From: Candidatus Heimdallarchaeum aukensis | GTDB taxonomy: Archaea > Asgardarchaeota > Heimdallarchaeia > Heimdallarchaeales > Heimdallarchaeaceae | DNA length: 64,000 nucleotides | Reading direction: 5' to 3' | Assembly: GCA_021513695.1 (NCBI GenBank) | Contig: CP084166.1 | Span: forward strand, 1,856,001-1,920,000 | Part shown: in pieces, positions 1 through 64,000 of the stretch | Position numbering within the stretch: position 1 is the first letter of the stretch | How the letters are laid out: the number at the start of each line of letters is the position of its first letter | Notes under the pieces: model-generated | The model's input: the letters and a program-made list of their open reading frames with translations, nothing else | What the model was told of the DNA's origin: nothing | Databases searched by the model: none | Translations under genes and position numbers: made by a program

Positions 1-258
1 AGCCCACGGGCAATTGCAGTTCTTACGGCTTCTGCTTGTCCCATATATCCACCTCCATGGACATTGACTCTTATGTCTATTTTATCACGAATATCCTGCC
101 CAGCGAGCATAAAAATTTCTTCGATTTTTATTCTTTGAAGTTCATTGGGCAATATTTCAAGAGGAATACCATTAATCCTTACTCTACCTTTTCCTTCTTT
201 TATTGTTGCACGAGCAATTGCGGTTTTTCTTTTTCCTGACATTACTACGACTTTAACC
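1..258 (-). CDS. rps9: 30S ribosomal protein S9 (uS9), partial (C-terminus lies outside the window)
   Basis: Reverse-strand translation from the ATG at 258 gives [35 protein letters not shown]..., a typical uS9 N-terminus. It sits directly downstream of L13, as in the conserved L18e-L13-S9 order. Confidence 0.8.
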
Positions 259-273
259 ATAATTATCACCAGC

Positions 274-750
274 TTATTTTCCCCACCCAAACTCTTTACA
301 CAGTTCACCCACAGTAATATACTGACAGGTTAGTTTACTTCCATCTGCATATTTTGGTCTAATAATATCTTCCGCCTTAACATTTTCTGGGATTCCAATA
401 TGTGCCAGTAAGCGATGATAGGCAGATCTACCCTTGGGTTTCTTCATAGGTAACATTCCCCTTACTGTACGTCTAACGATTCTATCAGGTCTCTTTGGAT
501 GAAAAGGACCTCTACGTGGATTTGATAATGTGTGCTTTTTGTGCATGTCTAATGTTTCCTTTAATATAGAAGCTTTCTTTCCAGAAATAATAGCTTTTTC
601 GCAGTTGATGATATCAACTTTATTTCCTTCTAACAGTAATTTAGCAACTTCAGAACTTAGCCTACCAAGAATAGCATTCTCAGCATCTATTATTACTTTT
701 TTCTGTATAATTTTCCTTATTTTTTCCTTCTGTTTCTGCATTTTGCACAC
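274..750 (-). CDS. rpl13: 50S ribosomal protein L13 (uL13)
   Basis: 158-aa ORF with an ...[24 protein letters not shown]... signature of archaeal uL13. Located between L18e and S9. Confidence 0.85.
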
Positions 751-751
751 C

Positions 752-1117
752 TTATACGATTATTTTCACCTTTTTTGGTTCAGGTGGATTCTTTATTAGT
801 TCAGTTAGCGTCATCATTTTACTATTGGAATCAGCGATTTTAGCTTTTGCATTCTCTGAAAAGCGTAGTGCAGCAATAGTAACAGGATGGTCTAACACCC
901 CAGATGATAATACAGAACCAGGAACAACTGCGATTTCGTCTTTACTAACATAACGATTTATTTTACTTAAGTTCACAGCAGCCCTTTGTCTTCTGGGTTT
1001 CTCTAATTTTTCAGCAACTGTCTTCCAAATTTGAACTTTATGTTCAGAAGATAGTTTTTTTAACAAGTTGATTACTTCAATCAGATTTGTATCTGTTGGA
1101 CCAGTTCTTTTTGGCAT
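752..1117 (-). CDS. rpl18e: 50S ribosomal protein L18e
   Basis: 121-aa ORF starting MPKRTGPTDTNLIEVINLLKK, a typical L18e N-terminus. Conserved position downstream of rpoD. Confidence 0.8.
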   Translation of the reverse strand: MPKRTGPTDTNLIEVINLLKKLSSEHKVQIWKTVAEKLEKPRRQRAAVNLSKINRYVSKDEIAVVPGSVLSSGVLDHPVTIAALRFSENAKAKIADSNSKMMTLTELIKNPPEPKKVKIIV

Positions 1118-1135
1118 GATTATCTCACTTTATTC

Positions 1136-1960
1136 TTATTCTTCTTCGCTTGTAGTGATTACTTCTAATTTGTTTTTTAATTCGTCGATTCTAGAGAGAA
1201 GTATCTCTCCAGCTTTTTCCATTAACTTAGATGGTGGCATACCATTGTTAATTTCGAAAGAAAAGATAATTTTAGAAGAATCATGTTTTATTTGAACCGC
1301 ACCAGGTTCGGCAAAATCTGTACAGTAACCACATAAGTTACAGTTAAGTAGATTTTCAACAGTCAATTTCCCGTTTTTTATAGAAAATACATTACGATAG
1401 CATGCATCAGCAACTTTCTTGGGATCTTTAATTTTCTCATGATCAATCTCAATTACGGGGTAAAACTGATATCCCATCGCAGAGACAGGTTGCCATTTAG
1501 CATGGTTTTTTCCCGTACCAAGTTGAGCCATACATTCAAGCTCTAAAGCTTGATTAGGGCCTAACTTTACTATAGGAATTTTACTACTAATGGGTTCTAC
1601 TCCTTCCTGAGAAGAAATAAGATCACCACTGTAAACAATAGCAGGTTCTTGGCTTGTTTCTTTTGAAATTGTTAAAGTTACAGTACAAAGATTGCAACCT
1701 ATTCCATTGCAGTCACACTCATCTCTAAAGTTCAGCTCTAGAGTGTCAGCATCATATTTCAAAGGGATTAAGCCTAATCGTTGAGCTATAAATTCATCGA
1801 AAAGTGGAGAAGTGTTCTTTAACACATATACATCCTCAATAACAAGTGTTGGAACTTCAGCTATTGCTATTCTACGAATAGCATTGGCAAAAGCGATGCT
1901 AGTATCTTCTAATATAAATTTCACAGAATTCGGGAGTAATTCAATTATATCAATGTCCAT
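1136..1960 (-). CDS. rpoD: DNA-directed RNA polymerase subunit D (Rpo3)
   Basis: 274 aa with an ANAIRRI motif and two Cys clusters (CDCNGIGCNLC, CNLCGYC) of the archaeal Rpo3 4Fe-4S domain. It lies upstream of the L18e-L13-S9 genes, as in the conserved order. Confidence 0.85.
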   Translation of the reverse strand: MDIDIIELLPNSVKFILEDTSIAFANAIRRIAIAEVPTLVIEDVYVLKNTSPLFDEFIAQRLGLIPLKYDADTLELNFRDECDCNGIGCNLCTVTLTISKETSQEPAIVYSGDLISSQEGVEPISSKIPIVKLGPNQALELECMAQLGTGKNHAKWQPVSAMGYQFYPVIEIDHEKIKDPKKVADACYRNVFSIKNGKLTVENLLNCNLCGYCTDFAEPGAVQIKHDSSKIIFSFEINNGMPPSKLMEKAGEILLSRIDELKNKLEVITTSEEE

Positions 1961-2287
1961 ATAGTGCCACCTAGTAAAGGTTCATCTATACGAACCCAAT
2001 TATAATTATAAAAAAGGTTTTCCATGATATACTTTTTTACGTAAAGTTTTTCGCACTCTGTCTTACAAGAGAGAAAACTAACTGAAGGGGTTTAATCTCT
2101 TGAAATCAACCCAAGCATACAATACTATAAAGAGGGTTGAGACAGACATCATACACGAATCGTGGGAATCATAAAGAAGAAAAGAACTAAAAACTCTTTT
2201 CTTCACTCCACGAGAGACAAAAAAGAAAGAATGAAGAAACTAACTCTAACACAAAAGGAGAGAATTAGTCCTTTCTTTTTTTGTCTA

Positions 2288-3742
2288 CTAGAACTGCAAC
2301 CAATGGCTGAGTCCTCGGCAAACAGTGAAATGAGTAGAACTGTATTTTTGACCAGTGAGGTAATCAGTAATAGTGTTTCCTCGGGGACGGAAAAGCGTCC
2401 CAAGGAACTTCCGAGCGATATTCATTGCTCCTGTGAGGTCAGAGTGGAAAGTATAACCGCAAGAGGAGCAATGTACTAACCCTCTAACGGGACGGACAAC
2501 TTTCCTTCCACAACGAGCACAGTAAGAAGATGTCCCTTTTTCTCCTATTATTAATATACGGTGAGGTTCAAAACCTCGGAGTATCAATGCTCGACGGAGA
2601 AGAGCAAGAACAAGGTAAAAATTCCACTGGTGAAGTTTTCTACGAAACTTACGAGTACTTTTACCTTTCCCTTTTTCTTTCTCCTCTCGAATGTGTTTAG
2701 GGTAACCTACAACAACGAAAAGGTCATACTTTCGAGCATAGGTCTCTATCGTCTGGACGATGTCGCTTATAAATTGGTGAGTATAAGCTCGTTTAACGTT
2801 TCTATATCTTCTTCGAAGAAGACCGAGAAAACGATAGATTTGATGTTTCTTACCCGACTGGTCGTTTAGAGCCGCTTTCCTCTGAAGACGGGAAAGTTTG
2901 AGTTTATATCGATGATTAACTCTATTCCACTGTTTGGTATGCCATAATTTTATCTCTTTACTTGTTAATTTCTTTTTAGGCGTCAGTAACACTCCTGCAG
3001 CAGGAATGTTTATCCCTATATCTATTCCCAGCACAGCTGGAGGAAGAGAAGAAGAATTTTCTTCTTCAGGAGGATAAAAAGAGGAAGAAAGAACTTTTAA
3101 TTGGAAATATACCCACCACTCACGTGTAGAACGTTTATATCTTAACTCTAGACTTTTTATTCTTCCTTTCTTTAACTCTTTCTGGTGGAAAGTGCTCATC
3201 TCTAAAGGTAACCACAATCTCTGGTGGTAAGGTGTTCCTCTTCTCCATGTATCTAACGAGTCTCTTACCCCCACCCACCAACGAGTGAGAGTATTATCCT
3301 TCTCTTTAGGTAGATGAACTAGAATGAACCTCTTTTTGTTAATTAATTGTCTTCTTGCTCTCTTTATCGGAGGACGAGTAGGACTGGGTCTATACCCTTG
3401 TTCGTATAGTTGCACAGCTATATCTCTACACTCTTGAAACTCATCGTGAGAACAATAAGGGAACATTTTCTTGAAATCGTGAGGAACAGTTTCTCTCCTT
3501 TCCTCTTCTTTAACTTTTGAAGTCGTTAGCGTCAGTTCATCTAGTTTTCCTTTATGTACCCTTATTTCCCCTTTTTTTGTTCTTCTACATACCTTTCTTC
3601 TGTTGTGATGTATTATTCTCACATACTTCTCTATTATTCTTGTGTCTCTTCCTGTTATTCTCCTTAACCTTTCCTTTTTCCTTGTCGTCAATACCTTATT
3701 CTTTACTCTCACTTTCAAGGTTTTGACGACGTCCTCCATCAT
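2288..3742 (-). CDS. tnpB: TnpB-like RNA-guided endonuclease (IS200/IS605 family OrfB); no TnpA partner in the window
   Basis: 484 aa. Basic N-terminus, RuvC-I motif LGIDIGINIPAAGV, CxxC...CxxC zinc finger (CARCGRK...CSSCG) and RuvC-III motif HSDLTGAMNIARK. Local GC (~40-45%) is clearly above the ~30% flanks. Confidence 0.8.
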   Translation of the reverse strand: MMEDVVKTLKVRVKNKVLTTRKKERLRRITGRDTRIIEKYVRIIHHNRRKVCRRTKKGEIRVHKGKLDELTLTTSKVKEEERRETVPHDFKKMFPYCSHDEFQECRDIAVQLYEQGYRPSPTRPPIKRARRQLINKKRFILVHLPKEKDNTLTRWWVGVRDSLDTWRRGTPYHQRLWLPLEMSTFHQKELKKGRIKSLELRYKRSTREWWVYFQLKVLSSSFYPPEEENSSSLPPAVLGIDIGINIPAAGVLLTPKKKLTSKEIKLWHTKQWNRVNHRYKLKLSRLQRKAALNDQSGKKHQIYRFLGLLRRRYRNVKRAYTHQFISDIVQTIETYARKYDLFVVVGYPKHIREEKEKGKGKSTRKFRRKLHQWNFYLVLALLRRALILRGFEPHRILIIGEKGTSSYCARCGRKVVRPVRGLVHCSSCGYTFHSDLTGAMNIARKFLGTLFRPRGNTITDYLTGQKYSSTHFTVCRGLSHWLQF

Positions 3743-3870
3743 TCTTTTTTCCTTCCTTTCCTTTGTTTTCTTTTTTTTCTTCTCCTCTTTTTTCTTCTAT
3801 TTTTTTCACTATAAAAACCCCTCTCCTTCCTCTCCGCTCTTCTCTTTTTTCCTCACTTTGCCGCCAACAA
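3722..3870. repeat. Homopyrimidine (CT-rich) / homopurine low-complexity tract of about 150 bp
   Basis: The + strand is an almost uninterrupted run of T and C (tttttccttcctttcctttgttttctttttttt...) between the tnpB start and the tRNA-Leu gene. Confidence 0.7.
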
Positions 3871-3918
3871 CTGTAAATTAAGTAAAAAAATAGACGCATG
3901 GTTGTTTTTTTCTATAAA

Positions 3919-4022
3919 TGGTGAGGGGAGGGCGATTCGAACGCCCGAACCACTAAGGAACGGATGGCCCATCTTCTTTAAGATCTTGAGTCCGTCGCCG
4001 TTGACCTCTTGGCTATCCCCCC
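3919..4022 (-). tRNA. tRNA-Leu (anticodon CAA) with an anticodon-loop intron of about 19 nt; CCA encoded
   Basis: The reverse complement folds as GGGGGGA acceptor, 3-bp D stem, anticodon stem ACGGA/TCCGT with loop CUCAAGA, an insert TCTTAAAGAAGATGGGCC, a long variable arm, and T arm GGGCG-TTCGAAT-CGCCC. 3' strand TCCCCTC-A-CCA. Confidence 0.75.
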
Positions 4023-4170
4023 ATGTTAGATGAAGGATAAGCTCAAACGAACCTATTTTTCACATATTTTAAATTTTTTTGTAAGATATATTTCAGAATT
4101 TAATTTAAAATTAAATAAAAACATAAAAAAATTTGTTCCTCTAACAAAAGTAAAAAAATATGTTGTTATT

Positions 4171-4614
4171 CTAACGTTGTGGCTTTTGCTTTCTTCCTTC
4201 TACAAGCATTTTAATAGCCGCACCATTCACATGGGTTACTTGCCATTTTACTCCAGGAATATCTCCTTTTGCTCCCTTTTGTGCCCCACCTATAGAACAA
4301 ACAAGAACTTCATCATGTTCCTCAATATAGAGTAATCCTCCGTCGTGAGGAACAAAAGCTCCTATCTGTTTTCCATTCTTTGTTAATCTTACCCTTACAC
4401 ATTTTCTTAAAGCAGAGTTAGGTTGCTTACTTTCTACACCATATTTTTCAACCACAATTCCTCTTGCAGCTGGAGCACCTTCTAATGGATCTGCTTTTTT
4501 ATCTAATCTTAACATTTTTCGTTTATAATAGCTATCTTTCCAACGAAACTTTTTCCTCTTCTGAACTAATTTACGTGCTGCGTATTCTCCTTTTGGACTT
4601 TTCGAACCAGTCAT
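4171..4614 (-). CDS. rps12: 30S ribosomal protein S12 (uS12)
   Basis: ORF with [16 protein letters not shown]... and ...[31 protein letters not shown]..., the hallmark uS12 sequence. The start is placed at the internal Met matching archaeal S12 N-termini. Confidence 0.85.
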
Positions 4615-4796
4615 TTTATACACCATAGTTTTAATAAGTTTGACTCTACTACGTCTTCCTCTTATGTTTCTTCCTTTTACCTTTCATTAAAAAACTTTTG
4701 ATTTTATACATATTCTTTTTCTTATTGAGAGAAAAAAATATTTCAAAAGTTTATTTCCTCATAATTAATAAATAAAAGAAGGTTAAAAGAAAATTA

Positions 4797-6164
4797 TTAA
4801 TAGGAAGTTATTGAGACATCCTTTTTTGCTTTTTCATAATTTGGTTGAATTTTGTCCCATATTCCTTTTATTTTCTGAACATCATCAGGATGAGCATAAA
4901 CTCGGACTAATGTATACCTTGAATTTCCACTTGCTATGGTGTATATATATTTAGTTGCTATCAACGCTTCGCTAAGTGTAAAAGATTTTCTTCCTGGATG
5001 TATACGGTTGTGTGGATCATAAATGAAAACATTTGAAGCTTGAAACTCATCAGCGCTAATTGTAGAAAGTTTATATGTTGAATCAATTATCATTTTATGT
5101 TTTATTTTGATATTATTTGCTTTGGCATATTCTTTAACTTTTTTAATGAATGATTCGTTTGCAGTCATTTCACATAGTTCTTCTACAGAAACACCTAGAT
5201 TTTCAGAAGTTGTCTCGTCTATTATCTTTTCCCAGACAGCTTTGTGTAGGCGTCGGTTTAGAAAGTCTTTTACATACGCCTTGGCTTTCTTTAGCTCCGG
5301 AGCCTCGCTAGAAAATATTTCCCCTATTAATGTATATTCGTTCAAGTAGGTAAATAACTCAAAATCTTTTGTTCGTTCAATTAAATTAAGAGGTTCTAAT
5401 GACTCTCTTAAAAACGATTGAATTAGAATATCAGCAGCTCTTGCAGCTTTATGGAAATATACACTCTTATATTCAAAAAATCTACCAATTAAAGATGAGT
5501 AGATATCATCTAGAACTTTCCAATTATAATGTATGGCTTCTTCTCCGTCATGTTCATGAATTATGGTATTATTTATTATTCTATTAACATCAATTTCACC
5601 AAAGTGAGTAGTTCCAGCAAATAGAGAATCACGTAACATAAAGTCTAGTCTATCAGCGCCTAAAGCGCCTTGGATCAGAGGATGTAATAAATGACTACGT
5701 CCATCCCAAACTTTAATCAATTCCTCAGGGTCACAAAATTCCTCAATTATAGGCTTGAGTAAATCAGATTTTATCAATTTATTACGATGGACATCATGAC
5801 CATGGGGATGATCAGGATATACTTGTTTATAAACAACGTCATCATATTGATGACTAAATGGTCCATGTCCAATATCGTGGAGTAACCCTGCTAACCTAGC
5901 AAGTTGCACTTTATAGGTCACATCATCATAATCCTTGAACACTTCAGCAGTATATTGACCAGCTAAATGCATAACACCAACACAGTGAGCGAAGCGTGTA
6001 TGAACTGCAGAAGGGTAAACATGACGAACCCCAGATAATTGACTTATCCAGCGCAATCGCTGAAAAACAGGAGTGTCAATTATTTTATTTTCTATCTCGG
6101 TTATTCTTATTTCATCATGAATAGCATCTTTAATTGTACGAGTATATTTTAAATTAGACTGCAT
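4797..6164 (-). CDS. HD-domain dNTP triphosphohydrolase-like protein (dGTPase/SAMHD1 family)
   Basis: 455 aa with TPVFQRLRWISQLSG..HTRFAHCVGV...LLHDIGHGPFSH, the metal-binding motifs of HD-domain dNTPases. Confidence 0.7.
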   Translation of the reverse strand: MQSNLKYTRTIKDAIHDEIRITEIENKIIDTPVFQRLRWISQLSGVRHVYPSAVHTRFAHCVGVMHLAGQYTAEVFKDYDDVTYKVQLARLAGLLHDIGHGPFSHQYDDVVYKQVYPDHPHGHDVHRNKLIKSDLLKPIIEEFCDPEELIKVWDGRSHLLHPLIQGALGADRLDFMLRDSLFAGTTHFGEIDVNRIINNTIIHEHDGEEAIHYNWKVLDDIYSSLIGRFFEYKSVYFHKAARAADILIQSFLRESLEPLNLIERTKDFELFTYLNEYTLIGEIFSSEAPELKKAKAYVKDFLNRRLHKAVWEKIIDETTSENLGVSVEELCEMTANESFIKKVKEYAKANNIKIKHKMIIDSTYKLSTISADEFQASNVFIYDPHNRIHPGRKSFTLSEALIATKYIYTIASGNSRYTLVRVYAHPDDVQKIKGIWDKIQPNYEKAKKDVSITSY

Positions 6165-6256
6165 ATCGATTCCTCTATACTTTACAATAACTTTTTAATA
6201 TTAAATCCTTTTAATCTTTTTGATTTTGGATGATATTTCGACAAAAAAAGAATAAC

Positions 6257-6363
6257 TGGTGGACTGGGCGAGAATTTCGGTCTAGACACCCACAGCGCCA
6301 TATCTCTCGAACTCGCGGCCTCTTCACTGCGAATGAAGCGTTCTTCCTCTGAACTACCAGCCC
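6257..6363 (-). tRNA. tRNA-Ala (anticodon CGC) with a ~32-nt insertion in the T-loop (non-canonical intron); CCA encoded
   Basis: Reverse complement: acceptor GGGCTGG/CCAGTCC with G3:U70, D arm GTTC-AGAGGAA-GAAC, anticodon stem CTTCA/TGAAG with loop TTCGCAG. T stem GCGAG/CTCGC encloses a 39-nt loop (TTCGA...GACCGAAATT), then ACCA. Confidence 0.6.
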
Positions 6364-6556
6364 ACTCTTTCTAAATTTTTCAAGAATAAATTATTTTAAC
6401 ATTTATAACTGCAACTTTTAAGTTTCCACTTATTTTTGTATCTTTTGACATCTACTATTTTTCTTACTTTTTTTGATATTCTTAGTAATAATAATGTATC
6501 ATAATGAATTTTTCATAGCTCTGTCTTAGTTTTAGTAATAAAAATAAAAGTATAGA

Positions 6557-6961
6557 TTATTTAACTCTCATAATTCTCATTTTGCCTAATGCTTTCCAGT
6601 ACTCTACTTCACACCCTTCCGTTATTTCTCCGTCTATTTCTCCTTCTGGGGGTAAACTTGCTTCAAATGTTTCGTATGTTTCCATGTCCATCAATTGTAC
6701 ACTGTCTTCGCTTATTGCTAATACTTGAGCAGTTCTTTTGTCTATTATAGGCGATTGTAATTTTTGGTCTCCAGGTATCGTTATTTCTGTTTTATTTCCA
6801 GTAAAAATGTTTTCTATTTTCATTCTACATTTTGCATGTCCATGTTTTCCTGATTTTGACTTTTCTATATCTCGTACTAGATATACATCTCCATCTTTAA
6901 CTATATAATTTCCTGCTTTTACTTGTCCAGCTTTTATCGGTTGAACATCATATTCACTCAT
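6557..6961 (-). CDS. eif5a: Translation initiation factor 5A (aIF-5A)
   Basis: 134 aa with the hypusine-site motif SKSGKHGHAKCRMKIENIFTGNK. Size and motif are typical of aIF5A. Confidence 0.85.
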   Translation of the reverse strand: MSEYDVQPIKAGQVKAGNYIVKDGDVYLVRDIEKSKSGKHGHAKCRMKIENIFTGNKTEITIPGDQKLQSPIIDKRTAQVLAISEDSVQLMDMETYETFEASLPPEGEIDGEITEGCEVEYWKALGKMRIMRVK

Positions 6962-7100
6962 ACATACTCACATCTTATTTTTGTGTTATTATTAATTGAC
7001 AGTTTAAAAAGATTTACTCGTTATAGAGAATTAGGTATTAAATCACGAGTACTTTGTTCAGCGTAATTCTTTTTTCAGATAAAGTAGGAAAAAAAAGATA

Positions 7101-8564
7101 TTAGAAATTTATAATATTAATAATTTCTTTTCCTTCTTCCAACATCTGTTTGCATTTGTCCACAAGTAAAAATACTTCCTCTTTAAATGAATTTGAGATT
7201 ATTCCTTTTTCAGCTAAATCATTTATAATTTCTGTGTCTTGAACCTCAATTTTATCTGCTTTCTTTATTAAAGAAACACCTAGATCAATATAACGGATAT
7301 ATCCTTCATTATATAGCTCTACTGGAGTTACAATTTTTATGTATTCACCCATTAATTTTTCTTTTCTGTAAACTTTAGTGTGAACAGTCCAACACCCTTC
7401 TTTGATATATGTAACCACATTGTCTCCACTATTAATTGGTTCGTCGATTGCGAAGTGAGACCCTCTTGAAGCTCGGAAACTCCGTTTTATAACCATTGTA
7501 TCATCGTCCCAGTTTAACTGTCCTAGTATTCTATCTAACGGAGATGCAATCAAGCTATATGATTGCTCTTTGATTAATGCATTTTCAGAGAAATCTTTCT
7601 CTAAAATAACCTCCTTAAGTATTCTAGATAATTTATCAGGATCAATATCCTGGGATATTCTTTCTGCGAAAGTAGTTGCTATCTTCAAATTTTCAGAATA
7701 TGACATAAACCAATGATATAAAGGAAATGTTGGAGCAATTATACTTCTTATCTCATCTAGCTTTTGCTTTGCGCCTTGAACAAATAATATGTGAGCCACA
7801 GTTTGACCTGGTTGTAATATTCCAGGTCCATAGGAGGAACCAGAAATTAACAGGTCTAACTCTTCAGATTTCTGGATTAACTTCTGTATCTCAGAGGTCA
7901 AATCCTTATCGCTAATTGATGCTGCACTAGTTCGCATAATTAGCCCATGGCCATGAGGTCTAAGTTTTTTTCCACGCTCAAACAGATTGTCTCTATCATC
8001 TTTTGATAATTTTCTCGAAACTCTAACAAAGCGTGCATCTCGCTCTAGAATAACATGCTGTCCTGGAAAATGAATAATATCTGAACATAAAGGCAGCTGA
8101 TCCCCTAGAACATTCAATTCATTTACTTGAACAACAACTTTTTGCCCTTTTTTATAATTTGCATTAAATAAAATTGCATTTATTTTTTCTCCGATGTCTA
8201 CAATTGAAAGATTTTTCTCGAAATTCACATGTACTATCTCTCCATTGTATATAGCATGTAGTTGTACTGGATGAAGTAAAACGATGGAATTAGGTATTTT
8301 ATCAAAAATGTTTGAAATAATTTCTTCAACATACTCTTCATCACCTTCAATTTTTATCCCGTAACCGCCTAGAATATCAGTTATATCTATGTCGTGGGCA
8401 TTTAGATTCTCACTTATTCCAAAAATTTTACTTTGTTCAGTACTCGGTTGTACCAATTTATATCCTAAATCATCTGATAATAATTTTATAATTGGAACAT
8501 CATAAATACTTCTAACACGAAAAGTTGGTACCATTAAATCACCACTTAAATTTTCTAACGACAC
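7101..8564 (-). CDS. RNase E/G-like RNA-binding protein (FAU-1 family), putative
   Basis: 487 aa. An internal GLIMRTSAASISDKDL resembles the RNase E/G catalytic-domain motif G(L/I)IxRTxA. The size matches archaeal FAU-1. Confidence 0.45.
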   Translation of the reverse strand: MSLENLSGDLMVPTFRVRSIYDVPIIKLLSDDLGYKLVQPSTEQSKIFGISENLNAHDIDITDILGGYGIKIEGDEEYVEEIISNIFDKIPNSIVLLHPVQLHAIYNGEIVHVNFEKNLSIVDIGEKINAILFNANYKKGQKVVVQVNELNVLGDQLPLCSDIIHFPGQHVILERDARFVRVSRKLSKDDRDNLFERGKKLRPHGHGLIMRTSAASISDKDLTSEIQKLIQKSEELDLLISGSSYGPGILQPGQTVAHILFVQGAKQKLDEIRSIIAPTFPLYHWFMSYSENLKIATTFAERISQDIDPDKLSRILKEVILEKDFSENALIKEQSYSLIASPLDRILGQLNWDDDTMVIKRSFRASRGSHFAIDEPINSGDNVVTYIKEGCWTVHTKVYRKEKLMGEYIKIVTPVELYNEGYIRYIDLGVSLIKKADKIEVQDTEIINDLAEKGIISNSFKEEVFLLVDKCKQMLEEGKEIINIINF

Positions 8565-8656
8565 AAACGATTAAGCATGTCCGAATAAAAGTTTATGCTT
8601 TTGAAACGAGTAGAAAACATTTGAGTCTTCTTGAAAGAAATAGAGGATTAAAGAGA

Positions 8657-8762
8657 AAGCCAAATAGTGGAGCCAGGACGGGGATTTGAACCCCGGAGGC
8701 ATAAGCCAGCGGTTATCTCTCTGATGTTTCGAGACCGCCTCCGTACCACTAGGATATCCTGG
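8657..8762 (-). tRNA. tRNA-Ser (anticodon CGA) with an anticodon-loop intron of about 13 nt
   Basis: Reverse complement: GCCAGGA acceptor, 3-bp D stem, anticodon stem GCGGT/ACCGC with loop CTCGAAA plus a CATCAGAGAGATA insert, a long variable arm, and T arm CGGGG-TTCAAAT-CCCCG. 3' strand TCCTGGC-T-CCA. Confidence 0.65.
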
Positions 8763-8903
8763 CAAAGGAAAAGTTCATTGTCTTGATTTTCATTGAAGTC
8801 AATATTTTAAGATTTCTACCTTGTTCACTTTTTAATTGATATAAGTACATTTGTGTTTCTTGATATTTTCGAACAAACAAAGATATGGTTAAAAAAAGAA
8901 AAG

Positions 8904-9518
8904 TTACAATCTAACGAAAGTTCTACTCTTGCATTCCGGACAACCATTTATTGTACATTTATCACAAAGAAAAATCCCACACTTGGAACATTTTTTTATT
9001 GCTTTATTTTTTCTACACTTGAAACATTTTTTAATCAGAAACCTTTTCCATAATTTATATATTAAATAAAGCAACACAAATGCTAATCCAAGTCCTAAAA
9101 TAACTTTAAGTATAATTAATAACACATTTCCAGCACTAGGTCCAGTATGATCAGGAGTCGCATCTAGTGTTATTCTTAAGATTTTTACATTTTTGTATTC
9201 AAAGTAGCTCACAGAGCCATTTGTTTGAGTTACATACCAAGAAATAGAGGATTTTGTTTCTCCTACCTTCATCCCTACTAGTTCACTAACAAAATTATAA
9301 TTTGTAATATCCTCGTCAATTGCTACTTCTAAAGGGTAGTCTTCACTATATACGGTTTTTAATTTGCCATCTATATATCGTTCACAAGCAACCTCTACAC
9401 GGTCGCCCCATTCTATCCCTAGTTTTTTGTCATAAGCATCTACAGGTATAGTTAAAGAAAGGAATAAACTAATAACAATAAGAAAAAATGCTAAGTTTTT
9501 AGCTCTAGCTCTACTCAT
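8904..9518 (-). CDS. Membrane-anchored FKBP-type peptidyl-prolyl isomerase domain protein with a C-terminal cytoplasmic zinc ribbon (paralog 2)
   Basis: N-terminal signal/anchor, then an FKBP-like segment GDRVEVACERYIDGK...ELVGMKVGETK, a TM helix, a basic stretch and the cysteine cluster CFKCRKNKAIKKCSKCGIFLCDKCTINGCPECK. Confidence 0.55.
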   Translation of the reverse strand: MSRARAKNLAFFLIVISLFLSLTIPVDAYDKKLGIEWGDRVEVACERYIDGKLKTVYSEDYPLEVAIDEDITNYNFVSELVGMKVGETKSSISWYVTQTNGSVSYFEYKNVKILRITLDATPDHTGPSAGNVLLIILKVILGLGLAFVLLYLIYKLWKRFLIKKCFKCRKNKAIKKCSKCGIFLCDKCTINGCPECKSRTFVRL

Positions 9519-9562
9519 CGGTTTTCTGTTAGTGGTTTAGTTTAAAAGAATTTCTAAGAAGT

Positions 9563-10192
9563 CTATTTTTTAAATCGAACTAAGGTTCTTCCATTGCAAC
9601 TTGGACAACCATTTCGGAAACAGTGAATGCAATAACTTTGTCCACACTTACTACATTTGCCTATAGCCTTCTTATTACAAATAGAACATTTTTTGAAAAA
9701 CAATTTAGGATAAACTTTAAAGCCGCAATAAATTAAGACCAAAGACCCCCCGATACCAGATAAGACTATTATAAACTTAAGGAAGTTAAAGTTTCCAGAT
9801 GGAGAAGAAGTTGTTGAAGAAACACCTTCAACACCATAGATTTCAACATTCTGATAATGTAACAATTTACCAGCTAAATAACCATAGTCTGGGTCTGAAG
9901 CATCGAAACCTTCTTCTGGAGGAACATCAAAATTTCGTTTTTCACCAATTTTCATTCCAAGCATTCTGGTGTACAATCCAATAGGCTTAATGTTATTTTC
10001 ATTAAACAATATCTTTTTTGGTATAGAACTATCATAATATTCAATAGTCTTCCCATCAACAAGTAAGTGGTAACCAAATGATACTAAATCGTTATCCTGA
10101 ATTCCATTATCATAACTGTGTATTGGTGTAACAAAAATAACAGGTAAGAATAGAATAGTAAATATCAAGAGCTTATTCAGACATCTCATCAT
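9563..10192 (-). CDS. Membrane-anchored FKBP-type PPIase domain protein with a C-terminal zinc ribbon (paralog 1)
   Basis: Same architecture as the 8904..9518 gene. FKBP-like motif LVDGKTIEYYDSS...MLGMKIGEKRNFDVPPEEGF, a TM helix, then CSICNKKAIGKCSKCGQSYCIHCFRNGCPSCNG. Confidence 0.55.
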   Translation of the reverse strand: MMRCLNKLLIFTILFLPVIFVTPIHSYDNGIQDNDLVSFGYHLLVDGKTIEYYDSSIPKKILFNENNIKPIGLYTRMLGMKIGEKRNFDVPPEEGFDASDPDYGYLAGKLLHYQNVEIYGVEGVSSTTSSPSGNFNFLKFIIVLSGIGGSLVLIYCGFKVYPKLFFKKCSICNKKAIGKCSKCGQSYCIHCFRNGCPSCNGRTLVRFKK

Positions 10193-10411
10193 TTTTCCAA
10201 AAATAAAATTAAATTAAAAAGATATCGAAAATAGTTCCCTACTAATAAAATTGTAACAATCAAATGGATTCAAATATTTCTTCTAAAAAGACACGATGCT
10301 TTAAGGAGACCTAAACAACAAGGTTTTTCAGTCAACAGAATACCCATCTAAAAAGGTCCTTATTGCTCTGACATAGATAATAACTTTTAAACATAAAAAA
10401 AGAAAAAGGAT

Positions 10412-12322
10412 TTATTTTTTAGAGAATAGGAAGGTTACAGCTCCGATTACGGACATAAGTATTAACCCACCACCAACCCAGACCCAAACAGGGATTGGAG
10501 GTTTGTATTCTATATTATTTTGGACTCTATTTCCACTAAAATTAGAAGTTTCGGCATCAAATGAAAGTGAATATAACCCCCCTTTCACTCCTTTCAATAG
10601 AATTTCACCGCCCCATCCAGCATATTTCTCTTCATTGAAAGTAAGATTATAGTAGTATGTTCCTTTCTCCCCACTCAATGTTACTGTTACAAAATCAGCT
10701 CCATTAGCATCATTAATCTCAGTTTGATTATAAAATATAATATCTAAGTCACTTATAAGAAGCGTTCTTCCGTCAAATGAAATTATTGGTTTATCCAATC
10801 TTAATTTGAAATGTTCTAAGGTTTCAACTAACACACTAGCTTGAGGACCCAAACCAAATGGATCACCATAAACAGTTGGATAATCCTCGTCAACATAAGC
10901 CAAGCAGAACAATATTTTCCTTACTTCTTTTTCTGGTTCAACATAAAATTGTTCTTTTGTTGTCTCATAAATTTCATAATCAATTAGTGTGTCATCTTTA
11001 GAAAAATACAAAGTTACAATGCCTAATCTTTTTTTATCTTTATTATTTATTCTAACATCCATAAACCGGTTAAGCAGATTTATTTCAAATGTGTAAAAAC
11101 CATAATATGGTACATCTATTGTAGAGGATATCTCTGTATAAGTTATTGTTACTGGTTCGATAGTGAATGTAATATCTGTAAATCCAAATGTTCCATTAGC
11201 AAGGTCGGGTCTATCTATTAATAAAGCTACATGCCAGTTGTAGAAAAAGTCGTTAAATGTTTCGCCTTTATCTTTTAATTCATCATTTATGGATTCTTGG
11301 ACAGGTCTAGTGTCATTAACAAATTTTCTGATTATATCAGGACCAAATTGCTCGTAAACATAAAAAACAAAAAGATAGGCTCCACCATAATCAATTCGTA
11401 CATCACGGTTTCCCTCAGAATAATAATTCCAATAAATTAAAGAATCATCTGAATGTTCTTTAAAGTAATTTTCACTCCAATAAGAAACTCCTTCATAACC
11501 ACCAGGCATTCTTCCAGTTATATACTCTGAAAATACTGCACATCCTTCATCGAACCAGCGCATTTCATCCTGATCATGGTTGTAATGAATTAAGTGTTGA
11601 AACTCATGTGCCAAGGTATCAGTGTAATCTGCGATACCACCAATAAATATCATTTCCCATTCATTAGATTTCAAATAGGAGTATCCTTGTGCATCTAGTT
11701 CCTCTTGTGTATGCTCATTAATTCCCCAGAAATACCCAGCATAATTTGAGGGAAGGTAAGTATGAAGAATGATTAATCTTCCATCACCTATGTTCCCCAA
11801 ATTACCCTCCATATCTCCAAAAAAATCATATTCTATAGGGTAGATTTTACTTTCGAATATACTTTTTTCGCTTGTTATTAGATTATTTACAGCATTTACC
11901 CCATATTCATTAATCATATCAATTTCTACAAAATAGTATGCATGCTCTGAAATGGCAACAACTTTGGCTTCTGCAATTCTAAAACTAATTGTATTTCCGC
12001 CTTCTTCTACGTAAAAACTTTTAGTATCTCCTACATTGAAAGATAGACTATAACTCGTAGTCTTTTTTACTTCTGAACGTGATATATGCTTAGTATTTTC
12101 AATGATTTCTTTTGGAACACTATGAGTAAGCACAATTTCATTTTGAGGAGAATCTTGAAAATAGTTTACTGTTTCAGCTTTAATTTTTGTATTCATTTCT
12201 TTTTCTGTATTAGAAGTATAACTAGAATCCGCAAACAACGAATTTGGTATAAAAAATTGTGATAGAATAATAATAACAAATATTTTAGTCAATAGTTTAT
12301 ATTTTTTAAAAACAGATGTCAT
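10412..12322 (-). CDS. Secreted zinc metallopeptidase (HExxH gluzincin-like) with a C-terminal transmembrane anchor
   Basis: 636 aa. N-terminal signal peptide, HEFQHLIHYNHDQDE...E zinc-binding motif, and a C-terminal hydrophobic helix followed by KK. Confidence 0.5.
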   Translation of the reverse strand: MTSVFKKYKLLTKIFVIIILSQFFIPNSLFADSSYTSNTEKEMNTKIKAETVNYFQDSPQNEIVLTHSVPKEIIENTKHISRSEVKKTTSYSLSFNVGDTKSFYVEEGGNTISFRIAEAKVVAISEHAYYFVEIDMINEYGVNAVNNLITSEKSIFESKIYPIEYDFFGDMEGNLGNIGDGRLIILHTYLPSNYAGYFWGINEHTQEELDAQGYSYLKSNEWEMIFIGGIADYTDTLAHEFQHLIHYNHDQDEMRWFDEGCAVFSEYITGRMPGGYEGVSYWSENYFKEHSDDSLIYWNYYSEGNRDVRIDYGGAYLFVFYVYEQFGPDIIRKFVNDTRPVQESINDELKDKGETFNDFFYNWHVALLIDRPDLANGTFGFTDITFTIEPVTITYTEISSTIDVPYYGFYTFEINLLNRFMDVRINNKDKKRLGIVTLYFSKDDTLIDYEIYETTKEQFYVEPEKEVRKILFCLAYVDEDYPTVYGDPFGLGPQASVLVETLEHFKLRLDKPIISFDGRTLLISDLDIIFYNQTEINDANGADFVTVTLSGEKGTYYYNLTFNEEKYAGWGGEILLKGVKGGLYSLSFDAETSNFSGNRVQNNIEYKPPIPVWVWVGGGLILMSVIGAVTFLFSKK

Positions 12323-12513
12323 TAAACTCTTTGCGCTATTATTATATATAAATTGTTACATATTTTAAGATTATTAGCGTGCAGATAATATTTTAGAGGA
12401 TAAATGGATATTTTTATTGGTTAAAAATCAAAAGCTTTTTATCAATTAGCAAATCAAGATAATTAAGGTTATTACACTAGTGTAAAGATTCAAAGTTTTT
12501 TTGGAGAATAGAA

Positions 12514-15204
12514 ATGTCGTCGGAAGGATATAAAATTATATCTGGTGTCCAATTTGGACTTTTAGATCCAGATACAATTCGCAAGTTGTCTGCAGAACGT
12601 ATTATTACCCCCGATACATATGACGCTGATGGTAGTCCTATTGATTCTGGATTGATGGATGGAAAATTAGGAACTATTGACCCAGGACAAAGATGTAAAA
12701 CATGTGGAGCTAGAATCGGAAGTTGTCCTGGTCACTTTGGCCACATTGAGTTATCTAGACCAGTAATACACGTAGGATTTAATAAATTAATATACAAAAT
12801 TTTACGAGCGTCTTGCCGTAATCCAGAGTGTCATAGAATTTTATTGGATCCAAGTGAAATCGCAGAAGCGAGAGAGAAACTTGCAGAATATAGAGAGCAA
12901 TGGGGAGAAGAAGATTACGAATTAATTGAGGAATTAATGAAACGTGCTGCTAAAAAAAATGTTTGCCCATATTGTGGAGAAAAACAGCATAAAATAAGAT
13001 TAGAAAAACCAACTACTTATTTTGAAGAAGTAGAGATAGAAAACGGGCAAAAGCAATTAAATAAATTAAGCCCTACAGATATTCATTCATGGTTTAAAGG
13101 TCTTAGTGATGAAGATTGTGAATTATTTGGAATAAATCCAAAATATGCGAGACCTGAATGGATGATTCTCGAAGTATTACCTGTTCCTCCTGTCAGCGTT
13201 AGACCTAGTATTACATTAGAAAATGGTATTCGTTCAGAGGATGACTTGACACACAAACTCGTTGATATAATTAGAATTAATCAAAGGCTCTTAGAGAATA
13301 GAGAAGCTGGTGCACCACAACTTATAGTTGAAGATTTATGGGAACTTCTACAATACCATGTTAGTACATACTTTGATAACGAAATTAGCGGTATTCCCCC
13401 TGCAAGACATAGAAGTGGGAGAGCACTAAGAACACTCACACAAAGATTAAAAGGAAAAGAAGGTAGATTTCGTTCAAATTTGAGTGGAAAACGTGTAGAT
13501 TTTTCCGCAAGAACCGTAATTAGTCCTGACCCATTATTATCAATAAATGAGGTTGGTGTTCCAAAAGATATAGCAGAAATACTTACAGTACCTCAAAGGG
13601 TAACAGAGTGGAACATCGAAGAAATGAAAGAACTAGTCCTTAAGGGGCCAAAATCATTTCCAGGAGCAAATTACATAATCCGCCCTGATGGTCGAAGAGT
13701 TGACCTTAGATACGCACGAAATTTACAAGCAGCAGCAGATAGTATAAAACCAGAGTTTATTATTGAACGCCACTTAAGAGACGGAGATATTGTCCTCTTT
13801 AATCGACAACCAAGCTTACACAGAATGAGTATTATGGCCCATGAAGTAAAAGTAGTTCCATATAAAACATTTAGATTAACTCTTCCAGTTTGTAGGCCTT
13901 ATAATGCTGATTTTGACGGAGACGAGATGAATCTTCACGTCCCTCAAAGTGAAGAAGCACAAGCAGAAGCGAGAATTTTAATGCGTGTTCAAGAACAAAT
14001 AAGTACTCCACGATATGGAGGACCAATCATTGGAGCAATCCAGGATTTCATTACAAGCGCATATTTCCTTACAAGAAAAGACGCGAAATACACCAGAAGT
14101 GAAGTATCACAACTTATAACGGCAGCAGGTTTAGAAAAACTTCCAAAACCAGATCTGAAAAGCGAAGACGGAAAAGATCTTTGGAGTGGAAAAGCATTAT
14201 TCAGTGCACTATTACCTGAAGATTTCAACTTCACAATGAAAAACAAACTTTGTGAGGAACACGAGACTTGTATGAAACAAAAATGTCCTAATGAAGCATA
14301 TATATTTATTAAAAATGGCCAGCTCAAATCAGGAATTATTGACAAAAAAGCTTTTGGTGCAGAAGTTCCAGATAGCGTCCTACACAGAATTCTGAAAGAA
14401 TATGGAGCAGATATTACTAGAAAGTTCTTAGATAATGTTACGAGGTTATTGATCACAAATATTACATTACGTGGATTTAGTATGAGTGCAAGCAATGTTG
14501 ACATTCCAGCAAAAGCAGAAAAACAAATAGAAAAAATACTAAAGAAAGCAAAGGAAGAAGTAAATAAACTAATAGAACAATACAAAAATGGAACCTTAGA
14601 AAGACAACCAGGACGTACTGAAGAAGAAACATTGGAAGCAAAAATAATGGAAACACTATCAAAGGCAAGAGATGATAGTTCAAAGGTCAGTTCACAATAT
14701 TTAGATCCAGATAATGAAGCTCTAATTATGGCTAAAACGGGTGCAAGAGGAAATATGCTAAACTTGGGACAAATGAGTGCATGTGTCGGACAGCAAGCAG
14801 TAAGAGGACAACGAATAGTAAGAGGGTACAGAAACAGAGTTTTACCTTTTTTCAAGAAGGATGATTTATCTGCTGAAGCTCATGGATTCGTTGATAGTAG
14901 CTTTAGAAAAGGATTAAACCCAATTGAATTCTTTATGCACGCCTGTGGAGGAAGAGAAGGTTTAGTAGATACTGCAGTAAGAACATCACAAAGTGGGTAC
15001 ATGCAAAGAAGGTTGGTAAACGCACTACAAGATATTTCATCTTGCTATGATAATACTGTCCGAAATGCTACCGGGGAAATTGTCCAATTTACCTATGGAG
15101 AAGATAATGTAGACCCTGCAAAAAGTGATCATGGAAAAGCTGTAAACGTTAAGTTGATTGTAAACAAAATTTTAGAGACTTTCAGCGAGGAAGGAGAAGA
15201 ATAA
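12514..15204 (+). CDS. rpoA1: DNA-directed RNA polymerase subunit A' (Rpo1N)
   Basis: 896 aa with zinc-binding Cys motifs, the NADFDGDEMN catalytic motif and an Rpo1N-typical N-terminus. Confidence 0.95.
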   Translation: MSSEGYKIISGVQFGLLDPDTIRKLSAERIITPDTYDADGSPIDSGLMDGKLGTIDPGQRCKTCGARIGSCPGHFGHIELSRPVIHVGFNKLIYKILRASCRNPECHRILLDPSEIAEAREKLAEYREQWGEEDYELIEELMKRAAKKNVCPYCGEKQHKIRLEKPTTYFEEVEIENGQKQLNKLSPTDIHSWFKGLSDEDCELFGINPKYARPEWMILEVLPVPPVSVRPSITLENGIRSEDDLTHKLVDIIRINQRLLENREAGAPQLIVEDLWELLQYHVSTYFDNEISGIPPARHRSGRALRTLTQRLKGKEGRFRSNLSGKRVDFSARTVISPDPLLSINEVGVPKDIAEILTVPQRVTEWNIEEMKELVLKGPKSFPGANYIIRPDGRRVDLRYARNLQAAADSIKPEFIIERHLRDGDIVLFNRQPSLHRMSIMAHEVKVVPYKTFRLTLPVCRPYNADFDGDEMNLHVPQSEEAQAEARILMRVQEQISTPRYGGPIIGAIQDFITSAYFLTRKDAKYTRSEVSQLITAAGLEKLPKPDLKSEDGKDLWSGKALFSALLPEDFNFTMKNKLCEEHETCMKQKCPNEAYIFIKNGQLKSGIIDKKAFGAEVPDSVLHRILKEYGADITRKFLDNVTRLLITNITLRGFSMSASNVDIPAKAEKQIEKILKKAKEEVNKLIEQYKNGTLERQPGRTEEETLEAKIMETLSKARDDSSKVSSQYLDPDNEALIMAKTGARGNMLNLGQMSACVGQQAVRGQRIVRGYRNRVLPFFKKDDLSAEAHGFVDSSFRKGLNPIEFFMHACGGREGLVDTAVRTSQSGYMQRRLVNALQDISSCYDNTVRNATGEIVQFTYGEDNVDPAKSDHGKAVNVKLIVNKILETFSEEGEE

Positions 15205-15208
15205 CGAG

Positions 15209-17983
15209 GTGAAAAAAGTGGCTAACTATCTTACAACAAGACAAATTAGTAATAAATTAAGAAAGTTGAAAGAAGAAGGAATTCCTCAGACAATTGTTGA
15301 TGAATTAAAAGAAGAATTGAAAGGAAAAAACGTAACTCAAAAACAGATGGATCTTATAATAAAAGAGATAGTTAAGAGTTATGAATTTGCGCAAATTGAC
15401 CCAGGTAGCGCAGTAGGAACAGTAGCAGCACAATCTATAGGCGAACCAGGAACACAAATGAGTATTCCAGGTAATGAGAAAGTAGTTGTAAAAATTGGAA
15501 GTAAAACAGAAATTATAGAAATCGGAGAGTTTATTGACAATTTATTAGAAAAAAATGAAGGTTATTTAATAGAAAATGAAACAGAGACAGTTGTTTATGA
15601 TCTACCAAATAATAGTGATATCTATGTTTTAGGGATAAACAATAAAGAAAAAATAGTATGGCAAAGAATTCTACAAATAAGTAGGCATTTGCCTAATGGG
15701 AGCCTATTAAGAATAAAAACAAAATCAGGTAGAACAATTACCGCTACATTTTCTCATTCGTTTGTTATACGAAAAGATAATGAGATTGTGCCAGTAAAAG
15801 GAAAAGAATTGCAGTTAGGAGACAGATTACCTATCGTCTTATCTATTCCATCTATGACGCCAATAACAGAGTTATCAGTAAGTGAATATTTACCAAAAGA
15901 GGAAATATGGCATAACCCAGATTTAGCTATAACAATACCAATCAGAGAAGAATATGGAGGAAATCGTTACAACGAACATACAACATCAATAAAACAAGAT
16001 GATTCGTATGAAATCATTAAAATAGAGAAAATTGAAGAGGAAGATTCTTTTTATCCTAGAATTTATCAAAATAATAAAGCACTCATTCCTGAGAAAATTC
16101 CTCTCACAGATGATTTTGCATGGTTTATTGGTGCATATCTAGCAGAAGGGAGTAACACTGGTACAAGAATTTCCATTTCAAATATCAACTATGATTACCT
16201 TAAAAAAGTTGGAAAGTTTGCGGAGTGGCTAAATATTTCAACAGCAACAACAAGCAAAAATGAAGAATTTGGATCTAGTTTAAGTATCCATCTTAACTCA
16301 ATGCTTCTCGCAAAGTTGATGAAAAGAATGTGTGGAAAAGGCCCAGAAACTAAATTTGTTCCAGGATGGACAATCAATACAAAAACGGAATTTATTGGAC
16401 ACTTGCTTCGAGGATTTTTCGATGGAAATGCAACTATTAGTACAGAAAAAGGTGTAATCATAGCTCGTTCTAAATCCAAAGAATTACGCGATGGAATATG
16501 TCTTTTACTATCAAGGTTAGGAATTTTTGCTAAAAAAAGTAACCAAGGAAATAGTTACATATTAACCATTCCTGGAAAATATGCGGAGATATTCCATTCA
16601 AAAATTGGTTCTGACATTGATTATAAAGAAAAATCACTGCTTCAACTTATAGAAATTGAAAAATCAAAACAAAAGACAGATGACTCTGTGGATATAATAC
16701 CAGGATTAGGAACCATCTTTGAGGATATAAAAGAAAAACTAGACTTAAGCCCACAAGTAATTTCTATTGCAAGCAACAAACAAGCCATTGGAAGACAAGC
16801 ATGTGCTCAATATATCAAAATGTTTTCTGAAATTGCTGTGAAGAAAGGAATTAATATAGATAATGAGCTTATGACCTTAAATCAAGCATATAATAGTGAC
16901 GTATTATGGGATGAAATTATAAGTTTAGAGAAAATCGATTCTCCTACACCTTATGTCTATGATTTTGGGGTTTCAGAACTTGAAACATTTATGACTGCAG
17001 AAGGAATAATAACTCATAACACCTTACAGACTTTCCATTACTCTGGTGTTGCAGAGATGTCTGTTCTTCGAGGTTTACCAAGATTAATAGAAATCGTTGA
17101 CGCTAGAAAAAATCCTAGTACTCCAACTATGAGAATTCATTTAGATAAAATAGGAGAAAAGGATGAACAAATAGCTAAACAAGTCGCTAGAAGAATTGAG
17201 TTAACTACTGTTAGCAATGTAGCAACTAGTATTAAGCACAGTTTTGCAGAAGGATGCATAAAGATCAAATTGGAACCAGTTTTACTAGAAGATAAAGGTA
17301 TTGAGCCTGAGACCATCGTCAAAAAGATCCAGAAGAAAAGAAGGCGTATTAAAGTAGAAATAGACCCCAACGATGAATATACTATTATTGTAACCCCAAC
17401 AAAAGAACTTAAGTTCAATGAATTACCAAAACTTGCAGAAAAGGTAAAGGACATACCTATTAAAGGATTAAAAAATATTACTAGAGTAGTAGTTCTTAAA
17501 AACAAACAAGGAGAGTATTATCTTCAAAGTGAAGGGAGTAATTTCAGTGAATTACTGCGAATACCGGGAGTCGATCCAACTAGATGCTATAGCAGTGACA
17601 TAAATCAAATTGCAGAAACCCTAGGGATTGAAGCAGCAAGAAATGCGCTCATACAAGAATCTTTAGCAGTTATGAAAGAACAGGGATTAGACGTAGATAA
17701 AAGACATGTTATGCTTGTTGCAGATCTTATGACATTGGTTGGAGAAGTACAGCAAATTGGACGACATGGTGTTTCAGGAAAGAAAAGCTCTGTTTTTGCT
17801 AGAGCAGCTTTTGAAGTAACCGTGAAACATTTGTTAGAAGCCGCAATCCATGGGGAACATGAACCTTTAGAAGGAATTACAGAAAATGTTATAATTGGAC
17901 AAACAATTGCATTAGGAACAGGAATTGTGGATCTTACTATGAGTCCAAATTATAGAGAGTTTGCCAAAGAAGAAGAAAACTAA
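15209..17983 (+). CDS. rpoA2: DNA-directed RNA polymerase subunit A'' (Rpo1C), intein-containing precursor
   Basis: 924 aa. The extein AAQSIGEPGTQM | TLQTFHYSGVAEMSVLRGLPRLIEI is interrupted by a 520-aa insert. The conserved C-terminal A'' sequence is present. Confidence 0.9.
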   Translation: MKKVANYLTTRQISNKLRKLKEEGIPQTIVDELKEELKGKNVTQKQMDLIIKEIVKSYEFAQIDPGSAVGTVAAQSIGEPGTQMSIPGNEKVVVKIGSKTEIIEIGEFIDNLLEKNEGYLIENETETVVYDLPNNSDIYVLGINNKEKIVWQRILQISRHLPNGSLLRIKTKSGRTITATFSHSFVIRKDNEIVPVKGKELQLGDRLPIVLSIPSMTPITELSVSEYLPKEEIWHNPDLAITIPIREEYGGNRYNEHTTSIKQDDSYEIIKIEKIEEEDSFYPRIYQNNKALIPEKIPLTDDFAWFIGAYLAEGSNTGTRISISNINYDYLKKVGKFAEWLNISTATTSKNEEFGSSLSIHLNSMLLAKLMKRMCGKGPETKFVPGWTINTKTEFIGHLLRGFFDGNATISTEKGVIIARSKSKELRDGICLLLSRLGIFAKKSNQGNSYILTIPGKYAEIFHSKIGSDIDYKEKSLLQLIEIEKSKQKTDDSVDIIPGLGTIFEDIKEKLDLSPQVISIASNKQAIGRQACAQYIKMFSEIAVKKGINIDNELMTLNQAYNSDVLWDEIISLEKIDSPTPYVYDFGVSELETFMTAEGIITHNTLQTFHYSGVAEMSVLRGLPRLIEIVDARKNPSTPTMRIHLDKIGEKDEQIAKQVARRIELTTVSNVATSIKHSFAEGCIKIKLEPVLLEDKGIEPETIVKKIQKKRRRIKVEIDPNDEYTIIVTPTKELKFNELPKLAEKVKDIPIKGLKNITRVVVLKNKQGEYYLQSEGSNFSELLRIPGVDPTRCYSSDINQIAETLGIEAARNALIQESLAVMKEQGLDVDKRHVMLVADLMTLVGEVQQIGRHGVSGKKSSVFARAAFEVTVKHLLEAAIHGEHEPLEGITENVIIGQTIALGTGIVDLTMSPNYREFAKEEEN
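15461..17020 (+). mobile_element. Intein with a LAGLIDADG homing-endonuclease domain inside rpoA''
   Basis: The insert begins with Ser right after GEPGTQM and ends ...GIITHN followed by extein Thr. It contains the LAGLIDADG-like blocks WFIGAYLAEGS and LRGFFDGNAT. Confidence 0.8.
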
Positions 17984-18711
17984 TCCTCTCTCTTTTTTAA
18001 ATTTTTAAAGTGAACATGTGTTGGAACATGAACAAAGATATAGTCTTTGGCTAATTCACTCAATTTTTTCGCTTCAAACAGAGTTAAGTGGTAATCTTCT
18101 TTTTTTTCAATGAATGTTGTTTCTATCAAAGCAAGGTCAATATCCTTGACAAGTTTTTCTAGTTGATCAAAATATCCAGTATCTCCTGTATATAAGATCG
18201 TTTCTTTGTTTTTTGATATTTTATATCCAACAGCACTCATTTTTTTTCCAGCTGGACTTAAAGAGCTTCTATGCTGCACTAAAAAAGGAGTTATAACAAA
18301 AGGTCCGAATTTAAGAGAAATGTCCTTTGCTTCGACAAAATTTATTTCAAAAGTTTGATGTTGCTTATGGTATTCTGTAAACACATTAATCATATTTTTA
18401 AGATTGGAGTTATCAGGAGGTGAAATGATATTGAGAGTTTTATTTCGTTTCACTAATCTAAAAATAGAGAGTAATGAAAATATACCTCCAACATGATCAA
18501 AATGGCCGTGGGTTATTGCAATAGTACTTATTTTCTCAAAAATTTGTCCTGGTAACTCTAATAGGTCTCTAACTATTCCATCTCCAGCATCAACTAAAAG
18601 AAAACTGTCTTCACCTCTACTCTGTATAAGTATTTGTGATGCAACTCCAGCAACAGAAAAAAGAACTTTTACATTGAATTCTTTTCCAACCCAATCCCAA
18701 TTAACACTCAT
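17980..18711 (-). CDS. Metallo-beta-lactamase fold hydrolase
   Basis: 243 aa with the AITHGHFDHVGG motif (HxHxDH) and downstream His/Asp ligands. Confidence 0.65.
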   Translation of the reverse strand: MSVNWDWVGKEFNVKVLFSVAGVASQILIQSRGEDSFLLVDAGDGIVRDLLELPGQIFEKISTIAITHGHFDHVGGIFSLLSIFRLVKRNKTLNIISPPDNSNLKNMINVFTEYHKQHQTFEINFVEAKDISLKFGPFVITPFLVQHRSSLSPAGKKMSAVGYKISKNKETILYTGDTGYFDQLEKLVKDIDLALIETTFIEKKEDYHLTLFEAKKLSELAKDYIFVHVPTHVHFKNLKKRED

Positions 18712-18900
18712 AAAAAAAGTGAATATATTAATTCATATATACTTTTTTAATTATTGATTTTTGTCAAAGCAAGTCTGACAGCGATTTTTATTGCTTCAAT
18801 AGATTTTACATTGAAACTCAGTTATAATATTCATCCTTCTATATTTATCTCAACAGTTTTCCTAACAATATGTTTTTAATAAATATGAAATTAGTTTCTT

Positions 18901-19230
18901 GTGTCAATCTCTAGTTTTCAAAAAAGATTTACGTATGTTGAAAAACAAATAAATGAAATTTCTACTATAGGAAACTACTGTATTGTAGGAGAGATATCAA
19001 AAATTGAAGACAATGGATTCCAATTATCCGATGAGACTGGAGAAATTTCAGTAAAATACCCTGAAGGATTTGTCCATGAGAATTTAAAAGAGGGAAATTT
19101 TGTCCGTATCTTCGGAAAAATAGAAGGAGAGCTAAACATTATTAAAAGTGATATAATACAAGAACTTCATGAGCTTGATTTAAATTTATACAGGAAAATG
19201 AGAATTATTGAAAAATCATTAGTCGAGTAA
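18901..19230 (+). CDS. Hypothetical small protein (possible OB-fold)
   Basis: 109-aa ORF with a probable GTG start. No recognisable motif; low confidence that it is a gene. Confidence 0.25.
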   Translation: MSISSFQKRFTYVEKQINEISTIGNYCIVGEISKIEDNGFQLSDETGEISVKYPEGFVHENLKEGNFVRIFGKIEGELNIIKSDIIQELHELDLNLYRKMRIIEKSLVE

Positions 19231-19274
19231 AAAAAAGAAGTATATCGAACTATATGTTTGTGATAAACTTAAAT

Positions 19275-20432
19275 TTAGAGATTATAGTCAATATCTTCAT
19301 ATTCGAGATCTTCATCTTCTATTTGGTCTATATATTCTTCAGAAATTTCAATTTTTGATTGCTCTTTAAATTTATCATGTGTTTTCCATATATGAATGAT
19401 AAGTTCATCCAAGTTTTTTGTAAGTAGGTCAATGTTTATATTTTCCTTTGTAGAAATCTCAAAGTCTGTATTAAATTTAGATTTAGCTTTTTCAATTTCT
19501 TCATCAGATAATAAATCAATTTTATTTAATACACGAATAATTGGAACTTGAGGAAAGTTCGTTTTAATATCATTCAATAGATTAAGTTGTTCATCTAGTT
19601 TAAGACTAGCATTATATGATGTATCGAAGAGAATTATGATAATATCCGATATATATCGAATTGTGGAAATACTCTGAAGCTCAATTATGTTTCTTTCACC
19701 AAATGGTCTATCTAATATTCCTGGAGTATCAACAACTTGTGCCATCGTAAAAAAAAGATTACGATGGCCAAAAATGATTTTTTTTGTTGTAAAAGGATAT
19801 TCACCGATTTCTGGTTTACCTGTTGAAATAGATCTCACTAGTGAGGACTTACCAACATTTGGAGCGCCAGCAACTACTACTGATGGAATAGTCATATCAA
19901 AATCGGGAATTGTTTTAGCCTTTTTAGTCACACGAATTAAATATTTGATATCACCTTTAGCTTTTTTTACTAAAGATGCAAATCTCCCATAAGCAGATTG
20001 CCTAATTTTAGCTGTTTGTTGGGGGTGTGTTGTCTCTTTTAATTTTTTCAATTCTTCCTTTTCTATTTTCTTTATTTGTTCAGAAATTCCTTTTAATCTC
20101 CCCAAAATTTGTTTTATCTTGGCAATATCTCCAAATACTGCACAAAGAGAGATATAAAAAGGATGCATATCTTCAATCCAAGGAAATTGTGAAATAATTT
20201 TTTCTAGTTGTGTGCAAATATATGAAGATAAAGCAGAAATGCGTTTTGCCTCTAAAGCAGCTATTTTTTCCTCTCTAGATTTTCTTCTACTTCTCTTCTG
20301 CTTAAATTGAACAGCAGCTGCTTTATTAAAGCCCATTTTTAGTATTTCGTTAACTGGGGGGATATAACCTACACGTCGAAAGGGATTTCCTTGATAACGA
20401 TCATGTTGCTTTTTTCTTGACACTAAGTACAC
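19275..20432 (-). CDS. NOG1-family GTP-binding protein
   Basis: 385 aa with G1 motif GAPNVGKSS, FTTK and NKIDL motifs, and a long N-terminal helical domain typical of Nog1 GTPases. Confidence 0.7.
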   Translation of the reverse strand: MYLVSRKKQHDRYQGNPFRRVGYIPPVNEILKMGFNKAAAVQFKQKRSRRKSREEKIAALEAKRISALSSYICTQLEKIISQFPWIEDMHPFYISLCAVFGDIAKIKQILGRLKGISEQIKKIEKEELKKLKETTHPQQTAKIRQSAYGRFASLVKKAKGDIKYLIRVTKKAKTIPDFDMTIPSVVVAGAPNVGKSSLVRSISTGKPEIGEYPFTTKKIIFGHRNLFFTMAQVVDTPGILDRPFGERNIIELQSISTIRYISDIIIILFDTSYNASLKLDEQLNLLNDIKTNFPQVPIIRVLNKIDLLSDEEIEKAKSKFNTDFEISTKENINIDLLTKNLDELIIHIWKTHDKFKEQSKIEISEEYIDQIEDEDLEYEDIDYNL

Positions 20433-21559
20433 CTTATTTGTTCTAAAATTTCTGGTTTGATAGGATGATCAAAGTATTTTTCCAGATTTTCAATAACCTC
20501 TTTTCTTTTCAAAGTAAATTTATCTTGATATTCACAAACTAAATTGTAAAGTTTTGGTTTACAGTCTTTTCCACATATTAGCTTTCCATTTTTACATTGG
20601 TCTCTTATTTGCTCTAGTTCTTTATCATCCCTAATAAAGAAAGTTTCAAACCAATTAAATACGGTACATTTTTCAGGAACTCCACCCAGTTCTCTCTGTT
20701 CTTTTAATGTATCTCTTCCACCAGTCAATGCACTCATAATTTTCTTTTTTATCGTTTTTTTATCGTCTCTTATGTATACACAAGTTTCTGGAACTGATGA
20801 TGACATTGGACCCCCTGTGAGTCCTTTCAAGTATTTCACATAAATGGAGGCGGGAGCTGTAATTTTCCTTCTCCCAGCGATATCTCTAGTTAGTCTCATA
20901 TATACATCTTGATCTAAACCTATAGGTACAACTACAGGAAGATTGTAGTCAACACTAGGTTGAAGGATATGAGCTGCTTGCACACAAGAATAGAAAACAG
21001 TTCCTGCATTTTCTTCACCAGAAAAACCTAATGCAGCTTTAATTGAATTATAAGTAAGGTTAACTGAAAAATCAAGTGCTAATCGGTATATTCTGGGTGT
21101 TTCACTTGATAAATAACAATGAACATTATCTGGTTTGAAGCCTAACGCAAAAATATCTATTGCATTCTCGATTGCTAATTTATATGTTTCATCATCCAAT
21201 GTTTTTAACTTTCTAAAAACGTATTTTTCATCATCTGATAAAGGCATAAAAAACTTACATCCGAACTTTTTCTGTAGTTCTAATATCAATTCAAAAACAA
21301 TCAAATGACCAATGTGCAGATCATTTGAAGGTCCTCGACCACTTATTATTGCCCAATCAAGACCATTTTTTGCTCGTTCAAGAATTTTATTAAAGTCTCG
21401 ATGTGCAATAACAATTTTCCTTCTGAAAAAGAAAATATCTTGTTCTATCTCCGATTGAAGTTTGTCTATATCTTCAATCCCAAATTCTCGCATAATGTTT
21501 TCGTAATCAGTTCTTTTTTTAATATCATAGTTACTATTCTGTTTCACATCTATCACCAA
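20423..21559 (-). CDS. trpS: Tryptophan--tRNA ligase (class I aaRS)
   Basis: 378 aa with GRGPSNDLHIGH (HIGH motif in the TrpRS-type context) and GGPMSSS (KMSKS-like). Confidence 0.65.
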   Translation of the reverse strand: MVIDVKQNSNYDIKKRTDYENIMREFGIEDIDKLQSEIEQDIFFFRRKIVIAHRDFNKILERAKNGLDWAIISGRGPSNDLHIGHLIVFELILELQKKFGCKFFMPLSDDEKYVFRKLKTLDDETYKLAIENAIDIFALGFKPDNVHCYLSSETPRIYRLALDFSVNLTYNSIKAALGFSGEENAGTVFYSCVQAAHILQPSVDYNLPVVVPIGLDQDVYMRLTRDIAGRRKITAPASIYVKYLKGLTGGPMSSSVPETCVYIRDDKKTIKKKIMSALTGGRDTLKEQRELGGVPEKCTVFNWFETFFIRDDKELEQIRDQCKNGKLICGKDCKPKLYNLVCEYQDKFTLKRKEVIENLEKYFDHPIKPEILEQIRCT

Positions 21560-21707
21560 AAAACGTCACTAAAAAACTTTGTTTTTCCATATAACGAGAT
21601 GGATCACTATTCACTGCAAAAGTAAGAAAAACTATCTTTAAAGTAATTGCCAACCCAAGTGACCACTCTCATCGTTAGGTGGTTATAATTATTTAAAAAG
21701 TTTATCC

Positions 21708-21722
21708 AAAATTTTCCAATTT
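21708..21722. repeat. 15-bp direct repeat AAAATTTTCCAATTT (left flank of the IS481-like element)
   Basis: Identical 15-mer at 21708-21722 and 22744-22758, bracketing a 1021-bp segment that starts TGT... and ends ...ACA. Confidence 0.6.
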
Positions 21723-22743
21723 TGTATACTCTACCTACGTTGGTAACAAATAAATAGAAAGTGGGTTACGAGGGTAAATGATGAATTATGAACAAACCCG
21801 AACGTAACCTAGAGAGACTAAGAAAGATTGTGGTTAAAAAAGCTTTGGAAGGAGAAAAGAGAAGATAAAAAAGGTAGCTCACGACTATATGGTGAGTAGG
21901 AAGTTTGTGTATAAATGGTTAAAGAGGTTCAGAGAGAACCCTGAAGGAGAATGGTGGAAGGATAGATCTTCCAGACCAAAAACTATACACAGGAAAGTAG
22001 ATGAGGAGTTAAAAGAGAGGATAAGGGAGTTAAGAATAAAACAAGGAATGAATGTGGAGAAGATAGCTTATCTGTTGAAGAAAGAAGGAAGAGGATTATC
22101 GCGAAATACAGTAATTAAAGTAATAGGAGAGCTTGGTCTTCCTCTGTGGAGTAATAGGAAAAAGAGGAAGAGACCTCGATACAAGAGATTTGAGCGAGAA
22201 AAACCTAACGAACTCTGGCAGATAGATGTGAAAGGACCATTCTGGGTAGAAGAACAAGGATAGACAACATCTCCACCTCATAACTCTCATAGATGATCAC
22301 TCACGATTCTGTCTAGGAGCTAAACTTCACCCTTTTGCACCGAAAAAAGAGCAGATAATAAGTTTGCTAGAAGAAGCAATAGAAAAATATGGTCGCCCCG
22401 AGTCTATACTCACGGACAATGGAGCCCTCTTCTCTTCTGTTAGAGGAGGAACAAGTACCTTCTCCCGTTGGTGTCAAACAGAGGGAATAAAACACATCAG
22501 AGCTAGAGTTTTTCACCCTGAAACATGCGGAAAAGTAGAAAGACTACATGGAACCATCATCCGTGAGATGGAAAGATTAGGTCTAAAATACTGCAACTCC
22601 GACCTCTCTTACTATCGCTCGTACTACAATTTTAGTCGTCCTCACCAGTCTCTTAACCTCCTTACTCCTGGAGAAAGATTTATGAATCACCCTTACGTTT
22701 CTCTAGTGCCCAAAAGTGTAACCCATGTCTATTGAGTGAACAC
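21723..22743 (+). mobile_element. Degenerate IS481-family insertion element (~1.0 kb)
   Basis: Begins TGTATACTC and ends GAGTGAACACA, i.e. imperfect TGT...ACA termini. It contains a frame-disrupted DDE integrase/transposase and is flanked by 15-bp direct repeats. GC is higher than the surroundings. Confidence 0.55.
21889..22735 (+). pseudogene. IS481-family DDE transposase, disrupted by frameshifts and stops
   Basis: HTH part ...KVAHDYMVSRKFVYKWLKRF..., first Asp WQIDVKGPF, then a frame change to LIDDHSRFCLGAKLHPF..ILTDNGALFSS..CGKVERLHGTIIREM (DDE core). Upstream N-terminal codons are also interrupted. Confidence 0.65.
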
Positions 22744-22758
22744 AAAATTTTCCAATTT
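22744..22758. repeat. 15-bp direct repeat AAAATTTTCCAATTT (right flank of the IS481-like element)
   Basis: Exact copy of 21708-21722. Confidence 0.6.
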
Positions 22759-22824
22759 AATAAAAGAAGTATTTTAGTACAGAATTAAAAAGAATATTTT
22801 TGAATATAAAAAAAATGTAAACAT

Positions 22825-24237
22825 ATGAATAATTGGATTGAGTTTTATCTTTCATCACTCAGAGAACTTAAGCCTAGAAATCCCAATCAAAGCCATATTT
22901 TAATCGGTTTTAATGTTAATTTAGATAAAATAATAAAAATCACTCCAATTAATTTTTCCAACTATTTTTCTAAATTTCAAGATTTTGAAAATAACAATAG
23001 TTTTTCCCTAAAAGAAAAAATAATAGAAACAGAGGAGAATTTCTTTAAATTTCTTATCGATGCCATTAAAAGAGGAAAGGCTGAAGAATACCTCATAAAC
23101 GAAAAAATTCAGGAATGGATTGAATCAAATTTCTCTCTTGAGAAAACATGTATTGGAGGACAAGCTGCAATCATCGCAAATATATTAAGTGACTTTGGTT
23201 ACACCAACATAATTTTAAGTTTACCAGTAAAAGATAAACGCTTTAAACATCTACTTAATGAAGAAATAAGAATTCCAATCAAAAAGAATAATGAAGTAGA
23301 ATTATTACCAATAAAAAAAATACCCTTCAAAAGAAAATACAACATAGAGCACTATATCTTTGAATTCAATTCAGGGAAGTACTCTATAGGAAATAAGCGT
23401 ATAGTTTGCACTAGAAACAACAGATTTATAGCTTCTGCAGACACGATAAATTCAAAAATGATAATAGATGATGCTTTTGTAGAATGGAGCAGAAAAAATG
23501 CAAGATCAATTACAGTTGCAATATTATCTGGTTTTCATTTACTACGAAGTGAGATCTTAAAAGAAAAAGAGAAAAATAACTTAAACAGTACAATTGAACT
23601 AATAGAACAATTGAAGAAAAACAATAAACAGATAAAAATTCACATAGAGCTAGCTTCATTTAATAATATAGAAAGTTTAAGTTTTGTAATCGAAAAACTA
23701 TTTCCAACTATTGACTCCATTGGGTTAAATGAACAAGAACTAATCATGGTTGCAAGAATTTTTGACACTGAACTTTCTTCAAAAATGCGAAACGGAACAA
23801 TAATTGACTATTGTAATGGTTTATTTGAGATATTTAGAAGATTTTCAAACTTAAGGATTCATTTTCATTTCTTAGGTTACTATCTCATCCTCTCAAAACC
23901 AATTTCAGAAGAAAAAATTATGACTAGGCGTTCTTCTCTAATTAAAGCAGCAATTAAAGCCTATCAAAAAGTATCACTATCTTCAAATATATTATATATC
24001 AAAGAAAATATAAAAAATCTTATCTCACGTAAAGGAATAGATGAAATAAGAACATTAGAAGAGTACTTGGTTAAGAAGTATAAGGTTGAAGGATCACTTT
24101 CTTTTGATGGGTATTTAAGATCCGAAAAATTTACTATTGTTGCTATACCAACTTTAATAGAAAAAAAACCTACACATCTTGTAGGATTGGGGGACACTAT
24201 TTCTTCTGTGTCATTTATTGAAGATTATATTGACTAA
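22825..24237 (+). CDS. ADP-dependent sugar kinase family protein (ADP-dependent glucokinase/phosphofructokinase-like)
   Basis: 470 aa. N-terminal GFNVNLD motif (the NxNxD motif of the ADP-PFK/GK family), C-terminal VGLGDTISS motif, and the size typical of that family. Confidence 0.55.
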   Translation: MNNWIEFYLSSLRELKPRNPNQSHILIGFNVNLDKIIKITPINFSNYFSKFQDFENNNSFSLKEKIIETEENFFKFLIDAIKRGKAEEYLINEKIQEWIESNFSLEKTCIGGQAAIIANILSDFGYTNIILSLPVKDKRFKHLLNEEIRIPIKKNNEVELLPIKKIPFKRKYNIEHYIFEFNSGKYSIGNKRIVCTRNNRFIASADTINSKMIIDDAFVEWSRKNARSITVAILSGFHLLRSEILKEKEKNNLNSTIELIEQLKKNNKQIKIHIELASFNNIESLSFVIEKLFPTIDSIGLNEQELIMVARIFDTELSSKMRNGTIIDYCNGLFEIFRRFSNLRIHFHFLGYYLILSKPISEEKIMTRRSSLIKAAIKAYQKVSLSSNILYIKENIKNLISRKGIDEIRTLEEYLVKKYKVEGSLSFDGYLRSEKFTIVAIPTLIEKKPTHLVGLGDTISSVSFIEDYID

Positions 24238-24318
24238 CTTAGTAATAACATTTAAGCTTGAATAAAAATTTAGAAAAATTTTTGCTCTTATATATGCTAT
24301 GAAGGTAGTATTAATGAT

Positions 24319-25689
24319 ATGAGTTCCAGAATAAGTACTCATGATAATGTAATTGAATTATATCATAAAAAAAATTTGCAATTACGAGTTGAAATTTTTA
24401 AAATTAAAAATTTTAATGCAGAAAACAAGCACTTGATAAACGAGTTGACATCTAGAAAACAAACTTACAGTCTTTATATCTCAAAACAAGAAATTCTTTT
24501 GTTTATATATTATTTCAAAGATGAATTGGTAAGAATTGATTCTAAAGACGTATCTAATAACAGTTTTTTAGTTAGCTATGTAGATATAATAAATGAAACC
24601 AATAGTTATTTTCCAGTACAAAAAATTAGAAAAATAAAAGAAAAGAACGATATAATACAAATTACTTACGATAATAAAGAAAAAGAATTCTATAGAATAT
24701 ATGTATGCCAATTAAGAAAAGGAGAACAACTTCTAGAAAAAGATATTGCTAAGTATTTCAGTGATATAGCAAAGTTAGGTTTTTTTGACATTGTAATATC
24801 ACAAAAATTTGATAACAAGGAAGGAAAGAATAGTGAAAATTGGGGAATATTTCTAATTACAAAAAATAAAAATGAAAAAGAACTTGAAATAAAGCATAAG
24901 CATTTTATGAATTTAATTAATCGCAAAATAAAATTATTTAATATAAATTTTGTAAAGGCAACAAAAAAAGATATTGAGTGGAATAGAACTAAATTCCAGT
25001 TTTTATTACCATGGATAAGACACTCTGGGAATCTGGCATTTACATTAGATTTTAATTTATTTTTTAATAACTTCAACACTACAGCTAGACTAAACTTAAA
25101 AGAAAAACATGAAAACTTAAAAGGAAAAAAAGAGAAAATTAATTCAACTTATAATCCTGACAAAAAGCCATTACCTTCAGTAAAAGAAATAAACTACAAC
25201 ATAGGTAGATCAAATAAAGATTTTAAACTAAAAAAAGATGAAATTATGTCTCAAATTGAAGAACCGATGATTATTCAAACAATTCCAAAGACAACTGAAG
25301 TCTCAAAAAAATCAAATAAGGTTCAAATAAGAAAAACAGTTTCTGGAATTTTCAAAACAATTGGTTTCAAAGAAAGTTTAATTTTTAATAATAAGTTTGA
25401 TATCGTACTAAGACGAGGGACATCTTACATTTTTGTTATTATCTCTACAGATACATTTCTATCTCACAACGCTTATGAACTTATTGAAGAATTATCAAGC
25501 ATTGCTGGTTTAAGGAACAACTTTTTAGCGTTGGTTATTGCACCAGTTTTTGAACGACAAGCGGAGAAAATATTACGAGATTATAATATTATAATGGTCA
25601 ATAAGTTAGAAAGTATGGATGAAGAAACGTTAAAGAAAGTATTACACGAAAGATCTAGTGAATTATACTCATTTCTACCTGTTGCATAA
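24319..25689 (+). CDS. Hypothetical protein (Lys/Asn-rich)
   Basis: 456-aa ORF with no recognisable motif. Confidence 0.3.
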   Translation: MSSRISTHDNVIELYHKKNLQLRVEIFKIKNFNAENKHLINELTSRKQTYSLYISKQEILLFIYYFKDELVRIDSKDVSNNSFLVSYVDIINETNSYFPVQKIRKIKEKNDIIQITYDNKEKEFYRIYVCQLRKGEQLLEKDIAKYFSDIAKLGFFDIVISQKFDNKEGKNSENWGIFLITKNKNEKELEIKHKHFMNLINRKIKLFNINFVKATKKDIEWNRTKFQFLLPWIRHSGNLAFTLDFNLFFNNFNTTARLNLKEKHENLKGKKEKINSTYNPDKKPLPSVKEINYNIGRSNKDFKLKKDEIMSQIEEPMIIQTIPKTTEVSKKSNKVQIRKTVSGIFKTIGFKESLIFNNKFDIVLRRGTSYIFVIISTDTFLSHNAYELIEELSSIAGLRNNFLALVIAPVFERQAEKILRDYNIIMVNKLESMDEETLKKVLHERSSELYSFLPVA

Positions 25690-25753
25690 GAGTATTAAAA
25701 TCACATCTATTGAAAACTAGATTTCAAATATTTTTCTTAAAAAAACTTATTTT

Positions 25754-25828
25754 GGCGGGCCAGGCAGGATTTGAACCTACGATAGCCTGCTCCGGAGGCA
25801 GGTGCCTTATCCACTAGACTACTGGCCC
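25754..25828 (-). tRNA. tRNA-Arg (anticodon CCG); CCA encoded
   Basis: Reverse complement: GGGCCAG acceptor, D arm GTCT-AGTGGATA-AGGC, anticodon stem CCTGC/GCAGG with loop CTCCGGA, T loop TTCAAAT, 3' strand CTGGCCC-G-CCA. Confidence 0.8.
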
Positions 25829-25934
25829 AAGATTAATTAAAGTAGAATTGAAAAAGTTGTCATTTTCGGACAAATAACTCGTTTTTATAAAGTAAATTCG
25901 GTTCTTGGAAAAGAATAAAGGTTAAAATTTCTAA

Positions 25935-26279
25935 CTAATCATATTCTCTCCAAGTGTGACCACATTCCACGCACCGGAAAAACCGAGTTGGAGATTCATC
26001 TGCACTTCTAGTCTGTCGTTGCCAATAGGTAACCCTCTGCTTCTTTTCACATTTTGGACAGTATAATTCTCTTGTAGGCAAGGTTTCATCAATCGCAGAC
26101 TCGTCAATAACCTCCGACTTTAATAACTCTCTTTCTATATCATGGTTAATTTCCTCTGTAAATGAATTATCTTGGGCATCACTAATTTCCTTTGTATAAC
26201 CGCATTTTGTACAAATTAATTTACTACTTTCTGGTATCAATAATTTTCCACACTTAGGACAAAATTCCAATAGTATCAC
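25935..26279 (-). CDS. tfs: Transcription factor S (TFS / RpoM-like)
   Basis: 114 aa with an N-terminal zinc ribbon (CPKCG...CTKCG) and the C-terminal TFIIS-type ribbon CPKCEKKQRVTYWQRQTRSADESPTRFFRCVECGHTW carrying the RSADE acidic loop. Confidence 0.9.
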   Translation of the reverse strand: MILLEFCPKCGKLLIPESSKLICTKCGYTKEISDAQDNSFTEEINHDIERELLKSEVIDESAIDETLPTRELYCPKCEKKQRVTYWQRQTRSADESPTRFFRCVECGHTWREYD

Positions 26280-26359
26280 CTATACGCCTTGAATGATACT
26301 AAAATTATTGTTTCAAAAATATTTCTTTTAAAGTAAAAAATTGGAAAAAAATTATGATT

Positions 26360-27100
26360 TCAGACAAACATTCCTTTATCTGAATCATCCTTTTCAGCCT
26401 GAGGTTTGTTAGCTTTCAGCAGACTCTGAATTTCTTTTTCAATTTTTTCAGCTTGCTCAATTAGTGCAGAAATATCTACAGTAATACCAACCATCTTTTC
26501 TATCTCTTTAATTGCAATACTTGCTGCAATTGGGTCGGGCCTTGATCTTTCTGCGTAAGGTAATAAAGCCATAGCTGGAAAATCATGTAATTCAGAAAAG
26601 AGCATTACATAGGCTAAAGGCCCAGTTACATAGAGACCCTCATCTAAAGTTGGAATTGAAATAGACTTCTCAAGTTTAATAAAAGCTTGAGTATATATCG
26701 CTTTTAGCTGGTTATCATCTTTAAGTCTGTTGTCTAAGCCACCAACCAATATTGCTTGTTTAAAACCAGTATCAATACACCATTTTACTAATGTTTTTGT
26801 AAATTTTAAGTGCTCACTTTTTATTGGTTCAAAAATAGGTAATACAATGACTAGATTATCCTTTCGGTATATTTCAAAGGGAAAAGTAATGCGTTCATTT
26901 TTTATAGTTATAAATTGAGGTATATTTTCTGTAATTATAAAACCTATTCTCTTAGCTTCTATCTTTTCAACAATGTGACTAACAGATATATAACCACACT
27001 CACCAATCCCATGCCAACCATTCAATAATGTACAACCTTTAAAATCCTCTTTTTCTTTAAATACAAAACTAATTTCTCCGTAGTTTTTTGTAAAAACCAT
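26360..27100 (-). CDS. PAC2-family protein (proteasome assembly chaperone-like), putative
   Basis: 246 aa. LLNGWHGIGECGYIS resembles the PAC2 GFPGVGLVG region. Weak assignment. Confidence 0.4.
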   Translation of the reverse strand: MVFTKNYGEISFVFKEKEDFKGCTLLNGWHGIGECGYISVSHIVEKIEAKRIGFIITENIPQFITIKNERITFPFEIYRKDNLVIVLPIFEPIKSEHLKFTKTLVKWCIDTGFKQAILVGGLDNRLKDDNQLKAIYTQAFIKLEKSISIPTLDEGLYVTGPLAYVMLFSELHDFPAMALLPYAERSRPDPIAASIAIKEIEKMVGITVDISALIEQAEKIEKEIQSLLKANKPQAEKDDSDKGMFV

Positions 27101-27145
27101 ATTTTTCCACCAATAAGATTAAATAGAAAAGAAAAATGAAGAAGG

Positions 27146-27880
27146 TTATTTCCTTCCTTTCTTTCGACCACTTCGTTTAGCAGCTATCAAACCAACTTTC
27201 TTTCCTGGTTGAGAATGTCTAGATACTGTTGTAGATCTTGGTGGACCTTGATGTGAGCCACCACCATGTGGATGACTGACAGCATTCATGGCAACACCTC
27301 GAACACGTGGGTAATAATGGCCTTTTGCTTTCATTGCATGATATTTATTTCCTGCTTTAACAAAAGGTTTCTCTGTTCGACCTCCACCAGCAACAATACC
27401 AATAGTTGCTCTACATTTTTGTGGAATCTCTTTTATTTCACCGCTAGGTAACTGAACTTTGACTTTGCCTTTATCTCTGCCAAGGATTAAAGCATAGCCA
27501 CCACTTGAACGAATAATTCGACCACCATCACCTGGAGTAAGTTCGATATTAAATACAGGAGTTCCATCGGGTATAAATTGTAAAGGAAGGGTATTGTTAA
27601 TTTGTATAGAAGCTGCTGCCCCATACTCTATCTGTTGACCTACTCTAACACCTTCAGAAACTAAACTAACCTTTTTGAGTTCATCCTCAAAAAGAATTCT
27701 TGCGATAGGAGCTCCTCTTCCAGGATCATGGATAATATCTTTAACTACACCAGTAATTTTCCCGGAGTATTCTATTTTAGAGAGTTTTCTATATTTTACA
27801 CTCCCTTTTCTTTTATGAGAAGCGGCACGAAATTGTGATGTTCCTCTTCCGCGTCTTTGGACTAAAATTTTCTTACCCAT
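27146..27880 (-). CDS. rpl2: 50S ribosomal protein L2 (uL2)
   Basis: 244 aa ending ...VAMNAVSHPHGGGSHQGPPRSTTVSRHSQPGKKVG..., the canonical uL2 C-terminus. Confidence 0.9.
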   Translation of the reverse strand: MGKKILVQRRGRGTSQFRAASHKRKGSVKYRKLSKIEYSGKITGVVKDIIHDPGRGAPIARILFEDELKKVSLVSEGVRVGQQIEYGAAASIQINNTLPLQFIPDGTPVFNIELTPGDGGRIIRSSGGYALILGRDKGKVKVQLPSGEIKEIPQKCRATIGIVAGGGRTEKPFVKAGNKYHAMKAKGHYYPRVRGVAMNAVSHPHGGGSHQGPPRSTTVSRHSQPGKKVGLIAAKRSGRKKGRK

Positions 27881-27892
27881 TTTTTCACCACC

Positions 27893-28162
27893 TTAGAATA
27901 GACCCATCTTCGAAGCAATATCAGCAGCATCATCAAATTCACTCAATTTTACATAGGCTTTTTTCGTACCTCGTGGGGTAATTAAAGTATTAACTTTTTC
28001 TACTTTAACATTATACAATTTTTCTATTGCTTCCTTGATTTGATGCTTTGTTGCTCTACGATCAACTAGGACGACGAGTTTATTTTCTCTTTCAATTAAC
28101 TCGAAATCTTTCTCGCTAATTAAAGGTTTTTTAATTATATTGTACAAATCCATTATCCTCAC
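27893..28162 (-). CDS. rpl23: 50S ribosomal protein L23 (uL23)
   Basis: 89-aa ORF in the L4-L23-L2 order; ...[42 protein letters not shown].... Confidence 0.85.
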
Positions 28163-28944
28163 CTGTATTTTTCATTCAAATATGCAACAGCTTTTTCAGT
28201 CCATATTGTTAGTCGACCTGGATCAGCTCCTGGAGCAAGTAACTCTGTTCGTAATTTATCAACTGGTTGCACATCAACTCCTAAAACATTTCTAGCAGCT
28301 TTTAGTATGGGACTATCGTCATTACCTACAACAATTAATGGGCCAACAGGCGTTTTATATCTTCGTCCACGCATTTTTCCTTTTCCAGGGCGGATACGAC
28401 GACCATTTTTAACTCGTTCTAGATCTGCCCCAACGCCTAAATTTTTCAACAATTTAATTGCATCCTTTGTTTTTGATATGTCTTCTGCTTTTGACTCTAC
28501 GATTATTGGAAACTCAACAGAATCATTGAAGCGATGTCCTCTTTCTCGTACTGCATCTTTTAATGCTGTAAAAGCAATCGACGATTTCAAAGCAAGAAGA
28601 TGCTCTTTTTTGTTGATTTTCTCAATAATGTTTTTAGCACTTTTTGGAGGATGCGCTTTGTGTCCACCTCTTGCTTGTGGTACAAAAGCTCCACGTTGGG
28701 CACTATGGGTTCTCGTTCCTTTTGTTCGAGGTACCCTTGCTGCTCCTCTTCCAGGACCCCAGTTTTCTACAGAAACTAGTCTACCAGCTAAGGGACTAAC
28801 TCCTTTTGGTTGCCTGTTCCAACTTTGTTCTGCAAGGACAGCACGTTTAATTACATCTTTCCTTAATGGAGTTTTAAAAACAACAGGTAGTTCCATTTCG
28901 ACATTTGTCTTTGTACCATTTACTGACATAATAATAGCTTTCAT
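28159..28944 (-). CDS. rpl4: 50S ribosomal protein L4 (uL4)
   Basis: 261 aa with ...[16 protein letters not shown]...[36 protein letters not shown]. Confidence 0.85.
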
Positions 28945-28949
28945 TCATT

Positions 28950-29951
28950 TCACCCTTGTTGACTTTTCCTTGATATATAAGTTATCTGTGGCTCTTTTTC
29001 TTGCTGCGGAGTTTTTCTCATGGGTTTTCTCAAAAATACTGTACGCTTTTTGCTTCCAGGAATTGAACCTTTAACTAAAACGTAGTTATTTTTTACCAGC
29101 CCATAATTTACAAATCCGCCATCAGGAATAATTTCTTTACCATCAGAACCTATTTGCATAATTCTTTTGTTGTATTCTGTACGAGTATGAAAACCCATTT
29201 GACCATGTCGGGGAACAGTCCACATTGTTCGTGCTGGGTGCCAGGGGCCTATTGAACCAACACCACGTTTTGTTCCTTTAGATTTGTGTTGTAGTATTTT
29301 GATTCCATGTCTTTTAACAGGTCCTTGGAAACCTTTTCCTTTTGTAACAGCAATTACATCGGCAAACTCTCCAGCTTTGAACACATCACGTATCATTACT
29401 TCCTTGCCTAATAGAGATAATCCATATTCGAATCCTTCAGAGGGACTATTACAACCGATTTTTATTTCGGCAATAGAGGGGGTTTTTGTACCTATCCCAG
29501 TCAAGTATGGTTGTGTATGTACAATGGCTCTGATCTCCACCATTTCGGGGAGCTTTTCTTCAAAGTTCTTTTTTGCTTTCTCAAAATCGTATTTTTTAGG
29601 GGTTTTAACACGCCGACGTAATTCTTCCTTATATTCAGAAGAGAAGAGATCAGCTGAAATACTAAGACCATATGGAGTCTTAGCGTAGCCGCGGAGACCA
29701 TAAACAACAATTGGTGGGGTCTCAATAACAGTGCAAGCTACTGTTACCTCGCGGTTCGCCAGATGACTTTGCCGGCGATCCTCTATATACGATAGTTGGC
29801 TCATTCCCGCTTTGATACCTAAGAAACCAAGCAACTTTGGCTGCCCGTTATATTCTGGCCAAGCTCTTGGTTTAGGAGTAAGCCTTGCGGCCCTATTCCT
29901 TCTGTATCCAAGCGATGAGCGACGAGGTGCATGGCTTGTTCTACTTCCCAT
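28950..29951 (-). CDS. rpl3: 50S ribosomal protein L3 (uL3)
   Basis: 333 aa starting MGSRTSHAPRRSSLGYRRNRAARL, the archaeal uL3 N-terminus. The 5' two-thirds (29288-29951) lies inside tandem-duplication copy 1. Confidence 0.9.
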   Translation of the reverse strand: MGSRTSHAPRRSSLGYRRNRAARLTPKPRAWPEYNGQPKLLGFLGIKAGMSQLSYIEDRRQSHLANREVTVACTVIETPPIVVYGLRGYAKTPYGLSISADLFSSEYKEELRRRVKTPKKYDFEKAKKNFEEKLPEMVEIRAIVHTQPYLTGIGTKTPSIAEIKIGCNSPSEGFEYGLSLLGKEVMIRDVFKAGEFADVIAVTKGKGFQGPVKRHGIKILQHKSKGTKRGVGSIGPWHPARTMWTVPRHGQMGFHTRTEYNKRIMQIGSDGKEIIPDGGFVNYGLVKNNYVLVKGSIPGSKKRTVFLRKPMRKTPQQEKEPQITYISRKSQQG

Positions 29952-31473
29952 GTTATCTCACATCTTTATTTTTATTTTTTATACCATAAAACCAGTTTGT
30001 TATTTTTAATGTACAAACTGGTATCTTATGCTTGTATTCCGAAAATCATTTTGCTCATATAAAGATGTTGTTTTGCGTTTTTTATAATACAGCTAGAAAA
30101 CTAGACTTTACTAAAATAACGTTTTAAAGGACTTCCACAATCTGGACAATGAACCAGTTTTTTTGTGAATTTAGCTCCACACACAGTACATTTCCAGAAA
30201 TACTTTTTCTTTTTTGTAATTTTAAAGAAAGAAGATTCTACTCTAATATTAAATATCTTACATAAATTTTGAATAGCATTATCATCTGAAATGATAGTGA
30301 ACTCTGGGTTTTCTATTGCAAGAGCTATAATAGTAAGATCATAACTCGATAATCGTCCATATTCACCAGCTTGCTTAGCTAGATTAACTGCTTTAGAAAA
30401 GGAAGAAGATGAAGGGATGAGAAAAAGAATGTTTTGTTTATTCTCAAGAAGACTTAAAACTAAATTGCTTTCAAATGATTTTAATTCCTCAGTGATATTA
30501 GCGGGAATTATAACAACACAATCGTCTGTTAAGAACCAATCTTTTGCCAAGATTTGGATTACAACCGTAGAGTCTAGTATTAATTTTTTTGGAAAATTTT
30601 TAGGTAAATGTCGCTCTTGAACCAATTAATTCACCGAATACGTTCCAACAACTTATTTCGAACACGTTTTATATAATTATCAGAGAATCTAATAAATCTA
30701 ATTTTTTCTCCAGATTTGTAAATCTTTACATGTTCATTGTATCCTAACGTGTAGTGAGCCTGTCCATCAACAACAACGATGCCTGTTCTGAATTTAGCCT
30801 CGTTAGTAACTGTTACTACCGTATCAGTTGAAAAAACAATAGGAGAAACATTTACAATAAAGGGACAGATTGGAACAAGGCAAAAAGCTTCTACATTAGG
30901 CATAATCAAAGGTCCTCCAGCTGACCTTGCATATGCGCTAGAACCTGCACTTGTAGAAACGATTACACCATCACCTTCAATAACATAAAATAATTTGTCA
31001 TTAATTTCAACCTTTAACCTCATAATGTTTCCATGATTCTTTGGAACAATAGTTATATCATTAACTGCTGAAATAGGGGGATAAGACTCTGATGAGACAG
31101 CTACTGTTGAAAACTCTTCTATTATAAATTCATCATTCAATATTTTATTGATTGCCCAATCTAACTTTTGTGGAATTATCTCAGTAAGAAAACCTACACG
31201 ACCACAATTAACTCCCAAAATAGGAGATTCTTTCCATTGAGTAAAAGTTTTCAGGATTGTCCCATCTCCTCCAAAAACAATGACTAGATCGGGTTGTTGT
31301 CCTTGTATAATGAAATCAGATTTCCGTAAATTTTTAGCTAAAACTTGACTTAGAGCAACCTTATAACCCTTTTCTAATAACATAGAAAGCGCTTCTGATG
31401 CAGAAATCAAAGCACTTTCTTTTTCTGATGAAACTAGAAGTATTAAAGAATCTTTTGTCAGCAATGCCCTTCT
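29288..31473. repeat. Tandem duplication, copy 1 (2186 bp)
   Basis: The sequence 29288-31473 recurs at 31474-33658 with near-perfect identity. One 1-bp indel was seen (tcgctcttg at ~30611 versus tcctcttg at ~32797). Confidence 0.9.
30101..30625 (-). CDS. nob1: Nob1-like PIN-domain endonuclease with a C-terminal zinc ribbon (rRNA maturation), copy 1
   Basis: 174 aa. PIN-like N-terminus (KLILDSTVVIQ...DD...) and terminal CTVCGAKFTKKLVHCPDCGS zinc ribbon. Size and architecture match archaeal Nob1. Confidence 0.55.
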   Translation of the reverse strand: MVQERHLPKNFPKKLILDSTVVIQILAKDWFLTDDCVVIIPANITEELKSFESNLVLSLLENKQNILFLIPSSSSFSKAVNLAKQAGEYGRLSSYDLTIIALAIENPEFTIISDDNAIQNLCKIFNIRVESSFFKITKKKKYFWKCTVCGAKFTKKLVHCPDCGSPLKRYFSKV

Positions 31474-31539
31474 GTTGTAGTATTTTGATTCCATGTCTTT
31501 TAACAGGTCCTTGGAAACCTTTTCCTTTTGTAACAGCAA
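30631..31539 (-). CDS. nadK: NAD kinase (NadK/PpnK), copy 1; the N-terminal 25 codons extend into duplicated rpl3-antisense sequence
   Basis: 302-aa ORF with the GGDGT motif (VIVFGGDGTILKT). By alignment with copy 2, the ancestral start is probably the TTG at 31464. Confidence 0.7.
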   Translation of the reverse strand: MLLQKEKVSKDLLKDMESKYYNRRALLTKDSLILLVSSEKESALISASEALSMLLEKGYKVALSQVLAKNLRKSDFIIQGQQPDLVIVFGGDGTILKTFTQWKESPILGVNCGRVGFLTEIIPQKLDWAINKILNDEFIIEEFSTVAVSSESYPPISAVNDITIVPKNHGNIMRLKVEINDKLFYVIEGDGVIVSTSAGSSAYARSAGGPLIMPNVEAFCLVPICPFIVNVSPIVFSTDTVVTVTNEAKFRTGIVVVDGQAHYTLGYNEHVKIYKSGEKIRFIRFSDNYIKRVRNKLLERIR

Positions 31540-32137
31540 TTACATCGGCAAACTCTCCAGCTTTGAACACATCACGTATCATTACTTCCTTGCCTAATAG
31601 AGATAATCCATATTCGAATCCTTCAGAGGGACTATTACAACCGATTTTTATTTCGGCAATAGAGGGGGTTTTTGTACCTATCCCAGTCAAGTATGGTTGT
31701 GTATGTACAATGGCTCTGATCTCCACCATTTCGGGGAGCTTTTCTTCAAAGTTCTTTTTTGCTTTCTCAAAATCGTATTTTTTAGGGGTTTTAACACGCC
31801 GACGTAATTCTTCCTTATATTCAGAAGAGAAGAGATCAGCTGAAATACTAAGACCATATGGAGTCTTAGCGTAGCCGCGGAGACCATAAACAACAATTGG
31901 TGGGGTCTCAATAACAGTGCAAGCTACTGTTACCTCGCGGTTCGCCAGATGACTTTGCCGGCGATCCTCTATATACGATAGTTGGCTCATTCCCGCTTTG
32001 ATACCTAAGAAACCAAGCAACTTTGGCTGCCCGTTATATTCTGGCCAAGCTCTTGGTTTAGGAGTAAGCCTTGCGGCCCTATTCCTTCTGTATCCAAGCG
32101 ATGAGCGACGAGGTGCATGGCTTGTTCTACTTCCCAT
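31474..32137 (-). pseudogene. Truncated duplicate of rpl3 (5' 664 bp only)
   Basis: Identical to rpl3 codons 1-221 (MGSRTSHAPRR...HGIKILQ). It then runs into unrelated sequence at the duplication junction 31473/31474. The track ORF 31361..32137 is this chimera. Confidence 0.8.
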
Positions 32138-32286
32138 GTTATCTCACATCTTTATTTTTATTTTTTATACCATAAAACCAGTTTGTTATTTTTAATGTAC
32201 AAACTGGTATCTTATGCTTGTATTCCGAAAATCATTTTGCTCATATAAAGATGTTGTTTTGCGTTTTTTATAATACAGCTAGAAAA

Positions 32287-32850
32287 CTAGACTTTACTAA
32301 AATAACGTTTTAAAGGACTTCCACAATCTGGACAATGAACCAGTTTTTTTGTGAATTTAGCTCCACACACAGTACATTTCCAGAAATACTTTTTCTTTTT
32401 TGTAATTTTAAAGAAAGAAGATTCTACTCTAATATTAAATATCTTACATAAATTTTGAATAGCATTATCATCTGAAATGATAGTGAACTCTGGGTTTTCT
32501 ATTGCAAGAGCTATAATAGTAAGATCATAACTCGATAATCGTCCATATTCACCAGCTTGCTTAGCTAGATTAACTGCTTTAGAAAAGGAAGAAGATGAAG
32601 GGATGAGAAAAAGAATGTTTTGTTTATTCTCAAGAAGACTTAAAACTAAATTGCTTTCAAATGATTTTAATTCCTCAGTGATATTAGCGGGAATTATAAC
32701 AACACAATCGTCTGTTAAGAACCAATCTTTTGCCAAGATTTGGATTACAACCGTAGAGTCTAGTATTAATTTTTTTGGAAAATTTTTAGGTAAATGTCCT
32801 CTTGAACCAATTAATTCACCGAATACGTTCCAACAACTTATTTCGAACAC
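32287..32850 (-). CDS. nob1: Nob1-like PIN/zinc-ribbon endonuclease, copy 2 (N-terminus altered by a 1-bp indel)
   Basis: 187-aa ORF identical to copy 1 from HLPKNFPKK onward. The upstream frame differs because of the single-base difference between the repeat copies. Confidence 0.5.
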   Translation of the reverse strand: MFEISCWNVFGELIGSRGHLPKNFPKKLILDSTVVIQILAKDWFLTDDCVVIIPANITEELKSFESNLVLSLLENKQNILFLIPSSSSFSKAVNLAKQAGEYGRLSSYDLTIIALAIENPEFTIISDDNAIQNLCKIFNIRVESSFFKITKKKKYFWKCTVCGAKFTKKLVHCPDCGSPLKRYFSKV

Positions 32851-33649
32851 GTTTTATATAATTATCAGAGAATCTAATAAATCTAATTTTTTCTCCAGAT
32901 TTGTAAATCTTTACATGTTCATTGTATCCTAACGTGTAGTGAGCCTGTCCATCAACAACAACGATGCCTGTTCTGAATTTAGCCTCGTTAGTAACTGTTA
33001 CTACCGTATCAGTTGAAAAAACAATAGGAGAAACATTTACAATAAAGGGACAGATTGGAACAAGGCAAAAAGCTTCTACATTAGGCATAATCAAAGGTCC
33101 TCCAGCTGACCTTGCATATGCGCTAGAACCTGCACTTGTAGAAACGATTACACCATCACCTTCAATAACATAAAATAATTTGTCATTAATTTCAACCTTT
33201 AACCTCATAATGTTTCCATGATTCTTTGGAACAATAGTTATATCATTAACTGCTGAAATAGGGGGATAAGACTCTGATGAGACAGCTACTGTTGAAAACT
33301 CTTCTATTATAAATTCATCATTCAATATTTTATTGATTGCCCAATCTAACTTTTGTGGAATTATCTCAGTAAGAAAACCTACACGACCACAATTAACTCC
33401 CAAAATAGGAGATTCTTTCCATTGAGTAAAAGTTTTCAGGATTGTCCCATCTCCTCCAAAAACAATGACTAGATCGGGTTGTTGTCCTTGTATAATGAAA
33501 TCAGATTTCCGTAAATTTTTAGCTAAAACTTGACTTAGAGCAACCTTATAACCCTTTTCTAATAACATAGAAAGCGCTTCTGATGCAGAAATCAAAGCAC
33601 TTTCTTTTTCTGATGAAACTAGAAGTATTAAAGAATCTTTTGTCAGCAA
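32816..33649 (-). CDS. nadK: NAD kinase (NadK/PpnK), copy 2; no in-frame ATG, candidate TTG start
   Basis: 277-aa ORF identical to copy 1 from LTKDSLILLV onward. An upstream in-frame stop at 33677-33679 leaves only the TTG at 33649 as a start. Confidence 0.65.
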   Translation of the reverse strand: MLTKDSLILLVSSEKESALISASEALSMLLEKGYKVALSQVLAKNLRKSDFIIQGQQPDLVIVFGGDGTILKTFTQWKESPILGVNCGRVGFLTEIIPQKLDWAINKILNDEFIIEEFSTVAVSSESYPPISAVNDITIVPKNHGNIMRLKVEINDKLFYVIEGDGVIVSTSAGSSAYARSAGGPLIMPNVEAFCLVPICPFIVNVSPIVFSTDTVVTVTNEAKFRTGIVVVDGQAHYTLGYNEHVKIYKSGEKIRFIRFSDNYIKRVRNKLLERIR

Positions 33650-33876
33650 TGCCCTTCTAAAGAAAATAAGAATTATCTAATAAAAATATTGGGTTGGAAA
33701 TAAATTATTATAATTAAGTATTAATAAAGCACCTAATCTCAGAAAATTCAAATAAAGTATCCTTTAATTTTTATTGAGTACTATAACAAACTCTTACTAT
33801 TTATTCAAGACACATAATAATTTTCTTCAACAAGATATAGTTTTAAAAAGTATTAGTACTAAAAAGAATTGATAGA

Positions 33877-34716
33877 ATGCGATATGCAGTAAAAGTTTTT
33901 TATTTGGGTGATTATTATTATGGTTACCAAAGACAACCTGATGTACCTACTGTAGAAGGTACAATTATCAATGCACTAAAGAAGGCAGGATACATTACTG
34001 ATGTAAAAACAAGTAATTTTGCAAGTGCAACACGGACTGACCGTTATGTAAGTGCATTAGGAAATTGTTTCGCTTTTAATACAAAAAAGGATCTAATAAT
34101 TACCCAATTAAATCATTTTTTACCTCACAATAACAGTATTATTTGTTGGGCAAAAAGCACCGTAGACGAAGATTTTTCTCCAAGGTTTGCAAAACTAAAA
34201 AAATATTGGTATTTTCTCTCAAGAGACTACATAAATGAAAAACAGTTATCAATTAATGATATAAAGAAAGTAAGTAAAAAATTCGAGGGAACCCACGATT
34301 TTAGATTATTTTCAAAGTTTAATGAAAAAGATACTATACGATCAATTGACAAAATTAATTTAATTGAAAATCAAGATAGTTTAATTTTAGAATTCATCGG
34401 TCAATCATTTCTTTGGCAGCAAATTAGAAGAATTGTATCCTACATTTTATCATTTCCTTTTCTACCAGAACAGTTTCAAGACACAGAGGAATTATTAGGG
34501 GAAAATAGCATAAATCACCTTCCCCTTAAACCAGCAAGTCCACACCACCTTTTATTTGTTGAGCATTATTATGAAAATCTTAATTGGAAAGTAAACCAAA
34601 CCACATTAAAGAAAATTTTATCATATTCAATGTTTCAATCTTTTGAACTCGATTCAAAACATGCTAGATTCAAAAAGCAATGGTCCTTTTTTAAAGATAG
34701 GATCGAAGAAAATTAA
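33877..34716 (+). CDS. truA: tRNA pseudouridine synthase A (TruA/Pus1-like)
   Basis: 279 aa with ASATRTDRYVSALGN (compare the RTDAGVHA catalytic-Asp motif) and GTHDFRLFSK (compare GTHDFxxF). Confidence 0.65.
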   Translation: MRYAVKVFYLGDYYYGYQRQPDVPTVEGTIINALKKAGYITDVKTSNFASATRTDRYVSALGNCFAFNTKKDLIITQLNHFLPHNNSIICWAKSTVDEDFSPRFAKLKKYWYFLSRDYINEKQLSINDIKKVSKKFEGTHDFRLFSKFNEKDTIRSIDKINLIENQDSLILEFIGQSFLWQQIRRIVSYILSFPFLPEQFQDTEELLGENSINHLPLKPASPHHLLFVEHYYENLNWKVNQTTLKKILSYSMFQSFELDSKHARFKKQWSFFKDRIEEN

Positions 34717-35065
34717 AAAAGCAGTTGGCTCATTTTAGCATTTTTTTCACTACTTGAGCGAATAGAGGTTATAGATGAAAAAAGGCAGTTCTCTTTTTAG
34801 GTATCTATCGCATTATAACACACATTACTTGAAAGGAAAAATCTTCGTCTACAGCTTCGGTTGAAAAACATTCAAAAACATTCAATCATCTTTTCTGACT
34901 CGTTAAATAACTCTATTCATCTGAATGACAAAAACAAGATTAGAAAAATGTATGAACTCAAGCTGATTATTTAACTCAAGCAGTCTTAAGAAAACGACAG
35001 AAAAGCAATATTTAAAAAATAAAAAAGAACAAAAATCAAAAACAGAAATAAGAATAAAAAAAAGT

Positions 35066-35205
35066 GCCCTGATGGTGTAGCGCGGCCAATCATAATGGAC
35101 TCTCACATGTTGAGGTCCGTGGGCCAAAACAGAAGAATCCATTGACCCGGGTTCAAAAAGATAAATGTTGAGGCATTTATTTTGTAACTCCCGGTCAGGG
35201 CACCA
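35066..35205 (+). tRNA. tRNA-Glu (anticodon CUC) with two ~31-nt insertions, one in the anticodon loop and one in the T-loop; CCA encoded
   Basis: Acceptor GCCCTGA/TCAGGGC. D arm GGTGTAGCGCGGCCAATCAT closely matches archaeal tRNA-Glu. Anticodon stem ATGGA (35095-99)/TCCAT (35138-42) encloses 38 nt beginning CUCUCA. T stem CCGGG (35147-51)/CCCGG (35190-94) encloses 38 nt, TTCAAA...T. Both inserts contain ATGTTGAGG. Confidence 0.6.
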
Positions 35206-35281
35206 ATTTCTTTTATATTATAAATTTCATATTATGAATCACATAGTTGTAAATACTGTAGTAAAAAATTAGTCTTTTTTA

Positions 35282-35944
35282 TTAACTGAAAAAATTGTCT
35301 AATCTACTCTGCTTTACATTAGTAGAAGATAATACTTTATCAATTGGAGGTTTTTTGAGAACATTATTGCTTTTTATATAAAAATAAATTTGTTTAAAGT
35401 GATTTCTATATGTTTCTCGCATAAATGCACTGTTATTTCTTAATATATAAGCTGGATGGAACGTTGAAAAAACAGTAAAACCCTCATTTGTTGTTTTAAA
35501 TAGCCCAACTTCTTTTGTAACTTTTGCTTTAGGAAAAAAATATTTTAATGCTACGGAGCCAAGCGTCACAATTAGTTTAGGTTGTAAGTATTCTAACTGA
35601 TGTTTTAGCCATGTACTTGAACAAATATTTATTTCAGTTTGAGATGGGATTCTATTCTTTCCATTTTCTGTAACTGGCCTACACTTTACCACATTTAGAA
35701 TACTAACTTCTTTTCTTTCTAATCCAATCTCACTTAGCATCGCATCAAGAAGTTTTCCTGATTTTCCAACAAAAGGGTATCCCTCCTTATCCTCATTATA
35801 TCCAGGAGCTTCACCGATAAAACACAGTTCATTATTAGAGCCATAAATTCCTGGAACGACGTTTTTTCTTGTTTTATAGAGAGAACATAATTTACAAATT
35901 TTTATCTTATTTGTAAGGTCTTCGAGATCATTTGAGATTTTCAT
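35282..35944 (-). CDS. udg: Uracil-DNA glycosylase, family 4
   Basis: GEAPGYNEDKEGYPFVGKSGKLL and HPAYILRN motifs, with N-terminal Cys residues (CKLCSL...C) of the 4Fe-4S UDG4 family. The start is set at the internal Met (the ORF extends to 36007). Confidence 0.8.
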   Translation of the reverse strand: MKISNDLEDLTNKIKICKLCSLYKTRKNVVPGIYGSNNELCFIGEAPGYNEDKEGYPFVGKSGKLLDAMLSEIGLERKEVSILNVVKCRPVTENGKNRIPSQTEINICSSTWLKHQLEYLQPKLIVTLGSVALKYFFPKAKVTKEVGLFKTTNEGFTVFSTFHPAYILRNNSAFMRETYRNHFKQIYFYIKSNNVLKKPPIDKVLSSTNVKQSRLDNFFS

Positions 35945-36007
35945 TAAGTTTAAGAGAAAAAAAGGATTTATTAATATATTTACAGTCATTAAAGAGAGGT
36001 CTCTCAA

Positions 36008-37330
36008 TTGAAAGGAATAATAATAGAAGCTGATTACGTTGTAACATGCAATTCAACAGACGAAGTAGTTAAGGATGGTGCTGTATATGTTGAAGGAAAT
36101 AAAATAAAAGCTGTTGGTAAAAGAGATACAATTGCTAACTATTACCCCTCATCAAGGATAATTTCAGGAAAGAATAAAATACTGCTTCCAGGATTAGTAA
36201 ATACACATTCCCATTCGGTACAAACGTTGTTAAGAGGTAAAGCTGAAGATCTAAGTTTAATTGATTGGCTCCAAAAAGTAATTTTACCAGGTGAAAGAAG
36301 TTTTAGTGCAGATAATGTTTATACATCATGTGCTTTGGGTTTTGCAGAGATGATACGAACAGGTACAACTACATGCAACGATATGCTGACGGCACATCAT
36401 TCCGAGGAAGGAATAAGGGCAGCGATTGATATTGGAATTAGGGCAAGAATAGGAAAAATGCTTATGGATGTTGACATCAACAATAAAAAAGAAAAACTTG
36501 AAAAAACATATGACATAATTGCAGAAGTCACAGACCACATTAAAAAATACCACAATAGTCAAAATGGTAGGATAAAATATTCCTTAAATTTAAGATTTCT
36601 TTTGAACAACAGTACTGAATTAATAGCAGAAGTTGTGAAATTACAACAAGAATATAACGACATTCTAATCCATACTCACGCTTCCGAAAATAAAAATGAG
36701 AGCAAACTTGTTACACAACAATTTGGAAAATCATACATCCGTGCTCTAAATGAGTTAAATGTTTTAGGAGAAAACACAATTCTAGCTCATGCAATATGGT
36801 TAGATGAAGAAGAGTACAAACTGATTAAAGAATCTGGAACAAAAATAAGTCATAACCCAAGTAGTAATAGCAAGTTAGCTTCTGGTATTGCAGATATTTC
36901 AAAATTTCAAGAACTTGGCATCATTGTTGGATTAGCTACAGACGGTGCTCCTTGTAACAACAACTTAGATATGTTTAGGGAGATACGTTTGGCATCATTT
37001 CTCCAGCGACTAAAATATCTAAATGAAAAAAAATTACCAGCTAAAAGTGTTTTGAAAATGGCAACGATTGAGGGAGCTAAAGCTCTTCATATGGATAAAG
37101 AAATTGGTTCAATTGAAATAGGTAAGAAAGCAGATTTAATTCTATTAGATATAAGCGATGTAAATGCAATTCCATTATATGACCCAATAACACATATTGT
37201 TTATTCTGCTAGTGGTAAAGATATTGTATTGACTATGATAGACGGAAGAATTGTTTATGAGAATGGTGTTTTTCACACAATAGATATTGAAAAGTTAAAA
37301 GATAAGACAGAACAGTACTTAAAAAGTTAA
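36008..37330 (+). CDS. Amidohydrolase-family deaminase (MtaD/SAH-MTA deaminase-like)
   Basis: 440 aa with LLPGLVNTHSHSVQTLLRG (the HxH metal site) and the conserved His/Asp ligands typical of MtaD/chlorohydrolase-type amidohydrolases. Apparent TTG start. Confidence 0.7.
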   Translation: MKGIIIEADYVVTCNSTDEVVKDGAVYVEGNKIKAVGKRDTIANYYPSSRIISGKNKILLPGLVNTHSHSVQTLLRGKAEDLSLIDWLQKVILPGERSFSADNVYTSCALGFAEMIRTGTTTCNDMLTAHHSEEGIRAAIDIGIRARIGKMLMDVDINNKKEKLEKTYDIIAEVTDHIKKYHNSQNGRIKYSLNLRFLLNNSTELIAEVVKLQQEYNDILIHTHASENKNESKLVTQQFGKSYIRALNELNVLGENTILAHAIWLDEEEYKLIKESGTKISHNPSSNSKLASGIADISKFQELGIIVGLATDGAPCNNNLDMFREIRLASFLQRLKYLNEKKLPAKSVLKMATIEGAKALHMDKEIGSIEIGKKADLILLDISDVNAIPLYDPITHIVYSASGKDIVLTMIDGRIVYENGVFHTIDIEKLKDKTEQYLKS

Positions 37331-37341
37331 ATAGAAAAACA

Positions 37342-38316
37342 CTATTCATGTTTTATTCTTGACAGTTTAGCTAAGAATGCCCCAATTTGTATATTACTTG
37401 ATGCCCCTTCAGATATTCTGAAATCAACTTCTGCCAGATATTGAGTAATCTCAAGTTTTGATACTTCTGGAATATCAAGTTTTGGTATCTCTTTATATAT
37501 TTGATAGGTTACATCTGTTCCTGATAAACCATATTCTAACATCAACTCATGTAACTGACTTCTTGCTTGTTGGAACTCTCCGTTTAATGCAAGCAATACC
37601 ATATTTTTTATCTGATCAGGATCAGCTTGACCAATAGTTTTTCTTACAGTCAACGCTTCAATAGAATGCCCCGATGCTGCTGTAGACTGGAGAATGTTTA
37701 TTGCTTTCCTTAAGTCTCCTTCTGCTATGTATAGAATAGTCTCGATTCCTTCTTTGTCATAAACAAGATTTTCTTTTTCAGATATGTAAATCAAATATTT
37801 TCTTATTTCCTCATCTGATAAGGGTTTAAATCTAAAGATAGCACAACGTGATTGTATTGGTTCAATTATTTTACTGGAGTAGTTGCAAATTAGAGCAAAT
37901 CTACTAGTCCTAACATATTTTTCCATTGTTCTTCGTAGTGCATGTTGTGCTGCACTTGTTAAATTATCAGCCTCATCTAAGCAAATAATTTTGAATGGTG
38001 CATTATATGGTGCAGTTCTTGCAAATTCTTTTATTTGTGTTCTAACAATATCAATTCCTCTATCATCTGATGCATTTAATTCTAGAATATTATGATGATA
38101 AGTATCGGGACCAAATAAATCATGTGCCAAAGCTAAAACTGCTGTTGTTTTTCCTGTTCCAGGTGGTCCAGCAAATAAGAGGTGTGGCAGATTACCTTTT
38201 TCTACAAATCCTTTTAATCTTACAACTATATCTTGATGTCCCCTAAGATCGTTTAATGATCTTGGTCGATATTTTTCTGTCCACATAATATTGTAATTTA
38301 CTTTCATTATCTCCAT
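37342..38316 (-). CDS. rfcS: Replication factor C small subunit
   Basis: 324 aa with the RFC box and Walker A LLFAGPPGTGKTT, DEAD-like Walker B LDEADNLT, and the SRC motif SRCAIFRFKPL. No intein. Confidence 0.9.
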   Translation of the reverse strand: MEIMKVNYNIMWTEKYRPRSLNDLRGHQDIVVRLKGFVEKGNLPHLLFAGPPGTGKTTAVLALAHDLFGPDTYHHNILELNASDDRGIDIVRTQIKEFARTAPYNAPFKIICLDEADNLTSAAQHALRRTMEKYVRTSRFALICNYSSKIIEPIQSRCAIFRFKPLSDEEIRKYLIYISEKENLVYDKEGIETILYIAEGDLRKAINILQSTAASGHSIEALTVRKTIGQADPDQIKNMVLLALNGEFQQARSQLHELMLEYGLSGTDVTYQIYKEIPKLDIPEVSKLEITQYLAEVDFRISEGASSNIQIGAFLAKLSRIKHE

Positions 38317-38481
38317 TAAGAAAATAAGATTTGGTTATTTAAATTTAGAGATTAATAAATGAATAATACTAAATGAATGATACGTGGTTATTGGTAGAAG
38401 TTCTATTCTATTAAAGATAAATTTTTATTTGTTGGTTTCGATTTTTTCCTTAACTTTATTTATTGTAAATTAGAAAAATAA

Positions 38482-39387
38482 TTATATCTCAATTGCACCA
38501 GATATTAATAAATCCCATGCTATTGACCAACGAATAGGATGAGCAACATCAATCCAATGAATATTTTGTTTGCAAGGATAAAGTTGTAACTTGTTCTCTT
38601 TTATTAATTGAGGAAATATATCTTTCGATAACGATTTACCCTCAGATTCATGTAAATAATCGATAATTTCTGGCTCGAATATGTATATTCCTGCATCAAT
38701 ATAACCGTTTTGCATGCCTTTGGTAGGTCTCTCTTCATACCTAAGAATTTTAGTTTGCTTACTGTTACTTATCTGAAAAACTCCAAAATCATTAAAAACA
38801 GCTTTATCTTTAGTTTTACTATTCATCTTTTGCTGATAATCTAGTAAATTTATCCCAGCGACTGTACCAACGAAATCTTTCTTATTTTGTTTATGAAAGT
38901 CAATTAATTCACTAATCCTGATATTAGTTAAGATGTCAGCATTCATAACTAAAAATGTTTCATTAATTAGATTTCGTGCATTATATAAAGCCCCAGCAGT
39001 ATCTAACATTGATTTTTCAACAACATAATTGAGTGTTATATCTTTCCATTTTTGTCCAAAATACTGCATTATACGATCCCCAAGTTTACCAACAAGAAGG
39101 TTAACATCTGTAATTCCATTTTTCATTAATAAATGTAAATTGTACTCTAGAAGTGGCTTATATCCCACTGGAATCATAGCTTTAGGGATTGATTCAGTTA
39201 GAGGTTTTAATCTAGCTCCTTCTCCACCAGCAAGAATAAAAGCTTTCACTTTTCTTAACGAAAACTCCTTTTCAATAAGATAGACTAGAAAGTCCTTTAT
39301 TGAACCGCTTCCTCTTTTTTCTTGCAGGATTTTCCAGACATCAATGGGAAATTCTACTGTGTATTTATGTAATCTTTTTTCTTCCAT
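38482..39387 (-). CDS. Sugar-phosphate nucleotidyltransferase (NDP-sugar pyrophosphorylase)
   Basis: 301 aa. After a ~46-aa N-terminal extension comes KAFILAGGEGARLKPLTESIPKAMIPV, the G-rich NTP-binding signature. Confidence 0.7.
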   Translation of the reverse strand: MEEKRLHKYTVEFPIDVWKILQEKRGSGSIKDFLVYLIEKEFSLRKVKAFILAGGEGARLKPLTESIPKAMIPVGYKPLLEYNLHLLMKNGITDVNLLVGKLGDRIMQYFGQKWKDITLNYVVEKSMLDTAGALYNARNLINETFLVMNADILTNIRISELIDFHKQNKKDFVGTVAGINLLDYQQKMNSKTKDKAVFNDFGVFQISNSKQTKILRYEERPTKGMQNGYIDAGIYIFEPEIIDYLHESEGKSLSKDIFPQLIKENKLQLYPCKQNIHWIDVAHPIRWSIAWDLLISGAIEI

Positions 39388-39682
39388 TCGTACACCTTTA
39401 ATTCGTTCTAACTAGAGCAACAACATTTATGTGTCTTTTCATAAAAAAGGTATTATTATTTATTACTATCTTCAAGAAACAATAGATTAGCAGTGACTAC
39501 TCATTCAGTAATAATAATGAATAGCAACTTGATTTTTATACAGAACAGTTGCACACAAATTTTACTTTTAAAAGGCAAAAAACAACATCTGATTATGGAT
39601 CCAGAGGATGTAAGCTTATCTCAACCACGAATAAATTTGAAAAAGTAGACCAGAGAACATGTTAGAAAAAAACGCGAAAAAA

Positions 39683-40798
39683 TCAAGTTGATGATAGCGA
39701 AATAGCTTCTAATACTTCTACTAAATTTATAATAAATTTGTCATTTATGGTATTTGTCCCCAATGTTACTAAAAGAGATTTCTCCTTATTTTTAAAAGCA
39801 TGCAATTTATCAAAGTTTTGTACTAATATTCCTTTACTGCATAAATATTCAAAAATTGGTTGTGTGTTATGCTCAAATTGCATGAAAATAAAATTAGAAT
39901 CAGTTCGAAAAGCTTTTACTCCGTTAAGTAGTTTTAGATATTCATAAACTCGTTTTCTTTCTTGCAAAAAAAGCTGGATGAGTTCAACAAATTTATAGGG
40001 ATTACGCAAGATATTTATGGCCACTAGAATATGAATAGGAGGAATCTCTTCAACCATATATAATTGCTTCATTTTTGTTATTATATTATCGTTTGCTACT
40101 AAATAGGCTAAAGAAAAAGCACCAATTCCCCAAGCTTTAGAAAAGTTACGGATGATGTGTAAATTATTGTAGTTATTTACTATGTTTATGAGCGAATATT
40201 TACCAAACTCAACATAAGATTCATCAACAATAATAGGAATATCAAGTTCATTAATCATGGATAACATACGAACTTCAGAAAATTGGTTTCCTGTTGGATA
40301 ATGTGGAGACGAAATTAAAATTGCTTTAACCTCTTCTGAAGAAGCTATTTCTATAATAGCATCAGTATTTAATTTATAATCATCCGACAAATCTACAGAA
40401 ATTTGTTTTAACATGAGTTTTTTTATTATCCTTGAAAAAATATCTTTTTCTGGATTAAGAATTATTACTTTATCATTTTTTTTAGTATAAAAACGCAGTA
40501 ATTTTTCAATTAGTGTGATATGTGAAATACCAGGATAAATGCATTTTTTAGCTACATTTGTAAAGCGACTTATTTCCTCAATGAAAGAAGAATAATCTAT
40601 AGGATACCTATCACGAGGATCAATTCTTTTTATTTCATTTATTGCTAGATTCCGAATGAGTTTGGGAGGTATAAATAAATTATCACCAGCACTAAGATCA
40701 ATGATTTGATCTATAGGGATATTATATTTTGATGCAATTTGTTTCTTTTTCATCAATCGATTGATACCATATAAAGTTGAAGAAACGTTATTCTTCAT
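39683..40798 (-). CDS. Class I/II PLP-dependent aminotransferase (HisC-like)
   Basis: 371 aa with the IIRNFSKAWGIGAFSLAYLVAN lysine motif (compare SFSKxxGxAGxRxGY). Confidence 0.6.
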   Translation of the reverse strand: MKNNVSSTLYGINRLMKKKQIASKYNIPIDQIIDLSAGDNLFIPPKLIRNLAINEIKRIDPRDRYPIDYSSFIEEISRFTNVAKKCIYPGISHITLIEKLLRFYTKKNDKVIILNPEKDIFSRIIKKLMLKQISVDLSDDYKLNTDAIIEIASSEEVKAILISSPHYPTGNQFSEVRMLSMINELDIPIIVDESYVEFGKYSLINIVNNYNNLHIIRNFSKAWGIGAFSLAYLVANDNIITKMKQLYMVEEIPPIHILVAINILRNPYKFVELIQLFLQERKRVYEYLKLLNGVKAFRTDSNFIFMQFEHNTQPIFEYLCSKGILVQNFDKLHAFKNKEKSLLVTLGTNTINDKFIINLVEVLEAISLSST

Positions 40799-41139
40799 GA
40801 TTGAATTTTTTGCCCAAATTTTATAAAGTTTAAGGAAGAGAGGAAATGTTTAGGTTTAAGCAGAAAAAAGAACAGCTTAAATGAGGAAATAGAAAAAAAC
40901 AAAGAATAGACATAAAAACAATAAGACTAGCTTTACTCTCCATTATAAAAAACAAAAATATTCCAAGTGAAAAAAAGCAACCTTTGTTTCTGGTTTTCGT
41001 AACCAAGGAGAGCTCAACCGTCTCCTCTGGCAACGTGAATGACAGTGCTTCTTATCTGAACTCACCCAAGAGTAAAATTGGTTGTGCAACTGTTTTGTAC
41101 AAAAATTAAGTTGATTGGAAATCTTTTAAAAATGAAATT

Positions 41140-41442
41140 ATGAAAGAAAAATTAATGCTAGAAATTAATGAATTTCAACAACTTATGAAAGACGTTTACT
41201 TAAAAAGAGATCAACAACAAGGGCTTGAAAGAACATTTATTCATCTAATTGAAGAAATAGGAGAACTAGCTGAATGCCTTAACTCAAGGGACAAAAAAAT
41301 AATTCAAAGCGAAATTGCAGATATTATTGCTTGGATATTTAGCATTGCAAACCTATTAGAAATAGATGTGGAATCATCCTTATTAAATAAATATCCTAAT
41401 CAATGTCCAAGATGTAAAAGCAATCCTTGTATATGCAAGTGA
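41140..41442 (+). CDS. MazG-like nucleotide pyrophosphohydrolase domain protein, putative
   Basis: 100 aa with an EExGEL...E..D pattern (LIEEIGELAECL...SEIADIIAWIF) and a C-terminal Cys cluster. Confidence 0.45.
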   Translation: MKEKLMLEINEFQQLMKDVYLKRDQQQGLERTFIHLIEEIGELAECLNSRDKKIIQSEIADIIAWIFSIANLLEIDVESSLLNKYPNQCPRCKSNPCICK

Positions 41443-41459
41443 GTGAATTAATTTTTTTA

Positions 41460-42023
41460 TTATCGCACTTCAATACGTTTCTTTTCAACTGCCTTTATTA
41501 ATTCACGAGCAAAAGTTTGAAATGCCTCTTCTACCTTTTCTCCAGTTTTAGCACTAGTTATGAAGAATGAATCTGTAGGTAAATCAAGTTCTTTTACTAT
41601 ATTAAGTGCTTCCTCTTCATCAACAGCAATTTGATCTTTTAGATCGGCTTTATTACCAATAACAAAAAATATTACGTCATCCTCTACCCCATTTAATCCA
41701 CGTTTCCATTCACGTATAGATTCTAACGTGTTAGGCCTTGTCAGATCAAAAACAAGAAAGCACCCTTTTGACCCACGATAAAACTTCTCTCTAACAGAAG
41801 AAAACCTTTCTTGACCCCCAATATCTGAAATCAAAAATAATACCTCGTCCTCCCCCACAAATAATTGTTTACTTAAAATGTCTACCCCAATAGTGATCAT
41901 ATACGATGATTCAAATCGATTATGGACATATCTTGAAATTAATGAACTTTTGCCTACTCCGGGATCTCCAAGTAAGACAATTTTAAATATGTATTTTTTT
42001 CCCTGAGATTTATTTAGAGTCAT
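41460..42023 (-). CDS. Ras-superfamily small GTPase, Rab-like
   Basis: 187 aa with G1 GDPGVGKSS, switch I YMITIGVD (Rab-like TIGVD), G3 DIGGQERF, G4 GNKADL and G5 TSAK. Confidence 0.75.
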   Translation of the reverse strand: MTLNKSQGKKYIFKIVLLGDPGVGKSSLISRYVHNRFESSYMITIGVDILSKQLFVGEDEVLFLISDIGGQERFSSVREKFYRGSKGCFLVFDLTRPNTLESIREWKRGLNGVEDDVIFFVIGNKADLKDQIAVDEEEALNIVKELDLPTDSFFITSAKTGEKVEEAFQTFARELIKAVEKKRIEVR

Positions 42024-42154
42024 TTTTGAACCCTTTATTGCACCTTATCTTCTTTAATATTTACAGCTTTTTATGTTTTTTTACTCATTCAATTAATTTT
42101 TTTCAATGTGTTAAAATTTTATAGAAGTAAAATTAAGGAATAATAATTAAATTA

Positions 42155-42463
42155 TTAAACAGTATTATCCCAAATGTTGAATAATTGTTTTAATGAGTGA
42201 GCTCTAATATTTTGATCTTGATATTGAAATATTCGAATTCTACCAAAAGTTTTTTCTTTTACTAAACCAATTCTTACCAGATATTCTAAATGATTAACTA
42301 CAACTCCATGATTTAACTTCACTTGTTTAGATATTGCAGATATGTTAATTTCTCCTTTCTCAGCCAAAAGTTTCAAGATTTTTACTCTCCCACGAGAAGA
42401 TAAGACCTCATCTATTGGTGGAGAACTCGTAGATTTAATACTCTGATTATTTATTTTAGCCAA
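42155..42463 (-). CDS. Winged-helix transcriptional regulator, putative
   Basis: 102 aa with a predicted HTH (RVKILKLLAEKGEINISAISKQVKLNHGVVVNHLEYLVRIGLV). Confidence 0.4.
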   Translation of the reverse strand: MAKINNQSIKSTSSPPIDEVLSSRGRVKILKLLAEKGEINISAISKQVKLNHGVVVNHLEYLVRIGLVKEKTFGRIRIFQYQDQNIRAHSLKQLFNIWDNTV

Positions 42464-43682
42464 CCTCCTTTTTTTGACTTACTTCACCTTTGCTCTTTGT
42501 TAAAGATTTCAATATAACATCTTCAATAAATGCCAAAGGAGCATCAGGAACACTGATAAGTGTTGTTTTTCCTTTCATTCCTTTTCCTGAAAGTTTGCAG
42601 TTAATAATATCTTGTTTTGAAAGTTCATTCAAATAAGACCAAAACTGAGTATGCTTTCTGGGGTGTTCGCCATACTCTTCGCAGAGCAAGCGATATGTAC
42701 TTATAGCATCGCTTGTTGAAATATATGCATTTTTTGTATGTTTAAGTTTTCGCAAGATAGACAACAATGTCAGTTTCTCGTGAATGGAAAGAACTAACAC
42801 AACCTCCTTACGTAACTCTGGATGAATTAACGACTTTGCTTTTCTTACATGATCAGGATAAACAACAGGAGAGTTGTCGTTATCACAACAATGTCCAGCA
42901 CCCCAAAGTAGTTCAATGGCATATCGAGCATCACCAGTTTTACTTGCAATATCAGCAATAAGCCTTATTGCATCATCTGTAACTGTTTCTTTATAAAAAG
43001 CCAGTTCAGCTCTTGATCTAACAATATCAATTAAATCAGATTCAGAATATCTGTCCAACGATATGTGATTAGAGTGAAAACTACTTTGTGTACTTGTGTC
43101 AAGTAGTTTCAAGAAATTAGTATTTTTTGCGATAAAAATGTAGGAAACATATTGATCTTGTGATATTTCTCCAATTCTTAATAGAGAATATAAGATATCA
43201 GTTCCAGTACGTGTGACTAAGTAATCAATTTCATCAAGAACTATCAGCAGCTTATATTTATTCTGCTGTAAATGCTTCACAAAAAAATGCTGTAATTCTT
43301 CAACAGAATAACCTCTTTGCGGGATATTTTTGTTCAGTTTTTGTAGAAGGACATTAAATATCAAATAAGGACTTTTATAAATACGGCAATTTATATATAT
43401 AAAGTGAAAATTTTTAATTTTAACTACATTTTCTAAAATTTGACCAAATCTTTTCGCAAGTGTGGTTTTGCCAGAACCTGTTGGGCCAGTAATAGTTGCA
43501 TAACGGCTAAAATTAAGATAATTATTTGTTAAATGTTTATATTGCTTTGCCAAGAGTCTTAGCTCTTCTTCACGATGGGGGAGTAAAGGTGGAATAAAGG
43601 AAATTGATAAATAACCTTCATTTTTAATCACGGAAGGTTTTTCAGCTAATAATTTAAAATAATCTTCATCAGATGAATACAT
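42456..43682 (-). CDS. orc1: Orc1/Cdc6 replication initiation protein
   Basis: AAA+ Walker A TGPTGSGKTT, Walker B LIVLDEIDYL, LPHREEEL motif and C-terminal winged helix. The start is set at Met29 (MYSSDEDYF), which is preceded by TTTATATTTATAG. The ORF extends to 43766. Confidence 0.8.
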   Translation of the reverse strand: MYSSDEDYFKLLAEKPSVIKNEGYLSISFIPPLLPHREEELRLLAKQYKHLTNNYLNFSRYATITGPTGSGKTTLAKRFGQILENVVKIKNFHFIYINCRIYKSPYLIFNVLLQKLNKNIPQRGYSVEELQHFFVKHLQQNKYKLLIVLDEIDYLVTRTGTDILYSLLRIGEISQDQYVSYIFIAKNTNFLKLLDTSTQSSFHSNHISLDRYSESDLIDIVRSRAELAFYKETVTDDAIRLIADIASKTGDARYAIELLWGAGHCCDNDNSPVVYPDHVRKAKSLIHPELRKEVVLVLSIHEKLTLLSILRKLKHTKNAYISTSDAISTYRLLCEEYGEHPRKHTQFWSYLNELSKQDIINCKLSGKGMKGKTTLISVPDAPLAFIEDVILKSLTKSKGEVSQKKEVG

Positions 43683-43891
43683 TTTGCTTTCTATAAATAT
43701 AAATATGAACATAGTATTTATAGTTGATACAGACACCTTATTGAAAGTGAAAAAATCAATTTTCAATAGAGTAAAAAAATACCGTTTATAAGAATGGAAG
43801 ACATAAAATGTAATTTCCTAAAATAAAAAGATGGCAAAAATGATAAGAGAGAAAATATTTGAAGCTAAAAAGATATAACAATTTGATTAAT

Positions 43892-44305
43892 ATGAGTCAA
43901 GATTGTATTTTCTGTAAAATAGTTAGTGGTCAAATACCTACTTATACATTATTTGAAGACGAAAAAGTAATTGTAGTTTTAGATGCATATCCAGTTTCTT
44001 TTGGGCATGCTCTATTTATACCAAAAAAGCATTACAAAACAATTGATGATGTCCCAGAAGAAGAGATTGATTTTCTTAAGAAATTACCTAATATAGTCAA
44101 ACGAATAAGAGAAATAACAAATGCAACAGGAATAAACATATGGCAAAACAACGGAAAAGATGCAGGACAAACTATTCCACACGTCCATTTCCATATTGTA
44201 CCAAGGTACACAAATGACAACCTATTTGAGTTCCCAGCACAGAAACAACTAGAAGAAAATGAAGCGCGTGATATAGTTGAGAAATTTAAGCAAAGTGATG
44301 TATAA
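43892..44305 (+). CDS. HIT-family hydrolase
   Basis: CIFCKI N-terminus and histidine-triad HVHFHIVPR. The start is set at the internal Met (the ORF begins at 43859). Confidence 0.8.
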   Translation: MSQDCIFCKIVSGQIPTYTLFEDEKVIVVLDAYPVSFGHALFIPKKHYKTIDDVPEEEIDFLKKLPNIVKRIREITNATGINIWQNNGKDAGQTIPHVHFHIVPRYTNDNLFEFPAQKQLEENEARDIVEKFKQSDV

Positions 44306-44421
44306 AAAATAGAAAAAACTGTATTTAAAAACTAAAAAAATAGTTTAAACATCAGTAAGTTTTGTACATTTTTGTGATAAGCGTTGAACTTGCCAGTATT
44401 TTATTCCTTAAAGAAACAATA

Positions 44422-47340
44422 TCATAGTTCAATGCTTAAACTTTTTCTCTTCTTATAAAATTTGATACCAATAAAACTAATAGCTGAAATAGTAAGAGAT
44501 CCTATAGCAAGAGGAATAAAGATAACTGTATTGTTAAAACTATTATTAATACCAATCAGATTAAGCAACAAATAGGTTCCCTCAGCAAGTTCAAGTCCAC
44601 TAATTTTTACATAGGAGTAAGAGATAACTATTTTGTATGTGTCGGTAATTTCCAGCCCATTTGAATTAGTGATCTTCCAATCGTAGGAACTAAGAGATGT
44701 ATTAATATTTGAATATAAGAGTATAGATGCATTTTTGTACAAATAGGAAGCATAGATTTTTAGTTGAAATTGGATTTCATTATTAGTGACATAAGACTTA
44801 ACATTCAATTGTGGACCCTTACAAATAATAACAAATTTATGTGAATATGTAGAACTATTAGCTTTAACTTGCCAATAAAAAGATGTATTATCCCATGTCA
44901 CTGGAATCATAAATAACCCCGTATCAATATAGGCATTTAGAACAGGAGGAATGCCGTCAACCATAGGTAAAAACCATCTATCATTTTGAGCGCTATATTT
45001 GATCCAATAAGAAAATGTTACATTATTACCGAGTAACAACTCATCATCAGTTTTATCAACATCGACTTTCAGAATTTGGTTAATTATTGTAAATGTTTTT
45101 ATCTTAATAATGGAAGAATATCGCATAATATGCAAAGTTACATTGATAGACAAAATATTAAGAGGAACTAAAATCTTATTTTGGAAGTATCCCATTTCAT
45201 CAGTGATACCAGATAAAGCACCACCGGAGCCAGATATATTTCCTATATAAAATTTTAAAGGAGCAAAAGCAACAGGAAAACCATCACAAGACACATTCAG
45301 ATTAATTGAATAATACTTATCATTCAAGGAAAAATAGTCTAGTACGACGTTAAGAGGGCTTTCATATGAAATGAGAGAAATAATCTTAACAACTGATGCA
45401 TGAAATGTAGAGAAAGCCATTATCTTAACAGTATGATTTCCTAAGCTTAAGTAATACATTGAAACAATAAAATCTACTTCTGTTATATTTGTGAAAGAAT
45501 ATACTTTTGTATCATCGAGAAATACATAAATTGAAGAATTTTCGATTGAAATATTATTTCCCAAGCTATGATAAGAAAGGTTGACAGATGTACTTCCATA
45601 TTGTGGCAGGGTTAAACTGTCTACAATGGCAATATCTGCCGCGTAGCGCGTTAAACTGATATTACAAGAATAATAAAAAATTGTCGAGTTAAGATTCAGA
45701 AAAATTATTGAGTACTCTCCTCTTGGAATAATAGAAGGAAAACGATATTCAAGCATGTTGTTTTGAATATCTAAAATCACCCCCCCACTTACAGGTCCAA
45801 TCCAAAAAAAGTTTGTTTTAATTGAAAGACTATTGAAAGTGAGATTAAATTCTACATTGAGGGTTTCAAATAGGATAGACGATGTGAGAACAATGCTTTT
45901 CACATTGTTTTGGATAGCAAATATTGTTACTAAGCTACTTGTATTACAAATTAACAGTTCATACTGATCAAAGTCTTCAAACTCATTGACAGAGATAAGT
46001 GTAACATATTGAGAATTATATTCAACTAGAGACCAATTTAATGGAATACCGATAACAACACCAAAAACTCCAGTGACAATATTATCAATTGAAACATTGA
46101 ATAAAATTTCATCGGGTGGGACAAGCAATAACTGTCTCTTAGAGAATAGTGATATGTTTCCAATAGCTTGTAAACTAAATTGCCCTTCAACAGTATAAGA
46201 AGAATTTAATGAAAAAATAAGATTAACATCTGTTTTTTCTTCAACATGCACTTGAATTGAAAACGAACCCTTTAGATCATCAATGCTATTAACTAAAGAT
46301 CCATTTAATTTAAGTTCAATTTCTTCAGGAATAGGTTGAGACTCTATTTTAAGATTATCAAAGAAAAATGAACTTTCAGATTGTTCTGGTGATATCACAA
46401 AGATACTAAATCCTTCTAGCTGAGAAGGAATATTTGAGGAAAATTCTGATAATATTGCTGATAAATTTAATGACAAACTATTCCAATTATCATCCCACGT
46501 TGTATTTCTTACAAATTTAAAAGTATCATAATCACCAGAAGTATCATTTTGACCTACTTGTTCCAATCCGACATTACTGTAAACCCAGTTATATATCGCT
46601 ACTCTACACGTATCAAAAGTAAAATCGAAAATTACACTGGAGTTTATAACATTTTGAATTGAAGAATTACTATCAAACTTGTAGTCATAAGAGAGAATAA
46701 TATTTCGACTAAATAATGATAAATCTTTCATATAGGTTGAATATTTTAAAGAAGTAGTATTATTTGCATAAATCTTCCACGAGTAATTACCAGACAATCC
46801 ATTACTTGTAAGATAGCGTTGTAATTCGATTCCTGTATGAACTGAATCATTAGCGTAAAAACTCTCTGCTGTTTCTGCTCCTGAATTCTGAATTATGTTA
46901 GCTTTCAAATCTGAAACATTACCCACAAGAAAAAAATCTCCTTTTTCTGGAAGTGTTATCCCTATTTCTTTATCTGAGAGGTTTAAATAATTTAGATCAC
47001 TTTTATATCGCCCATTTAATTCGATTTTCGGAGCAAAATTGGATATCGTTTTATTATAATCAACGTTAATATTTTCATCGACAGTTATCGAATTTTTCAA
47101 GTAAGTTATTGAAGAGTTAGATGACGATGTTTGTATTAATGGCTCATTTGTCTCAGAGTATACAATTTGTGCTTTAGGAAGAGATGTTTTTGTAAAAACA
47201 GAAGAAATAGAATCAGATTCTGTAAGCGCATTTAATAAAGTTGAATTCTGTATATCCAAGAAAGAAAATTGCCCTATTATAATAGTAATCATCAGCACAA
47301 TTAATAATTGCTTATTAATCGGATTAGATTTTAATTTCAT
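44422..47340 (-). CDS. Large surface/extracellular protein with N-terminal signal-anchor and C-terminal TM helix
   Basis: 972 aa. Rich in Ser/Asn/Thr, with many N-x-S/T sequons. Hydrophobic N-terminus and a C-terminal hydrophobic helix followed by a KKRK stop-transfer. Confidence 0.4.
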   Translation of the reverse strand: MKLKSNPINKQLLIVLMITIIIGQFSFLDIQNSTLLNALTESDSISSVFTKTSLPKAQIVYSETNEPLIQTSSSNSSITYLKNSITVDENINVDYNKTISNFAPKIELNGRYKSDLNYLNLSDKEIGITLPEKGDFFLVGNVSDLKANIIQNSGAETAESFYANDSVHTGIELQRYLTSNGLSGNYSWKIYANNTTSLKYSTYMKDLSLFSRNIILSYDYKFDSNSSIQNVINSSVIFDFTFDTCRVAIYNWVYSNVGLEQVGQNDTSGDYDTFKFVRNTTWDDNWNSLSLNLSAILSEFSSNIPSQLEGFSIFVISPEQSESSFFFDNLKIESQPIPEEIELKLNGSLVNSIDDLKGSFSIQVHVEEKTDVNLIFSLNSSYTVEGQFSLQAIGNISLFSKRQLLLVPPDEILFNVSIDNIVTGVFGVVIGIPLNWSLVEYNSQYVTLISVNEFEDFDQYELLICNTSSLVTIFAIQNNVKSIVLTSSILFETLNVEFNLTFNSLSIKTNFFWIGPVSGGVILDIQNNMLEYRFPSIIPRGEYSIIFLNLNSTIFYYSCNISLTRYAADIAIVDSLTLPQYGSTSVNLSYHSLGNNISIENSSIYVFLDDTKVYSFTNITEVDFIVSMYYLSLGNHTVKIMAFSTFHASVVKIISLISYESPLNVVLDYFSLNDKYYSINLNVSCDGFPVAFAPLKFYIGNISGSGGALSGITDEMGYFQNKILVPLNILSINVTLHIMRYSSIIKIKTFTIINQILKVDVDKTDDELLLGNNVTFSYWIKYSAQNDRWFLPMVDGIPPVLNAYIDTGLFMIPVTWDNTSFYWQVKANSSTYSHKFVIICKGPQLNVKSYVTNNEIQFQLKIYASYLYKNASILLYSNINTSLSSYDWKITNSNGLEITDTYKIVISYSYVKISGLELAEGTYLLLNLIGINNSFNNTVIFIPLAIGSLTISAISFIGIKFYKKRKSLSIEL

Positions 47341-47439
47341 TAATTTTCTAACAAAATGAACATTTATAAACTACGCAATTTTTAGTATAAAAAGCAATAT
47401 ATTAATAAAAAAACTTACTCAGATAAGTAGTCGAATAAA

Positions 47440-47859
47440 ATGAATACAATAAGAAAAGAAGAATATATCGAGATTATTTATGATATCTGTCTAGAAAAAG
47501 GTATAGCTAAAGTAAGTGAAATTAAAAAAAGACTCAAGCTGCAAAGTTTGTCATCAGTTACAGAAATGGTCCAAAAATTGCATGAAGAGGGATTAATTAA
47601 ATACGAGAAATATAAAGGAGTCACTATTACAGAAAAAGGTTTATCTGTTGCCAAACAACTCTTACAAAGACATCAAGCAATAGAAGATTTTTTGCTGTTC
47701 TTACAAATAGACAAAAAAATAGCTTTACAAGATGCATGTGCAATTGAGCATGTTATTTCAGAACAATCGATTGAAGCAATTATAAAGTTTGTTTGCTTTC
47801 TAAATAAAAAAGAAAATAAAGACATAGAACAAAGAGTTAAACAATTTTTGCTATTATAA
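47440..47859 (+). CDS. DtxR/MntR-family metal-dependent transcriptional regulator
   Basis: 139 aa with EEYIEIIYDI..GIAKVSEIKKRL....VTEMVQKL.EEGLIKYEKYKGVTITEKG..VAKQLLQRHQAIEDFL, the DtxR N-terminal HTH and dimerisation pattern. Confidence 0.6.
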   Translation: MNTIRKEEYIEIIYDICLEKGIAKVSEIKKRLKLQSLSSVTEMVQKLHEEGLIKYEKYKGVTITEKGLSVAKQLLQRHQAIEDFLLFLQIDKKIALQDACAIEHVISEQSIEAIIKFVCFLNKKENKDIEQRVKQFLLL

Positions 47860-48218
47860 ACACCATTCACTTTTGAGCAATACAAAAACTAAAGAAAAAT
47901 TAGAAGAAATAAAATAGAGCAAAAAAATTAGTGATGATTTCTAATGTTTTAACATTTTCCAATCTAATATTACTTTAATGATATAATCTTTTTGCAGGAA
48001 TAATTAGAGGGTAAGAGTTACAGTTCAGAAAATGTATAAAAAACGTAATATTTTAAGTAGGATATTTAGTCAGACAAATAATAATTTCAGTCACCTCCCC
48101 CATATAGACTAAATCATCAATTATAGGAACAAAAACGCTAATTTGAATCAGTTAAACGTAATAAAGATCTTCTAGAATAATAAAAAATAGCTTAATTAAT
48201 TTTGTTTCGTTACTTCAC

Positions 48219-49259
48219 TTGGGAAAAATGGCAGAACTGTATTGTGATGAATGTAATTCAAGGATTATAGAAGAAACAGGAAGATATGTATGCCCTAATT
48301 GTGGCCTAGAATTAGGCGCTGTGTATGAAAGCAGTAACTATCAACTAGGAATGGTGGAAGAACCTTTGAAAAGGAGAAAAACACAATATGCGGCAATAGA
48401 CAATCAACTTGCAACTGTAAGTTCACTTGGGTCTTCAATAGGTACAATCAAAGAATATTACTTTAAAGACACATATGGGACCGCTTTATCACCATTAAGA
48501 CAAGAGCAATTTAGGAAATTCAAAAATCTATATCATGTTGCTAGTGCAGTAAAAGGAAAGGAAACTATCCACCGATCTCTTACAATAGTGAATAAAGTCT
48601 GTAAGATATTAGATATTCCAGAACAAGTAAATAATAGAGCCATATTTTTATTTAAAAAATACAAAAGAGAATTCACAGAGGAAATTAATAATCACGTTGT
48701 TTTATCTGCTATATCACTGTTATTGGCAGTAAGAGAATCAAAAAATACATGCCCAGTACAGTTTAAAGAAATAGTTGAGACATATAGTGAATTGGGACAT
48801 CGTGTTTCAGGAAAAAAGATCATAAGTTTAATGCAAACACTAAACATAAAGTTACCATCTTCAAGAATTAGAAGAAGTGAAGAGTATATTTCACGAGTTA
48901 GTTACTTAATTTGCTCATATCCTGAAATCAAAGAAAGAGTTGAATCAAAGTATAAAATTGAATCATTTGTGTATGAAAAAATATTACAATTAGCTTGTTT
49001 TAAGATTCTTGCTGAAATCCCAAATAAGGACAGAGGAAGTAGGAGACCCTACCCTTTTGCTGCAGCAACAGCATATACCGCAGACAAATTATTTGCACGT
49101 GAGATGAATACATCATCAGCGTTTACACAGAAACTAGTAGCAAAAGCTACAAATGTAGCAGAGTTCACTGTAAGAGAACATTCAGAGTTAATTTTCAAAT
49201 ATGATTATAAAAACATATTTGAAGAGATATCAAGAAACTTAAGTTCGAATTTTTCTTAA
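48219..49259 (+). CDS. tfb: Transcription initiation factor IIB (TFB)
   Basis: 346 aa with an N-terminal zinc ribbon (CDECNS...CPNCG) followed by cyclin-like repeats. The size is consistent with TFB. Confidence 0.65.
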   Translation: MGKMAELYCDECNSRIIEETGRYVCPNCGLELGAVYESSNYQLGMVEEPLKRRKTQYAAIDNQLATVSSLGSSIGTIKEYYFKDTYGTALSPLRQEQFRKFKNLYHVASAVKGKETIHRSLTIVNKVCKILDIPEQVNNRAIFLFKKYKREFTEEINNHVVLSAISLLLAVRESKNTCPVQFKEIVETYSELGHRVSGKKIISLMQTLNIKLPSSRIRRSEEYISRVSYLICSYPEIKERVESKYKIESFVYEKILQLACFKILAEIPNKDRGSRRPYPFAAATAYTADKLFAREMNTSSAFTQKLVAKATNVAEFTVREHSELIFKYDYKNIFEEISRNLSSNFS

Positions 49260-49368
49260 CATAGTTTATTTTTTTACTAAATATCTTTCTGAAATTACAC
49301 ACTGAAAACGCATAAATAAAAGAAAAGAAAAATTGTGGTGTTGATAAATAATAATCTAATACTAACTA

Positions 49369-50739
49369 ATGAATATGAAGCAACTGATTGAGTTAGAAGA
49401 AGATAAGAATTATGAGAAAGAAATTACGGAAAATTATAAAATAAGAGGCTTTAACGTAAAAATAATAAAATCAAATGATAGACTCTATTATATACCAGAA
49501 CCAATTTTTGATTTTGACGAATATACCTATTTATTTTCAGAACTAGTAGATATGTTATATAATATGAAAGATCGCTTAAGTGATAGAATCTTAAAGTTAG
49601 ATGAATTAATAAAAACAGTATCATCTATTATTTTTAGTAGATTAGAAAAAGAAAAATCTATTGTAGAAGATAAAAACATTATAGTGGAACTATTTACATA
49701 TAAATTAATTAAATTGGATAAATTAATGCCACTTTTCTATGATAACAGAATTAATGAGATATATATAGATAATGCAAAAACAGCAATATATATTGATCAT
49801 CAACTTTTTGGACGTTGTGAAACTACAATAGTTCTGTCAGAAGAAGAAATGCAAGCTTTAATTGCAAGACTAAAGCTAGAACACCCAATTTCGGTTTCAT
49901 ATAAAAATCCTTCATTAAAAGTAGAACTAGTATCACAATATTTTCATTTAAGAGTAGCAATTGATTTCCCACCATTATCACCAAATGGGCCAACTGTTAA
50001 TATAAGAAAAATAAAGGCAAATCCACTCACAATTTATGATTTAATCACTCTAGACTCATTTCCCCCAATAATTGGAGCTTACTTCATCGAAGCTGTTAAT
50101 CAAAGAAAAAATATAACCATAATAGGAGAGCCAAATGCAGGAAAAACAACGCTAGCAAATGCAATTGATTTATACACCCCAAAATTTTGGAGAAAAATTG
50201 TAATTGAAGATGCAATAGAATCTATAAATCAAAATAGATTAGGTTATAAACAAACAGTGATACAAGTAGATTCTTTTGATTCAAATAAATCAGATTACAA
50301 TAAAACGTCAGAGATTTTGAAATTGTTACACAGATCTCCTGACTGGATTTATTTAGGAGAGATACAAACAAAGGAACACACGAAGGCAATGTTTGAAGCT
50401 CTAAATGCAGGGCTAAAAGGAATCCAAACAGCACATTCTGATTCATTCGAGAAGTTGATTCGAAGATGGTCAAATTATGGTGTCTCAATGGACGATTTTC
50501 TCTCATTAGAAGTTGTAATAGTAATGGAGAGAAAAATAACTAATAATGGAAAAATATTACGAGTAGTTAAAGAGATATTTGAGATAAATGATAAAAACAA
50601 AAGCAAAAATCTTACTTTTTATCAAAAAGTATATGAAAAAACGTGGAATATGTCCAAAATTTGCGAAAGTTTACAAAACAATTCAATATTATCAGAAAGA
50701 TATGAACATATTTTATCGATAGAAAAAGAATTGCAATAA
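49369..50739 (+). CDS. Type IV pilus/secretion ATPase of the TadA/FlaI/VirB11 superfamily
   Basis: 456 aa with Walker A GEPNAGKTTLANA, an Asp box (VIEDAIE), Walker B/His box (WIYLGEIQTKEH...AHSDSF), and an N-terminal NEIYID region. Confidence 0.7.
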   Translation: MNMKQLIELEEDKNYEKEITENYKIRGFNVKIIKSNDRLYYIPEPIFDFDEYTYLFSELVDMLYNMKDRLSDRILKLDELIKTVSSIIFSRLEKEKSIVEDKNIIVELFTYKLIKLDKLMPLFYDNRINEIYIDNAKTAIYIDHQLFGRCETTIVLSEEEMQALIARLKLEHPISVSYKNPSLKVELVSQYFHLRVAIDFPPLSPNGPTVNIRKIKANPLTIYDLITLDSFPPIIGAYFIEAVNQRKNITIIGEPNAGKTTLANAIDLYTPKFWRKIVIEDAIESINQNRLGYKQTVIQVDSFDSNKSDYNKTSEILKLLHRSPDWIYLGEIQTKEHTKAMFEALNAGLKGIQTAHSDSFEKLIRRWSNYGVSMDDFLSLEVVIVMERKITNNGKILRVVKEIFEINDKNKSKNLTFYQKVYEKTWNMSKICESLQNNSILSERYEHILSIEKELQ

Positions 50740-50756
50740 TTGAAAATGGGGTATAA

Positions 50757-51569
50757 TTGTTGAATGAATATGTTACTAAAAAATTTGAAAATGAAAAATT
50801 ATATAATGTTATATCAAGATTTATCGTTGAAACATTATTGGTTAAAATTCAATTCAAAAAAGTAGAAACATCAATTTTTCCTGAGCATGTTAAGAAGTTA
50901 GTAACAAGAAGCAATATTGCATTTCTTCTCTCAATATTCATATTAGTAATTCAGCTAGTATTTATTAAATTAAATCTTCTATTGACAATATTTGTTTCAA
51001 TAATCACATATATTACAATTTTAGAAATATCAGCATTATCAACAGTATCAGCAATTTTAAGGCAAAAAAGTAAATTTGATGAACAGACATTCTTATTTAT
51101 TAATTCGCTTTCTATGAGTATGACAACGGTTCAATCACTACCTTTTGCTCTTGAAATGACAAATAAATTTGATATTCAAAATTCGAAATTAAGAAATTTT
51201 CAGAAGAAATTGATGTTCCAATTAAATTTAAATACAAATGAATCGCAAGTTTTGGAGAATGAAAAAAACTTTTTTGAGCATGAGGGATATCAACAAGCAT
51301 TTTCAAGAATAGCGAGAAAGGAATCTTTTATTGAATCAGACCCTTATTTTTTAAACAAAATAAAAAGAGAAATGACCGCTATTGAAGATAATATTTCCAT
51401 ATTCATAACTTTTTCTTCATTACTACCGCTAATTTTAAGCCTTATTGTGTCAATTATTCTTCCTAGTAATTCTTTTCTTATTTTCTTATTTCCATTATTG
51501 TATTCCCTAATTGGATCTTTTATTTTGCAATTCATACAATTTAGTAATGTTGGTGAAAAAAATGATTAA
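50757..51569 (+). CDS. TadB/TadC/FlaJ-like polytopic membrane protein (T2SS-F domain), first of two
   Basis: 270 aa with hydrophobic helices flanking a central soluble segment. Position immediately downstream of the ATPase. Confidence 0.45.
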   Translation: MLNEYVTKKFENEKLYNVISRFIVETLLVKIQFKKVETSIFPEHVKKLVTRSNIAFLLSIFILVIQLVFIKLNLLLTIFVSIITYITILEISALSTVSAILRQKSKFDEQTFLFINSLSMSMTTVQSLPFALEMTNKFDIQNSKLRNFQKKLMFQLNLNTNESQVLENEKNFFEHEGYQQAFSRIARKESFIESDPYFLNKIKREMTAIEDNISIFITFSSLLPLILSLIVSIILPSNSFLIFLFPLLYSLIGSFILQFIQFSNVGEKND

Positions 51570-52179
51570 ATTAAATGTTTCAGATAATACATTTTTAAAT
51601 GATATGGCAACATTATTAGAGGAAGGACATAATATTGAACAAGCAATATTCAACATACCATATATGGCAAGAGATGTATTATTAGAAATACAGCTTGGTT
51701 CTAATCCGATAAAGGCTCTATCACTTATAGAATTTCAATATCCAGTTATTATTAACTTGCTTGGTTCATTATCAAATGCCAATCACAAGGAAAACATAAC
51801 CAGAATAAAAGTAGTAGCAGCTCTTATAAAAAAGCGAAATGAAGCAATAAAAGAAAAAGAAAATTTAGTAAACATATTAAATCGAAGATTGAAGATAATT
51901 AGGATCATTACATTAGTAACTATTGCTATTATTGGAGGTATAGCTCCATTTTTCTCAGGTATATACTCTTTTTTAATAGACGGTCATATAAAATATTCAT
52001 TTGATTTATTTTCACCTATGTCAATTTCTTTTCTATTAATTAACTTACTGAATAATTATTTTCTGTTATCAATTAGCAAGGAGAGCAAAATTGGGTTAAA
52101 ACTAATTATAGCAGCTATAGTTCATATTGCAATCGTCTTAAGTGTAAAGATACTCTTTGGAGGAGTTGTTACTTTCTAA
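51511..52179 (+). CDS. TadB/TadC/FlaJ-like polytopic membrane protein, second of two
   Basis: 222 aa. N-terminal soluble helical segment (LLEEGHNIEQAI...) then two or three TM helices. Overlaps the preceding ORF, so the start is probably the internal Met. Confidence 0.45.
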   Translation: MDLLFCNSYNLVMLVKKMIKLNVSDNTFLNDMATLLEEGHNIEQAIFNIPYMARDVLLEIQLGSNPIKALSLIEFQYPVIINLLGSLSNANHKENITRIKVVAALIKKRNEAIKEKENLVNILNRRLKIIRIITLVTIAIIGGIAPFFSGIYSFLIDGHIKYSFDLFSPMSISFLLINLLNNYFLLSISKESKIGLKLIIAAIVHIAIVLSVKILFGGVVTF

Positions 52180-52294
52180 AAAAATTAACTATAAAATTCT
52201 ATCCAATCAAGTTAGAAACTTGAACAAAATTAAATCAACTTAATTAAGTACCGACAAACTTAAAAATCTCATATTGGCTCATAATACAAGAGAA

Positions 52295-52379
52295 GAGGAG
52301 ATTGCCGAGCGGTCAAAGGCGCTGGGATGAGGACCCAGTCCTTAGTGGTTCGGGAGTTCGAATCTCCCTCTCCTCACCA
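52295..52379 (+). tRNA. tRNA-Leu (anticodon GAG); CCA encoded
   Basis: Acceptor GAGGAGA/TCTCCTC, anticodon stem CTGGG/CCCAG with loop ATGAGGA, long variable arm, T arm GGGAG-TTCGAAT-CTCCC, then A-CCA. Confidence 0.8.
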
Positions 52380-52434
52380 CTTTTACAATTTTAAAAAATG
52401 TGGTGCTTATATAATTCTATAAGGATAATAAATA

Positions 52435-52617
52435 GTGGAAATGAAGAATATAATAAAAAATTTTAAACTTATACTAAAAAACAAAAAAGGTTCACCAATT
52501 CTAGAAGAAATTTTACTTATAGGAGTAGCCATTTTTATTTTTGTTATAGTTTTTACTGTTGTGTCAAGCATGTTAGATTGGGCCGAAGAAAATATAAAAG
52601 ACTTCTTTTTCTCATAA
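52435..52617 (+). CDS. Flp/Fap-like prepilin (class III signal peptide), putative
   Basis: 60 aa. A basic N-terminus ...KNKKG|SPILEEILLIGVAIFIFVIVF places Gly at -1 and Glu at +5 from the predicted cleavage site (the G/xxxxE pattern), followed by one hydrophobic helix. Confidence 0.4.
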   Translation: MEMKNIIKNFKLILKNKKGSPILEEILLIGVAIFIFVIVFTVVSSMLDWAEENIKDFFFS

Positions 52618-52655
52618 ACTCTTCTAAAAAAAGCAGTAAAATTATAGAAAAGAGT

Positions 52656-52733
52656 GGCGAGGCAGCCGGGATTTGAACCCGGGTCCATGGAGTGACAGTC
52701 CACGATCATCGACCGAGCTAAACTACTGCCCCG
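52656..52733 (-). tRNA. tRNA-Asp (anticodon GUC); CCA encoded
   Basis: Reverse complement: GGGGCAG acceptor, D arm GTTTAGCTCGGTCGATGATC (homologous to the canonical tRNA-Asp/Glu D arm), anticodon stem GTGGA/TCCAT with loop CTGTCAC, T arm CCGGG-TTCAAAT-CCCGG. Confidence 0.7.
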
Positions 52734-52980
52734 TTATTTTAACTCTACACCCCTTTAGATTCATATTTCATTTAAACTTATCGTTTTTTTACTTTTTGAA
52801 AGTATGGAAAAGATGGGTGAATATGAAGTTTAAAGAAATAAGTCTTCTAATGGCTTAAAGCAAACTATTTTTAAACAAACATACGGTGACATAGTGATCT
52901 TTCAATTGTTATGTAAGGATATTTGCTAAGGAAATATCTTAGTTGAGTTTAAATAGTGTTTTCTAATATTTAATAGTAGA

Positions 52981-53922
52981 ATGTCTCGCAATCTTATTCT
53001 TCTTACGCTACTTAAACACGCAGGATATATTCATGGAAGAATACAGTTCCAAAAATACGTTTTTCTTTTAGAACACAATTATCACCTAAATACTGGCTAT
53101 TCTTTTATTCCATTTAAATACGGACCGTACTGTCAAGCGTTACAAGAAGATTTGGAAGATTTAATAGAATATGGTTACATTTTCCACATTGAGGAAGATC
53201 GAGGAGACGGAGAAGTGATTCATAGATATCAACTAACAGAGTATGGTGAAGAATATTTACTAGAACACGACATTCCAGAAATTTACGAGCAAGTTATACA
53301 AGATCTATGCTACGATTTCAAAAACTATAGCATTAGACAGCTAATAGAGTATGTTTATGAAAATTATCCAGAATTTATAATAAATTCCGAAATAAAAACG
53401 GAATATTACAAGAAATATCCTCCGCTAAAAGATTTTATTCCTGCTAGTTCTCTTCAAAAATCAAACCCAATAATAACTCCCTCATTTACAAATTGGTTAG
53501 ATGAAGAATTAAACCTCATAAAAAAACAACTTAACGTAAAAGATTCAAACGATGAACTTGAATTTGAAATTGATGAACTAGTACTATCAATGTTTGAAAT
53601 AGCTTATGAAGACATCTACTCCGTTGTCGAGGAAATTTCATTTAATCTAATAATGGAAGACTTTGATGAATCAGGATCTATTAACACCCTACTTTATTAT
53701 ATTCTTGACATTTTAGAATCGCTGCTAAATGCACTCCGAGAAAATGATTTAATAACAGTTTATACGGAAATTACCAACATTAAAACTAATCTCTTAATGT
53801 TGAAAGAAAAAGTAGCTTTGAATAAAATATCACTAAAGTCGGAAATAACTAGAAAATTAGGTGAATTCATAGATGACACCAGATATTTAATAGATAGTAT
53901 TGATAAGGTAATTCTTCTCTAA
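52981..53922 (+). CDS. Hypothetical acidic protein with an N-terminal Panacea (DUF4065/SocA)-like segment
   Basis: 313 aa. The N-terminus RIQFQKYVFLLEHNY....GYSFIPFKYGPYCQALQEDLEDLIEYGY fits the Panacea pattern LQKLLY....G.P.F...F.A..YGPV....Y. The remainder is acidic and low complexity. Confidence 0.35.
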   Translation: MSRNLILLTLLKHAGYIHGRIQFQKYVFLLEHNYHLNTGYSFIPFKYGPYCQALQEDLEDLIEYGYIFHIEEDRGDGEVIHRYQLTEYGEEYLLEHDIPEIYEQVIQDLCYDFKNYSIRQLIEYVYENYPEFIINSEIKTEYYKKYPPLKDFIPASSLQKSNPIITPSFTNWLDEELNLIKKQLNVKDSNDELEFEIDELVLSMFEIAYEDIYSVVEEISFNLIMEDFDESGSINTLLYYILDILESLLNALRENDLITVYTEITNIKTNLLMLKEKVALNKISLKSEITRKLGEFIDDTRYLIDSIDKVILL

Positions 53923-54006
53923 GCAAAGAATTTCCATTAAGGCATATAAATAAGTTTTTTCTGTTATAAGTTCAGACAAATTATAAATATCTTGAAGATC
54001 TAGACA

Positions 54007-54483
54007 CTATAATAATTTCTGAAATTCATAGTTTTTTATTATATCTGATTCCTCAACAATAGAAACTTCTAGCATCGTATCGCCTTGAACTATTGCCTTT
54101 ACTACATCCATTCCTTTGACTACTTTTCCAAAAACAGTATGTTTACCATCTAGATGTTTACAGTTTTTTGGATTCAAAACAATAAAAAATTGTGAACCAT
54201 TTGTATCAGGACCAGAATTTGCCATAGAAACAGCTCCTAGCTCATGGTGTTGAACATCATTATCCAGCTCATCAGCAAACTCATATCCAGGTCCTCCGCG
54301 ACCTGTTCCAGTGGGGTCTCCACCTTGTACAACAAAGTCTGGTATCACCCTGTGAAATTTGACTCCATTATAGAATCCTTTCTTTGCTAGCATTACAAAA
54401 TTTTTTGTTGTATTTGGAGTCTGTTTATCATAAAATTCAATTTCAAATGTTCCTCTATTAGTTTTTACAATTGCCTTTGTCAT
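54007..54483 (-). CDS. ppiA: Cyclophilin-type peptidyl-prolyl cis-trans isomerase
   Basis: 158 aa with FHRVIPDFVVQGGDPTGTGRGGPGY and MANSGPDTNGSQFFI, the canonical cyclophilin motifs. Confidence 0.85.
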   Translation of the reverse strand: MTKAIVKTNRGTFEIEFYDKQTPNTTKNFVMLAKKGFYNGVKFHRVIPDFVVQGGDPTGTGRGGPGYEFADELDNDVQHHELGAVSMANSGPDTNGSQFFIVLNPKNCKHLDGKHTVFGKVVKGMDVVKAIVQGDTMLEVSIVEESDIIKNYEFQKLL

Positions 54484-54661
54484 TTTGATTAAAATCTATT
54501 CTCCTTTTACACTTTTTAACTTATTGATAGAAAAATCATTTTCTATTGTTTTCATAAGAATTTTTTTACCAACAAATATTGAAAATGACCAAGAGTGAAA
54601 ATAGCAGATTAAACATTTTTCTGCTTTGCAGATTTAAAAAAGAAAAGGTAATTTCTTAATT

Positions 54662-54862
54662 CTAACTTAAATTTGGACTGAATATATTACCTACAAAAAC
54701 AGCTACAATTAATATTAACGCAAAAGCGATTACATACCATGGACCAACTTTAACACCAGGTAAGTCTTCATCATAATAGCGCATTAATCCTGCCCCTGTT
54801 GCAGGCATTGGACTAGTATCACGACTTTTTCTTTTGGTTTGTCTTCGACTCATTGCTTTCAA
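54662..54862 (-). CDS. secG: Protein translocase subunit Sec61-beta (archaeal SecG)
   Basis: 66 aa with MPATGAGLMRYYDED...GVKVGP followed by a single C-terminal TM helix. Confidence 0.6.
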   Translation of the reverse strand: MKAMSRRQTKRKSRDTSPMPATGAGLMRYYDEDLPGVKVGPWYVIAFALILIVAVFVGNIFSPNLS

Positions 54863-55035
54863 AGTGGATTAAAAAATATGCTTTATATTATTTTTTATTT
54901 GTGGCACATATTAATAAAAGTCCAAAGTATTTTAAAAACTATTAGATGTCACTTTTTTCTAAAAATCCAACATAACAAAAGAAATAAATATGCAATAATA
55001 TGAAAAATTACAAAAAGGAAAAATCAAAACTTCTA

Positions 55036-55151
55036 GGCTCGGTAGCTCAGCAGGCTAGAGCGCAAGACTCATAATCTTGTGTTAAAGGGCTAGATATGGC
55101 TTGCGAGGAGAAATCTTGAGGTCGGGGGATCGAAACCCCCCCGAGCCACCA
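55036..55151 (+). tRNA. tRNA-Met/Ile2 (anticodon CAU) with a 39-nt anticodon-loop intron; T-loop AUCGAAA; CCA encoded
   Basis: Acceptor GGCTCGG/CCGAGCC, D arm GCTC-AGCAGGCT-AGAGC, anticodon stem CAAGA/TCTTG with loop CTCATAA. The insert is ATCTTGTGTTAAAGGGCTAGATATGGCTTGCGAGGAGAA, and TCTTG is repeated at both junctions. T arm GGGGG-ATCGAAA-CCCCC. Confidence 0.75.
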
Positions 55152-55330
55152 AAAGAAGAATAATTTTTTATTAAAGGCCGTTTTATCTTTGTTTTTAATG
55201 TAATATAAAATACTATTAATTTAATTTTAGTCCGCTATTTTGTGATAATACAATCCGTAAAAACAGAATTATTTATAACATCAGAATTATAAAAACTTAA
55301 CTTTTTCTATGTAAGATTAGAAGTCTATTA

Positions 55331-55744
55331 TTATTTATTGTAAAGATTATTAATAATTTTATTATATTTTACTTCATCTATTTTTTGTTCTCGATACAAG
55401 CCTAATTTTTCTCCTATTATCTTTGATAACAGGTGATAACAAGGTTCATTGCTATTCCTGTTAATTATACGAATATAGAAATCTCTACAATCACAATAGA
55501 GATTATCAATAATTACATAATTATTATTTGTTCCCTTTACAAGCCAAAAACTAAGGTTATTATTTAGATTCAGTTTTATTAAGTTTTGATTTTGTAGAAC
55601 TTTTATTGCTTTTTCTCCTCGATTTCCAAATAAGTTAATAACCTCATTTTCAAATGATTCAGAAAAAATCTTTTCCTCTTTGATTATTTTAAACAAAGTT
55701 TTTATTTTTTCATTTCTCATTATAAAATCTGATATCATTTTCAA
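55331..55744 (-). CDS. SWIM-type zinc-finger protein, hypothetical
   Basis: 137 aa with CDCRDFYIRIINRNSNEPCYH (CxCxnCxH). Confidence 0.4.
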   Translation of the reverse strand: MKMISDFIMRNEKIKTLFKIIKEEKIFSESFENEVINLFGNRGEKAIKVLQNQNLIKLNLNNNLSFWLVKGTNNNYVIIDNLYCDCRDFYIRIINRNSNEPCYHLLSKIIGEKLGLYREQKIDEVKYNKIINNLYNK

Positions 55745-55759
55745 ACTCAGTCATTAATA

Positions 55760-56203
55760 TTATTTTATTACTACATCAACTATATCAAATTGTCTTGTAA
55801 CCAATTGTTTAACTTTTTTTATTGTACGACCATCACGCCCAATTGCAAGTCCTATATCTTTCTGATCTACAGTTACAACAGCTACGCGACCATTTTTTCT
55901 GTTTTGAATAGAGACATCTTTAGGTATTATAGGAAGAAAGCAGTTTTTTATGAAAATTGATGGTTTACTTGAATATTCAATAATTTCCACGTCACGAGCA
56001 ATTAATTCTTTTAATTTGTTTATGTTTGTTCCTCTTTTTCCTATGGCTAATCCAGCTTGTCCTTCTTCAACCACAAATAAAACTTTATTTTCATTTTCGT
56101 CTATTATGCAATCCCTTATCCTTATATTTACAATGCCTTGATAAATTGTAATAAATTGCATTTCATCAATAGAAAGTTTAACTCCATTACCAGTCATTTT
56201 CAC
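55760..56203 (-). CDS. nusA: Archaeal NusA-like transcription factor (two KH domains)
   Basis: 147 aa with two KH GxxG loops (LAIGKRGTNINKL and LAIGRDGRTIKKV). Size typical of archaeal NusA. Confidence 0.75.
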   Translation of the reverse strand: MKMTGNGVKLSIDEMQFITIYQGIVNIRIRDCIIDENENKVLFVVEEGQAGLAIGKRGTNINKLKELIARDVEIIEYSSKPSIFIKNCFLPIIPKDVSIQNRKNGRVAVVTVDQKDIGLAIGRDGRTIKKVKQLVTRQFDIVDVVIK

Positions 56204-56397
56204 TCACAGATTTGTTATCAAAGTAACTCAATTAGTGCAATATGCTTTATATTTATGAATATTTTTCAATAGCTTTTTAATTCTTTGTATTCAAATATTT
56301 TTTACAAAACATGTCAAAAAACAACAGCTTTTTATTACAACACAGAATTCACAAACAAGAGAAATAATTTTTATGAATTCATAAAATAGGTGTTTTA

Positions 56398-59300
56398 ATG
56401 TCCAAAACTAAATTGAATAGCAGCTCACAAAAAAACAATAATGATAGGTGGGTTTACATAAATCGAATGTTTGACGAACTTGGATTAGTAAGACAACATC
56501 TCGACAGTTTTAATTCCTTTATTGAGCACGGTTTACAATCAGTTCTTGAGGAAATAAAAATCATTGAACCTGAAGATAGTGACTATTATATTCGATTAGA
56601 CAAAATAGAAGTAGAAGAACCAACTGTTCGTGAAGCAGACGGGTCTCAAAGTACAATTTATCCAATGGAAGCAAGAATTAGAAATTTAACTTATGCATCC
56701 CGAATGTTTTTGTATATGACTCCAATCAAGAGGGAAGCAGAGGGAGAAATAGACACTCCAAAAGAACAAGCTAGAGTATTTATTGGTTATTTACCTATTA
56801 TGCTAAAATCAAAAAAGTGTTCGTTATATAACCTATCGAAAGAGAGTTTAATTAGAAATGGTGAAGATCCAAGCGATCCAGGCGGATATTTTATAATTAA
56901 TGGAAGCGAAAGAGTAATTGTAACACAAGAAGATTTAGCACCCAATCGCATTTTAATAGAAGATGTATCAAGTAAAGGAAATATCACTTCTGAAGCCAAG
57001 GTATTCAGCGTAATTCATGGATTTAGAGCGCCAGTAACAGCTGAGCATACAGCTGATGGACAATTAAGAGTAAGCTTTCCTAGTATGCCAAGAAAAATAT
57101 CTTTGATTCTTTTAATGAGGGCGCTTGGAATAGAAAGAGATGATATGATTGCTATGGCAATAAGCCCTACGCCAAAACTTAGATCTCGCGTAATGTCAAT
57201 CCTCATGAGAGAAGATTCAGATATTGATTCAACAGAGAGTGCTCTTGACTATATTGGAAAGAGAGTAGCTGTTGGTCAGACAAAAGAATATAGAATAAAT
57301 AGAGCCCAACAAGTATTAGACAAGTATTTATTGCCACATTTAGGTAGTGACGAAAAATCTAGAATAAGGAAAGCATTCTTTTTGGCAAGGATGGCACAAA
57401 GATTACTAGAACTAGAAGCTGGAATTCGTCCAAAAGATGATAAAGATCATTACGCAAATAAAAGGTTGAAACTTGCAGGAGATCTTTTGTTAATGCTGTA
57501 CAGAGTAGCATTTCATGCTCTCTGTAGAGATATAAAATATCAATTGGAAAGAGTTACAGTAAGAGGAAAGAAACCAAACTTAAAAACCGCAGTGAGGGCA
57601 GATTTAATTACAGAAAGATTAAGACACGCTCTCGCCACAGGGAACTGGACCGGAGGAAAATCCGGAGTTAGTCAATTATTAGATAGAACAAACTACATGT
57701 CTGCATTAAGTCATTTAAGAAGAGTAGTAAGTCCATTAAGTAGAAGCCAACCTCATTTTGAAGCAAGAGATTTACACCCTACGCATTATGGAAAAATATG
57801 CCCAAATGAAACTCCTGAAGGGCCAAATTGTGGTTTAGTAAAAAATCTAGCTTTGCAAGCTTATATAAGCGTTGGAATTGATGAAAAAGTAGTTGAACAG
57901 AAACTCATCAAACTATTAAATTTGATTCCTATTAACTACGAAGAAATGACAACACCAGATTCTCCAGGAATGGATCTGTTAAAAGATCCTCAAAATACAA
58001 AAATATTTCTTAATGGAAGGTTCATTGGAATAGCAAAAGATGGTTGGGAATTCAGAAATAAGCTTATAGAAAAACGACGAAAAGGAGAATTTCATCATGA
58101 AGTTAACGTTTCATTCTATGAAGAAACTAATGAATTAATTATCAACTGTGACGCGGGAAGAGTAAGAAGGCCATTAATTGTTGTTGAAAATGGTGTTCCT
58201 TTAACATCTAAGATACCAGAATCCAAAGTTGCAAAAATAACTTGGTCAGAATTAATTCAAATGGGTGTCATCGAATACGTAGATGCAGAAGAAGAAGAGA
58301 ATTTACTTATTGCGCTAGATGAAAAGGGCATTACTAAAGAAACAACTCACATGGAAATTACTACAAGTACAATATTGGGAATATGTGCATCCTTAATTCC
58401 ATACCCAGAACACAATCGTTCAGATCGTAATGTATATGAAGCGGGTATGGCCAAACAAGCTTTAGGAGTATACGCAGCTAATTTCAAGTATAGAGTAGAC
58501 ACAAGAGCGCACATTCTTCATTATGCACAAAAACCTCTAGTAAAGACTCATGGAATGGATGCAATAAACTTCGATAACAGACCAGCAGGACAAAATTTCG
58601 TAGTAGCTGTACTTTCTTATGAAGGGTACAATATGGAAGATGCTCTTCTAATAAACAAAGCATCAATTGAAAGAGGATTAGGGAGAAGCACATTCTATAG
58701 AACATATGAAGCTGAAGAGCGAAAATATCCTAATGGACAGGAGGATACATTTGAAGTCCCAGACGACACAGTAAGAGGATATAAAGATGTGTCTCAGTAT
58801 GTTCACCTTGGAGAAGATGGCATAATCGAACCAGAAATAGAAGTAGATGGTAATCGAGGAGAAGTCTTAATTGGAAGAACTAGCCCCCCAAGATTTTTGG
58901 AAGAATATACTGAATTTGATGTACCACCACAAAACAGGAGAGAGACAAGTAAAGCAATGAGGCATGGAGAAAAAGGAATAAGCGATATGGTTATTTTAAC
59001 AGATACAAATGAAGGTAATAAGTTAGTAAAGGTTAGAGTTCGTTCAGATAGGATCCCTGAAATTGGCGATAAGTTTGCTTCAAGACATGGTCAAAAAGGA
59101 GTAATTGGATTAATAATACCACAAGAAGACATGCCCTTTACTGAGAACGGAATTGTTCCAGATATTATAATTAATCCTCATGCAGTGCCTAGCAGAATGA
59201 CAGTGGGAATGCTTATGGAACTCTTAGCTGGAAAAGCCGCAGCACAAAGAGGAAAAGAGATTTATGCTACAGCTTTTAGTGAAGTTTCAATTAAGGATTT

Positions 59301-59802
59301 AGAAGATCTTTTAGAGACAATGGGATTGCATCCACTAGGCAGAGAAGTAATGTATGATGGAAAAAGCGGTAAAAAACTTGAAGGGACAATATTCTTTGGT
59401 TCCGTATTTTATCAGAAACTACATCACTTAGTTCAAGATAAAATACATGCTAGAGCGAGAGGACCAATACAAATGCTGACACGACAGCCTACAGAAGGTA
59501 GAGCAAGAGAGGGTGGATTGCGATTTGGAGAAATGGAACGAGATTGTTTAATTGGACATGGAACATCAATACTACTGAAAGAAAGATTACTAGATGAATC
59601 TGACAAAACTGAAGCTTTTATCTGCTCAAAGTGTGGATTTTTAGCAATGCATGATAAAAATAAAGACAGGTATCATTGTCCAGTGTGCAAAGAAGAAACA
59701 ACTGTGTCAAGAGTAATAATAAGCTATGCTTTCAAACTATTACTACAAGAATTAATGTCACTAGGTATTGCACCACATATTGAACTCGAAGACATAGCTT
59801 AA
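56398..59802 (+). CDS. rpoB: DNA-directed RNA polymerase subunit B (unsplit Rpo2)
   Basis: 1134 aa with the NADFDGD-partner region, Rpb2 fork/hybrid-binding domains, and a C-terminal zinc ribbon CSKCG...CPVC. No intein and no B'/B'' split. Confidence 0.95.
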   Translation: MSKTKLNSSSQKNNNDRWVYINRMFDELGLVRQHLDSFNSFIEHGLQSVLEEIKIIEPEDSDYYIRLDKIEVEEPTVREADGSQSTIYPMEARIRNLTYASRMFLYMTPIKREAEGEIDTPKEQARVFIGYLPIMLKSKKCSLYNLSKESLIRNGEDPSDPGGYFIINGSERVIVTQEDLAPNRILIEDVSSKGNITSEAKVFSVIHGFRAPVTAEHTADGQLRVSFPSMPRKISLILLMRALGIERDDMIAMAISPTPKLRSRVMSILMREDSDIDSTESALDYIGKRVAVGQTKEYRINRAQQVLDKYLLPHLGSDEKSRIRKAFFLARMAQRLLELEAGIRPKDDKDHYANKRLKLAGDLLLMLYRVAFHALCRDIKYQLERVTVRGKKPNLKTAVRADLITERLRHALATGNWTGGKSGVSQLLDRTNYMSALSHLRRVVSPLSRSQPHFEARDLHPTHYGKICPNETPEGPNCGLVKNLALQAYISVGIDEKVVEQKLIKLLNLIPINYEEMTTPDSPGMDLLKDPQNTKIFLNGRFIGIAKDGWEFRNKLIEKRRKGEFHHEVNVSFYEETNELIINCDAGRVRRPLIVVENGVPLTSKIPESKVAKITWSELIQMGVIEYVDAEEEENLLIALDEKGITKETTHMEITTSTILGICASLIPYPEHNRSDRNVYEAGMAKQALGVYAANFKYRVDTRAHILHYAQKPLVKTHGMDAINFDNRPAGQNFVVAVLSYEGYNMEDALLINKASIERGLGRSTFYRTYEAEERKYPNGQEDTFEVPDDTVRGYKDVSQYVHLGEDGIIEPEIEVDGNRGEVLIGRTSPPRFLEEYTEFDVPPQNRRETSKAMRHGEKGISDMVILTDTNEGNKLVKVRVRSDRIPEIGDKFASRHGQKGVIGLIIPQEDMPFTENGIVPDIIINPHAVPSRMTVGMLMELLAGKAAAQRGKEIYATAFSEVSIKDLEDLLETMGLHPLGREVMYDGKSGKKLEGTIFFGSVFYQKLHHLVQDKIHARARGPIQMLTRQPTEGRAREGGLRFGEMERDCLIGHGTSILLKERLLDESDKTEAFICSKCGFLAMHDKNKDRYHCPVCKEETTVSRVIISYAFKLLLQELMSLGIAPHIELEDIA

Positions 59803-59945
59803 TATTCAAAAAACTATCATTTCTTTTTTTATTTTTACAATTTTTATATATGAAGAGTGAATATCAAAGGTAAAAAATCGAGAATCATTTATCCAATAGA
59901 ATAACATTTAAAATCGAAATAAAAGAAGTAATGATGTTTATTCAA

Positions 59946-60030
59946 GCGGGGATAGCCAAGCGGTCAAAGGCGTATGGTTCAGGCCCATATTCTTAGTGAT
60001 TCGGGAGTTCGAATCTCCCTCCCCGCACCA
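59946..60030 (+). tRNA. tRNA-Leu (anticodon CAG); CCA encoded
   Basis: Acceptor GCGGGGA/TCCCCGC, anticodon stem TATGG/CCATA with loop TTCAGGC, long variable arm, T arm GGGAG-TTCGAAT-CTCCC, then A-CCA. Confidence 0.85.
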
Positions 60031-60047
60031 ATATAAAAAAAAGAATT

Positions 60048-60557
60048 TTGAGTGATACAATGAAAATTGGAATAATGAGTGATTCGCACGATAAAAGAGA
60101 AAACATAAGAAAAGCGCTAAAAATTTTTGAAAAAAATGAAGTAGAAACCGTTATTCATGCAGGAGATCTTATTTCTCCTTTTTGTATCGAATTGTTCAAC
60201 AATTATACAGGAAAATTTTATTTGTGTGAAGGAAATAATAAAGGAGATATAGTACTAATTAATGAAAAAATAGAAGGAAGAGGATATTTCTTCGAAGATA
60301 TTGGCAAATTTATTTTAGATAATAAGAAATTTGCATTATACCATGGTACAAAAACAGAGGTGTTAAATAGTTTAATTTATGGCAAAGAAAGATTTGATTA
60401 CGTAATTTATGGACATTCACATAAAAAAGTACTAAAAAAAATAGAAAATACATTAGTTATAAATCCTGGAGAAGTTTATGATTTGTACGGAGATCCATCT
60501 GTTGCAATTTTAGACACAAAAACAAATTCAGTAAAGTTCTTTCATTTATATAGATAG
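60048..60557 (+). CDS. Metallophosphoesterase (YfcE/MJ0936-like)
   Basis: 169 aa with MKIGIMSDSHD, HAGD, GN and GHSH motifs. Confidence 0.7.
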   Translation: MSDTMKIGIMSDSHDKRENIRKALKIFEKNEVETVIHAGDLISPFCIELFNNYTGKFYLCEGNNKGDIVLINEKIEGRGYFFEDIGKFILDNKKFALYHGTKTEVLNSLIYGKERFDYVIYGHSHKKVLKKIENTLVINPGEVYDLYGDPSVAILDTKTNSVKFFHLYR

Positions 60558-60565
60558 TTAAAAAG

Positions 60566-61753
60566 TTGAAATCTATGCAAAAAACATATAATCTAAAGCT
60601 ACCTATTATTTCAGACGAATTATTTAACTATTTAAATAATCTACTGGGAAAAAAAGTATCCAAAAAATATCTTAAATCAATAATTACACCAATGGAAAAA
60701 TATACTCTGCATATTTTCAAAAACTATGAAGAAGTAGATGTAATATTAAAGAAATTACATGAGCATGAATATAAGGCACATGTAAACAAAAGATTCCAAA
60801 ATCTAATCGAAGTAAAACCAAAAGGACCTTTCAAGCTAATTATTGAAGAAGAATTAAAAGAAATAGTGGTAGACAATATAGCTTCTGAAATGATTTATCA
60901 AGGCGCTGATGTTTTTATACCAGGAATAAAAAGAGCAAATAAAGTGAAAAAAAAAGACCAAGTGAAGATTGTTAGTCAAGAACAAATTTTGGTCGCTAAA
61001 GCAAAAGCTCTAATGAGTCATAATGAAATTTTATCCAAAAAAAGAGGGATAGCAGCAAAAAATACTCTTTCTCCATATAGAGTGCCTTCATTACTTGAAT
61101 TGCAGATGGAAAATGAGCCCCTTTTCTTTCAAAGCTTCCCAGCATACTTAGCAGCATTAAACATAGACCCGGGGTCTGAAGACAAGATTTTAGATTGTTG
61201 CTCAGCTCCAGGAAACAAAACTATTCATTTACATGAGCTCTCTGGCGGGAAAAGTAAAATTGTTGCAGTAGACCGATCAAATAATAGATTACAGAAATTA
61301 AATGAACGAATTAAAAAGTTCAAATTACACAATATTAATACTTTTAAGGGCGATATTATTGAAATGAGTAAAAATTGGCAAGTAAAATTTGATAAAGTTC
61401 TTGTAGACCCTCCTTGTACAGCACTAGGACTACGACCTAGACTTCATTTGAAAATATCACATAAAATCATAAAAGAAAGTGCAAAATACCAAAAAAAGAT
61501 TTTAAAGGCTTGTAGCAAAATGCTAAAAAATAAAGGAATTTTAGTCTATTCTACATGTACAATAACAAAAGAGGAAAATGAAGATGTTATAGAGCATATA
61601 ATTAGCAACTCTGATTTGAAATTAGTAGAACAAGAATTTCAATATGGAAATACATACTTAAACCAAAGTCAAATTCAAAAAGGTATTCAGAGATTTATTC
61701 CTGGAATTGATAAAACTGTTGGATTCTTCATCGCAAAATTGCAGAAAAAATAG
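60566..61753 (+). CDS. NOL1/NOP2/Sun-family RNA cytosine-C5 methyltransferase with an N-terminal PUA-like domain
   Basis: 395 aa with LDCCSAPGNKT (SAM-binding motif I), VLVDPPCTALG (motif IV Pro-Cys) and YSTCT (motif VI Thr-Cys). Confidence 0.7.
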   Translation: MKSMQKTYNLKLPIISDELFNYLNNLLGKKVSKKYLKSIITPMEKYTLHIFKNYEEVDVILKKLHEHEYKAHVNKRFQNLIEVKPKGPFKLIIEEELKEIVVDNIASEMIYQGADVFIPGIKRANKVKKKDQVKIVSQEQILVAKAKALMSHNEILSKKRGIAAKNTLSPYRVPSLLELQMENEPLFFQSFPAYLAALNIDPGSEDKILDCCSAPGNKTIHLHELSGGKSKIVAVDRSNNRLQKLNERIKKFKLHNINTFKGDIIEMSKNWQVKFDKVLVDPPCTALGLRPRLHLKISHKIIKESAKYQKKILKACSKMLKNKGILVYSTCTITKEENEDVIEHIISNSDLKLVEQEFQYGNTYLNQSQIQKGIQRFIPGIDKTVGFFIAKLQKK

Positions 61754-61790
61754 TTGTTGTGTTTAAATACTGAGAAGTGGTATAATAAGC

Positions 61791-61985
61791 ATGTCTATCC
61801 AAAAGATAATACCAAAAGAAGATTTGAAAATTGAAGACATCAGGGCTACACAGAAAAGAGGAGAGGTTTTACAAGTAGCTCCAAGAATATACCAAGTTAT
61901 TATTTATAAACAGCCAGATAGAAAAATTTTCACGACATCAATTGACAGAGCAATAAATATTTTACTTCTAGAGGATTTAGAATAA
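61791..61985 (+). CDS. Hypothetical small protein
   Basis: 64-aa ORF in a tight gene array. No recognisable motif. Confidence 0.25.
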   Translation: MSIQKIIPKEDLKIEDIRATQKRGEVLQVAPRIYQVIIYKQPDRKIFTTSIDRAINILLLEDLE

Positions 61986-62016
61986 AAAAAATTGTAAATA
62001 CTAGTTGAAAATATAT

Positions 62017-63042
62017 TTACACATTAAGTTTTTGCATTATCCAAGGAGAAAGAAGAATTAAAACGGGGCCTAATAGGGCATAACGAATAATATCTAGAGT
62101 AGGTTTAATCCCTACCCAAGCAACGGATTCTATGATTAGGTTAAATAATACCTTAAGCCCATAATAGAACAGAATAAGCATAACTACTCCAATTATAACG
62201 CGTATAATATATTTCCACCACTTATCAGGTTTAGAATTGAAGTTAACAAAGTCTTTTTCAACAGCGTAGGAGAGAGTTGCAGTAGAAAATAATGTTATAA
62301 GTTTTAACATATCAAGAAGGGGAGTAACTTGTGTTCCATTAACCACAAGGTTGGAAGGCAACACAACAATAACAGGAATAATAAGGAATATAAAAAGTAA
62401 AAAGCTCAATATTACCTTATACCTCGTTGCTAGTGAATTTACATAATTAGTTATTTTATCTTCAAATTCAATAAAAAAAGCTAGAATTAATAAGCCAAGG
62501 CCAAGGCCCATTAGTACATCAGTAAACCAGTGTACAGCTAGAATAATTCTGCTAAATCCAATTAACAGGACTAATAAAATAGATACAATATAAATCCACC
62601 ATTTTTTAATTAGTAAAGCAAAACTTCCCCAAAAGGATGTTGCTATTTGAGTATGACCACTCGGAAGGCCAGGTGAAGTTTCCTCTGAACCTTTATACCA
62701 TAACTCTTGATTAGGTCGCTCTAGTTTAAATGAATATTTAAAAAGCCCATTCACGACTGTAGAACTTAAAACAACTGCCATAATCTTATATGCTTTAGAC
62801 TTGTCCCACGTGTAATAGAGTATAGTAATTATACCTATGTATACAAGCTCTTCTCCTAAGTGAGTAATAATATAAAAAATAATGGAGATAACTTCATTTC
62901 TGCTTGAATAAAAATAATTAGTAATTGTTTGATCAATATTGTTTCTAACAGGATAAGTAGAATAGACAATTATAAGCGAAATAACAATTAAACAAGAGCC
63001 CAATAACACAAAAAGTAAAGAAATCCAATGTTTTAATTTCAT
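62017..63042 (-). CDS. PAP2-family membrane phosphatase
   Basis: 341-aa polytopic membrane protein with KLERP...PSGHT...SRIILAVHWFTDV (KxxxxxxRP / PSGH / SRxxxxxHxxxD acid-phosphatase motifs). Confidence 0.6.
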   Translation of the reverse strand: MKLKHWISLLFVLLGSCLIVISLIIVYSTYPVRNNIDQTITNYFYSSRNEVISIIFYIITHLGEELVYIGIITILYYTWDKSKAYKIMAVVLSSTVVNGLFKYSFKLERPNQELWYKGSEETSPGLPSGHTQIATSFWGSFALLIKKWWIYIVSILLVLLIGFSRIILAVHWFTDVLMGLGLGLLILAFFIEFEDKITNYVNSLATRYKVILSFLLFIFLIIPVIVVLPSNLVVNGTQVTPLLDMLKLITLFSTATLSYAVEKDFVNFNSKPDKWWKYIIRVIIGVVMLILFYYGLKVLFNLIIESVAWVGIKPTLDIIRYALLGPVLILLSPWIMQKLNV

Positions 63043-63286
63043 GGTAAACTTTTTTTTACAAGCTTTTTAAAGTTTAATAATAGAAGATAGAGAGAGGGAG
63101 AAAAAGCGCCATAGAATTTTCCGAGAGTAAGATTGGCGTACAATCATCTTGTATAAAAATCAAATTAATAGGTTAAGAAATGGAATGAAAGATTTATTTT
63201 TTTAGGAATTCAATTTACCCAGATAAAAGATATGACTAGAGAATCTTTGTCTTTGAACAGTATATTTTTAAGTAAATTATTGATGG

Positions 63287-63889
63287 GTGATGCTGAGAGT
63301 AATGAGTGCAGAATCTAATAGTGAAAGTAACATTCGCCTATTTAATAAATGGAGCTTTGATGAAGTAGAAGTTGCAGATTTAGGCTTACAAAGATATATC
63401 AGTTTACGTCCTGTAATAATTCCACATAGTGGAGGAAGATTTCAAGACCAGAGGTTTAAGAAATCAGAGATGAATATTGTAGAACGTTTTGTCAATAAAC
63501 TCATGAAAAAAGGGCGTAATGCAGGTAAGAAGCAAAGAATAATCAATATTGTAAAAACTGCTTTTGAAATAATTCACTTAAGAACAGGCAAAAATCCAAT
63601 TCAAGTATTAGTTGATGCGATAATATATTCTGCTCCAAGAGAAGAAACAACAAGAATCACCTGGGGAGGAGTTGCTCAACACTCAAGTGTTGACATTGCT
63701 CCACAAAGGAGAGTGGACTTGGCTTTAAGATATTTAGCAGAAGCAATTAAACAAAAGTCTTTTAATAACATTAAAAGTGTTGACGAAATCGTAGCAGAAG
63801 AGTTAATATTAGCATCAAACAATGACCTCAATTCTGCAGCAGTTAAGAAGAAAGCTGAAGTAGAAAGGATAGCTCTATCAGCAAGATAA
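63287..63889 (+). CDS. rps7: 30S ribosomal protein S7 (uS7)
   Basis: 200 aa ending ...KKAEVERIALSAR with the conserved central uS7 region. An internal Met may be the true start. Confidence 0.85.
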   Translation: MMLRVMSAESNSESNIRLFNKWSFDEVEVADLGLQRYISLRPVIIPHSGGRFQDQRFKKSEMNIVERFVNKLMKKGRNAGKKQRIINIVKTAFEIIHLRTGKNPIQVLVDAIIYSAPREETTRITWGGVAQHSSVDIAPQRRVDLALRYLAEAIKQKSFNNIKSVDEIVAEELILASNNDLNSAAVKKKAEVERIALSAR

Positions 63890-63900
63890 GGTGAAAAAAT

Positions 63901-64000
63901 ATGGGAAAGAGACCAGCAAGTTGTTATAGATATACACGCGGGCCAGCAAACACTCGTACAGACAAATTTGTTAGAGGTGTGCCAGACCCAAGAATAAGAG
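63901..64000 (+). CDS. rpl10e: 50S ribosomal protein L10e (uL16), partial N-terminus
   Basis: Translation MGKRPASCYRYTRGPANTRTDKFVRGVPDPRIR matches the L10e start (RPARCYR...RFCRGVPDPKIRI). The gene runs off the window end. Confidence 0.75.
   Translation, partial: MGKRPASCYRYTRGPANTRTDKFVRGVPDPRIR

Follow-up and report, generated by a model that had tools for sequence, protein, structure and literature searches.

The TnpB nucleases of ISDra2 and GstIS reportedly act in the homing and retention of the elements that encode them. One group of TnpB proteins, termed TnpB2 or RIIr, carries a rearranged active site in which glycine or proline replaces the RuvC-II glutamate and an alternative glutamate lies about 45 residues downstream, on strand beta-5 (PMC10530073, PMC10691335). 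This rearranged site is active in TvTnpB and in Fanzor (PMC10530073). Near the ends of IS607 elements, imperfect inverted similarity has been described (PMC6188088). Here we analyze a TnpB-encoding locus of the Asgard archaeon Candidatus Heimdallarchaeum aukensis, within a stretch of 64,000 nucleotides referred to as the window. We consider it probable that positions 2023–3900, read on the minus strand, make up an intact non-autonomous transposon of an Asgard family, whose only cargo is a TnpB2/RIIr-type TnpB and an omega-RNA scaffold of ~265 nt.

Table 1. Features of the H. aukensis TnpB element and its neighbors, in window coordinates
Feature	Position	Strand	Basis or remark
Whole mobile element	2023..3900	-	1878 bp, CATG...CATG; blastn against related copies
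Left end, left terminal inverted repeat (CATGCGTCTATTTTTTTACTTAATTTACAG)	3871..3900	-	
TATA-like box TTTTTATAG, G-rich stretch before it	3809..3817	-	in all aligned copies
Purine-rich leader (89%), pyrimidine tract on + strand	3743..3865	-	
tnpB	2288..3742	-	484 aa; Pfam, NCBIfam, 28-homolog alignment, AlphaFold/Foldseek
RuvC-I D241 (motif LGIDIGI)	3020-3022	-	
G346, canonical RuvC-II position	2705-2707	-	
E401, alternative Glu	2540-2542	-	
Zinc finger CxxC...CxxC, C408/C411/C425/C428	2459-2521	-	
RuvC-III D435 (in FHSDLTGAMNIARK)	2438-2440	-	
Candidate omega-RNA scaffold, ~265 nt, stop codon to right border	2024..2290	-	11-copy alignment, folding
Right end, right terminal inverted repeat (...GAAAAACTTTACGTAAAAAAGTATATCAT[G])	2023..2052	-	
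Repeat pair I13	2030-2044/3878-3892		repeat search, window
Predicted guide segment ((G)GAAAACCTTTTTTATAATTA)	2003..2023	-	host DNA overlapping rpoD TATA region
tRNA-Leu(CAA) with intron	3922-4022	-	Rfam RF00005, 41.8 bits; outside element, neighbor only
rpoD	1136-1960	-	
rps12	4171-4626	-	

The tnpB open reading frame lies between rps12 and rpoD, 3' of the tRNA-Leu(CAA) gene (Table 1). This setting, the tRNA intron, which we place at ~19–22 nt, the 484-aa length of the ORF, its LGIDIGI, zinc finger and RuvC-III motifs, and the presence of an apparently intact OMEGA-type element without tnpA had been proposed in an earlier, sequence-only reading of the window, and our annotation bears all of them out. 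ARAGORN, run on the window, missed the tRNA gene because of its intron, and Rfam caught it. Scanning the window revealed no additional gene within the element and no other copy of it elsewhere. Nor did we detect a CRISPR-type array or tandem repeat within 12 kb; with rpoD and rps12 as neighbors, the gene lacks the adjacent array and/or cas1/cas2 that mark type V CRISPR-Cas (Cas12f-like) systems. About 10 nt separate the element from the downstream TATA region of rpoD, a gene read on the same strand, and the conserved core of the rpoD-operon promoter is left undisrupted.

We set the element borders by blastn to eight H. endolithica and five metagenome copies, and aligned 11 related copies. Similarity to these copies (79–88%) begins and ends at 2023 and 3900, with unrelated flanks, which corrects the limits of 2000–4022 given in the sequence-only reading. 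CATG always precedes the element body and CAT also closes it; the final base at the right border differs among the 11 copies (G in eight, A in two, T in one), and we therefore define this border as CAT|N. None of the 11 copies is flanked by a target-site duplication longer than CAT. At the left flank T never precedes CAT (0/12 vs 35% background, P about 0.006), while the right end reads TCAT, so that a VCAT motif could separate empty from occupied sites.

The architecture of the ends departs from the IS605 layout that the sequence-only reading had implied, in that they form terminal inverted repeats rather than same-strand subterminal hairpins. These repeats are imperfect, extend over ~22–30 bp and start with CATG. 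End-to-end local alignment scored 12–22 in inverted vs 4–9 in direct orientation, the inverted score being higher in 11/11 copies (shuffle p <= 0.02 in each). Comparing the left end with the reverse-complemented right end gave 26/30 for L007, 24/30 for L021, 20/30 for L002 and 15/30 for the window copy; an ungapped inverted-repeat search of the L020/L064/L067 subfamily yielded no clear match. Each end comprises two or three phased repeats of ~10 nt, such as TTTTTGCGAA/ATTTTGCGAA and TTTTTCCCCAC/TTTTACCACA, and left and right ends co-vary across three subfamilies. The inverted-repeat pattern of the ends can be written as CATGNTTN(3)TTTTT(T)[AG]CG. In the window copy the left repeat is slightly decayed (one extra T; ACGTAA changed to ACTTAA), and the right end has ATATCAT in place of the family consensus AAATCAT; with these three departures it may move less readily than related copies.

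A TATA-like box, also present in L021, a relative of 42% identity, lies within the left end and is presumed to be the tnpB promoter. The stretch previously described as a 150-bp homopyrimidine spacer proved to be a 123-nt tract, 89% pyrimidine on the + strand, located inside the element as part of the left end and 5' leader that the copies share at variable length. No other 120 nt of the window are as strongly strand-biased.

The TnpB protein matches Pfam Cas12f1-like_TNB (PF07282) at 35 bits, above the cut-off, and NCBIfam guided_TnpB over residues 165–445 at 78 bits, short of its cut-off of 100. Profile comparison with the PDB retrieved Cas12f/TnpB at E 1e-18 to 1e-17. Its AlphaFold model (pLDDT 81.5) resembles Cas12f, ISFba1 TnpB, ISDra2 TnpB and Fanzor2 over the full length in Foldseek (E down to 2.5e-15), with E values of 1e-15 to 1e-11 over ~460–490 columns against 8j3r, 8dzj, 8iaz, 8h1j and 9b0l. 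A full canonical catalytic layout, as first read from the sequence, is not what the alignment of 28 homologs (down to 32% identity) revealed: D241, D435 and the zinc finger are retained, but the canonical RuvC-II glutamate is replaced. D241, G346, E401, C408, C411, C425 and D435 are invariant and C428 nearly so (>=90% of sequences); the canonical RuvC-II position reads VVVG346YP, and E401 lies 55 residues further downstream. Because an invariant glycine occupies the canonical position and E401 provides an alternative, the RuvC site is, on the evidence of this alignment, of the rearranged TnpB2/RIIr type, in which D241, E401 and D435 would lie close together. In the model, E401 directly follows strand 396–400 (beta-5) and G346 closes strand 340–347 (beta-4), an arrangement described for RIIr-5 TnpBs (PMC10691335). 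HMMER alignment to Cas12f offered E353/E354 as the catalytic glutamate; we did not adopt these residues because they are unconserved in the clade, and they fall in a disordered loop (pLDDT <50). Its acidic triad, zinc finger and TnpB/Cas12f fold place the protein in the TnpB/OMEGA superfamily, and nuclease activity is predicted from sequence and model. The gene is under purifying selection, with dN/dS of 0.12–0.22 between copies and ~0.15 for the window copy vs every other copy. The longer homologs are MazE or wHTH fusions, with no transposase fusions among them.

Conservation among copies ends abruptly at 2023/2024 (CAT|N), and the region between the tnpB stop codon and this border fits a candidate omega-RNA scaffold followed by a guide derived from the flank. 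Across the 11 aligned copies we found 57 consensus pairs, with 98.6% of cells paired vs 42–57% when the partners were slid; six pairs carry compensatory changes among these fairly close copies, and the loops contain indels whose lengths are not multiples of 3. The sequence-only reading had expected a GC-enriched omega RNA at ~2000–2350 on the minus strand. A conserved structured RNA does occupy 2023–2290, as minus-strand folding also indicates (MFE -72.5 kcal/mol, z = -4.48), and the expected enrichment is absent, this non-coding 3' part having a GC content of 33.6%. Against a covariance model of the family, the region reaches 217 bits. An Rfam scan of 1–10 kb (E<=1) assigned no known RNA family to 2023–2290. 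A model restricted to the 3'-most 189 nt (R1) matched the window copy and L012 only, and neither covariance modeling nor nhmmer detected the 3' regions of relatives at 37–42% protein identity, so the covariation could not be extended beyond close copies. The guide region is whichever flank follows each copy. Here, following the TnpB paradigm, we infer a guide role for the 21 nt adjoining the right border (Table 1), which are unique in the window.

The element is not the lone foreign gene first supposed, and its horizontal acquisition is not supported. H. aukensis encodes at least four proteins of this TnpB family and its sister species H. endolithica at least 8–13 copies, at eight or more loci. 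All close relatives of the protein belong to Heimdall or Thor archaea, a clade that, at 50% identity, accounts for only ~29 clusters out of 1.84 billion representatives; by these matches the element is a member of a small, multi-copy, Asgard-only family. TnpBs in viral contigs are only 21–28% identical (short segments up to 48%), and the inverted-repeat pattern has five single matches there. The copies are old (dS 0.2–0.8) and include shortened ones (L011; cluster members of 392–434 aa). The supposed contrast in GC (40–45% vs 30%) measures 39.8% for the tnpB coding sequence vs 31.9% for the window, ~+2 sd relative to window ORFs (mean 32.0%, sd 3.6, n=34). Because a bias of this modest size is shared across a resident multi-copy family, we dropped foreign GC as a sign of recent horizontal transfer.

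Copies with the same ends occupy unrelated loci, for instance beside ogt, uvrB or a HAD hydrolase gene. We considered the tRNA gene as the insertion target and rejected this because the remaining copies do not adjoin tRNA genes. The TnpB-free locus sought for comparison was found: L014, L015 and L018 have an empty site that runs rps12, tRNA-Leu, 107 bp and then ATGGAAAACC...rpoD, and contain the predicted guide segment in identical form. Relatives without the element at the tRNA-Leu/rpoD locus are 88–96% identical, and the insertion is therefore lineage-specific. In the window the element lies 21 bp downstream of the tRNA gene, and the sequence to its left, 18 bp compared with the 107 bp of the empty-site alleles, is unlike theirs.

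The tnpB-only arrangement is the commonest TnpB context (PMC10691335), and one could take the locus for a standard IS200/IS605 element of the IS1341 group, mobilized as ssDNA by a Y1 (HUH) TnpA that would recognize subterminal hairpins and insert it 3' of CATG. A TnpB2 enzyme, TvTnpB, does reside in an IS605 element (PMC10530073), both ends here hold a small palindrome, TTACGTAA, the right end could form ACTTT-ACGTAAA-AAAGT, and there is no long target duplication. We nonetheless judge this reading improbable: the ends resemble each other in inverted rather than direct orientation, in L021 and L007 the repeat motifs (CCCCACTTTT, TTTTGCGAA) are non-palindromic and form no same-strand hairpin at the left end, and a Y1 gene is found beside 0/8 annotated distant relatives and inside none of 14 close copies. 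More broadly, the Pfam-annotated neighbors of the eight distant relatives include neither a Y1 nor a serine-recombinase, DDE or Cas1 gene, and the 14 close copies have sharp homology borders between which a second gene would not fit. Two unannotated neighbor proteins of relatives (231/232 aa) are unrelated to each other, and a DUF87 ATPase is encoded upstream of two relatives. It is unlikely, on our assessment, that the Heimdall/Thor clade constitutes an undescribed transposon type that unites a TnpB2-omegaRNA module, terminal inverted repeats of phased 10-bp units, CATG insertion and a transposase newly linked to TnpB; its mover may then be a DDE enzyme, a serine recombinase with an AT core or a relative of the DUF87 ATPase acting as a partner. 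Were this so, the archaea most closely related to eukaryotes would provide a counterpart of the TnpB-in-inverted-repeat transposon otherwise typical of eukaryotic Fanzor1.

The state of the window copy invites further readings. Its altered inverted repeats, the age of the family, the existence of shortened copies and the generally low recent mobility of archaeal TnpBs (PMC10691335) would all suit a stranded relic, in which an immobile element keeps an intact gene by chance or through recent arrival and the nuclease serves no current role. A full-length ORF free of frameshifts, the low dN/dS vs every other copy, the match of the RNA region to the family model and a site that is polymorphic among relatives make this quite doubtful. 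Far more improbable still is domestication into an immobile, TldR-like or otherwise exapted TnpB whose RNA regulates the adjacent rpoD/ribosomal-protein operon. The catalytic residues are invariant, elements with the same ends lie at many unrelated loci, close relatives have the locus empty and the guide is simply the local flank of each copy, even though the element, on the strand of rpoD, closely precedes the TATA region of that gene, the predicted guide overlaps the rpoD promoter and several relatives also adjoin core translation or transcription genes. The lost catalytic residues, fixed single copy and guide to a promoter elsewhere that characterize nuclease-dead TldR-like proteins are not found here.

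We therefore return to the intact non-autonomous transposon, an ordinary kind of TnpB element with unusual ends. Transcription would begin at the left-end TATA-like box, and TnpB would bind the 3' part of the transcript, extended by ~16–20 nt into the host flank. The resulting RNP would recognize the matching 20 nt in an element-free allele beside a short CAT-ending motif and cut there; this motif is probably VCAT, with cleavage and TAM dependence predicted from the sequence. Recombinational repair from an occupied copy would then restore the element. Given that it has no transposase of its own, and has CAT(G)-bordered ends of phased inverted repeats without a longer duplication, we presume that a recombinase whose gene lies outside the element mobilizes it in trans. 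This end signature would result from an IS607-like serine recombinase that uses a 2-bp AT core for exchange, and equally from a DDE enzyme with a 2-bp duplication in CATG.

For the gene annotated as "transposase" in the two circular Heimdallarchaeum genomes, the exact borders, candidate scaffold and predicted guide would define a complete OMEGA element. Rearranged-site TnpB enzymes reportedly act without collateral cleavage, and a compact one from an Asgard archaeon would be an addition for genome editing. The inverted-repeat ends and CATG borders fit neither IS200/IS605 nor IS607, and the element bears on whether the pairing of TnpB with inverted-repeat transposons predates eukaryotes.

Compared with the TnpB-omegaRNA systems of ISDra2 and other IS200/IS605 elements, most of which are likewise tnpB-only, the Heimdall element shares the single RuvC nuclease with its zinc finger and WED/REC/RuvC fold, an RNA scaffold at the 3' end on the tnpB strand and a guide taken from the flank past the right end. 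It differs in its relocated RuvC-II glutamate, in a scaffold placed almost wholly past the stop codon, where theirs overlaps the ORF, in ends that are inverted repeats, whereas IS200/IS605 elements have same-strand subterminal hairpins without terminal inverted repeats, and in CAT(G) borders in place of a T-rich target motif of 4–5 nt. With the TnpB2/RIIr-5 enzymes (e.g., TvTnpB of Thermoplasma volcanium) and Fanzor it has in common the change of the RuvC-II glutamate to glycine, an invariant alternative glutamate ~45–55 residues on, just before the TS..CxxC zinc finger, and, in most of the clade, a NADxN-type RuvC-III motif. TvTnpB, however, is carried by an IS605 element that also has a Y1 TnpA, and Fanzors have eukaryotic or viral hosts; in sequence, the protein is only weakly related to Fanzor1, with SpuFz at rank 47 in Foldseek (TM 0.26) and absent from the profile matches.

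IS607 elements, which pair a serine-recombinase TnpA with TnpB and include archaeal ISC1926, resemble the Heimdall element in several respects: a target-site duplication is lacking, one short sequence recurs at both borders, as a 2-bp exchange would leave it, the ends contain helically phased short repeats, and there is imperfect inverted similarity close to them. Their termini and targets are GG, unlike CAT(G)/AT here, they have subterminal inverted repeats, set in unequally from the two ends, instead of terminal ones, and they possess a serine recombinase, a gene for which was not seen in the annotated neighborhoods of eight relatives. Symmetrical inverted-repeat ends link the element to IS630-associated TnpBs (DDE-6 branch) and to Fanzor1 in Tc1/mariner-type transposons. 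By analogy with TA in CTAG of IS630, a 2-bp duplication within a 4-bp palindrome would yield C-AT-G borders, but the duplicated core would be AT, not TA, and in the copies examined we saw neither a DDE transposase gene nor an HTH gene alongside. Finally, the Asgard TnpBs associated with aCas1 (Cas1H-Asgard-1/2, PMC10691335) likewise have Asgard hosts and repeat-flanked TnpB loci; they differ in that a Cas1 gene lies beside 0/8 annotated relative loci of our element and, comparing by description, in their downstream GTTCACTCA motif, which is absent here.

The 484-aa open reading frame (ORF) downstream of tRNA-Leu in Candidatus Heimdallarchaeum aukensis is 100% identical to UJG39849.1 and is the only gene within a 1878-bp element, which we delimited by blastn comparison with eight paralogous loci of the sister species H. 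endolithica (L001-L008) and five metagenome contigs (L009-L013). Identity to these copies is 79-88%, and the similarity starts and stops sharply, placing the window copy at 3900 to 2023 on the minus strand, the strand shared by all genes of the locus; its first bases are CATG and its last CAT(G). Three features of the neighboring tRNA identify it as tRNA-Leu(CAA): an anticodon loop of CU-CAA-GA, an intron after it, and a long variable arm. Rfam confirmed this intron-containing gene, which the sequence-only reading had placed beside TnpB, and ARAGORN did not call it. Elsewhere in the window, ARAGORN places a 96-nt 'tRNA-???' at 8668-8763(-), whose anticodon has 4 bases and which probably contains an intron too; at 6308-6363(-), Rfam matches part of a tRNA below threshold (25.7 bits). 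The window also encodes, at 41460-42023(-), a small GTPase of the Ras/Roc/Arf family (187 aa; Pfam Ras, 149 bits), which counts among the eukaryote-like signature proteins of Asgard archaea.

Genes of the rps12 to L13 locus in minus-strand order (window coordinates)
Feature	Position	Strand	Remark
rps12	4171-4626	-	first in gene order
tRNA-Leu(CAA)	3922-4022	-	Rfam 41.8 bits
484-aa TnpB ORF	2288-3742	-	between tRNA and rpoD
rpoD	1136-1960	-	after 484-aa ORF
L18e, L13	beyond rpoD	-	last in gene order

The homopyrimidine tract previously read as a spacer belongs inside the element as part of its 5' leader: a 123-nt, 89%-purine stretch (3743-3865; pyrimidine on the plus strand). In strand asymmetry, no other 120-nt segment of the 64-kb window equals it (0.89-0.90 purine). 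This leader is kept in the close family and missing from relatives at 37-42% identity. A conserved GGGG-TTTTTATAG box at 3809-3817, upstream of the purine leader, also occurs in a relative with only 42% protein identity and is presumably the tnpB promoter. The GC content of the coding sequence is indeed elevated (39.8% versus 32.0 +/- 3.6% for 34 window ORFs), as noted earlier from sequence; this difference is not evidence for a recent foreign origin.

Contigs of close relatives provided the comparison with a TnpB-free locus that had been proposed. In L014, L015, and L018, which encode an identical S12 protein and are 88-96% identical to the window in nucleotides, the order is rps12, tRNA-Leu, 107 bp, ATGGAAAACC...rpoD, and the element is missing. 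These contigs and the window agree at 100% over the 55 nt on the right side of the insertion point; on the left, the window has 18 bp between tRNA and element that are unrelated to the 107 bp. A fourth contig, L017 (Ga0190359_1041806), is 97% identical to window 3905-5331 and shares 17 of the 18 bp beside the tRNA, but carries a different piece of about 235 bp without TnpB (L017:1428-1665) downstream of tRNA-Leu, and this spot is therefore a hot spot for rearrangement. This piece terminates in AAACTTTATACAAAAAAGTAGATCAT, much as the element does at its right end, and the DNA beyond bears no relation to the rpoD promoter. Either a miniature derivative or a past rearrangement between element copies may account for it. 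Window 40796-40960(-) is related to the L017 piece (71.5% over 116 nt) and ends ...TTGGGCAAAAAATTCAATCATG. Its final ATG is where the aminotransferase ORF 39683-40798(-) starts, as though a remnant of a right end had become joined to the beginning of a gene.

The two ends of the element are inverted repeats: its first 22-30 nt match its last 22-30 nt when these are reverse-complemented (20/30 in L002, 26/30 in L007, 24/30 in the distant relative L021). Local end scores were 12-22 for inverted versus 4-9 for direct orientation, and inverted similarity was significant by shuffling in 11 of 11 copies (p <= 0.02). Two or three roughly 10-nt repeats make up each end (e.g., TTTTTGCGAA-ATTTTGCGAA), and an independent repeat search of the window recovered the pair 2030-2044/3878-3892. 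End repeats define three subfamilies (...TTTTTTACGTAA; ...CTTTTTGCGAA; ...TTTTCCCCACTTTT), within each of which left and right ends share one variant; this co-variation is not universal, since L003 and L009 join an ACGTAA-type left end to a GCGAA-type right end. The window copy has the most decayed ends (15/30, one extra T, ACGTAA changed to ACTTAA).

No target duplication beyond the CAT common to both borders was found. The base following the right CAT varies (G8, A2, T1), and T is absent from the position ahead of the left CAT (A6, C4, G2; against a T background of 35%, P about 0.006); the right end, by contrast, reads TCAT. The non-T at -4 suggests a target-adjacent motif (TAM) of the form VCAT, which, if true, would leave the occupied site uncut. 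The terminal CATG of some copies overlaps the boundary of a host gene: at L004:3859-3868 a 224-aa ORF on the reverse strand starts at the CAT, and at L008:3832-3853 a 554-aa ORF continues into the element for 21 nt. CATG targets and start codons may frequently fall together.

The encoded protein carries LGIDIGI, two CxxC pairs, and FHSDLTGAMNIARK, and matches Pfam Cas12f1-like_TNB and, under the cut-off score, NCBIfam guided_TnpB. Across 28 aligned homologs (identity down to 32%), D241 (RuvC-I), T404/S405, C408, C411, C425, and D435 and N441 (RuvC-III) are invariant, and C428 is conserved in at least 90%. G346 ends a hydrophobic strand, VVVG, at the place of the RuvC-II glutamate of canonical TnpBs, and E401 lies three residues ahead of the TS..CxxC motif, both residues being invariant as well; in an AlphaFold model (pLDDT 81.5, pTM 0.66), G346 closes strand 340-347 and E401 comes after strand 396-400. 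As modeled, this layout matches that of clade RIIr-5, in which the catalytic Glu is shifted from beta-4 to beta-5 and replaced by Gly (PMC10691335). The same arrangement is termed TnpB2 or Fanzor-type in work that found the alternative Glu to be needed for cleavage and TvTnpB to be an active TAM-dependent nuclease (PMC10530073). Foldseek grouped our model with Cas12f, ISFba1 TnpB, Fanzor2, and ISDra2 TnpB (E 2.5e-15 to 7e-11 for chains with a resolved RuvC domain), and a profile search of the PDB concurred. Among copies, including paralogs of one genome, dN/dS is 0.12-0.22 at dS 0.21-0.81, and the copies are thus under purifying selection. The nearest outgroup homologs include N-terminal fusions to the TnpB part (P0152, 852 aa; P0156, 736 aa) with MazE/AbrB-like or winged-HTH (MarR/TrmB) regions, recalling the archaeal MazE/RHH-TnpB association reportedly described by Altae-Tran et al.

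Downstream of the stop codon, the 265 nt to the right border are conserved in every copy, about where the sequence-only reading had expected an omega RNA, the TnpB guide RNA (2000-2350); the GC enrichment it saw there is not borne out (33.6%). Indels in the variable hairpin loops have lengths that are not multiples of three. RNAalifold found eight helices (57 pairs), with 98.6% of cells paired versus 42-57% when 3' partners were slid 1-3 columns, two-sided changes at six pairs, and a covariation score above all 500 shuffles, the slide and shuffle controls being only indicative given how closely related the sequences are. The single-sequence folding that had been proposed likewise gave a structured RNA (-72.5 kcal/mol, z = -4.48); no Rfam family matches the region. 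Conservation ends at ...ATCAT|N, beyond which the sequence differs copy by copy, a layout that reads as a putative omega-RNA scaffold followed by a flank-derived guide. The predicted guide of the window copy, (G)GAAAACCUUUUUUAUAAUUA (2023/2022-2003), occurs nowhere else in the window and overlaps the TATA region of rpoD.

Four H. aukensis proteins fall in the 90%-identity cluster, and H. endolithica carries fragments in addition to at least eight full loci. Transposase/integrase families reach up to 27 copies in Heimdallarchaeum genomes in a survey that did not analyze TnpB (Wu et al. 2022, PMC8813620). All homologs at E < 1e-60 whose source names an organism are from Heimdall- or Thorarchaeota, bar one fragment labeled Aenigmatarchaeota; IMG/VR held none of the family's close relatives. 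We call the family small because it has 29 cluster representatives (E <= 1e-30) among 1.84 billion. Other copies sit in intergenic DNA away from tRNA genes, with ogt, uvrB, and a HAD hydrolase gene among their unremarkable neighbors. An 81%-identical copy at L011:1108-2733, which lacks the left inverted repeat and whose RNA region stops after GTGGAGTG, is a truncated or rearranged family member. In the Heimdall relative L064, two copies of the right-end terminus GAGAATAACTCAT lie downstream of tnpB at 6842 and 7024, separated by 182 bp, which suggests a tandem or solo right-end remnant. HerA-like DUF87 ATPases (789/891 aa) are encoded at L064:2325-4694 and L067:2023-4698, on the tnpB strand and some 300 nt upstream of that gene; the ATPases are 57% and the TnpBs 56% identical, and the downstream genes differ. 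In a third relative, at L020:5465-6000, only the final 220 nt or so of ATPase gene homology is left. Conserved synteny or a mobile unit of larger size could explain this association.

What moves the element can be framed by its borders. A DDE transposase duplicating AT in a CATG target would give the observed picture, with a parallel in IS630 (TA in CTAG). An IS607-like serine recombinase with exchange at an 'AT' core would give exactly the same picture; the IS607 family shows no duplication, phased repeats, and the same dinucleotide at both borders, namely GG (PMC6188088), and GG termini are absent here. No transposase gene of any kind was found in the neighborhoods of eight distant relatives, and inside the 14 close copies the sharply bounded homology leaves no space for a second gene.

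At the core of the element is a TnpB-omegaRNA (OMEGA) module belonging to the rearranged-RuvC class. It shows all testable defining features of the TnpB/OMEGA superfamily, and nothing marks it as a domesticated TldR-like TnpB or a CRISPR effector. The element's end architecture differs from that of IS200/IS605 and its termini from those of IS607; we therefore regard it as a known kind of TnpB element with a variant, unclassified transposon backbone. Neither an archaeal tnpB-only element nor the relocated glutamate would surprise a specialist; what is new and useful is that an Asgard-restricted clade has inverted-repeat/CATG ends, along with an RNA and guide ready to test.

Follow-up and report, generated by a model that had tools for sequence, protein, structure and literature searches.

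A tRNA-Ala(CGC) gene with a probable 32-nt archaeal intron in its T-loop in a Heimdallarchaeaceae genome

The region 6257..6363 of the window (the whole 64-kb stretch of DNA that was analysed) was confirmed as a real alanine tRNA gene, located on the minus strand. It is very probably a functional, syntenic tRNA-Ala(CGC) gene that is interrupted between tRNA positions 59 and 60 by a protein-spliced archaeal intron of 32 nt. The gene and its fold were directly observed, as were the single splice solution, the pattern of conservation and the covariation. A sequence-only reading of this DNA, which gave no strand, had proposed that the T-loop interruption is a non-canonical archaeal intron, and this proposal was supported by both the BHB geometry and the comparative data.

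Pfam scans showed that the window is archaeal (split RpoA, aIF5A, ribosomal proteins and a Ras-family GTPase), and its G+C content is 31.9%. The best named matches of the HD-domain protein encoded beside the tRNA gene (4797..6164) belonged to Candidatus Heimdallarchaeaceae, with identities of at most 83%. The host belongs to the Asgard family Heimdallarchaeaceae.

The tRNA-Ala(CGC) gene and its predicted splice sites

On the minus strand, the gene reads GGGCTGG TA GTTC AGAGGAA GAAC G CTTCA TTCGCAG TGAAG AGGCC GCGAG (39 nt) CTCGC CCAGTCC A CCA. Direct reading revealed a 7-bp acceptor stem with G3:U70 and the discriminator A73, which together with the alanine anticodon CGC give the gene its tRNA-Ala identity. 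The D stem (4 bp) and the anticodon stem (5 bp) are perfect, and the 5-bp T stem GCGAG/CTCGC encloses 39 nt, corresponding to 7 T-loop nucleotides and 32 extra ones. Every feature listed in the sequence-only reading, namely a tRNA-Ala(CGC) with G3:U70 and perfect D and anticodon arms, was found in the sequence, and the T stem surrounds 39 nt exactly as described there. The G3:U70 pair was invariant in all five aligned intron-containing sequences and was also present in three intron-free orthologues (L001, L002 and L004).

Neither ARAGORN on the raw window nor Rfam at the gathering threshold made a call at this locus. In E-value mode, Rfam reported nothing beyond a truncated tRNA match, whose 25.7 bits fall short of the gathering score of 29. 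Once 30-34 nt were removed inside the T-loop, ARAGORN called tRNA-Ala(cgc). The seven-T run on the 3' side of the gene is likely to function as an archaeal transcription stop. The coordinates of the gene, of its predicted splicing elements and of the other interrupted tRNA genes are listed in Table 1.

Table 1. Positions in the window of the tRNA-Ala(CGC) gene, its predicted BHB elements and other interrupted tRNA genes
Feature	Position	Strand	Details
Complete tRNA-Ala(CGC) precursor gene	6257..6363	-	107 nt including encoded CCA; read directly
5' exon, tRNA positions 1-59	6306..6363	-	Acceptor 5' strand, D arm, anticodon arm, variable loop, T-stem 5' strand, T-loop UUCGAG
3' exon	6257..6273	-	U60, T-stem 3' strand CUCGC, acceptor 3' strand CCAGUCC, A73, CCA
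Anticodon CGC	6329..6331	-	Direct reading; ARAGORN on in-silico spliced gene
Predicted 32-nt intron AGAUAUGGCGCUGUGGGUGUCUAGACCGAAAU between tRNA positions 59/60	6274..6305	-	Sole BHB-compatible excision yielding a tRNA
BHB outer helix, 5' strand (T-stem GCGAG)	6312..6316	-	Pairs with 6268..6272; two compensatory pairs among orthologues
BHB outer helix, 3' strand (T-stem CUCGC)	6268..6272	-	Pairs with 6312..6316
BHB central 4-bp helix, exon strand (T-loop U54 U55 C56 G57)	6308..6311	-	Position 57 covaries with an intron base
BHB central 4-bp helix, intron strand (CGAA)	6276..6279	-	Fold and orthologue alignment
5' splice-site bulge A-G/A	6305..6307	-	Predicted cut 6306/6305, from the register rule
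3' splice-site bulge A-U/U	6273..6275	-	Predicted cut 6274/6273; bulge in MFE and centroid folds, same register rule
Intron hairpin	6283..6302	-	U62-U70 with G74-A81 (gene numbering); kept and strengthened in L005 and L087
Seven-T run, 7 nt past CCA	6243..6249	-	Direct reading; T-run also in L005 and L087
9-mer AGATATGGC in the Ala intron	6297..6305	-	Exactly two occurrences in the 64-kb window
9-mer AGATATGGC in the Met intron	55092..55100	+	Second occurrence
tRNA-Leu(CAA)	3919..4022		Canonical 37/38 intron 3966..3984, 19 nt, strict hBHBh'
96-nt tRNA gene	8668..8763	-	ARAGORN reports a 4-base anticodon
tRNA-Glu(CTC), 140 nt, two introns	35066..35205	+	ARAGORN call only after in-silico removal of both introns
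tRNA-Met(CAT)	55036..55151	+	39-nt insertion; spliced product a clean 77-nt tRNA-Met

In a BHB motif, a 3-nt bulge follows the central helix on each strand, in the 5'-to-3' direction. When the 107-nt precursor was folded without constraints, both the MFE and the centroid structure recovered the cloverleaf, and in both the T stem (gene positions 48-52 with 92-96) stacks on a helix formed by UUCG (53-56) and CGAA (85-88), with the three nucleotides AUU (89-91) bulging from the 3' strand. AGA (57-59) comes after the UUCG helix on the 5' strand. A BHB core was therefore found, with two 3-nt bulges (AGA and AUU) on opposite strands and the 4-bp helix UUCG(54-57):CGAA, in tRNA numbering, between them. 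The central helix was complete (4/4) in the window, L005, L008 and L092, and had 3/4 pairs in L087 and in the T-loop intron of tRNA-Glu.

The 8-bp intron hairpin and the pair G60:C84 constitute a weak, interrupted inner helix. A strict hBHBh' motif, in which both flanking helices have 2 bp or more, was not found: the outer helix has 5 bp, while the inner side offers only G60:C84, followed by an internal loop and the hairpin. Because the inner helix is this single pair, the motif was classed as relaxed (hBH-like) rather than strict. The BHB that the sequence-only reading had suggested looking for at the junctions is present in this relaxed form, which fixes the splice sites at 59/60, but not in the strict form.

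Both strands of the whole window were scanned for BHB motifs, and each candidate was spliced in silico and then submitted to ARAGORN. Exactly one solution was obtained for tRNA-Ala (outer helix 5 bp, central helix 4/4, inner helix 1 bp), the 32-nt excision given in Table 1. For the register rule used here (central helix, 3-nt bulge, cut after the second base), the canonical 37/38 intron of tRNA-Leu(CAA), a strict hBHBh', served as a check, and the rule yielded the correct 7-nt anticodon loop. The in-silico spliced tRNA-Ala is 75 nt long, folds into a canonical cloverleaf with the T-loop UUCGAGU and was called tRNA-Ala(cgc) by ARAGORN; its predicted exon junction joins ...GCGAGUUCGAG to UCUCGCCCAGUCCACCA. 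It retains U8, A14, G18G19, G15:C48, U33, A37, U54U55C56, A58, G53:C61, G3:U70 and A73. The mature T-loop was accordingly refined: the 3' exon begins at the last U before CTCGC, giving UUCGAGU and not the first seven bases, UUCGAGA.

In shuffled introns, a 4-bp central helix arose in the correct register in ~5% of cases and in any acceptable register in ~11%. The fold energy of the whole precursor was unremarkable (z = -1.08), and the intron hairpin alone, in the window copy, was not more stable than its shuffles; thermodynamics alone therefore does not carry the argument. The single sequence of the window is suggestive of a BHB intron, and it is the comparison with orthologues that makes the case strong.

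From these features, we infer both the act of splicing and the enzymes that perform it. The precursor would be transcribed from an A/T-rich upstream region and probably end at the T7 run. Its T stem would continue into the 4-bp helix between U54-G57 and CGAA, flanked by the two 3-nt bulges on opposite strands; EndA would recognise this relaxed BHB and cut after the second base of each bulge. An RtcB-type ligase would then join the exons into the 75-nt tRNA with its UUCGAGU loop, and the excised 32-nt intron would probably circularise. Before splicing, U54-G57 would be sequestered in the central helix, and therefore no T-loop/D-loop interaction would be expected until the intron has been removed. 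Pfam scans identified no EndA, RtcB or other splicing genes in the 64-kb window.

Conservation, distribution and history of the 59/60 intron

The gene order aIF5A, tRNA-Ala(CGC), HD gene was kept in most of the Heimdallarchaeaceae contigs examined, indicating that this locus is the tRNA-Ala(CGC) site of the family. In one contig (L093, P0007), synteny was lost and no tRNA was present upstream, and the locus of another (L095, P0023) gave no information. A profile search of genome contigs with the HD-protein alignment and degenerate patterns provided at least three useful Heimdall loci; the matches listed were mostly from Nitrososphaeria, and the window's own genome was absent among them. A metagenome search with the single HD protein provided four loci that were useful for comparison.

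Some variation was seen around this site. In L002, whose HD protein is 77% identical, an inversion of the aIF5A–S12 block has put the intron-free tRNA-Ala(CGC) at 5758..5829 (minus strand) in the opposite orientation. This tRNA gene has no encoded CCA; CCA is encoded in all other family orthologues read, and the more distant L009 copy also lacks it. Additionally, two short motifs, TTTTTGTCG(A/T)AAT and AAAAGATTAAAAGG..TAATATTAAA, are located between the tRNA and the HD gene (6192..6249, minus strand). Both were also found upstream of the HD gene in L001, L002, L004, L005, L008 and L087, being conserved across lineages at only ~68% protein identity, and they probably represent the promoter (BRE/TATA) of the HD gene or a regulatory site.

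Near-identical strains are represented by two metagenome contigs, L005 and L087, whose HD proteins are 98% and 97% identical to that of the window, respectively. Both carry the same interrupted tRNA-Ala gene, and in both the exons are identical to those of the window at 75/75 positions (5' exon 58/58, 3' exon 17/17). Meanwhile, the intron is only 85% (L005) and 76% (L087) identical. The corresponding identities were 93.6% and 73.9% at the third codon positions of the HD gene and 87% and 63% in the upstream spacer. The intron thus drifts at about the neutral rate, tracking third codon positions, while the exons stay frozen. The BHB core was kept in all three strains. In the L005 intron, the changes U:G to C:G and G:U to G:C, together with an inserted A that pairs, kept or improved the hairpin; in the L087 intron, a 3-bp inner helix (GUU:AAC) was gained, and the central helix contains a G.G mismatch.

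Introns at 59/60 were also found in two further lineages, one represented by L008, L089 and L090 (31 nt) and the other by L092 (30 nt), whose HD proteins are ~68-69% identical to that of the window. Their intron interiors have no recognisable similarity to the window intron. However, the architecture is the same, with the T stem, a UUCA:UGAA helix and the bulges AAA and UAU or AUU. Exon base 57 and its intron partner form G:C in the window and A:U in L008 and L092, a compensatory change between exon and intron. In the alignment of five distinct sequences, 99.2% of the pair cells were standard pairs, compared with 39-54% in slid controls, and double changes occurred in 9 of 25 pairs, of which two lie in the T stem and one belongs to the central BHB helix; with five sequences, this covariation count is descriptive and not a formal test.

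The intron is absent from seven sampled orthologues of tRNA-Ala(CGC) (L001, L002, L004, L007, L091, L094 and L009), which include the two nearest outgroups of the window clade (83% and 77% HD identity). The intron-bearing lineages, three in number, are scattered on the NJ tree of the HD protein. The distribution fits either of two histories, a single old intron that was lost at least four times or an intron gained two to three times at 59/60. L008 and L092 have in common the T stem UCGGG/CCCGA, the helix UUCA:UGAA and an intron start AAUUU, which hints at common descent of the intron within their clade, with losses in between.

The intron could also be a genuine BHB intron that belongs to a mobile family spreading between tRNA genes, so that the 59/60 introns would be independent recent gains. 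We regard this as rather doubtful, and it would refine the main explanation rather than compete with it. It draws on the patchy distribution, in which even the nearest relatives lack the intron, on the dissimilar intron sequences of the three lineages, on the interruption of tRNA-Glu at the same 59/60 site and on the 9-mer AGATATGGC, both of whose copies in the window lie inside tRNA introns. However, since the intron evolves at about the neutral rate, an ancestral intron would by now be expected to look unrelated as well, and the features common to L008 and L092 hint at shared descent. The 9-mer was rejected as a sign of intron transposition: it is not kept in the sister strains L005 and L087 and nothing longer matches, and the resemblance between the Ala and Met introns is probably due to chance. 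Moreover, no second copy of the Ala intron was found in the window at up to 3 mismatches. Clearly similar introns in other tRNA genes, as a transposed family would provide, were not seen within the window, where the 9-nt match with the tRNA-Met intron was the only one.

A related speculation, which we hold to be distinctly doubtful, is that 59/60 is a recurrent hot spot for the insertion or retention of tRNA introns in Heimdallarchaeaceae. At least two different tRNAs of this genome have an intron there, as do three lineages of one orthologue, and presence flips between close relatives. A single old intron followed by several losses would fit the same evidence just as well. If the hot spot is real, it would mean that introns are still being gained or lost in the archaeal family that is closest to eukaryotes. 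A possible advantage of a 59/60 intron would be that it breaks the target sites of integrating elements in the T-arm and 3' end; integrating elements in Heimdallarchaeum are known to use tRNA genes (PMC8813620).

It is very unlikely that the locus is a tRNA-Ala pseudogene in decay, with a 32-nt insertion in its T-loop that is not spliced out. Such a reading would account for the missing ARAGORN and Rfam calls; tRNA-Ala(UGC) could in principle decode GCG codons, and, as the closest relatives that lack the intron show, the gene can function uninterrupted. What rules against it is that the exons are identical while the intron diverges like third codon positions: at the distance of L087 (~26% difference at neutral sites), ~19 exon differences would be expected in a pseudogene, and none was observed in the three strains. 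In addition, all cloverleaf pairs and conserved tertiary bases are intact, the BHB core is in the correct register in all variants, and by synteny the locus corresponds to the tRNA-Ala(CGC) site of the family.

It is extremely unlikely that a real tRNA keeps the enlarged T-loop when mature, or loses the insert by a route other than BHB endonuclease and ligase, a reading to which the weak inner helix lends some weight, because all elongator tRNAs need the T-loop/D-loop interaction that a 39-nt T-loop would abolish, because a T-loop of 7 nt is what the BHB register leaves in tRNA-Glu and in each of five independent variants, and because an insert of 32 nt falls below the size of group I and group II introns. 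An intron that contains a C/D-box guide RNA is the case of euryarchaeal tRNA-Trp. This role was rejected for the tRNA-Ala intron, which at 32 nt is too short and in which neither box C (RUGAUGA) nor box D (CUGA) was seen by eye.

Other interrupted tRNA genes in the window

Five of the ten tRNA genes in the window are interrupted, two of them at a non-canonical position, which is 59/60 in both cases. The sequence-only reading had pointed to tRNA-Glu as a second gene with a T-loop interruption, and this second 59/60 intron indeed exists (Table 1). Its further suggestion that the organism routinely splices non-canonical introns would apply here to only these two genes, whereas the other interrupted genes are best read as carrying introns at 37/38.

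Specifically, tRNA-Glu(CTC) contains an intron of ~31 nt at the canonical position 37/38 (gene positions 41-71) and a 31-nt intron at 59/60 (gene positions 93-123). The latter has the same architecture as the tRNA-Ala intron, with an outer helix of 5 bp, the central helix UUCA:UGUA (3/4) and an inner helix of 10 bp. On the unspliced sequence, both ARAGORN and Rfam missed this gene. A gene for a tRNA pseudouridine synthase (TruA-type, 33877..34716) lies a short way upstream of it.

For tRNA-Met(CAT), an intron in the variable region was considered and rejected, as a canonical 37/38 intron of 39 nt explains the insertion equally well (AATCTTG at both ends; central helix 3/4, outer helix 5 bp).

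The 96-nt gene at 8668..8763 can be read in two ways. Removal of 13 nt at 37/38 gives a tRNA-Ser(CGA) with U33, a long variable arm and a central BHB helix of 3/4, and removal of 15 nt in a 4/4 BHB register gives a tRNA-Arg(UCG) with C33. The discriminator U73 is unusual for either tRNA-Ser or tRNA-Arg. The intron of this gene is best read as lying at the canonical position. The gene adjoins one encoding an RNase E/G-like protein (7101..8564, minus strand).

A 484-aa ORF at 2288..3742 (minus strand), located ~180 bp from tRNA-Leu(CAA), encodes a Cas12f1-like/TnpB TNB domain (IS200/IS605-type element).

Relation to known archaeal tRNA introns and further features of the window

Non-canonical BHB introns have been described in Thermoproteales, other Crenarchaeota, Nanoarchaeota and related groups (Marck & Grosjean 2003; Sugahara et al. 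2008; reviewed in PMC4090602), and 59/60 is explicitly listed among the known non-canonical positions (PMC4090602). The tRNA-Ala intron resembles them in being short, predicted to be protein-spliced and located outside 37/38, with a BHB formed partly from exon bases. As in some genes of these groups, a non-canonical and a canonical intron are combined in one gene, here tRNA-Glu. Unlike those cases, the host belongs to the Asgard family Heimdallarchaeaceae and not to TACK or DPANN, and the only non-canonical site in the window is 59/60, whereas Thermoproteales use many sites.

Within Asgard archaea, introns occur in 92-95% of the tRNA genes of Atabeyarchaeia and Freyarchaeia, at non-canonical positions and with several per gene (PMC11291895). 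The window shares with them the Asgard host, the non-canonical position and multiple introns per gene; the family is different and the interrupted fraction lower, at 5 of 10 window tRNA genes, 2 of them non-canonically. Regarding the transposed tRNA intron families known from Thermoproteales (summarised in PMC4090602), the patchy presence and the use of the same site in two tRNAs are similar, but clearly similar introns in unrelated tRNA genes were not found, the sole match being 9 nt long and not kept in the sister strains.

[quoted passage not shown] The tRNA-Ala precursor is similar to such substrates, with a strong outer helix, one clean 3-nt bulge, a 4-bp central helix and a poor inner helix. 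In this comparison, the enzyme type is taken from reports on Asgard archaea, no EndA gene having been found in the window. In the literature searched, no cleavage assay of any Heimdall EndA was found.

The 59/60 site, the relaxed BHB and the broad-specificity Asgard endonucleases are already known, so the mechanism is not new, and the tRNA-Ala case leaves the knowledge of how such introns work unchanged. What it provides is a clean, comparatively supported case of an intron in the T-loop (59/60) from the archaeal family that is usually regarded as the nearest to eukaryotes, with strain-level data in which exons are frozen and the intron drifts neutrally; presence or absence varies among close relatives. 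The literature searched contained no paper specifically on tRNA introns in Heimdallarchaeaceae, and the paper on circularised Heimdallarchaeum genomes does not discuss them. A 2018 survey suspected undetected disrupted tRNA genes in Asgard genomes (PMC5829648). Because the standard tRNA finders ARAGORN and Rfam (gathering score) miss both tRNA-Ala and tRNA-Glu, genomes of the Heimdall group that are annotated with these tools would seem to lack tRNAs that they have.

Several other features of the window were recorded. A gene for a Ras-family small GTPase, typical of Asgard genomes, is located at 41460..42023 (minus strand). A tandem duplication of ~2.19 kb, with 96-100% identity, spans about 29284..33649. 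It contains a fragment of ribosomal protein L3, a NAD kinase gene and a PIN plus RING-finger gene, with copies at 30101..31539 and 32287..33649; the L3 gene lies at 28950..29951 and its partial copy at 31361..32137. This could be either a real recent duplication or an assembly artefact. Additionally, the gene for the RNA polymerase subunit A'' (15209..17983, plus strand) holds an intein with a LAGLIDADG homing-endonuclease domain. An intein is also present in the L002 orthologue, and the L001 orthologue is intein-free.

Follow-up and report, generated by a model that had tools for sequence, protein, structure and literature searches.

The rpoA'' locus and its insert

The window, the whole 64-kb stretch of Candidatus Heimdallarchaeum aukensis DNA under analysis, contains the gene for RNA polymerase subunit A' (rpoA', 12514..15204, + strand, 896 aa), which matches Pfam Rpb1 domains 1-5 and whose product is identical to UJG39857.1 of this organism. 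Directly behind it, on the same strand, lies rpoA'', which together with its insert encodes 921 residues from a GTG at 15218 (15218..17983). A mechanical list of open reading frames starts this ORF at another GTG (15209..17983, +). Position 15218 is most likely the true start, since an SD-like GAGGTGA precedes it and, in alignments, it coincides with the ATG start of H. endolithica and with the starts called in close relatives. The product matches NF011491/PRK14898, the NCBIfam equivalog for 'intein-containing' RpoA'' (875.8 bits, cutoff 783), and TIGR02389 (444.9 bits).

An earlier note, made from the sequence alone, had placed a 520-aa intein at 15461-17020, and these boundaries hold to the base: the first Ser codon (AGT) occupies 15461..15463 and the last Asn codon ends at 17020 (+ strand), which corresponds to residues 82-601 of RpoA'' counted from GTG 15218. 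The translated ORF reads ...AAQSIGEPGTQM and then SIPGNEK.... As described in that note, the insert interrupts the GEPGTQM|TLxTFH motif of RpoA'' (...SIGEPGTQM|S...THN|T...), starts with Ser, terminates in His519-Asn520 and is followed by Thr (TLQTFHYSGV). The N-extein (15218..15460, +) ends in ...SIGEPGTQM and holds the trigger-loop Gln, the equivalent of Pfu A'' Q80 and Rpb1 Q1078, and the C-extein (17021..17983, +) begins with Thr+1-Leu-Gln-Thr-Phe-His and holds the trigger-loop Leu and His, the equivalents of Pfu A'' L83 and H87 (PMC3737540). Removal of the intein in silico yields a 404/405-aa RpoA'' that is collinear in one stretch (19-401) with solved archaeal RpoA''/Rpo1C chains (12-394; 391-397 aa), and that also aligns with intein-free Asgard RpoA'' proteins (50-78% identity, typically ~400 aa, among the best 120 matches). 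The other genes that the note had called intein-free, rpoB, rpoA', rfcS and orc1, are so by profile as well, with no Pfam intein or LAGLIDADG match in RpoB, RpoA', RFC-S or Orc1/Cdc6.

The insert has a modular architecture, defined by Pfam and NCBIfam profiles, alignment, an AF2 model and Foldseek, with all of its parts on the + strand. The N-terminal Hint (splicing) half (intein aa 1-130, 15461..15850) is beta-rich and matches TIGR01445 intein_Nterm (E 2.2e-11). It contains block A (SIPGNEKVVVKIG) and block B (GRTITATFSHSFVI, 15728..15769), the latter with its T-x-x-H signature present as T96-F-S-H99 (T96, 15746..15748; H99, 15755..15757). The linker between Hint and endonuclease carries a 54-residue insert (aa 152-205, 15914..16075) of low model confidence (pLDDT <50), at which the family consensus is gapped, as are most non-Asgard alleles. 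The LAGLIDADG endonuclease core (aa 216-385, 16106..16615) is delimited by LAGLIDADG_3, the DSSP pattern and Foldseek. Between this core and the C-terminal Hint half lies a helical accessory domain (aa 386-478, 16616..16894; for the 'ACD' concept see PMC8966425), whose helices (387-402, 419-427, 431-440, 445-462 and 467-477) are modelled with high pLDDT and in which G444 and R445 are conserved in the family alignment. The C-terminal Hint half (aa 479-520, 16895..17020) matches TIGR01443 intein_Cterm and contains block F (PYVYDFGVSELETFMT) and block G (AEGIITHN), reading VYDF...GIITHN|T across the junction.

Of the intein HMMs with which the note had proposed a comparison, Pfam Intein_splicing (PF14890, E 1.4e-20, aligned over intein residues 38-520), TIGR01445 and TIGR01443 all match, and Pfam LAGLIDADG_3 (PF14528, E 1.4e-13) is found in the intein as well. 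The AF2 model is of high quality (pLDDT 87.9, pTM 0.87; both Hint halves >90), and the structures in the PDB closest to it are PI-PkoII (E 1.6e-27), TliVMA, PhoVMA, PI-PfuI and PI-SceI. The matches to the solved archaeal inteins PI-PkoII, PI-PfuI, TliVMA and PhoVMA have Foldseek E values of 1.6e-27 to 4.8e-20 and TM scores of 0.56-0.79; these inteins are non-allelic (DNA polymerase, RNR and VMA hosts) and only 12-18% identical in sequence. Superposition with mini-inteins (MvuTFIIB, RadA, PolII) gives an rmsd of 1.7-2.8 A over about 126-131 columns. The splice residues are intact: position 1 is Ser or Cys in 42/42 aligned alleles, T96, H99, S100, Y500, D501, H519 and N520 are invariant across an alignment of 60 sequences, and Thr+1 is conserved.

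Judged by these features, the insert belongs to the class-1 Hint/LAGLIDADG inteins. Once translated, the Hint domain would cut itself out of the precursor and ligate the exteins by the usual pathway, in which Ser1 undergoes an N-O acyl shift, the N-extein passes to Thr+1 by transesterification, Asn520 cyclises with the assistance of His519, and a final O-N shift gives the ligated RpoA''. We infer that RpoA'' is indeed spliced, given the intact splice residues and the signs of purifying selection, described below, in the exteins and both Hint halves. Splicing would restore an intact trigger loop and would therefore be obligatory for a working polymerase. That the insert is instead a lineage-specific structural domain of A'', kept in the mature polymerase in the manner of SI3 in the E. 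coli trigger loop, has next to no probability. Bacterial trigger loops do tolerate large insertions, as at the SI3 site (PMC3737540), but here every intein block and splice residue is present, the intein HMMs match, and the predicted Hint and LAGLIDADG fold resembles that of solved inteins. Moreover, the insertion falls between the Q and the L/H of the trigger-loop helix and not at its tip, and the same site has 201-aa mini-inteins and empty alleles.

The rPol A'' allele family

The note had also suggested comparing the insertion point with known rpoA'' sites. It proves to be the known rPol A'' site, common to Methanocaldococcus and located inside the RNA polymerase trigger loop. By alignment, the insert is a member of the long-known rPol A'' allele family, the classical Mja rPol A'' allele of InBase, which first became known with the M. 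jannaschii genome. Alleles given in the literature are Mja rPol A'' and Nph rPol A'' (PMC1635734), and a literature search for inteins in Heimdallarchaeum found nothing usable. At least 46 homologous inteins occupy exactly the same site in Asgard and DPANN archaea, Methanococcales and haloarchaea. The junction GTQM|S...THN|T is found in the 40 database homologues for which both boundaries were recovered. It is also that of H. endolithica and of the haloarchaeal loci L010-L013; these last come from a GTDB genome scan that confirmed at least four haloarchaeal loci and is not a taxonomic census. One of the haloarchaeal alleles at the site is a mini-intein of 201 aa.

Similarity searches separate this family from other inteins. 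With the intein alone as query, the best 100 matches (P0001-P0100) are all recognizable by an RpoA'' name or motif or by RNA-polymerase Pfam domains; allelic matches range from E 1e-135 to about 1e-20, and inteins of other hosts score 1e-17 or worse. The intein alone also scores 420.6 bits against NF011491 (profile positions 76-543). The top identity was 47% in the intein-only search and 78% in the extein-only search, and the lack of congeners among these matches reflects the search and not the biology; the rpoA'' genes of congeners were reached through an exact look-up of RpoA' and the members of its 90% cluster.

The Mja rPol A'' intein shares with the H. aukensis intein the host protein, the insertion point (GEPGTQM|S...THN|T, identical) and the arrangement of Hint, LAGLIDADG and helical accessory domains. 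Homology with the Methanocaldococcus and Methanotorris alleles extends over the full length (36-37% identity, E about 1e-87), and the alleles of Methanocaldococcus sp. 10A and 28A likewise lack the block E Asp (AG and NG). Unlike the Mja type, with about 463-471 aa, the H. aukensis intein has 520 aa; the extra length is mainly the 54-residue linker insert, which in kind is common to other Asgard alleles. The two also differ in their host, here an Asgard archaeon (Heimdallarchaeia), and in the block E substitution, here Asn-Ala.

The closest relatives among the matches listed are RpoA'' inteins of Asgard (Promethearchaeati) MAGs (P0001-P0006 and P0036; 'Promethearchaeota', 'Ranarchaeia'), with 41-47% identity by BLASTP and 44-50% in local alignments. 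They share the insertion site and a similar length (503-540 aa) and fall in the same group of the NJ tree, which was built without support values and places the H. aukensis intein within an Asgard clade. However, their exteins are just 41-55% identical to H. aukensis RpoA'', which assigns them to different Asgard lineages. Most of these MAG inteins (P0001-P0004) keep the EG/DG pairs of the endonuclease and look active, whereas the Heimdallarchaeum copies do not.

The endonuclease domain

The endonuclease core is predicted to consist of two alpha-beta-beta-alpha-beta-beta-alpha halves (DSSP of the AF2 model), with the LAGLIDADG helices at 217-229 and 309-323 and beta hairpins after each. Foldseek aligns it with I-DmoI (target-normalised TM 0.67-0.74) and I-Tsp061I (0.66). 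Both LAGLIDADG-like blocks reported in the earlier note exist, as FIGAYLAEG (motif 1, block C, 16124..16150, +) and LRGFFDGNA (motif 2, block E, 16406..16432, +), but the proposal that the insert is probably still a homing endonuclease finds no support in the second of them. In block C, the Glu-Gly pair found in 37/42 allelic inteins is retained (E229-G230), and its GAA and GGG codons are identical across 7/7 Heimdallarchaeum sequences. Lys298, invariant in the family alignment, is also present. In block E, positions 8-9 are Asn-Ala, against Asp-Gly in 34/42 alleles: Asn323 (16427..16429) takes the place of the catalytic Asp, and Ala324 that of the Gly. Of the two acids that an active LAGLIDADG endonuclease has at position 8 of its motifs, that of motif 1 is present (E229) and that of motif 2 is absent (N323-A324). 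In the AF2 model, N323 ends the second LAGLIDADG helix in the position equivalent to E229 at the end of the first. An alternative register of motif 2, with D321-G322 as the catalytic pair, was considered and rejected, because LRGFFDGNA fits the consensus LLRGYFDGDG column by column and because the helix ends at 323, as the first does at E229.

The NA pair is unique to the H. aukensis lineage, and a KG pair occurs only in H. endolithica, the first position being encoded by AAT in the window and by AAG in H. endolithica. From these codons, and by parsimony across just two lineages, loss of the catalytic Asp probably predates the split between the two species. The endonuclease most likely no longer makes a double-strand break. 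A precedent is the PhoVMA intein, which has kept the fold and lost the block C and block E acids, and which is inactive in cleavage in vitro but is rescued once the acids are restored (PMC8966425). It differs from the H. aukensis intein in that both acids and a helical turn are lost, whereas here only the block E acid and the adjacent Gly have changed. A literature search on PI-SceI D218/D326 found nothing usable.

Two other views of the domain bear on this point. A fully active homing intein, with a LAGLIDADG enzyme that still cleaves rpoA'' alleles lacking the intein and drives gene conversion, would be in keeping with the two-domain fold, predicted with high confidence, and with the intact Glu-Gly of motif 1 and the invariant Lys298. 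We nevertheless regard it as distinctly unlikely: beyond the Asn-Ala pair itself, the Lys of H. endolithica is a charge reversal at a metal-binding position, and inteins without these acids are inactive in vitro (PMC8966425).

The second view is that the domain is a nickase or a DNA-binding remnant, capable either of nicking one strand through its E229 centre or of no more than binding to the rpoA'' site. Nicking or weak activity may indeed persist from the remaining E229 centre together with K298, and the one catalytic acid that is kept is identical in 7/7 Heimdallarchaeum sequences. In a monomeric LAGLIDADG enzyme each of the two centres is specific for one strand, and variants engineered to have a single centre are able to nick; however, the centres share metal ions, so that a mutation in either acid usually prevents both strands from being cut. 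Such a remnant is unlikely on balance; if real, it would mean homing at low frequency or none, and it would account for the continued constraint on the fold.

Selection, inheritance and meaning

Substitution patterns differ between the parts of the gene. The exteins (pN/pS 0.03) and the N- and C-terminal Hint halves (0.11 and 0.10) are under purifying selection, and the codons of the splice residues vary solely synonymously among Heimdallarchaeum sequences. The linker insert (aa 152-205) has a pN/pS of 0.87, indistinguishable from neutral (p=0.66). Between H. aukensis and H. endolithica, dS is 0.60 in the intein and 0.68 in the exteins, and none of the seven Heimdallarchaeum rpoA'' sequences contains a stop or frameshift. 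This leaves a negligible probability for a decaying pseudogene, in which splicing has ceased and this copy of rpoA'' is non-functional. Nothing specific speaks for such decay, although a second rpoA'' copy outside the 64-kb window is conceivable; against it stand the strong extein constraint at a dS of 0.68, the values of the Hint halves, the open reading frames, and the position of rpoA'' directly behind rpoA' with its own SD.

The endonuclease core and accessory helical domain are constrained as well (pN/pS 0.27, p=7e-9 against neutrality, and 0.37, respectively). The value for the core would also be expected of an endonuclease still active in some way and counts in favor of full activity, and both values speak for a nicking or binding remnant. 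When the window is compared with its close relative L007, however, the core pN/pS is 0.72, indistinguishable from neutral, which argues against such a remnant, although the counts are small (13 non-synonymous and 5 synonymous). These 18 substitutions hint that constraint on the core was relaxed after the Asp was lost.

The persistence of purifying selection (0.27-0.37) despite an Asp loss that predates the species split raises a further possibility, that the endonuclease and accessory domains were co-opted as a DNA- or protein-binding module, or as a sensor that makes splicing conditional. We give this only a slim chance; the simpler explanation is that association of the Hint halves, and with it splicing, depends on a folded nested domain. 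If the sensor version were true, maturation of the trigger loop, and hence transcription capacity, would be regulated post-translationally in an Asgard archaeon.

The intein is present in 6/6 complete congener rpoA'' genes fetched, and a seventh, partial gene (contig L005) holds most of it. It is absent from the RpoA'' of sister Heimdallarchaeaceae (exteins 73-78% identical, ~402 aa), and the allele is apparently limited to the genus Heimdallarchaeum among the Heimdallarchaeaceae sampled. In one of these intein-free alleles (L009) the junction reads GAACCAGGAACTCAAATG|ACTTTACAGACCTTCCAT, with the amino acids around the site identical to those in the window, and 79/90 nucleotides around the site are identical between the window and the intein-free sisters. 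Such targets would suit an active homing enzyme, but the similar dS of intein and exteins, together with an intein in every congener fetched, argues for fixation and vertical descent and not for ongoing invasion. Base composition does not point to a recent foreign origin, with GC 0.314 and GC3 0.198 in the intein against 0.351 and 0.220 in the exteins.

The reading that we prefer, with a probability of roughly three in four, is that of a splicing-competent class-1 rPol A'' intein whose endonuclease is most likely dead, and which is fixed, vertically inherited and immobile in the genus Heimdallarchaeum. Its nested LAGLIDADG domain would keep the fold and the first catalytic Glu, but with the second catalytic Asp lost (Asn323-Ala324) the double-strand break needed for homing is most likely no longer made. 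The intein would be retained because any deletion that was not precise would destroy an essential gene.

The H. aukensis RpoA'' intein is thus an ordinary representative of its widespread family, with little importance beyond annotation, for which NCBI already has a dedicated model of intein-containing RpoA''. It is of modest use in documenting the rPol A'' allele in a closed Asgard genome, and it cautions that two recognizable LAGLIDADG blocks alone do not indicate an active endonuclease. Phylogenetic work on the archaea-eukaryote question uses RpoA'' as a standard marker, and intein-containing copies therefore need in silico splicing before alignment. For the family as a whole, one site shows all stages of the homing cycle: active-looking copies, copies whose catalytic residues have decayed, a mini-intein, and sites that are empty.

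Identity and insertion site of the RpoA'' intein

The rpoA'' open reading frame (15209..17983, +), 5 nt downstream of rpoA' (12514..15204, +), contains a real intein at 15461..17020, whose limits were set correctly and whose allele has long been known. The translated frame reads AAQSIGEPGTQM, then SIPGNEKVVVKIG, and after 520 residues MTAEGIITHN, then TLQTFHYSGV. Scripted codon positions place the first Ser codon at 15461 and the end of the last Asn codon at 17020, exactly the limits given in the earlier note, and the initial Ser, terminal His-Asn and following Thr that it described are all seen in the translation. In the stretch 15206..15220, the mechanical start of the frame, GTG 15209, falls within a Shine-Dalgarno-like GAGGTGA. 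Given this sequence ahead of it and an aligned ATG in H. endolithica, GTG 15218 is probably the true start; the choice has no effect on the intein finding.

Profile searches, of the kind that the note had proposed with intein HMMs, support the intein reading. Pfam Intein_splicing matches across the whole insert (E 1.4e-20), together with LAGLIDADG_3 (E 1.4e-13), and RNA_pol_Rpb1_5 lies on the flanks. The match to NCBIfam NF011491 (PRK14898), the equivalog of 860 positions built for RpoA'' with an intein, reaches 875.8 bits (cutoff 783), with the insert alone spanning profile positions 76-543, and the generic intein terminal models TIGR01445 (N) and TIGR01443 (C) match as well. Without the insert, RpoA'' is 404/405 residues long and gives one continuous alignment with the archaeal RpoA''/Rpo1C chains of known structure (391-397 residues). 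Structurally, an AlphaFold2 model of the intein built from 60 family members (mean pLDDT 87.9, pTM 0.87) is confident throughout except residues 152-205. It comprises a Hint N-half (intein residues 1-130), a linker including the low-confidence insert 152-205, a LAGLIDADG core (216-385), a helical accessory domain (386-478) and a Hint C-half (479-520). The closest PDB matches are the intein homing endonucleases PI-PkoII (E 1.6e-27), TliVMA, PhoVMA, PI-PfuI and PI-SceI; the Hint part is matched by mini-inteins and the endonuclease core by I-DmoI and I-Tsp061I.

Of the 106 proteins matched by the insert alone, P0001-P0100 have Pfam domains of RNA polymerase or are named as, or show motifs of, RpoA'' (E 1e-135 to about 1e-20); inteins of other host proteins appear at E 1e-17 or worse. 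All 40 homologues with both junctions recovered share the context GEPGTQM/S (or C)...THN/T, in hosts spanning Asgard (Promethearchaeota, Ranarchaeia), Woese-, Aenigm- and Micrarchaeota, Methanocaldococcus and Methanotorris. A genome scan added at least four haloarchaeal alleles at the same site: those of Halorubrum and relatives (L010-L012) are 490-498 aa long with intact EG/DG catalytic pairs, and that of a Haloferacaceae MAG (JAHENP010000042.1, 1501..2103) is a 201-aa mini-intein without endonuclease, at the exact rpoA'' site. As known archaeal RNA polymerase inteins, PMC1635734 names Mja rPol A', Mja rPol A'' and Nph rPol A'', and the Heimdallarchaeum site is the classical rPol A'' allele, which answers the earlier question of whether the site was a known one.

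On Pfu A'' numbering the intein interrupts the trigger loop between M81 and T82; Q80, L83 and H87 correspond to Rpb1 Q1078, L1081 and H1085 (PMC3737540). The insert thereby parts the Gln reading the NTP 2'-OH from the NTP-contacting Leu and His (residue roles from PMC3737540). Since trigger-loop deletion and H87A polymerase variants show no promoter-dependent transcription (PMC3737540), an unspliced precursor with 520 residues in this loop is, by analogy, very unlikely to be functional, and splicing would be required. Judged from its sequence, the H. aukensis intein has most likely retained splicing.

Other genes in the window

As previously stated, the other candidate hosts are intein-free: RpoB (56398..59802, +), RpoA', the RFC small subunit (37342..38316, -) and Orc1/Cdc6 (42456..43766, -) are of ordinary length and give no Pfam match to inteins or LAGLIDADG domains. 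The RNA polymerase genes do not form one intact operon, rpoB lying about 38 kb downstream of rpoA'/rpoA'' (12514..17983, +). A divergent 636-aa ORF (10412..12322, -), conserved in congeners and without a Pfam match, precedes rpoA', and a convergent metallo-beta-lactamase-fold gene (Lactamase_B/Apyc1-like; 17980..18711, -) overlaps the rpoA'' stop by 4 nt. In the intein-free Heimdallarchaeaceae locus L009, rpoA'' is followed by the ribosomal protein S12 gene, the canonical arrangement.

Elsewhere, a 484-aa ORF (2288..3742, -) with a Cas12f1-like/TnpB TNB domain (PF07282, E 1.5e-8) probably encodes a TnpB-type transposon-associated nuclease, and adjoins an intron-bearing tRNA (Rfam, 3922..4022, -). 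This 101-nt gene and a 113-nt one (55036..55148, +) are Rfam tRNAs missed by ARAGORN, which calls a 96-nt gene (8668..8763, -) 'tRNA-???'; all three over-long genes are probably intron-containing archaeal tRNAs. The largest unannotated protein of the window is a 972-aa ORF (44422..47340, -) without a Pfam-A match at E <= 0.001.

Distribution and selective constraint

The congener sample consists of the fetched neighbourhoods of RpoA' cluster members: in H. endolithica and all five other complete metagenomic relatives, the intein occupies the identical site and the proteins are 921-922 aa long. Among the matches listed, the next closest RpoA'' proteins come from other Heimdallarchaeaceae and Heimdallarchaeota MAGs (extein identity 73-78%); all are about 400 aa and none has an intein Pfam domain. 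Around the site, intein-free L009 is identical to the window in amino acids and matches it at 79/90 nucleotides. The inteins closest in sequence, at 44-50% identity in local alignments, reside in Asgard lineages with exteins only 41-55% identical, and a simple NJ tree without support values places the Heimdallarchaeum inteins within an Asgard clade, consistent with either inheritance from an Asgard ancestor or acquisition from another Asgard lineage. The literature searched held no discussion of an rPol A'' intein in the Heimdallarchaeum lineage. On a 3.9-kb contig (L005, JGI 3300014911; 2745..3926), an endolithica-like rpoA'' has N-extein residue ~31 fused in frame to intein residue ~30 (IVDEL/LENNESYL), with DELxE common to both sides and about 80 codons absent, the splice junction among them. 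The fusion may have arisen by collapse during assembly; if instead the deletion is real, it would abolish splicing.

Nei-Gojobori estimates between the window and H. endolithica give similar dS for exteins (0.68; dN/dS 0.02) and whole intein (0.60; dN/dS 0.20), indicating that the two diverged together. The Hint N- and C-halves have pN/pS of 0.11 and 0.10, and Ser1, H99, N520 and Thr+1 differ synonymously only, so strong conservation marks the splicing machinery. Values rise to 0.27 in the endonuclease core (Fisher p 7e-9 versus neutrality) and 0.37 in the accessory domain, and the Asgard-specific insert 152-205 is neutral (0.87, p 0.66), behaving like a disordered spacer. When the window is compared with its close relative L007, the core reaches 0.72, a value drawn from just 13 non-synonymous and 5 synonymous changes. 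In the comparison with H. endolithica, the endonuclease fold remains constrained despite loss of a catalytic acid. The simplest explanation would be that the nested endonuclease must fold so that the Hint halves can meet, placing even a dead enzyme under constraint; the nested domain can aid splicing (PMC8966425).

State of the homing endonuclease

Both LAGLIDADG-like blocks reported earlier are present, as FIGAYLAEG and LRGFFDGNA. Of 42 aligned alleles, 37, the window included, have Glu-Gly at positions 8-9 of motif 1 (block C), and 34 have Asp-Gly at positions 8-9 of motif 2 (block E), where the window has Asn-Ala and H. endolithica Lys-Gly. The block E register is secure, since the window aligns with the family consensus LLRGYFDGDG in every column and the modelled LAGLIDADG helices end at equivalent residues, E229 and N323. 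The position-8 codon is AAT in the aukensis and AAG in the endolithica lineage, Asp being GAT or GAC; the shortest path would therefore replace Asp by Asn in the common ancestor of the two species, with a later change of that Asn to Lys.

In I-CreI and PI-SceI, Asp-to-Asn replacement at the motif acid position abolishes cleavage and leaves DNA binding unaffected. The PhoVMA intein, without its block C/E catalytic acids, shows no activity in vitro, and putting the acids back makes it cleave again (PMC8966425). By these precedents, the Asn-Ala of block E suggests that double-strand cleavage has probably been lost, and the earlier description of the intein as probably still a homing endonuclease does not hold. 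Residual nicking via the intact E229 centre may persist; homing, most likely, no longer occurs. Similar catalytic decay is found in Methanocaldococcus sp. 10A (AG) and 28A (NG) and in P0006, P0036, P0082 and P0084. With decayed alleles, a mini-intein and empty sites, the rPol A'' locus displays every stage of the homing cycle.

Follow-up and report, generated by a model that had tools for sequence, protein, structure and literature searches.

The closest described counterparts of the locus analyzed here are the spontaneous tandem segmental duplications of Salmonella and E. coli. Like these, the locus consists of head-to-tail copies of a few kilobases with little or no homology at the join (here 1 nt), and the resemblance extends to the identity of the copies, their lack in the closest relatives, and a junction at which genes become fused or cut short and one comes under a foreign promoter. 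Unlike these, the present case comes from an uncultured Asgard archaeon in an enrichment metagenome and is known from sequence alone. It also differs from the repeat-mediated class in that the unit is not flanked by IS or rRNA repeats, and by its 1-nt junction it would fall in the RecA-independent, microhomology-type class.

Two further comparisons are relevant. Repeat artefacts of hybrid assemblies share with this locus the near-identical adjacent copies, the arbitrary-looking breakpoints and the joining of short-read contigs by long reads, whereas here a raw-read assembly branches at both boundaries and one T, not two, is found at the join. The archaeal uL3-uL4-uL23-uL2 operon (S10-like) is represented by an intact rpl3 that heads rpl3-rpl4-rpl23-rpl2, as in 25/25 Heimdallarchaeial loci, but the first two-thirds of rpl3 and its promoter and leader are repeated only in strain PM71. 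It is concluded, with a probability of roughly 0.8, that a head-to-tail tandem duplication of 2,186 bp is really present in the PM71 chromosome and that it is strain specific and very recent.

Structure of the repeat and its junction

The duplication lies in the closed chromosome of Ca. Heimdallarchaeum aukensis PM71 (3,081,793 bp). Within the window (the whole 64-kb stretch of DNA that was analyzed), exact-match runs delimited two direct copies in tandem, one of 2186 nt at positions 29287-31472 (copy 1) and one of 2185 nt at 31473-33658 (copy 2). The match was exact over 29287-30612 (1326 nt) at an offset of 2186 and over 30614-31473 (860 nt) at an offset of 2185. The copies are adjacent, have the same orientation and are joined by one novel end-to-start junction, and the only difference between them is the G at 30613. 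This agrees with an earlier note on this DNA, which had described two direct tandem copies with a single 1-bp difference; its boundaries at 29288 and 31474 correspond to the present ones, offset by a shared T. The same note had the unit run from inside rpl3 to the start of nadK; the left edge was located after rpl3 codon 221 of 333, and the right edge 9 nt ahead of the nadK TTG. The repeat is far above chance expectation and is the sole long repeat in the window.

The novel junction, ...GCAATGCCCTTC-T-GTTGTAGTATT..., in which the end of the unit is joined to its start, occupies positions 31455-31492. The microhomology is limited to 1 nt, a T common to positions 29287, 31473 and 33658, and the unit boundary is therefore ambiguous by 1 nt. 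At 2187 nt, the maximal repeat is longer than the unit by just this 1 nt, as expected of a real junction; concatenation of two graph nodes would yield TT in place of the single T. The junction sequence is unique within the window and absent from the corresponding loci of the sister strain (contigs L001 and L002) and of the sister species PR6 (L003). No IS element or longer homology was found at the breakpoints. The probable origin of the duplication is illegitimate recombination, or a template switch during replication, that joined two sites with only 1 nt in common: one within rpl3, following codon 221, and one 9 nt ahead of the nadK start.

Genes of the duplicated unit

Searches of Pfam, NCBIfam and PDB assigned the genes of the unit, which all lie on the minus strand, to archaeal uL3, NAD kinase and a Nob1-like protein. 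The intact rpl3 (28950-29951, minus strand), which heads rpl4-rpl23-rpl2, encodes a uL3 of 333 aa (Pfam PF00297, 1.7e-81). This product is full-length and scored above the equivalog cutoffs of TIGR03626 L3_arch (416 bits; cutoff, 308.7) and NF003261 (422 bits; cutoff, 341), and it was thus assigned to archaeal uL3. The second, truncated rpl3 ORF (31361-32137, minus strand; 258 aa) is chimeric and stands in GenBank as UJG39873.1, "50S ribosomal protein L3." It comprises 221 native codons, matching the 221-codon fragment that had been proposed for copy 2, and a 37-codon out-of-frame tail that overlaps the beginning of nadK copy 1. Since it spans only profile positions 2-245 of 369, it is a fragment rather than a functional member of uL3, and it would be a nonfunctional by-product of the duplication.

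The nob1-rpl3 spacer of copy 1 (29952-30100, minus strand) is ~98% conserved relative to PR6 and contains a TATA-like CTTTATATG at 30056-30064 and a leader hairpin at 29985-30030 (fold z = -3.25). An identical spacer with the duplicated rpl3 promoter and leader is present in copy 2 (32138-32286, minus strand), where it is now followed downstream by the rpl3 fragment, nadK copy 1 and nob1 copy 1.

The two nadK copies encode identical proteins of 277 aa. Copy 2 (32816-33649, minus strand) retains the native upstream region (33659-33876, minus strand), which is divergently shared with truA and was placed by alignment outside the unit, as a single sequence. Copy 1 (30631-31464, minus strand) lies downstream of the rpl3 fragment without the native promoter; its native TTG at 31464 and the 9 bases upstream are intact. 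An N-terminal extension of this copy, read from rpl3 antisense sequence, had been claimed. A longer ORF does exist (302 aa from a TTG at 31539), but it is simply the longest possible one, with the native start intact, and the added codons come from the rpl3 strand itself (minus), in frame +1, rather than from its antisense. The NadK protein exceeded the Pfam gathering cutoffs for the N- and C-terminal domains of NAD kinase, PF01513 (58 bits; cutoff, 25.5) and PF20143 (98 bits; cutoff, 23.7), and was assigned to NAD kinase on this basis. It also matched NCBIfam NAD kinase models at 6e-59, yet under their equivalog cutoffs.

The nob1 gene of copy 1 (30101-30625, minus strand) encodes 174 aa from a native start in which a Shine-Dalgarno GGTGA is followed after 5 nt by TTG, and the same 174-aa form was found in the sister strain and in PR6. 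The protein matched PF17146 PIN_6 (37 bits; cutoff, 27), has a CxxC...CxxC zinc ribbon at residues 145-168, and was similar to PDB 2LCQ, which we take to be P. horikoshii Nob1 (E = 3.4e-18 over residues 9-168), and to yeast NOB1 8C01 (4.5e-5). By its N-terminal PIN domain, C-terminal zinc ribbon and similarity to characterized Nob1, it is a predicted Nob1, of the pre-rRNA D-site endonuclease family.

The single difference between the copies falls in nob1 codon 5, where GTCGCTC at 30613 in copy 1 corresponds to GTCCTC in copy 2, the G being missing between 32798 and 32799. The G is the ancestral state and is common to the sister strain. In nob1 copy 2 (32287-32850, minus strand), the frame opened by the native TTG (32810) is shifted and closes after 14 codons, and the 187-aa form that is annotated (UJG39874.1) uses instead a GTG at 32850 that has no Shine-Dalgarno sequence. 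The earlier inference that the indel alters the Nob1 N terminus between the copies was correct. If real, the deletion would inactivate one nob1 copy. The deletion allele occurs in the GenBank record only and is absent from Logan, where contigs from two runs have the G allele only; short reads are unable to phase the allele to one copy.

Copy 2 is promoter proximal and copy 1 promoter distal in minus-strand transcription. The order along transcription begins with the nadK promoter, nadK, a possibly frameshifted nob1, and the rpl3 promoter and leader. It continues with the rpl3 fragment (221 codons plus junk), the promoter-less nadK and nob1, and ends with the rpl3 promoter and leader before the intact rpl3-rpl4-rpl23-rpl2. 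The second nadK-nob1 pair may now be transcribed from the duplicated rpl3 promoter, a case of promoter capture with presumably higher dosage.

Copy number in relatives and age of the duplication

A single unit, contiguous across both boundaries, was found in JGI contigs Ga0366832_1000360 and Ga0366835_1002477 (L001 and L002) of the sister strain, which is ~99% identical and whose assemblies are independent of that of PM71. One unit was also found in PR6, and L3 was single copy in 25/25 Heimdallarchaeial loci examined. Together these loci identify the single copy as the ancestral state; a comparison with related genomes had been suggested earlier. Among the loci examined, nadK and nob1 lie directly upstream of rpl3 only in the genus Heimdallarchaeum.

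Relative to the sister strain there were 32 substitutions, of which 32/32 were common to both copies, and there were no substitutions between the copies. The duplication was therefore deduced to be very recent. This was one of three explanations offered in the earlier note, and it is the one favored by the single-copy relatives and the lack of intercopy substitutions. The event may be placed in the recent history of the PM71 enrichment lineage.

Evidence from raw-read assemblies

Independent data bearing on the reality of the junction were Logan contigs, in which each SRA run is assembled separately at k = 31, with single-occurrence k-mers dropped, an SPAdes-like graph clean-up, and all 31-mers distinct. 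The reads are from PRJNA721962; the Illumina library is listed as NEBNext, with no MDA stated, MDA being stated for the Nanopore runs only. The three runs are from one DNA sample and are thus not biological replicates. SRR15988954, taken as the Illumina run from its contig quality alone, represents the same strain (100% identity) and yielded three contigs at the locus, broken exactly at the unit boundaries. The left-flank contig covers 22713-29316, the unit contig (SRR15988954_33244, the counterpart of copy 1) has 2187 nt and covers exactly 29287-31473 at 100% identity, and the right-flank contig begins at 33629 and is 100% identical over 11 kb. These contigs overlap by k-1 = 30 nt at both unit ends, which is the signature of a doubly branching repeat node, and it follows that the read graph branches at both ends. 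A contig of SRR15988958 likewise ends exactly at 31473.

No Logan contig with the intact L3 of the PM71 strain was found, while the PR6 L3 was present; this absence fits a graph break inside rpl3. The contig breaks indirectly place the junction in the reads, independently of the published assembly, the junction 31-mers being deduced from the break points. A de Bruijn graph reports two neighbors per unit end, whereas the identity of the neighbors, the copy number and the cell fraction are outside its reach. A search of metagenome_contigs was uninformative about the junction, since its positive control was missed as well.

Alternative explanations

The PM71 assembly was made with metaSPAdes, then with LRScaf, run twice on short Nanopore reads (MDA- and PCR-amplified DNA), and lastly with Pilon, a procedure that is error-prone at repeats, and identical genome-end sequences were trimmed by hand. 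LRScaf could thus have concatenated SPAdes contigs overlapping by 2.2 kb around one real unit, with a contig-end or polishing error as the 1-bp difference. The near identity of the copies, the arbitrary-looking breakpoints and the single copy in sister strain and sister species would all fit. This was nevertheless judged very unlikely. For a single-copy genome, the k = 31 assembly would pass linearly through 29287 and 33658 without junction k-mers; instead, it breaks there with 30-nt overlaps and leaves the unit as its own 2187-nt contig. Neither strain SNPs nor homopolymers account for these breaks (the closest SNPs lie 352 nt away on the left and 41 nt on the right), and the junction has one T where node concatenation would leave TT. 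The suggestion of an assembly artefact made earlier is, in the form of unmerged contig overlaps, largely refuted by these data. An in vitro junction, produced by template switching during MDA or PCR and passed on to reads and assembly, was considered highly improbable. MDA is known to make chimeras, and the Nanopore libraries were MDA preamplified, one of them being PCR amplified too. However, both boundaries break cleanly in an Illumina-like run for whose library MDA is not stated, and base 31473 is a break point in a second run as well. Random chimeras are rare per site and at ~346x should be removed as low-coverage connections.

It is possible, although unlikely, that the junction is real in the sample and the fixed two-copy chromosome is not, the sample containing instead a subpopulation with the duplication, a higher amplification, or an excised 2.2-kb circle beside a single-copy chromosome. 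All such states give the same de Bruijn picture, and populations are usually polymorphic for tandem duplications, which are unstable. The G and its deletion may likewise be a population polymorphism put arbitrarily in one copy by Pilon, with which the G-only Logan contigs of two runs are consistent. Against this, the junction path survived the removal of single k-mers and the clean-up in Logan, as would not be expected of a very rare variant; the unit lacks a replication gene, or any other replicon feature, by which a circle would be maintained; and the authors' closed, Pilon-polished assembly at 346x retained two copies. An old duplication whose copies are held identical by gene conversion, also offered earlier, is compatible with their near identity by itself. 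Since the duplication is missing in all relatives, including the 99%-identical sister strain and the sister species, such maintenance is unsupported. The truncated rpl3 and promoter-less nadK are of no obvious value to keep, and the frameshift in one copy was left unhomogenized, making this reading extremely improbable. The duplication is therefore probably real rather than a scaffolding mistake, and of an ordinary kind of structural variant.

Implications

Very few closed genomes exist for the Asgard clade nearest to eukaryotes; that of Ca. H. aukensis is one of them and serves as a reference. The GenBank record and UniRef contain a truncated, chimeric "L3" (UJG39873.1) and a Nob1 with an artificial N terminus (UJG39874.1). 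Because uL3 is a universal phylogenomic marker, pipelines for marker picking and for the detection of duplication or contamination can be misled. Per-run Logan contigs are usable as an independent read-support check on repeats in published assemblies, also where the raw reads are out of reach.

It may be speculated, as a rather doubtful proposition, that the duplication is an adaptive amplification during laboratory enrichment. The strong, highly conserved rpl3 promoter and leader before the promoter-less nadK-nob1 would then rewire NADP supply, the maturation of small-subunit rRNA, or both, to expression at the level of ribosomal proteins, and the 1-bp deletion would be a selected second step silencing surplus Nob1. 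If true, this would be a natural two-step passage from duplication to pseudogenization in the archaeal lineage closest to eukaryotes. Tandem duplication itself is well known in bacteria, and eukaryogenesis lends interest to gene duplication in Asgard archaea. Provided that the variant has reached fixation or a high frequency, the locus would be a clean Asgard example of a nascent tandem duplication of the microhomology type with promoter capture.

Structure of the duplicated unit

Comparison of the window with itself gave two exact matches, 29287-30612 (1326 nt, offset 2186) and 30614-31473 (860 nt, offset 2185). No other long repeat was found within the 64-kb window, which contains no ambiguous bases. 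The exact-match runs define tandem copy 1 at 29287-31472 (2186 nt) and copy 2 at 31473-33658 (2185 nt), as expected from the earlier note, which had described direct tandem copies with one 1-bp difference. A single T is common to both copies at the junction, and because this base belongs to both, the coordinates of that first reading differ by 1 nt. The copies differ solely by the G at 30613 (GTCGCTC), for which copy 2 has no counterpart (GTCCTC; the gap falls between 32798 and 32799).

The genes of the locus, rpl3, nob1 and nadK, all lie on the minus strand. In the order of transcription, the native nadK upstream region (33659-33876), which is outside the duplicated unit, is followed by nadK copy 2 (33649-32816), nob1 copy 2 (32287-32850 as annotated), the 149-nt nob1-rpl3 spacer (32286-32138) and an rpl3 fragment ORF (32137-31361) that runs into the junction ahead of nadK copy 1. 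The latter starts 3' of the junction with TTG at 31464 and is followed by nob1 copy 1 (30625-30101), the other occurrence of the spacer (30100-29952) and intact rpl3 (29951-28950), after which come rpl4, rpl23 and rpl2. The intact rpl3 product was assigned to archaeal uL3 (333 aa), with scores exceeding the curated equivalog cutoffs. The nob1 product has a PIN_6 domain followed by a C-terminal zinc ribbon; its best match among solved structures was 2LCQ (3.4e-18, full length), and eukaryotic NOB1 (8C01) was matched too. Both NAD kinase domains were found in the nadK product, and the 277-aa NadK proteins of copies 1 and 2 are identical.

The left breakpoint lies 3' of rpl3 codon 221 and the right breakpoint 9 nt upstream of the nadK TTG, in agreement with the unit ends first placed within rpl3 and at the start of nadK. 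The 221-codon rpl3 fragment claimed for copy 2 was also confirmed, and 37 out-of-frame codons are added up to the stop at 31361 to give a 258-aa ORF. This ORF overlaps the start of nadK copy 1 by ~100 nt in a different frame. The extension of copy 1 nadK had been attributed to rpl3-antisense sequence, which is incorrect; rpl3 and nadK share the minus strand, and the added codons are read in frame +1 of the rpl3 sense sequence. The extended form is simply the maximal reading frame; the native TTG is kept, as are the 9 bases before it.

Evidence for the tandem junction

The history of the PM71 assembly gave grounds for suspecting an artefact: metaSPAdes was run on Illumina reads, followed by two LRScaf rounds and Pilon polishing at 346x, and the Nanopore reads came from MDA-preamplified DNA that in one run was PCR-amplified as well. 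Independent data were available from Logan, in which each SRA run is assembled alone at k=31 with single-occurrence k-mers dropped and SPAdes-like graph simplification. For run SRR15988954, three contigs of the window's own strain were found at the locus. SRR15988954_10618 covers the left flank (window 22713-29316, 100% identity) and stops exactly 30 nt (k-1) within the unit, and SRR15988954_1205 covers the right flank from 33629 onward (18.7 kb; 100% identity across the 11 kb fetched), beginning exactly 30 nt inside the unit end. SRR15988954_33244 (2187 nt) is the unit itself, identical at every base to 29287-31473 in reverse complement, and its length matches the unit plus the 1-nt microhomology. 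This pattern is that of a repeat node branching at both ends of a compacted de Bruijn graph. Had the genome been single copy, without junction reads, one contig across both positions would be expected, like in the sister-strain assemblies.

In SRR15988958, a contig likewise stops at precisely 31473, and there is no homopolymer at this position. A contig of SRR15988959 stops at 29315, 1 base short of the prediction and in a T-run; since T-runs commonly break contigs of that run, this ambiguous end was left uncounted. The contigs of SRR15988954 are long and error-free, and those of SRR15988958 and SRR15988959 are short, with indels, and break at homopolymers; SRR15988954 was putatively identified as the Illumina run from this contig quality. 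The same DNA sample, FW4588, was the source of all the runs. The junction reads were deduced from the contig ends, where the graph gives two neighbours per unit end and not their mutual identity, the copy number or the fraction of carrier cells. Strain-variable sites were rejected as the cause of the contig breaks, as there is no strain SNP at either boundary; the SNPs flanking the left breakpoint most closely lie 352 nt and 823 nt away in the two directions, and one SNP lies 41 nt from the right breakpoint. The intact L3 of the window's strain was absent from Logan, where the L3 of Ca. H. endolithica PR6 was present, and this absence fits a graph branch within rpl3.

A naive scaffolding error joining two 2187-nt graph nodes would give TT at the junction, which holds one T. 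None of the PM71 closure and gap-resequencing primers of the genome paper lies within the window, placing the duplication away from the authors' end-joining site and from the Sanger-resequenced 1-kb gap. A search of the metagenome contig collection with the 38-nt junction gave 0 matches and was given no weight, since the positive control, the native right-boundary 38-mer present in the sister-strain contigs L001 and L002, also gave 0. The exact 38-mer search of this collection misses the JGI contigs Ga0366832_1000360 (L001) and Ga0366835_1002477 (L002), which were retrieved by protein look-up from a second contig collection; the two collections therefore differ, and negatives from the first need a positive control. 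The assembly artefact proposed in the earlier note, taken as an unmerged overlap, is considered largely refuted by the independent contigs breaking at both unit ends and by the single T at the junction. The tandem junction, with the sequence GCAATGCCCTTCTGTTGTAGTATT, is considered real in the sample DNA with a probability of roughly 0.8.

Comparison with relatives and age of the event

Among species representatives, Ca. H. endolithica PR6 (closed genome, CP084167.1) is the nearest, and its DNA identity to the window in this region (~88-92%) agrees with the 88% ANI published for the two species (PMC8813620). The comparison of L3-nob1-nadK with related genomes, which had been suggested earlier, gave only one unit in PR6 and one in each of the sister-strain contigs Ga0366832_1000360 (80.7 kb) and Ga0366835_1002477 (30.1 kb). 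These contigs are ~99% identical to the window and unbroken across both boundaries. L3 was single copy in all 25 of the Heimdallarchaeial loci retrieved. Within the unit, the window differs from the sister strain by 32 substitutions, every one of which (32/32) is common to both window copies. Together with the one unit of the sister strain, this indicates that the duplication is younger than the split from that 99%-identical strain, and the suggestion of a very recent event was thus upheld. Maintenance of the repeat by gene conversion, also offered for the near-identity of the copies, is not supported, as the relatives hold one unit. A dispersed-copy reading was rejected on the relatives and the single-T junction.

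Since Heimdallarchaeum was the only genus in which nadK and nob1 directly precede rpl3 (25 loci, L003-L027), the nadK-nob1-rpl3 linkage is itself deduced to be a genus-level novelty. In other Heimdallarchaeia, truA lies 6-8 kb upstream of rpl3 with different genes between.

Several other features of the window and of the sister-strain contigs were observed. Eukaryotic-signature genes lie either side of the locus (an Arf-family small GTPase, a PAC2 proteasome-assembly chaperone and TFS; ~41900-42500 and 25935-27100), consistent with Asgard origin; the gene at ~41900-42500 is of the Arf/Ras small GTPase family according to the L001 and L044 gene tables. L001 carries an rve-family integrase/transposase gene at 17381-18160, ~7.4 kb downstream of the sister-strain rpl3 and adjoining the match to window ~22700. 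Both SRR15988954_10618 and L002 stop near window 22629-22713, pointing to a repeated mobile element around these positions. At 8668-8763 (minus strand), ARAGORN called a 'tRNA-???' of 96 nt whose anticodon has 4 bases (cgaa); this is probably an archaeal tRNA with an intron, mis-parsed by the program.

The single-base difference and the protein records

The start of nob1 copy 1 is native (GGTGA, 5 nt, TTG), with the Shine-Dalgarno arrangement of rpl4 and rpl2, and its product has 174 aa as in the sister strain and PR6. Codon 5 of nob1 copy 2 is hit by the deletion, and reading from the native TTG ends after 14 codons; the annotated form (187 aa) uses a GTG start within nadK that has no Shine-Dalgarno sequence. 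The Nob1 N-terminus therefore does change between the copies, as first noticed. The sister strain has G at the site equivalent to 30613, like copy 1, and the 1-bp deletion is thus the derived state. The deletion allele is present in the GenBank record only, and the Logan contigs of two runs have G, where bubble popping could conceal a 50% allele. Even if real, the deletion may have been placed in the wrong copy, because a site 860-1326 nt away from unique sequence is beyond phasing by short reads. The odds of the deletion being real are judged about even; if it is, nob1 has probably become a pseudogene in copy 2.

The GenBank entries concerned are UJG39871.1 (Nob1, 174 aa), UJG39873.1 (258-aa chimeric '50S ribosomal protein L3') and UJG39874.1 (Nob1, 187 aa). 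These entries came from a protein-cluster listing; look-up of the 258-aa L3, the 277-aa NadK and the 187-aa Nob1 as exact proteins in the second contig collection, which seems to lack the source chromosome, gave no match. The truncated chimeric L3 (UJG39873.1; 31361-32137) and the frameshift-rescued Nob1 (UJG39874.1; 32287-32850) are carried by GenBank and UniRef. Both arose as by-products of the duplication together with the indel, and marker-gene pipelines could be misled by them. Spontaneous tandem duplication of the microhomology type is well known, and the PM71 case is one instance of it. The genome paper makes no mention of the duplication, L3, Nob1 or NAD kinase, and the PM71 duplication is therefore new as an instance, not in kind. 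The main value is practical, in that two misleading protein records are flagged and the duplication is shown to have read support, in a reference genome of unusual interest.

Proposed origin and effect of the duplication

The duplication would have arisen by illegitimate recombination or template switching, as suggested by a junction sharing just 1 nt and by the absence of longer homology and of IS elements. The 149-nt nob1-rpl3 spacer is inside the unit (29952-30100, again at 32138-32286, minus strand) and shows ~98% conservation when Ca. H. aukensis is compared with Ca. H. endolithica, the DNA around it being at ~90%. Within the spacer are a TATA-like CTTTATATG at 30056-30064 and a stable hairpin at 29985-30030, in which UUUU comes after a 10-bp stem (z = -3.25; 0/200 shuffles folded as well). 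A scan of 28500-34500 (E <= 1) gave no Rfam family for this conserved rpl3 leader hairpin. The spacer may serve the rpl3 operon as a leader or regulatory element, or may instead be the nadK-nob1 terminator.

Since the native nadK upstream region is outside the unit, the downstream nadK-nob1 pair is deduced to be without its own promoter. It would now stand behind the duplicate of the putative rpl3 promoter and its leader, and also behind an L3 fragment that is presumably translated. Judged from the sequence, the net effect is probably a higher nadK dosage together with a useless L3 fragment, and possibly a higher nob1 dosage as well.
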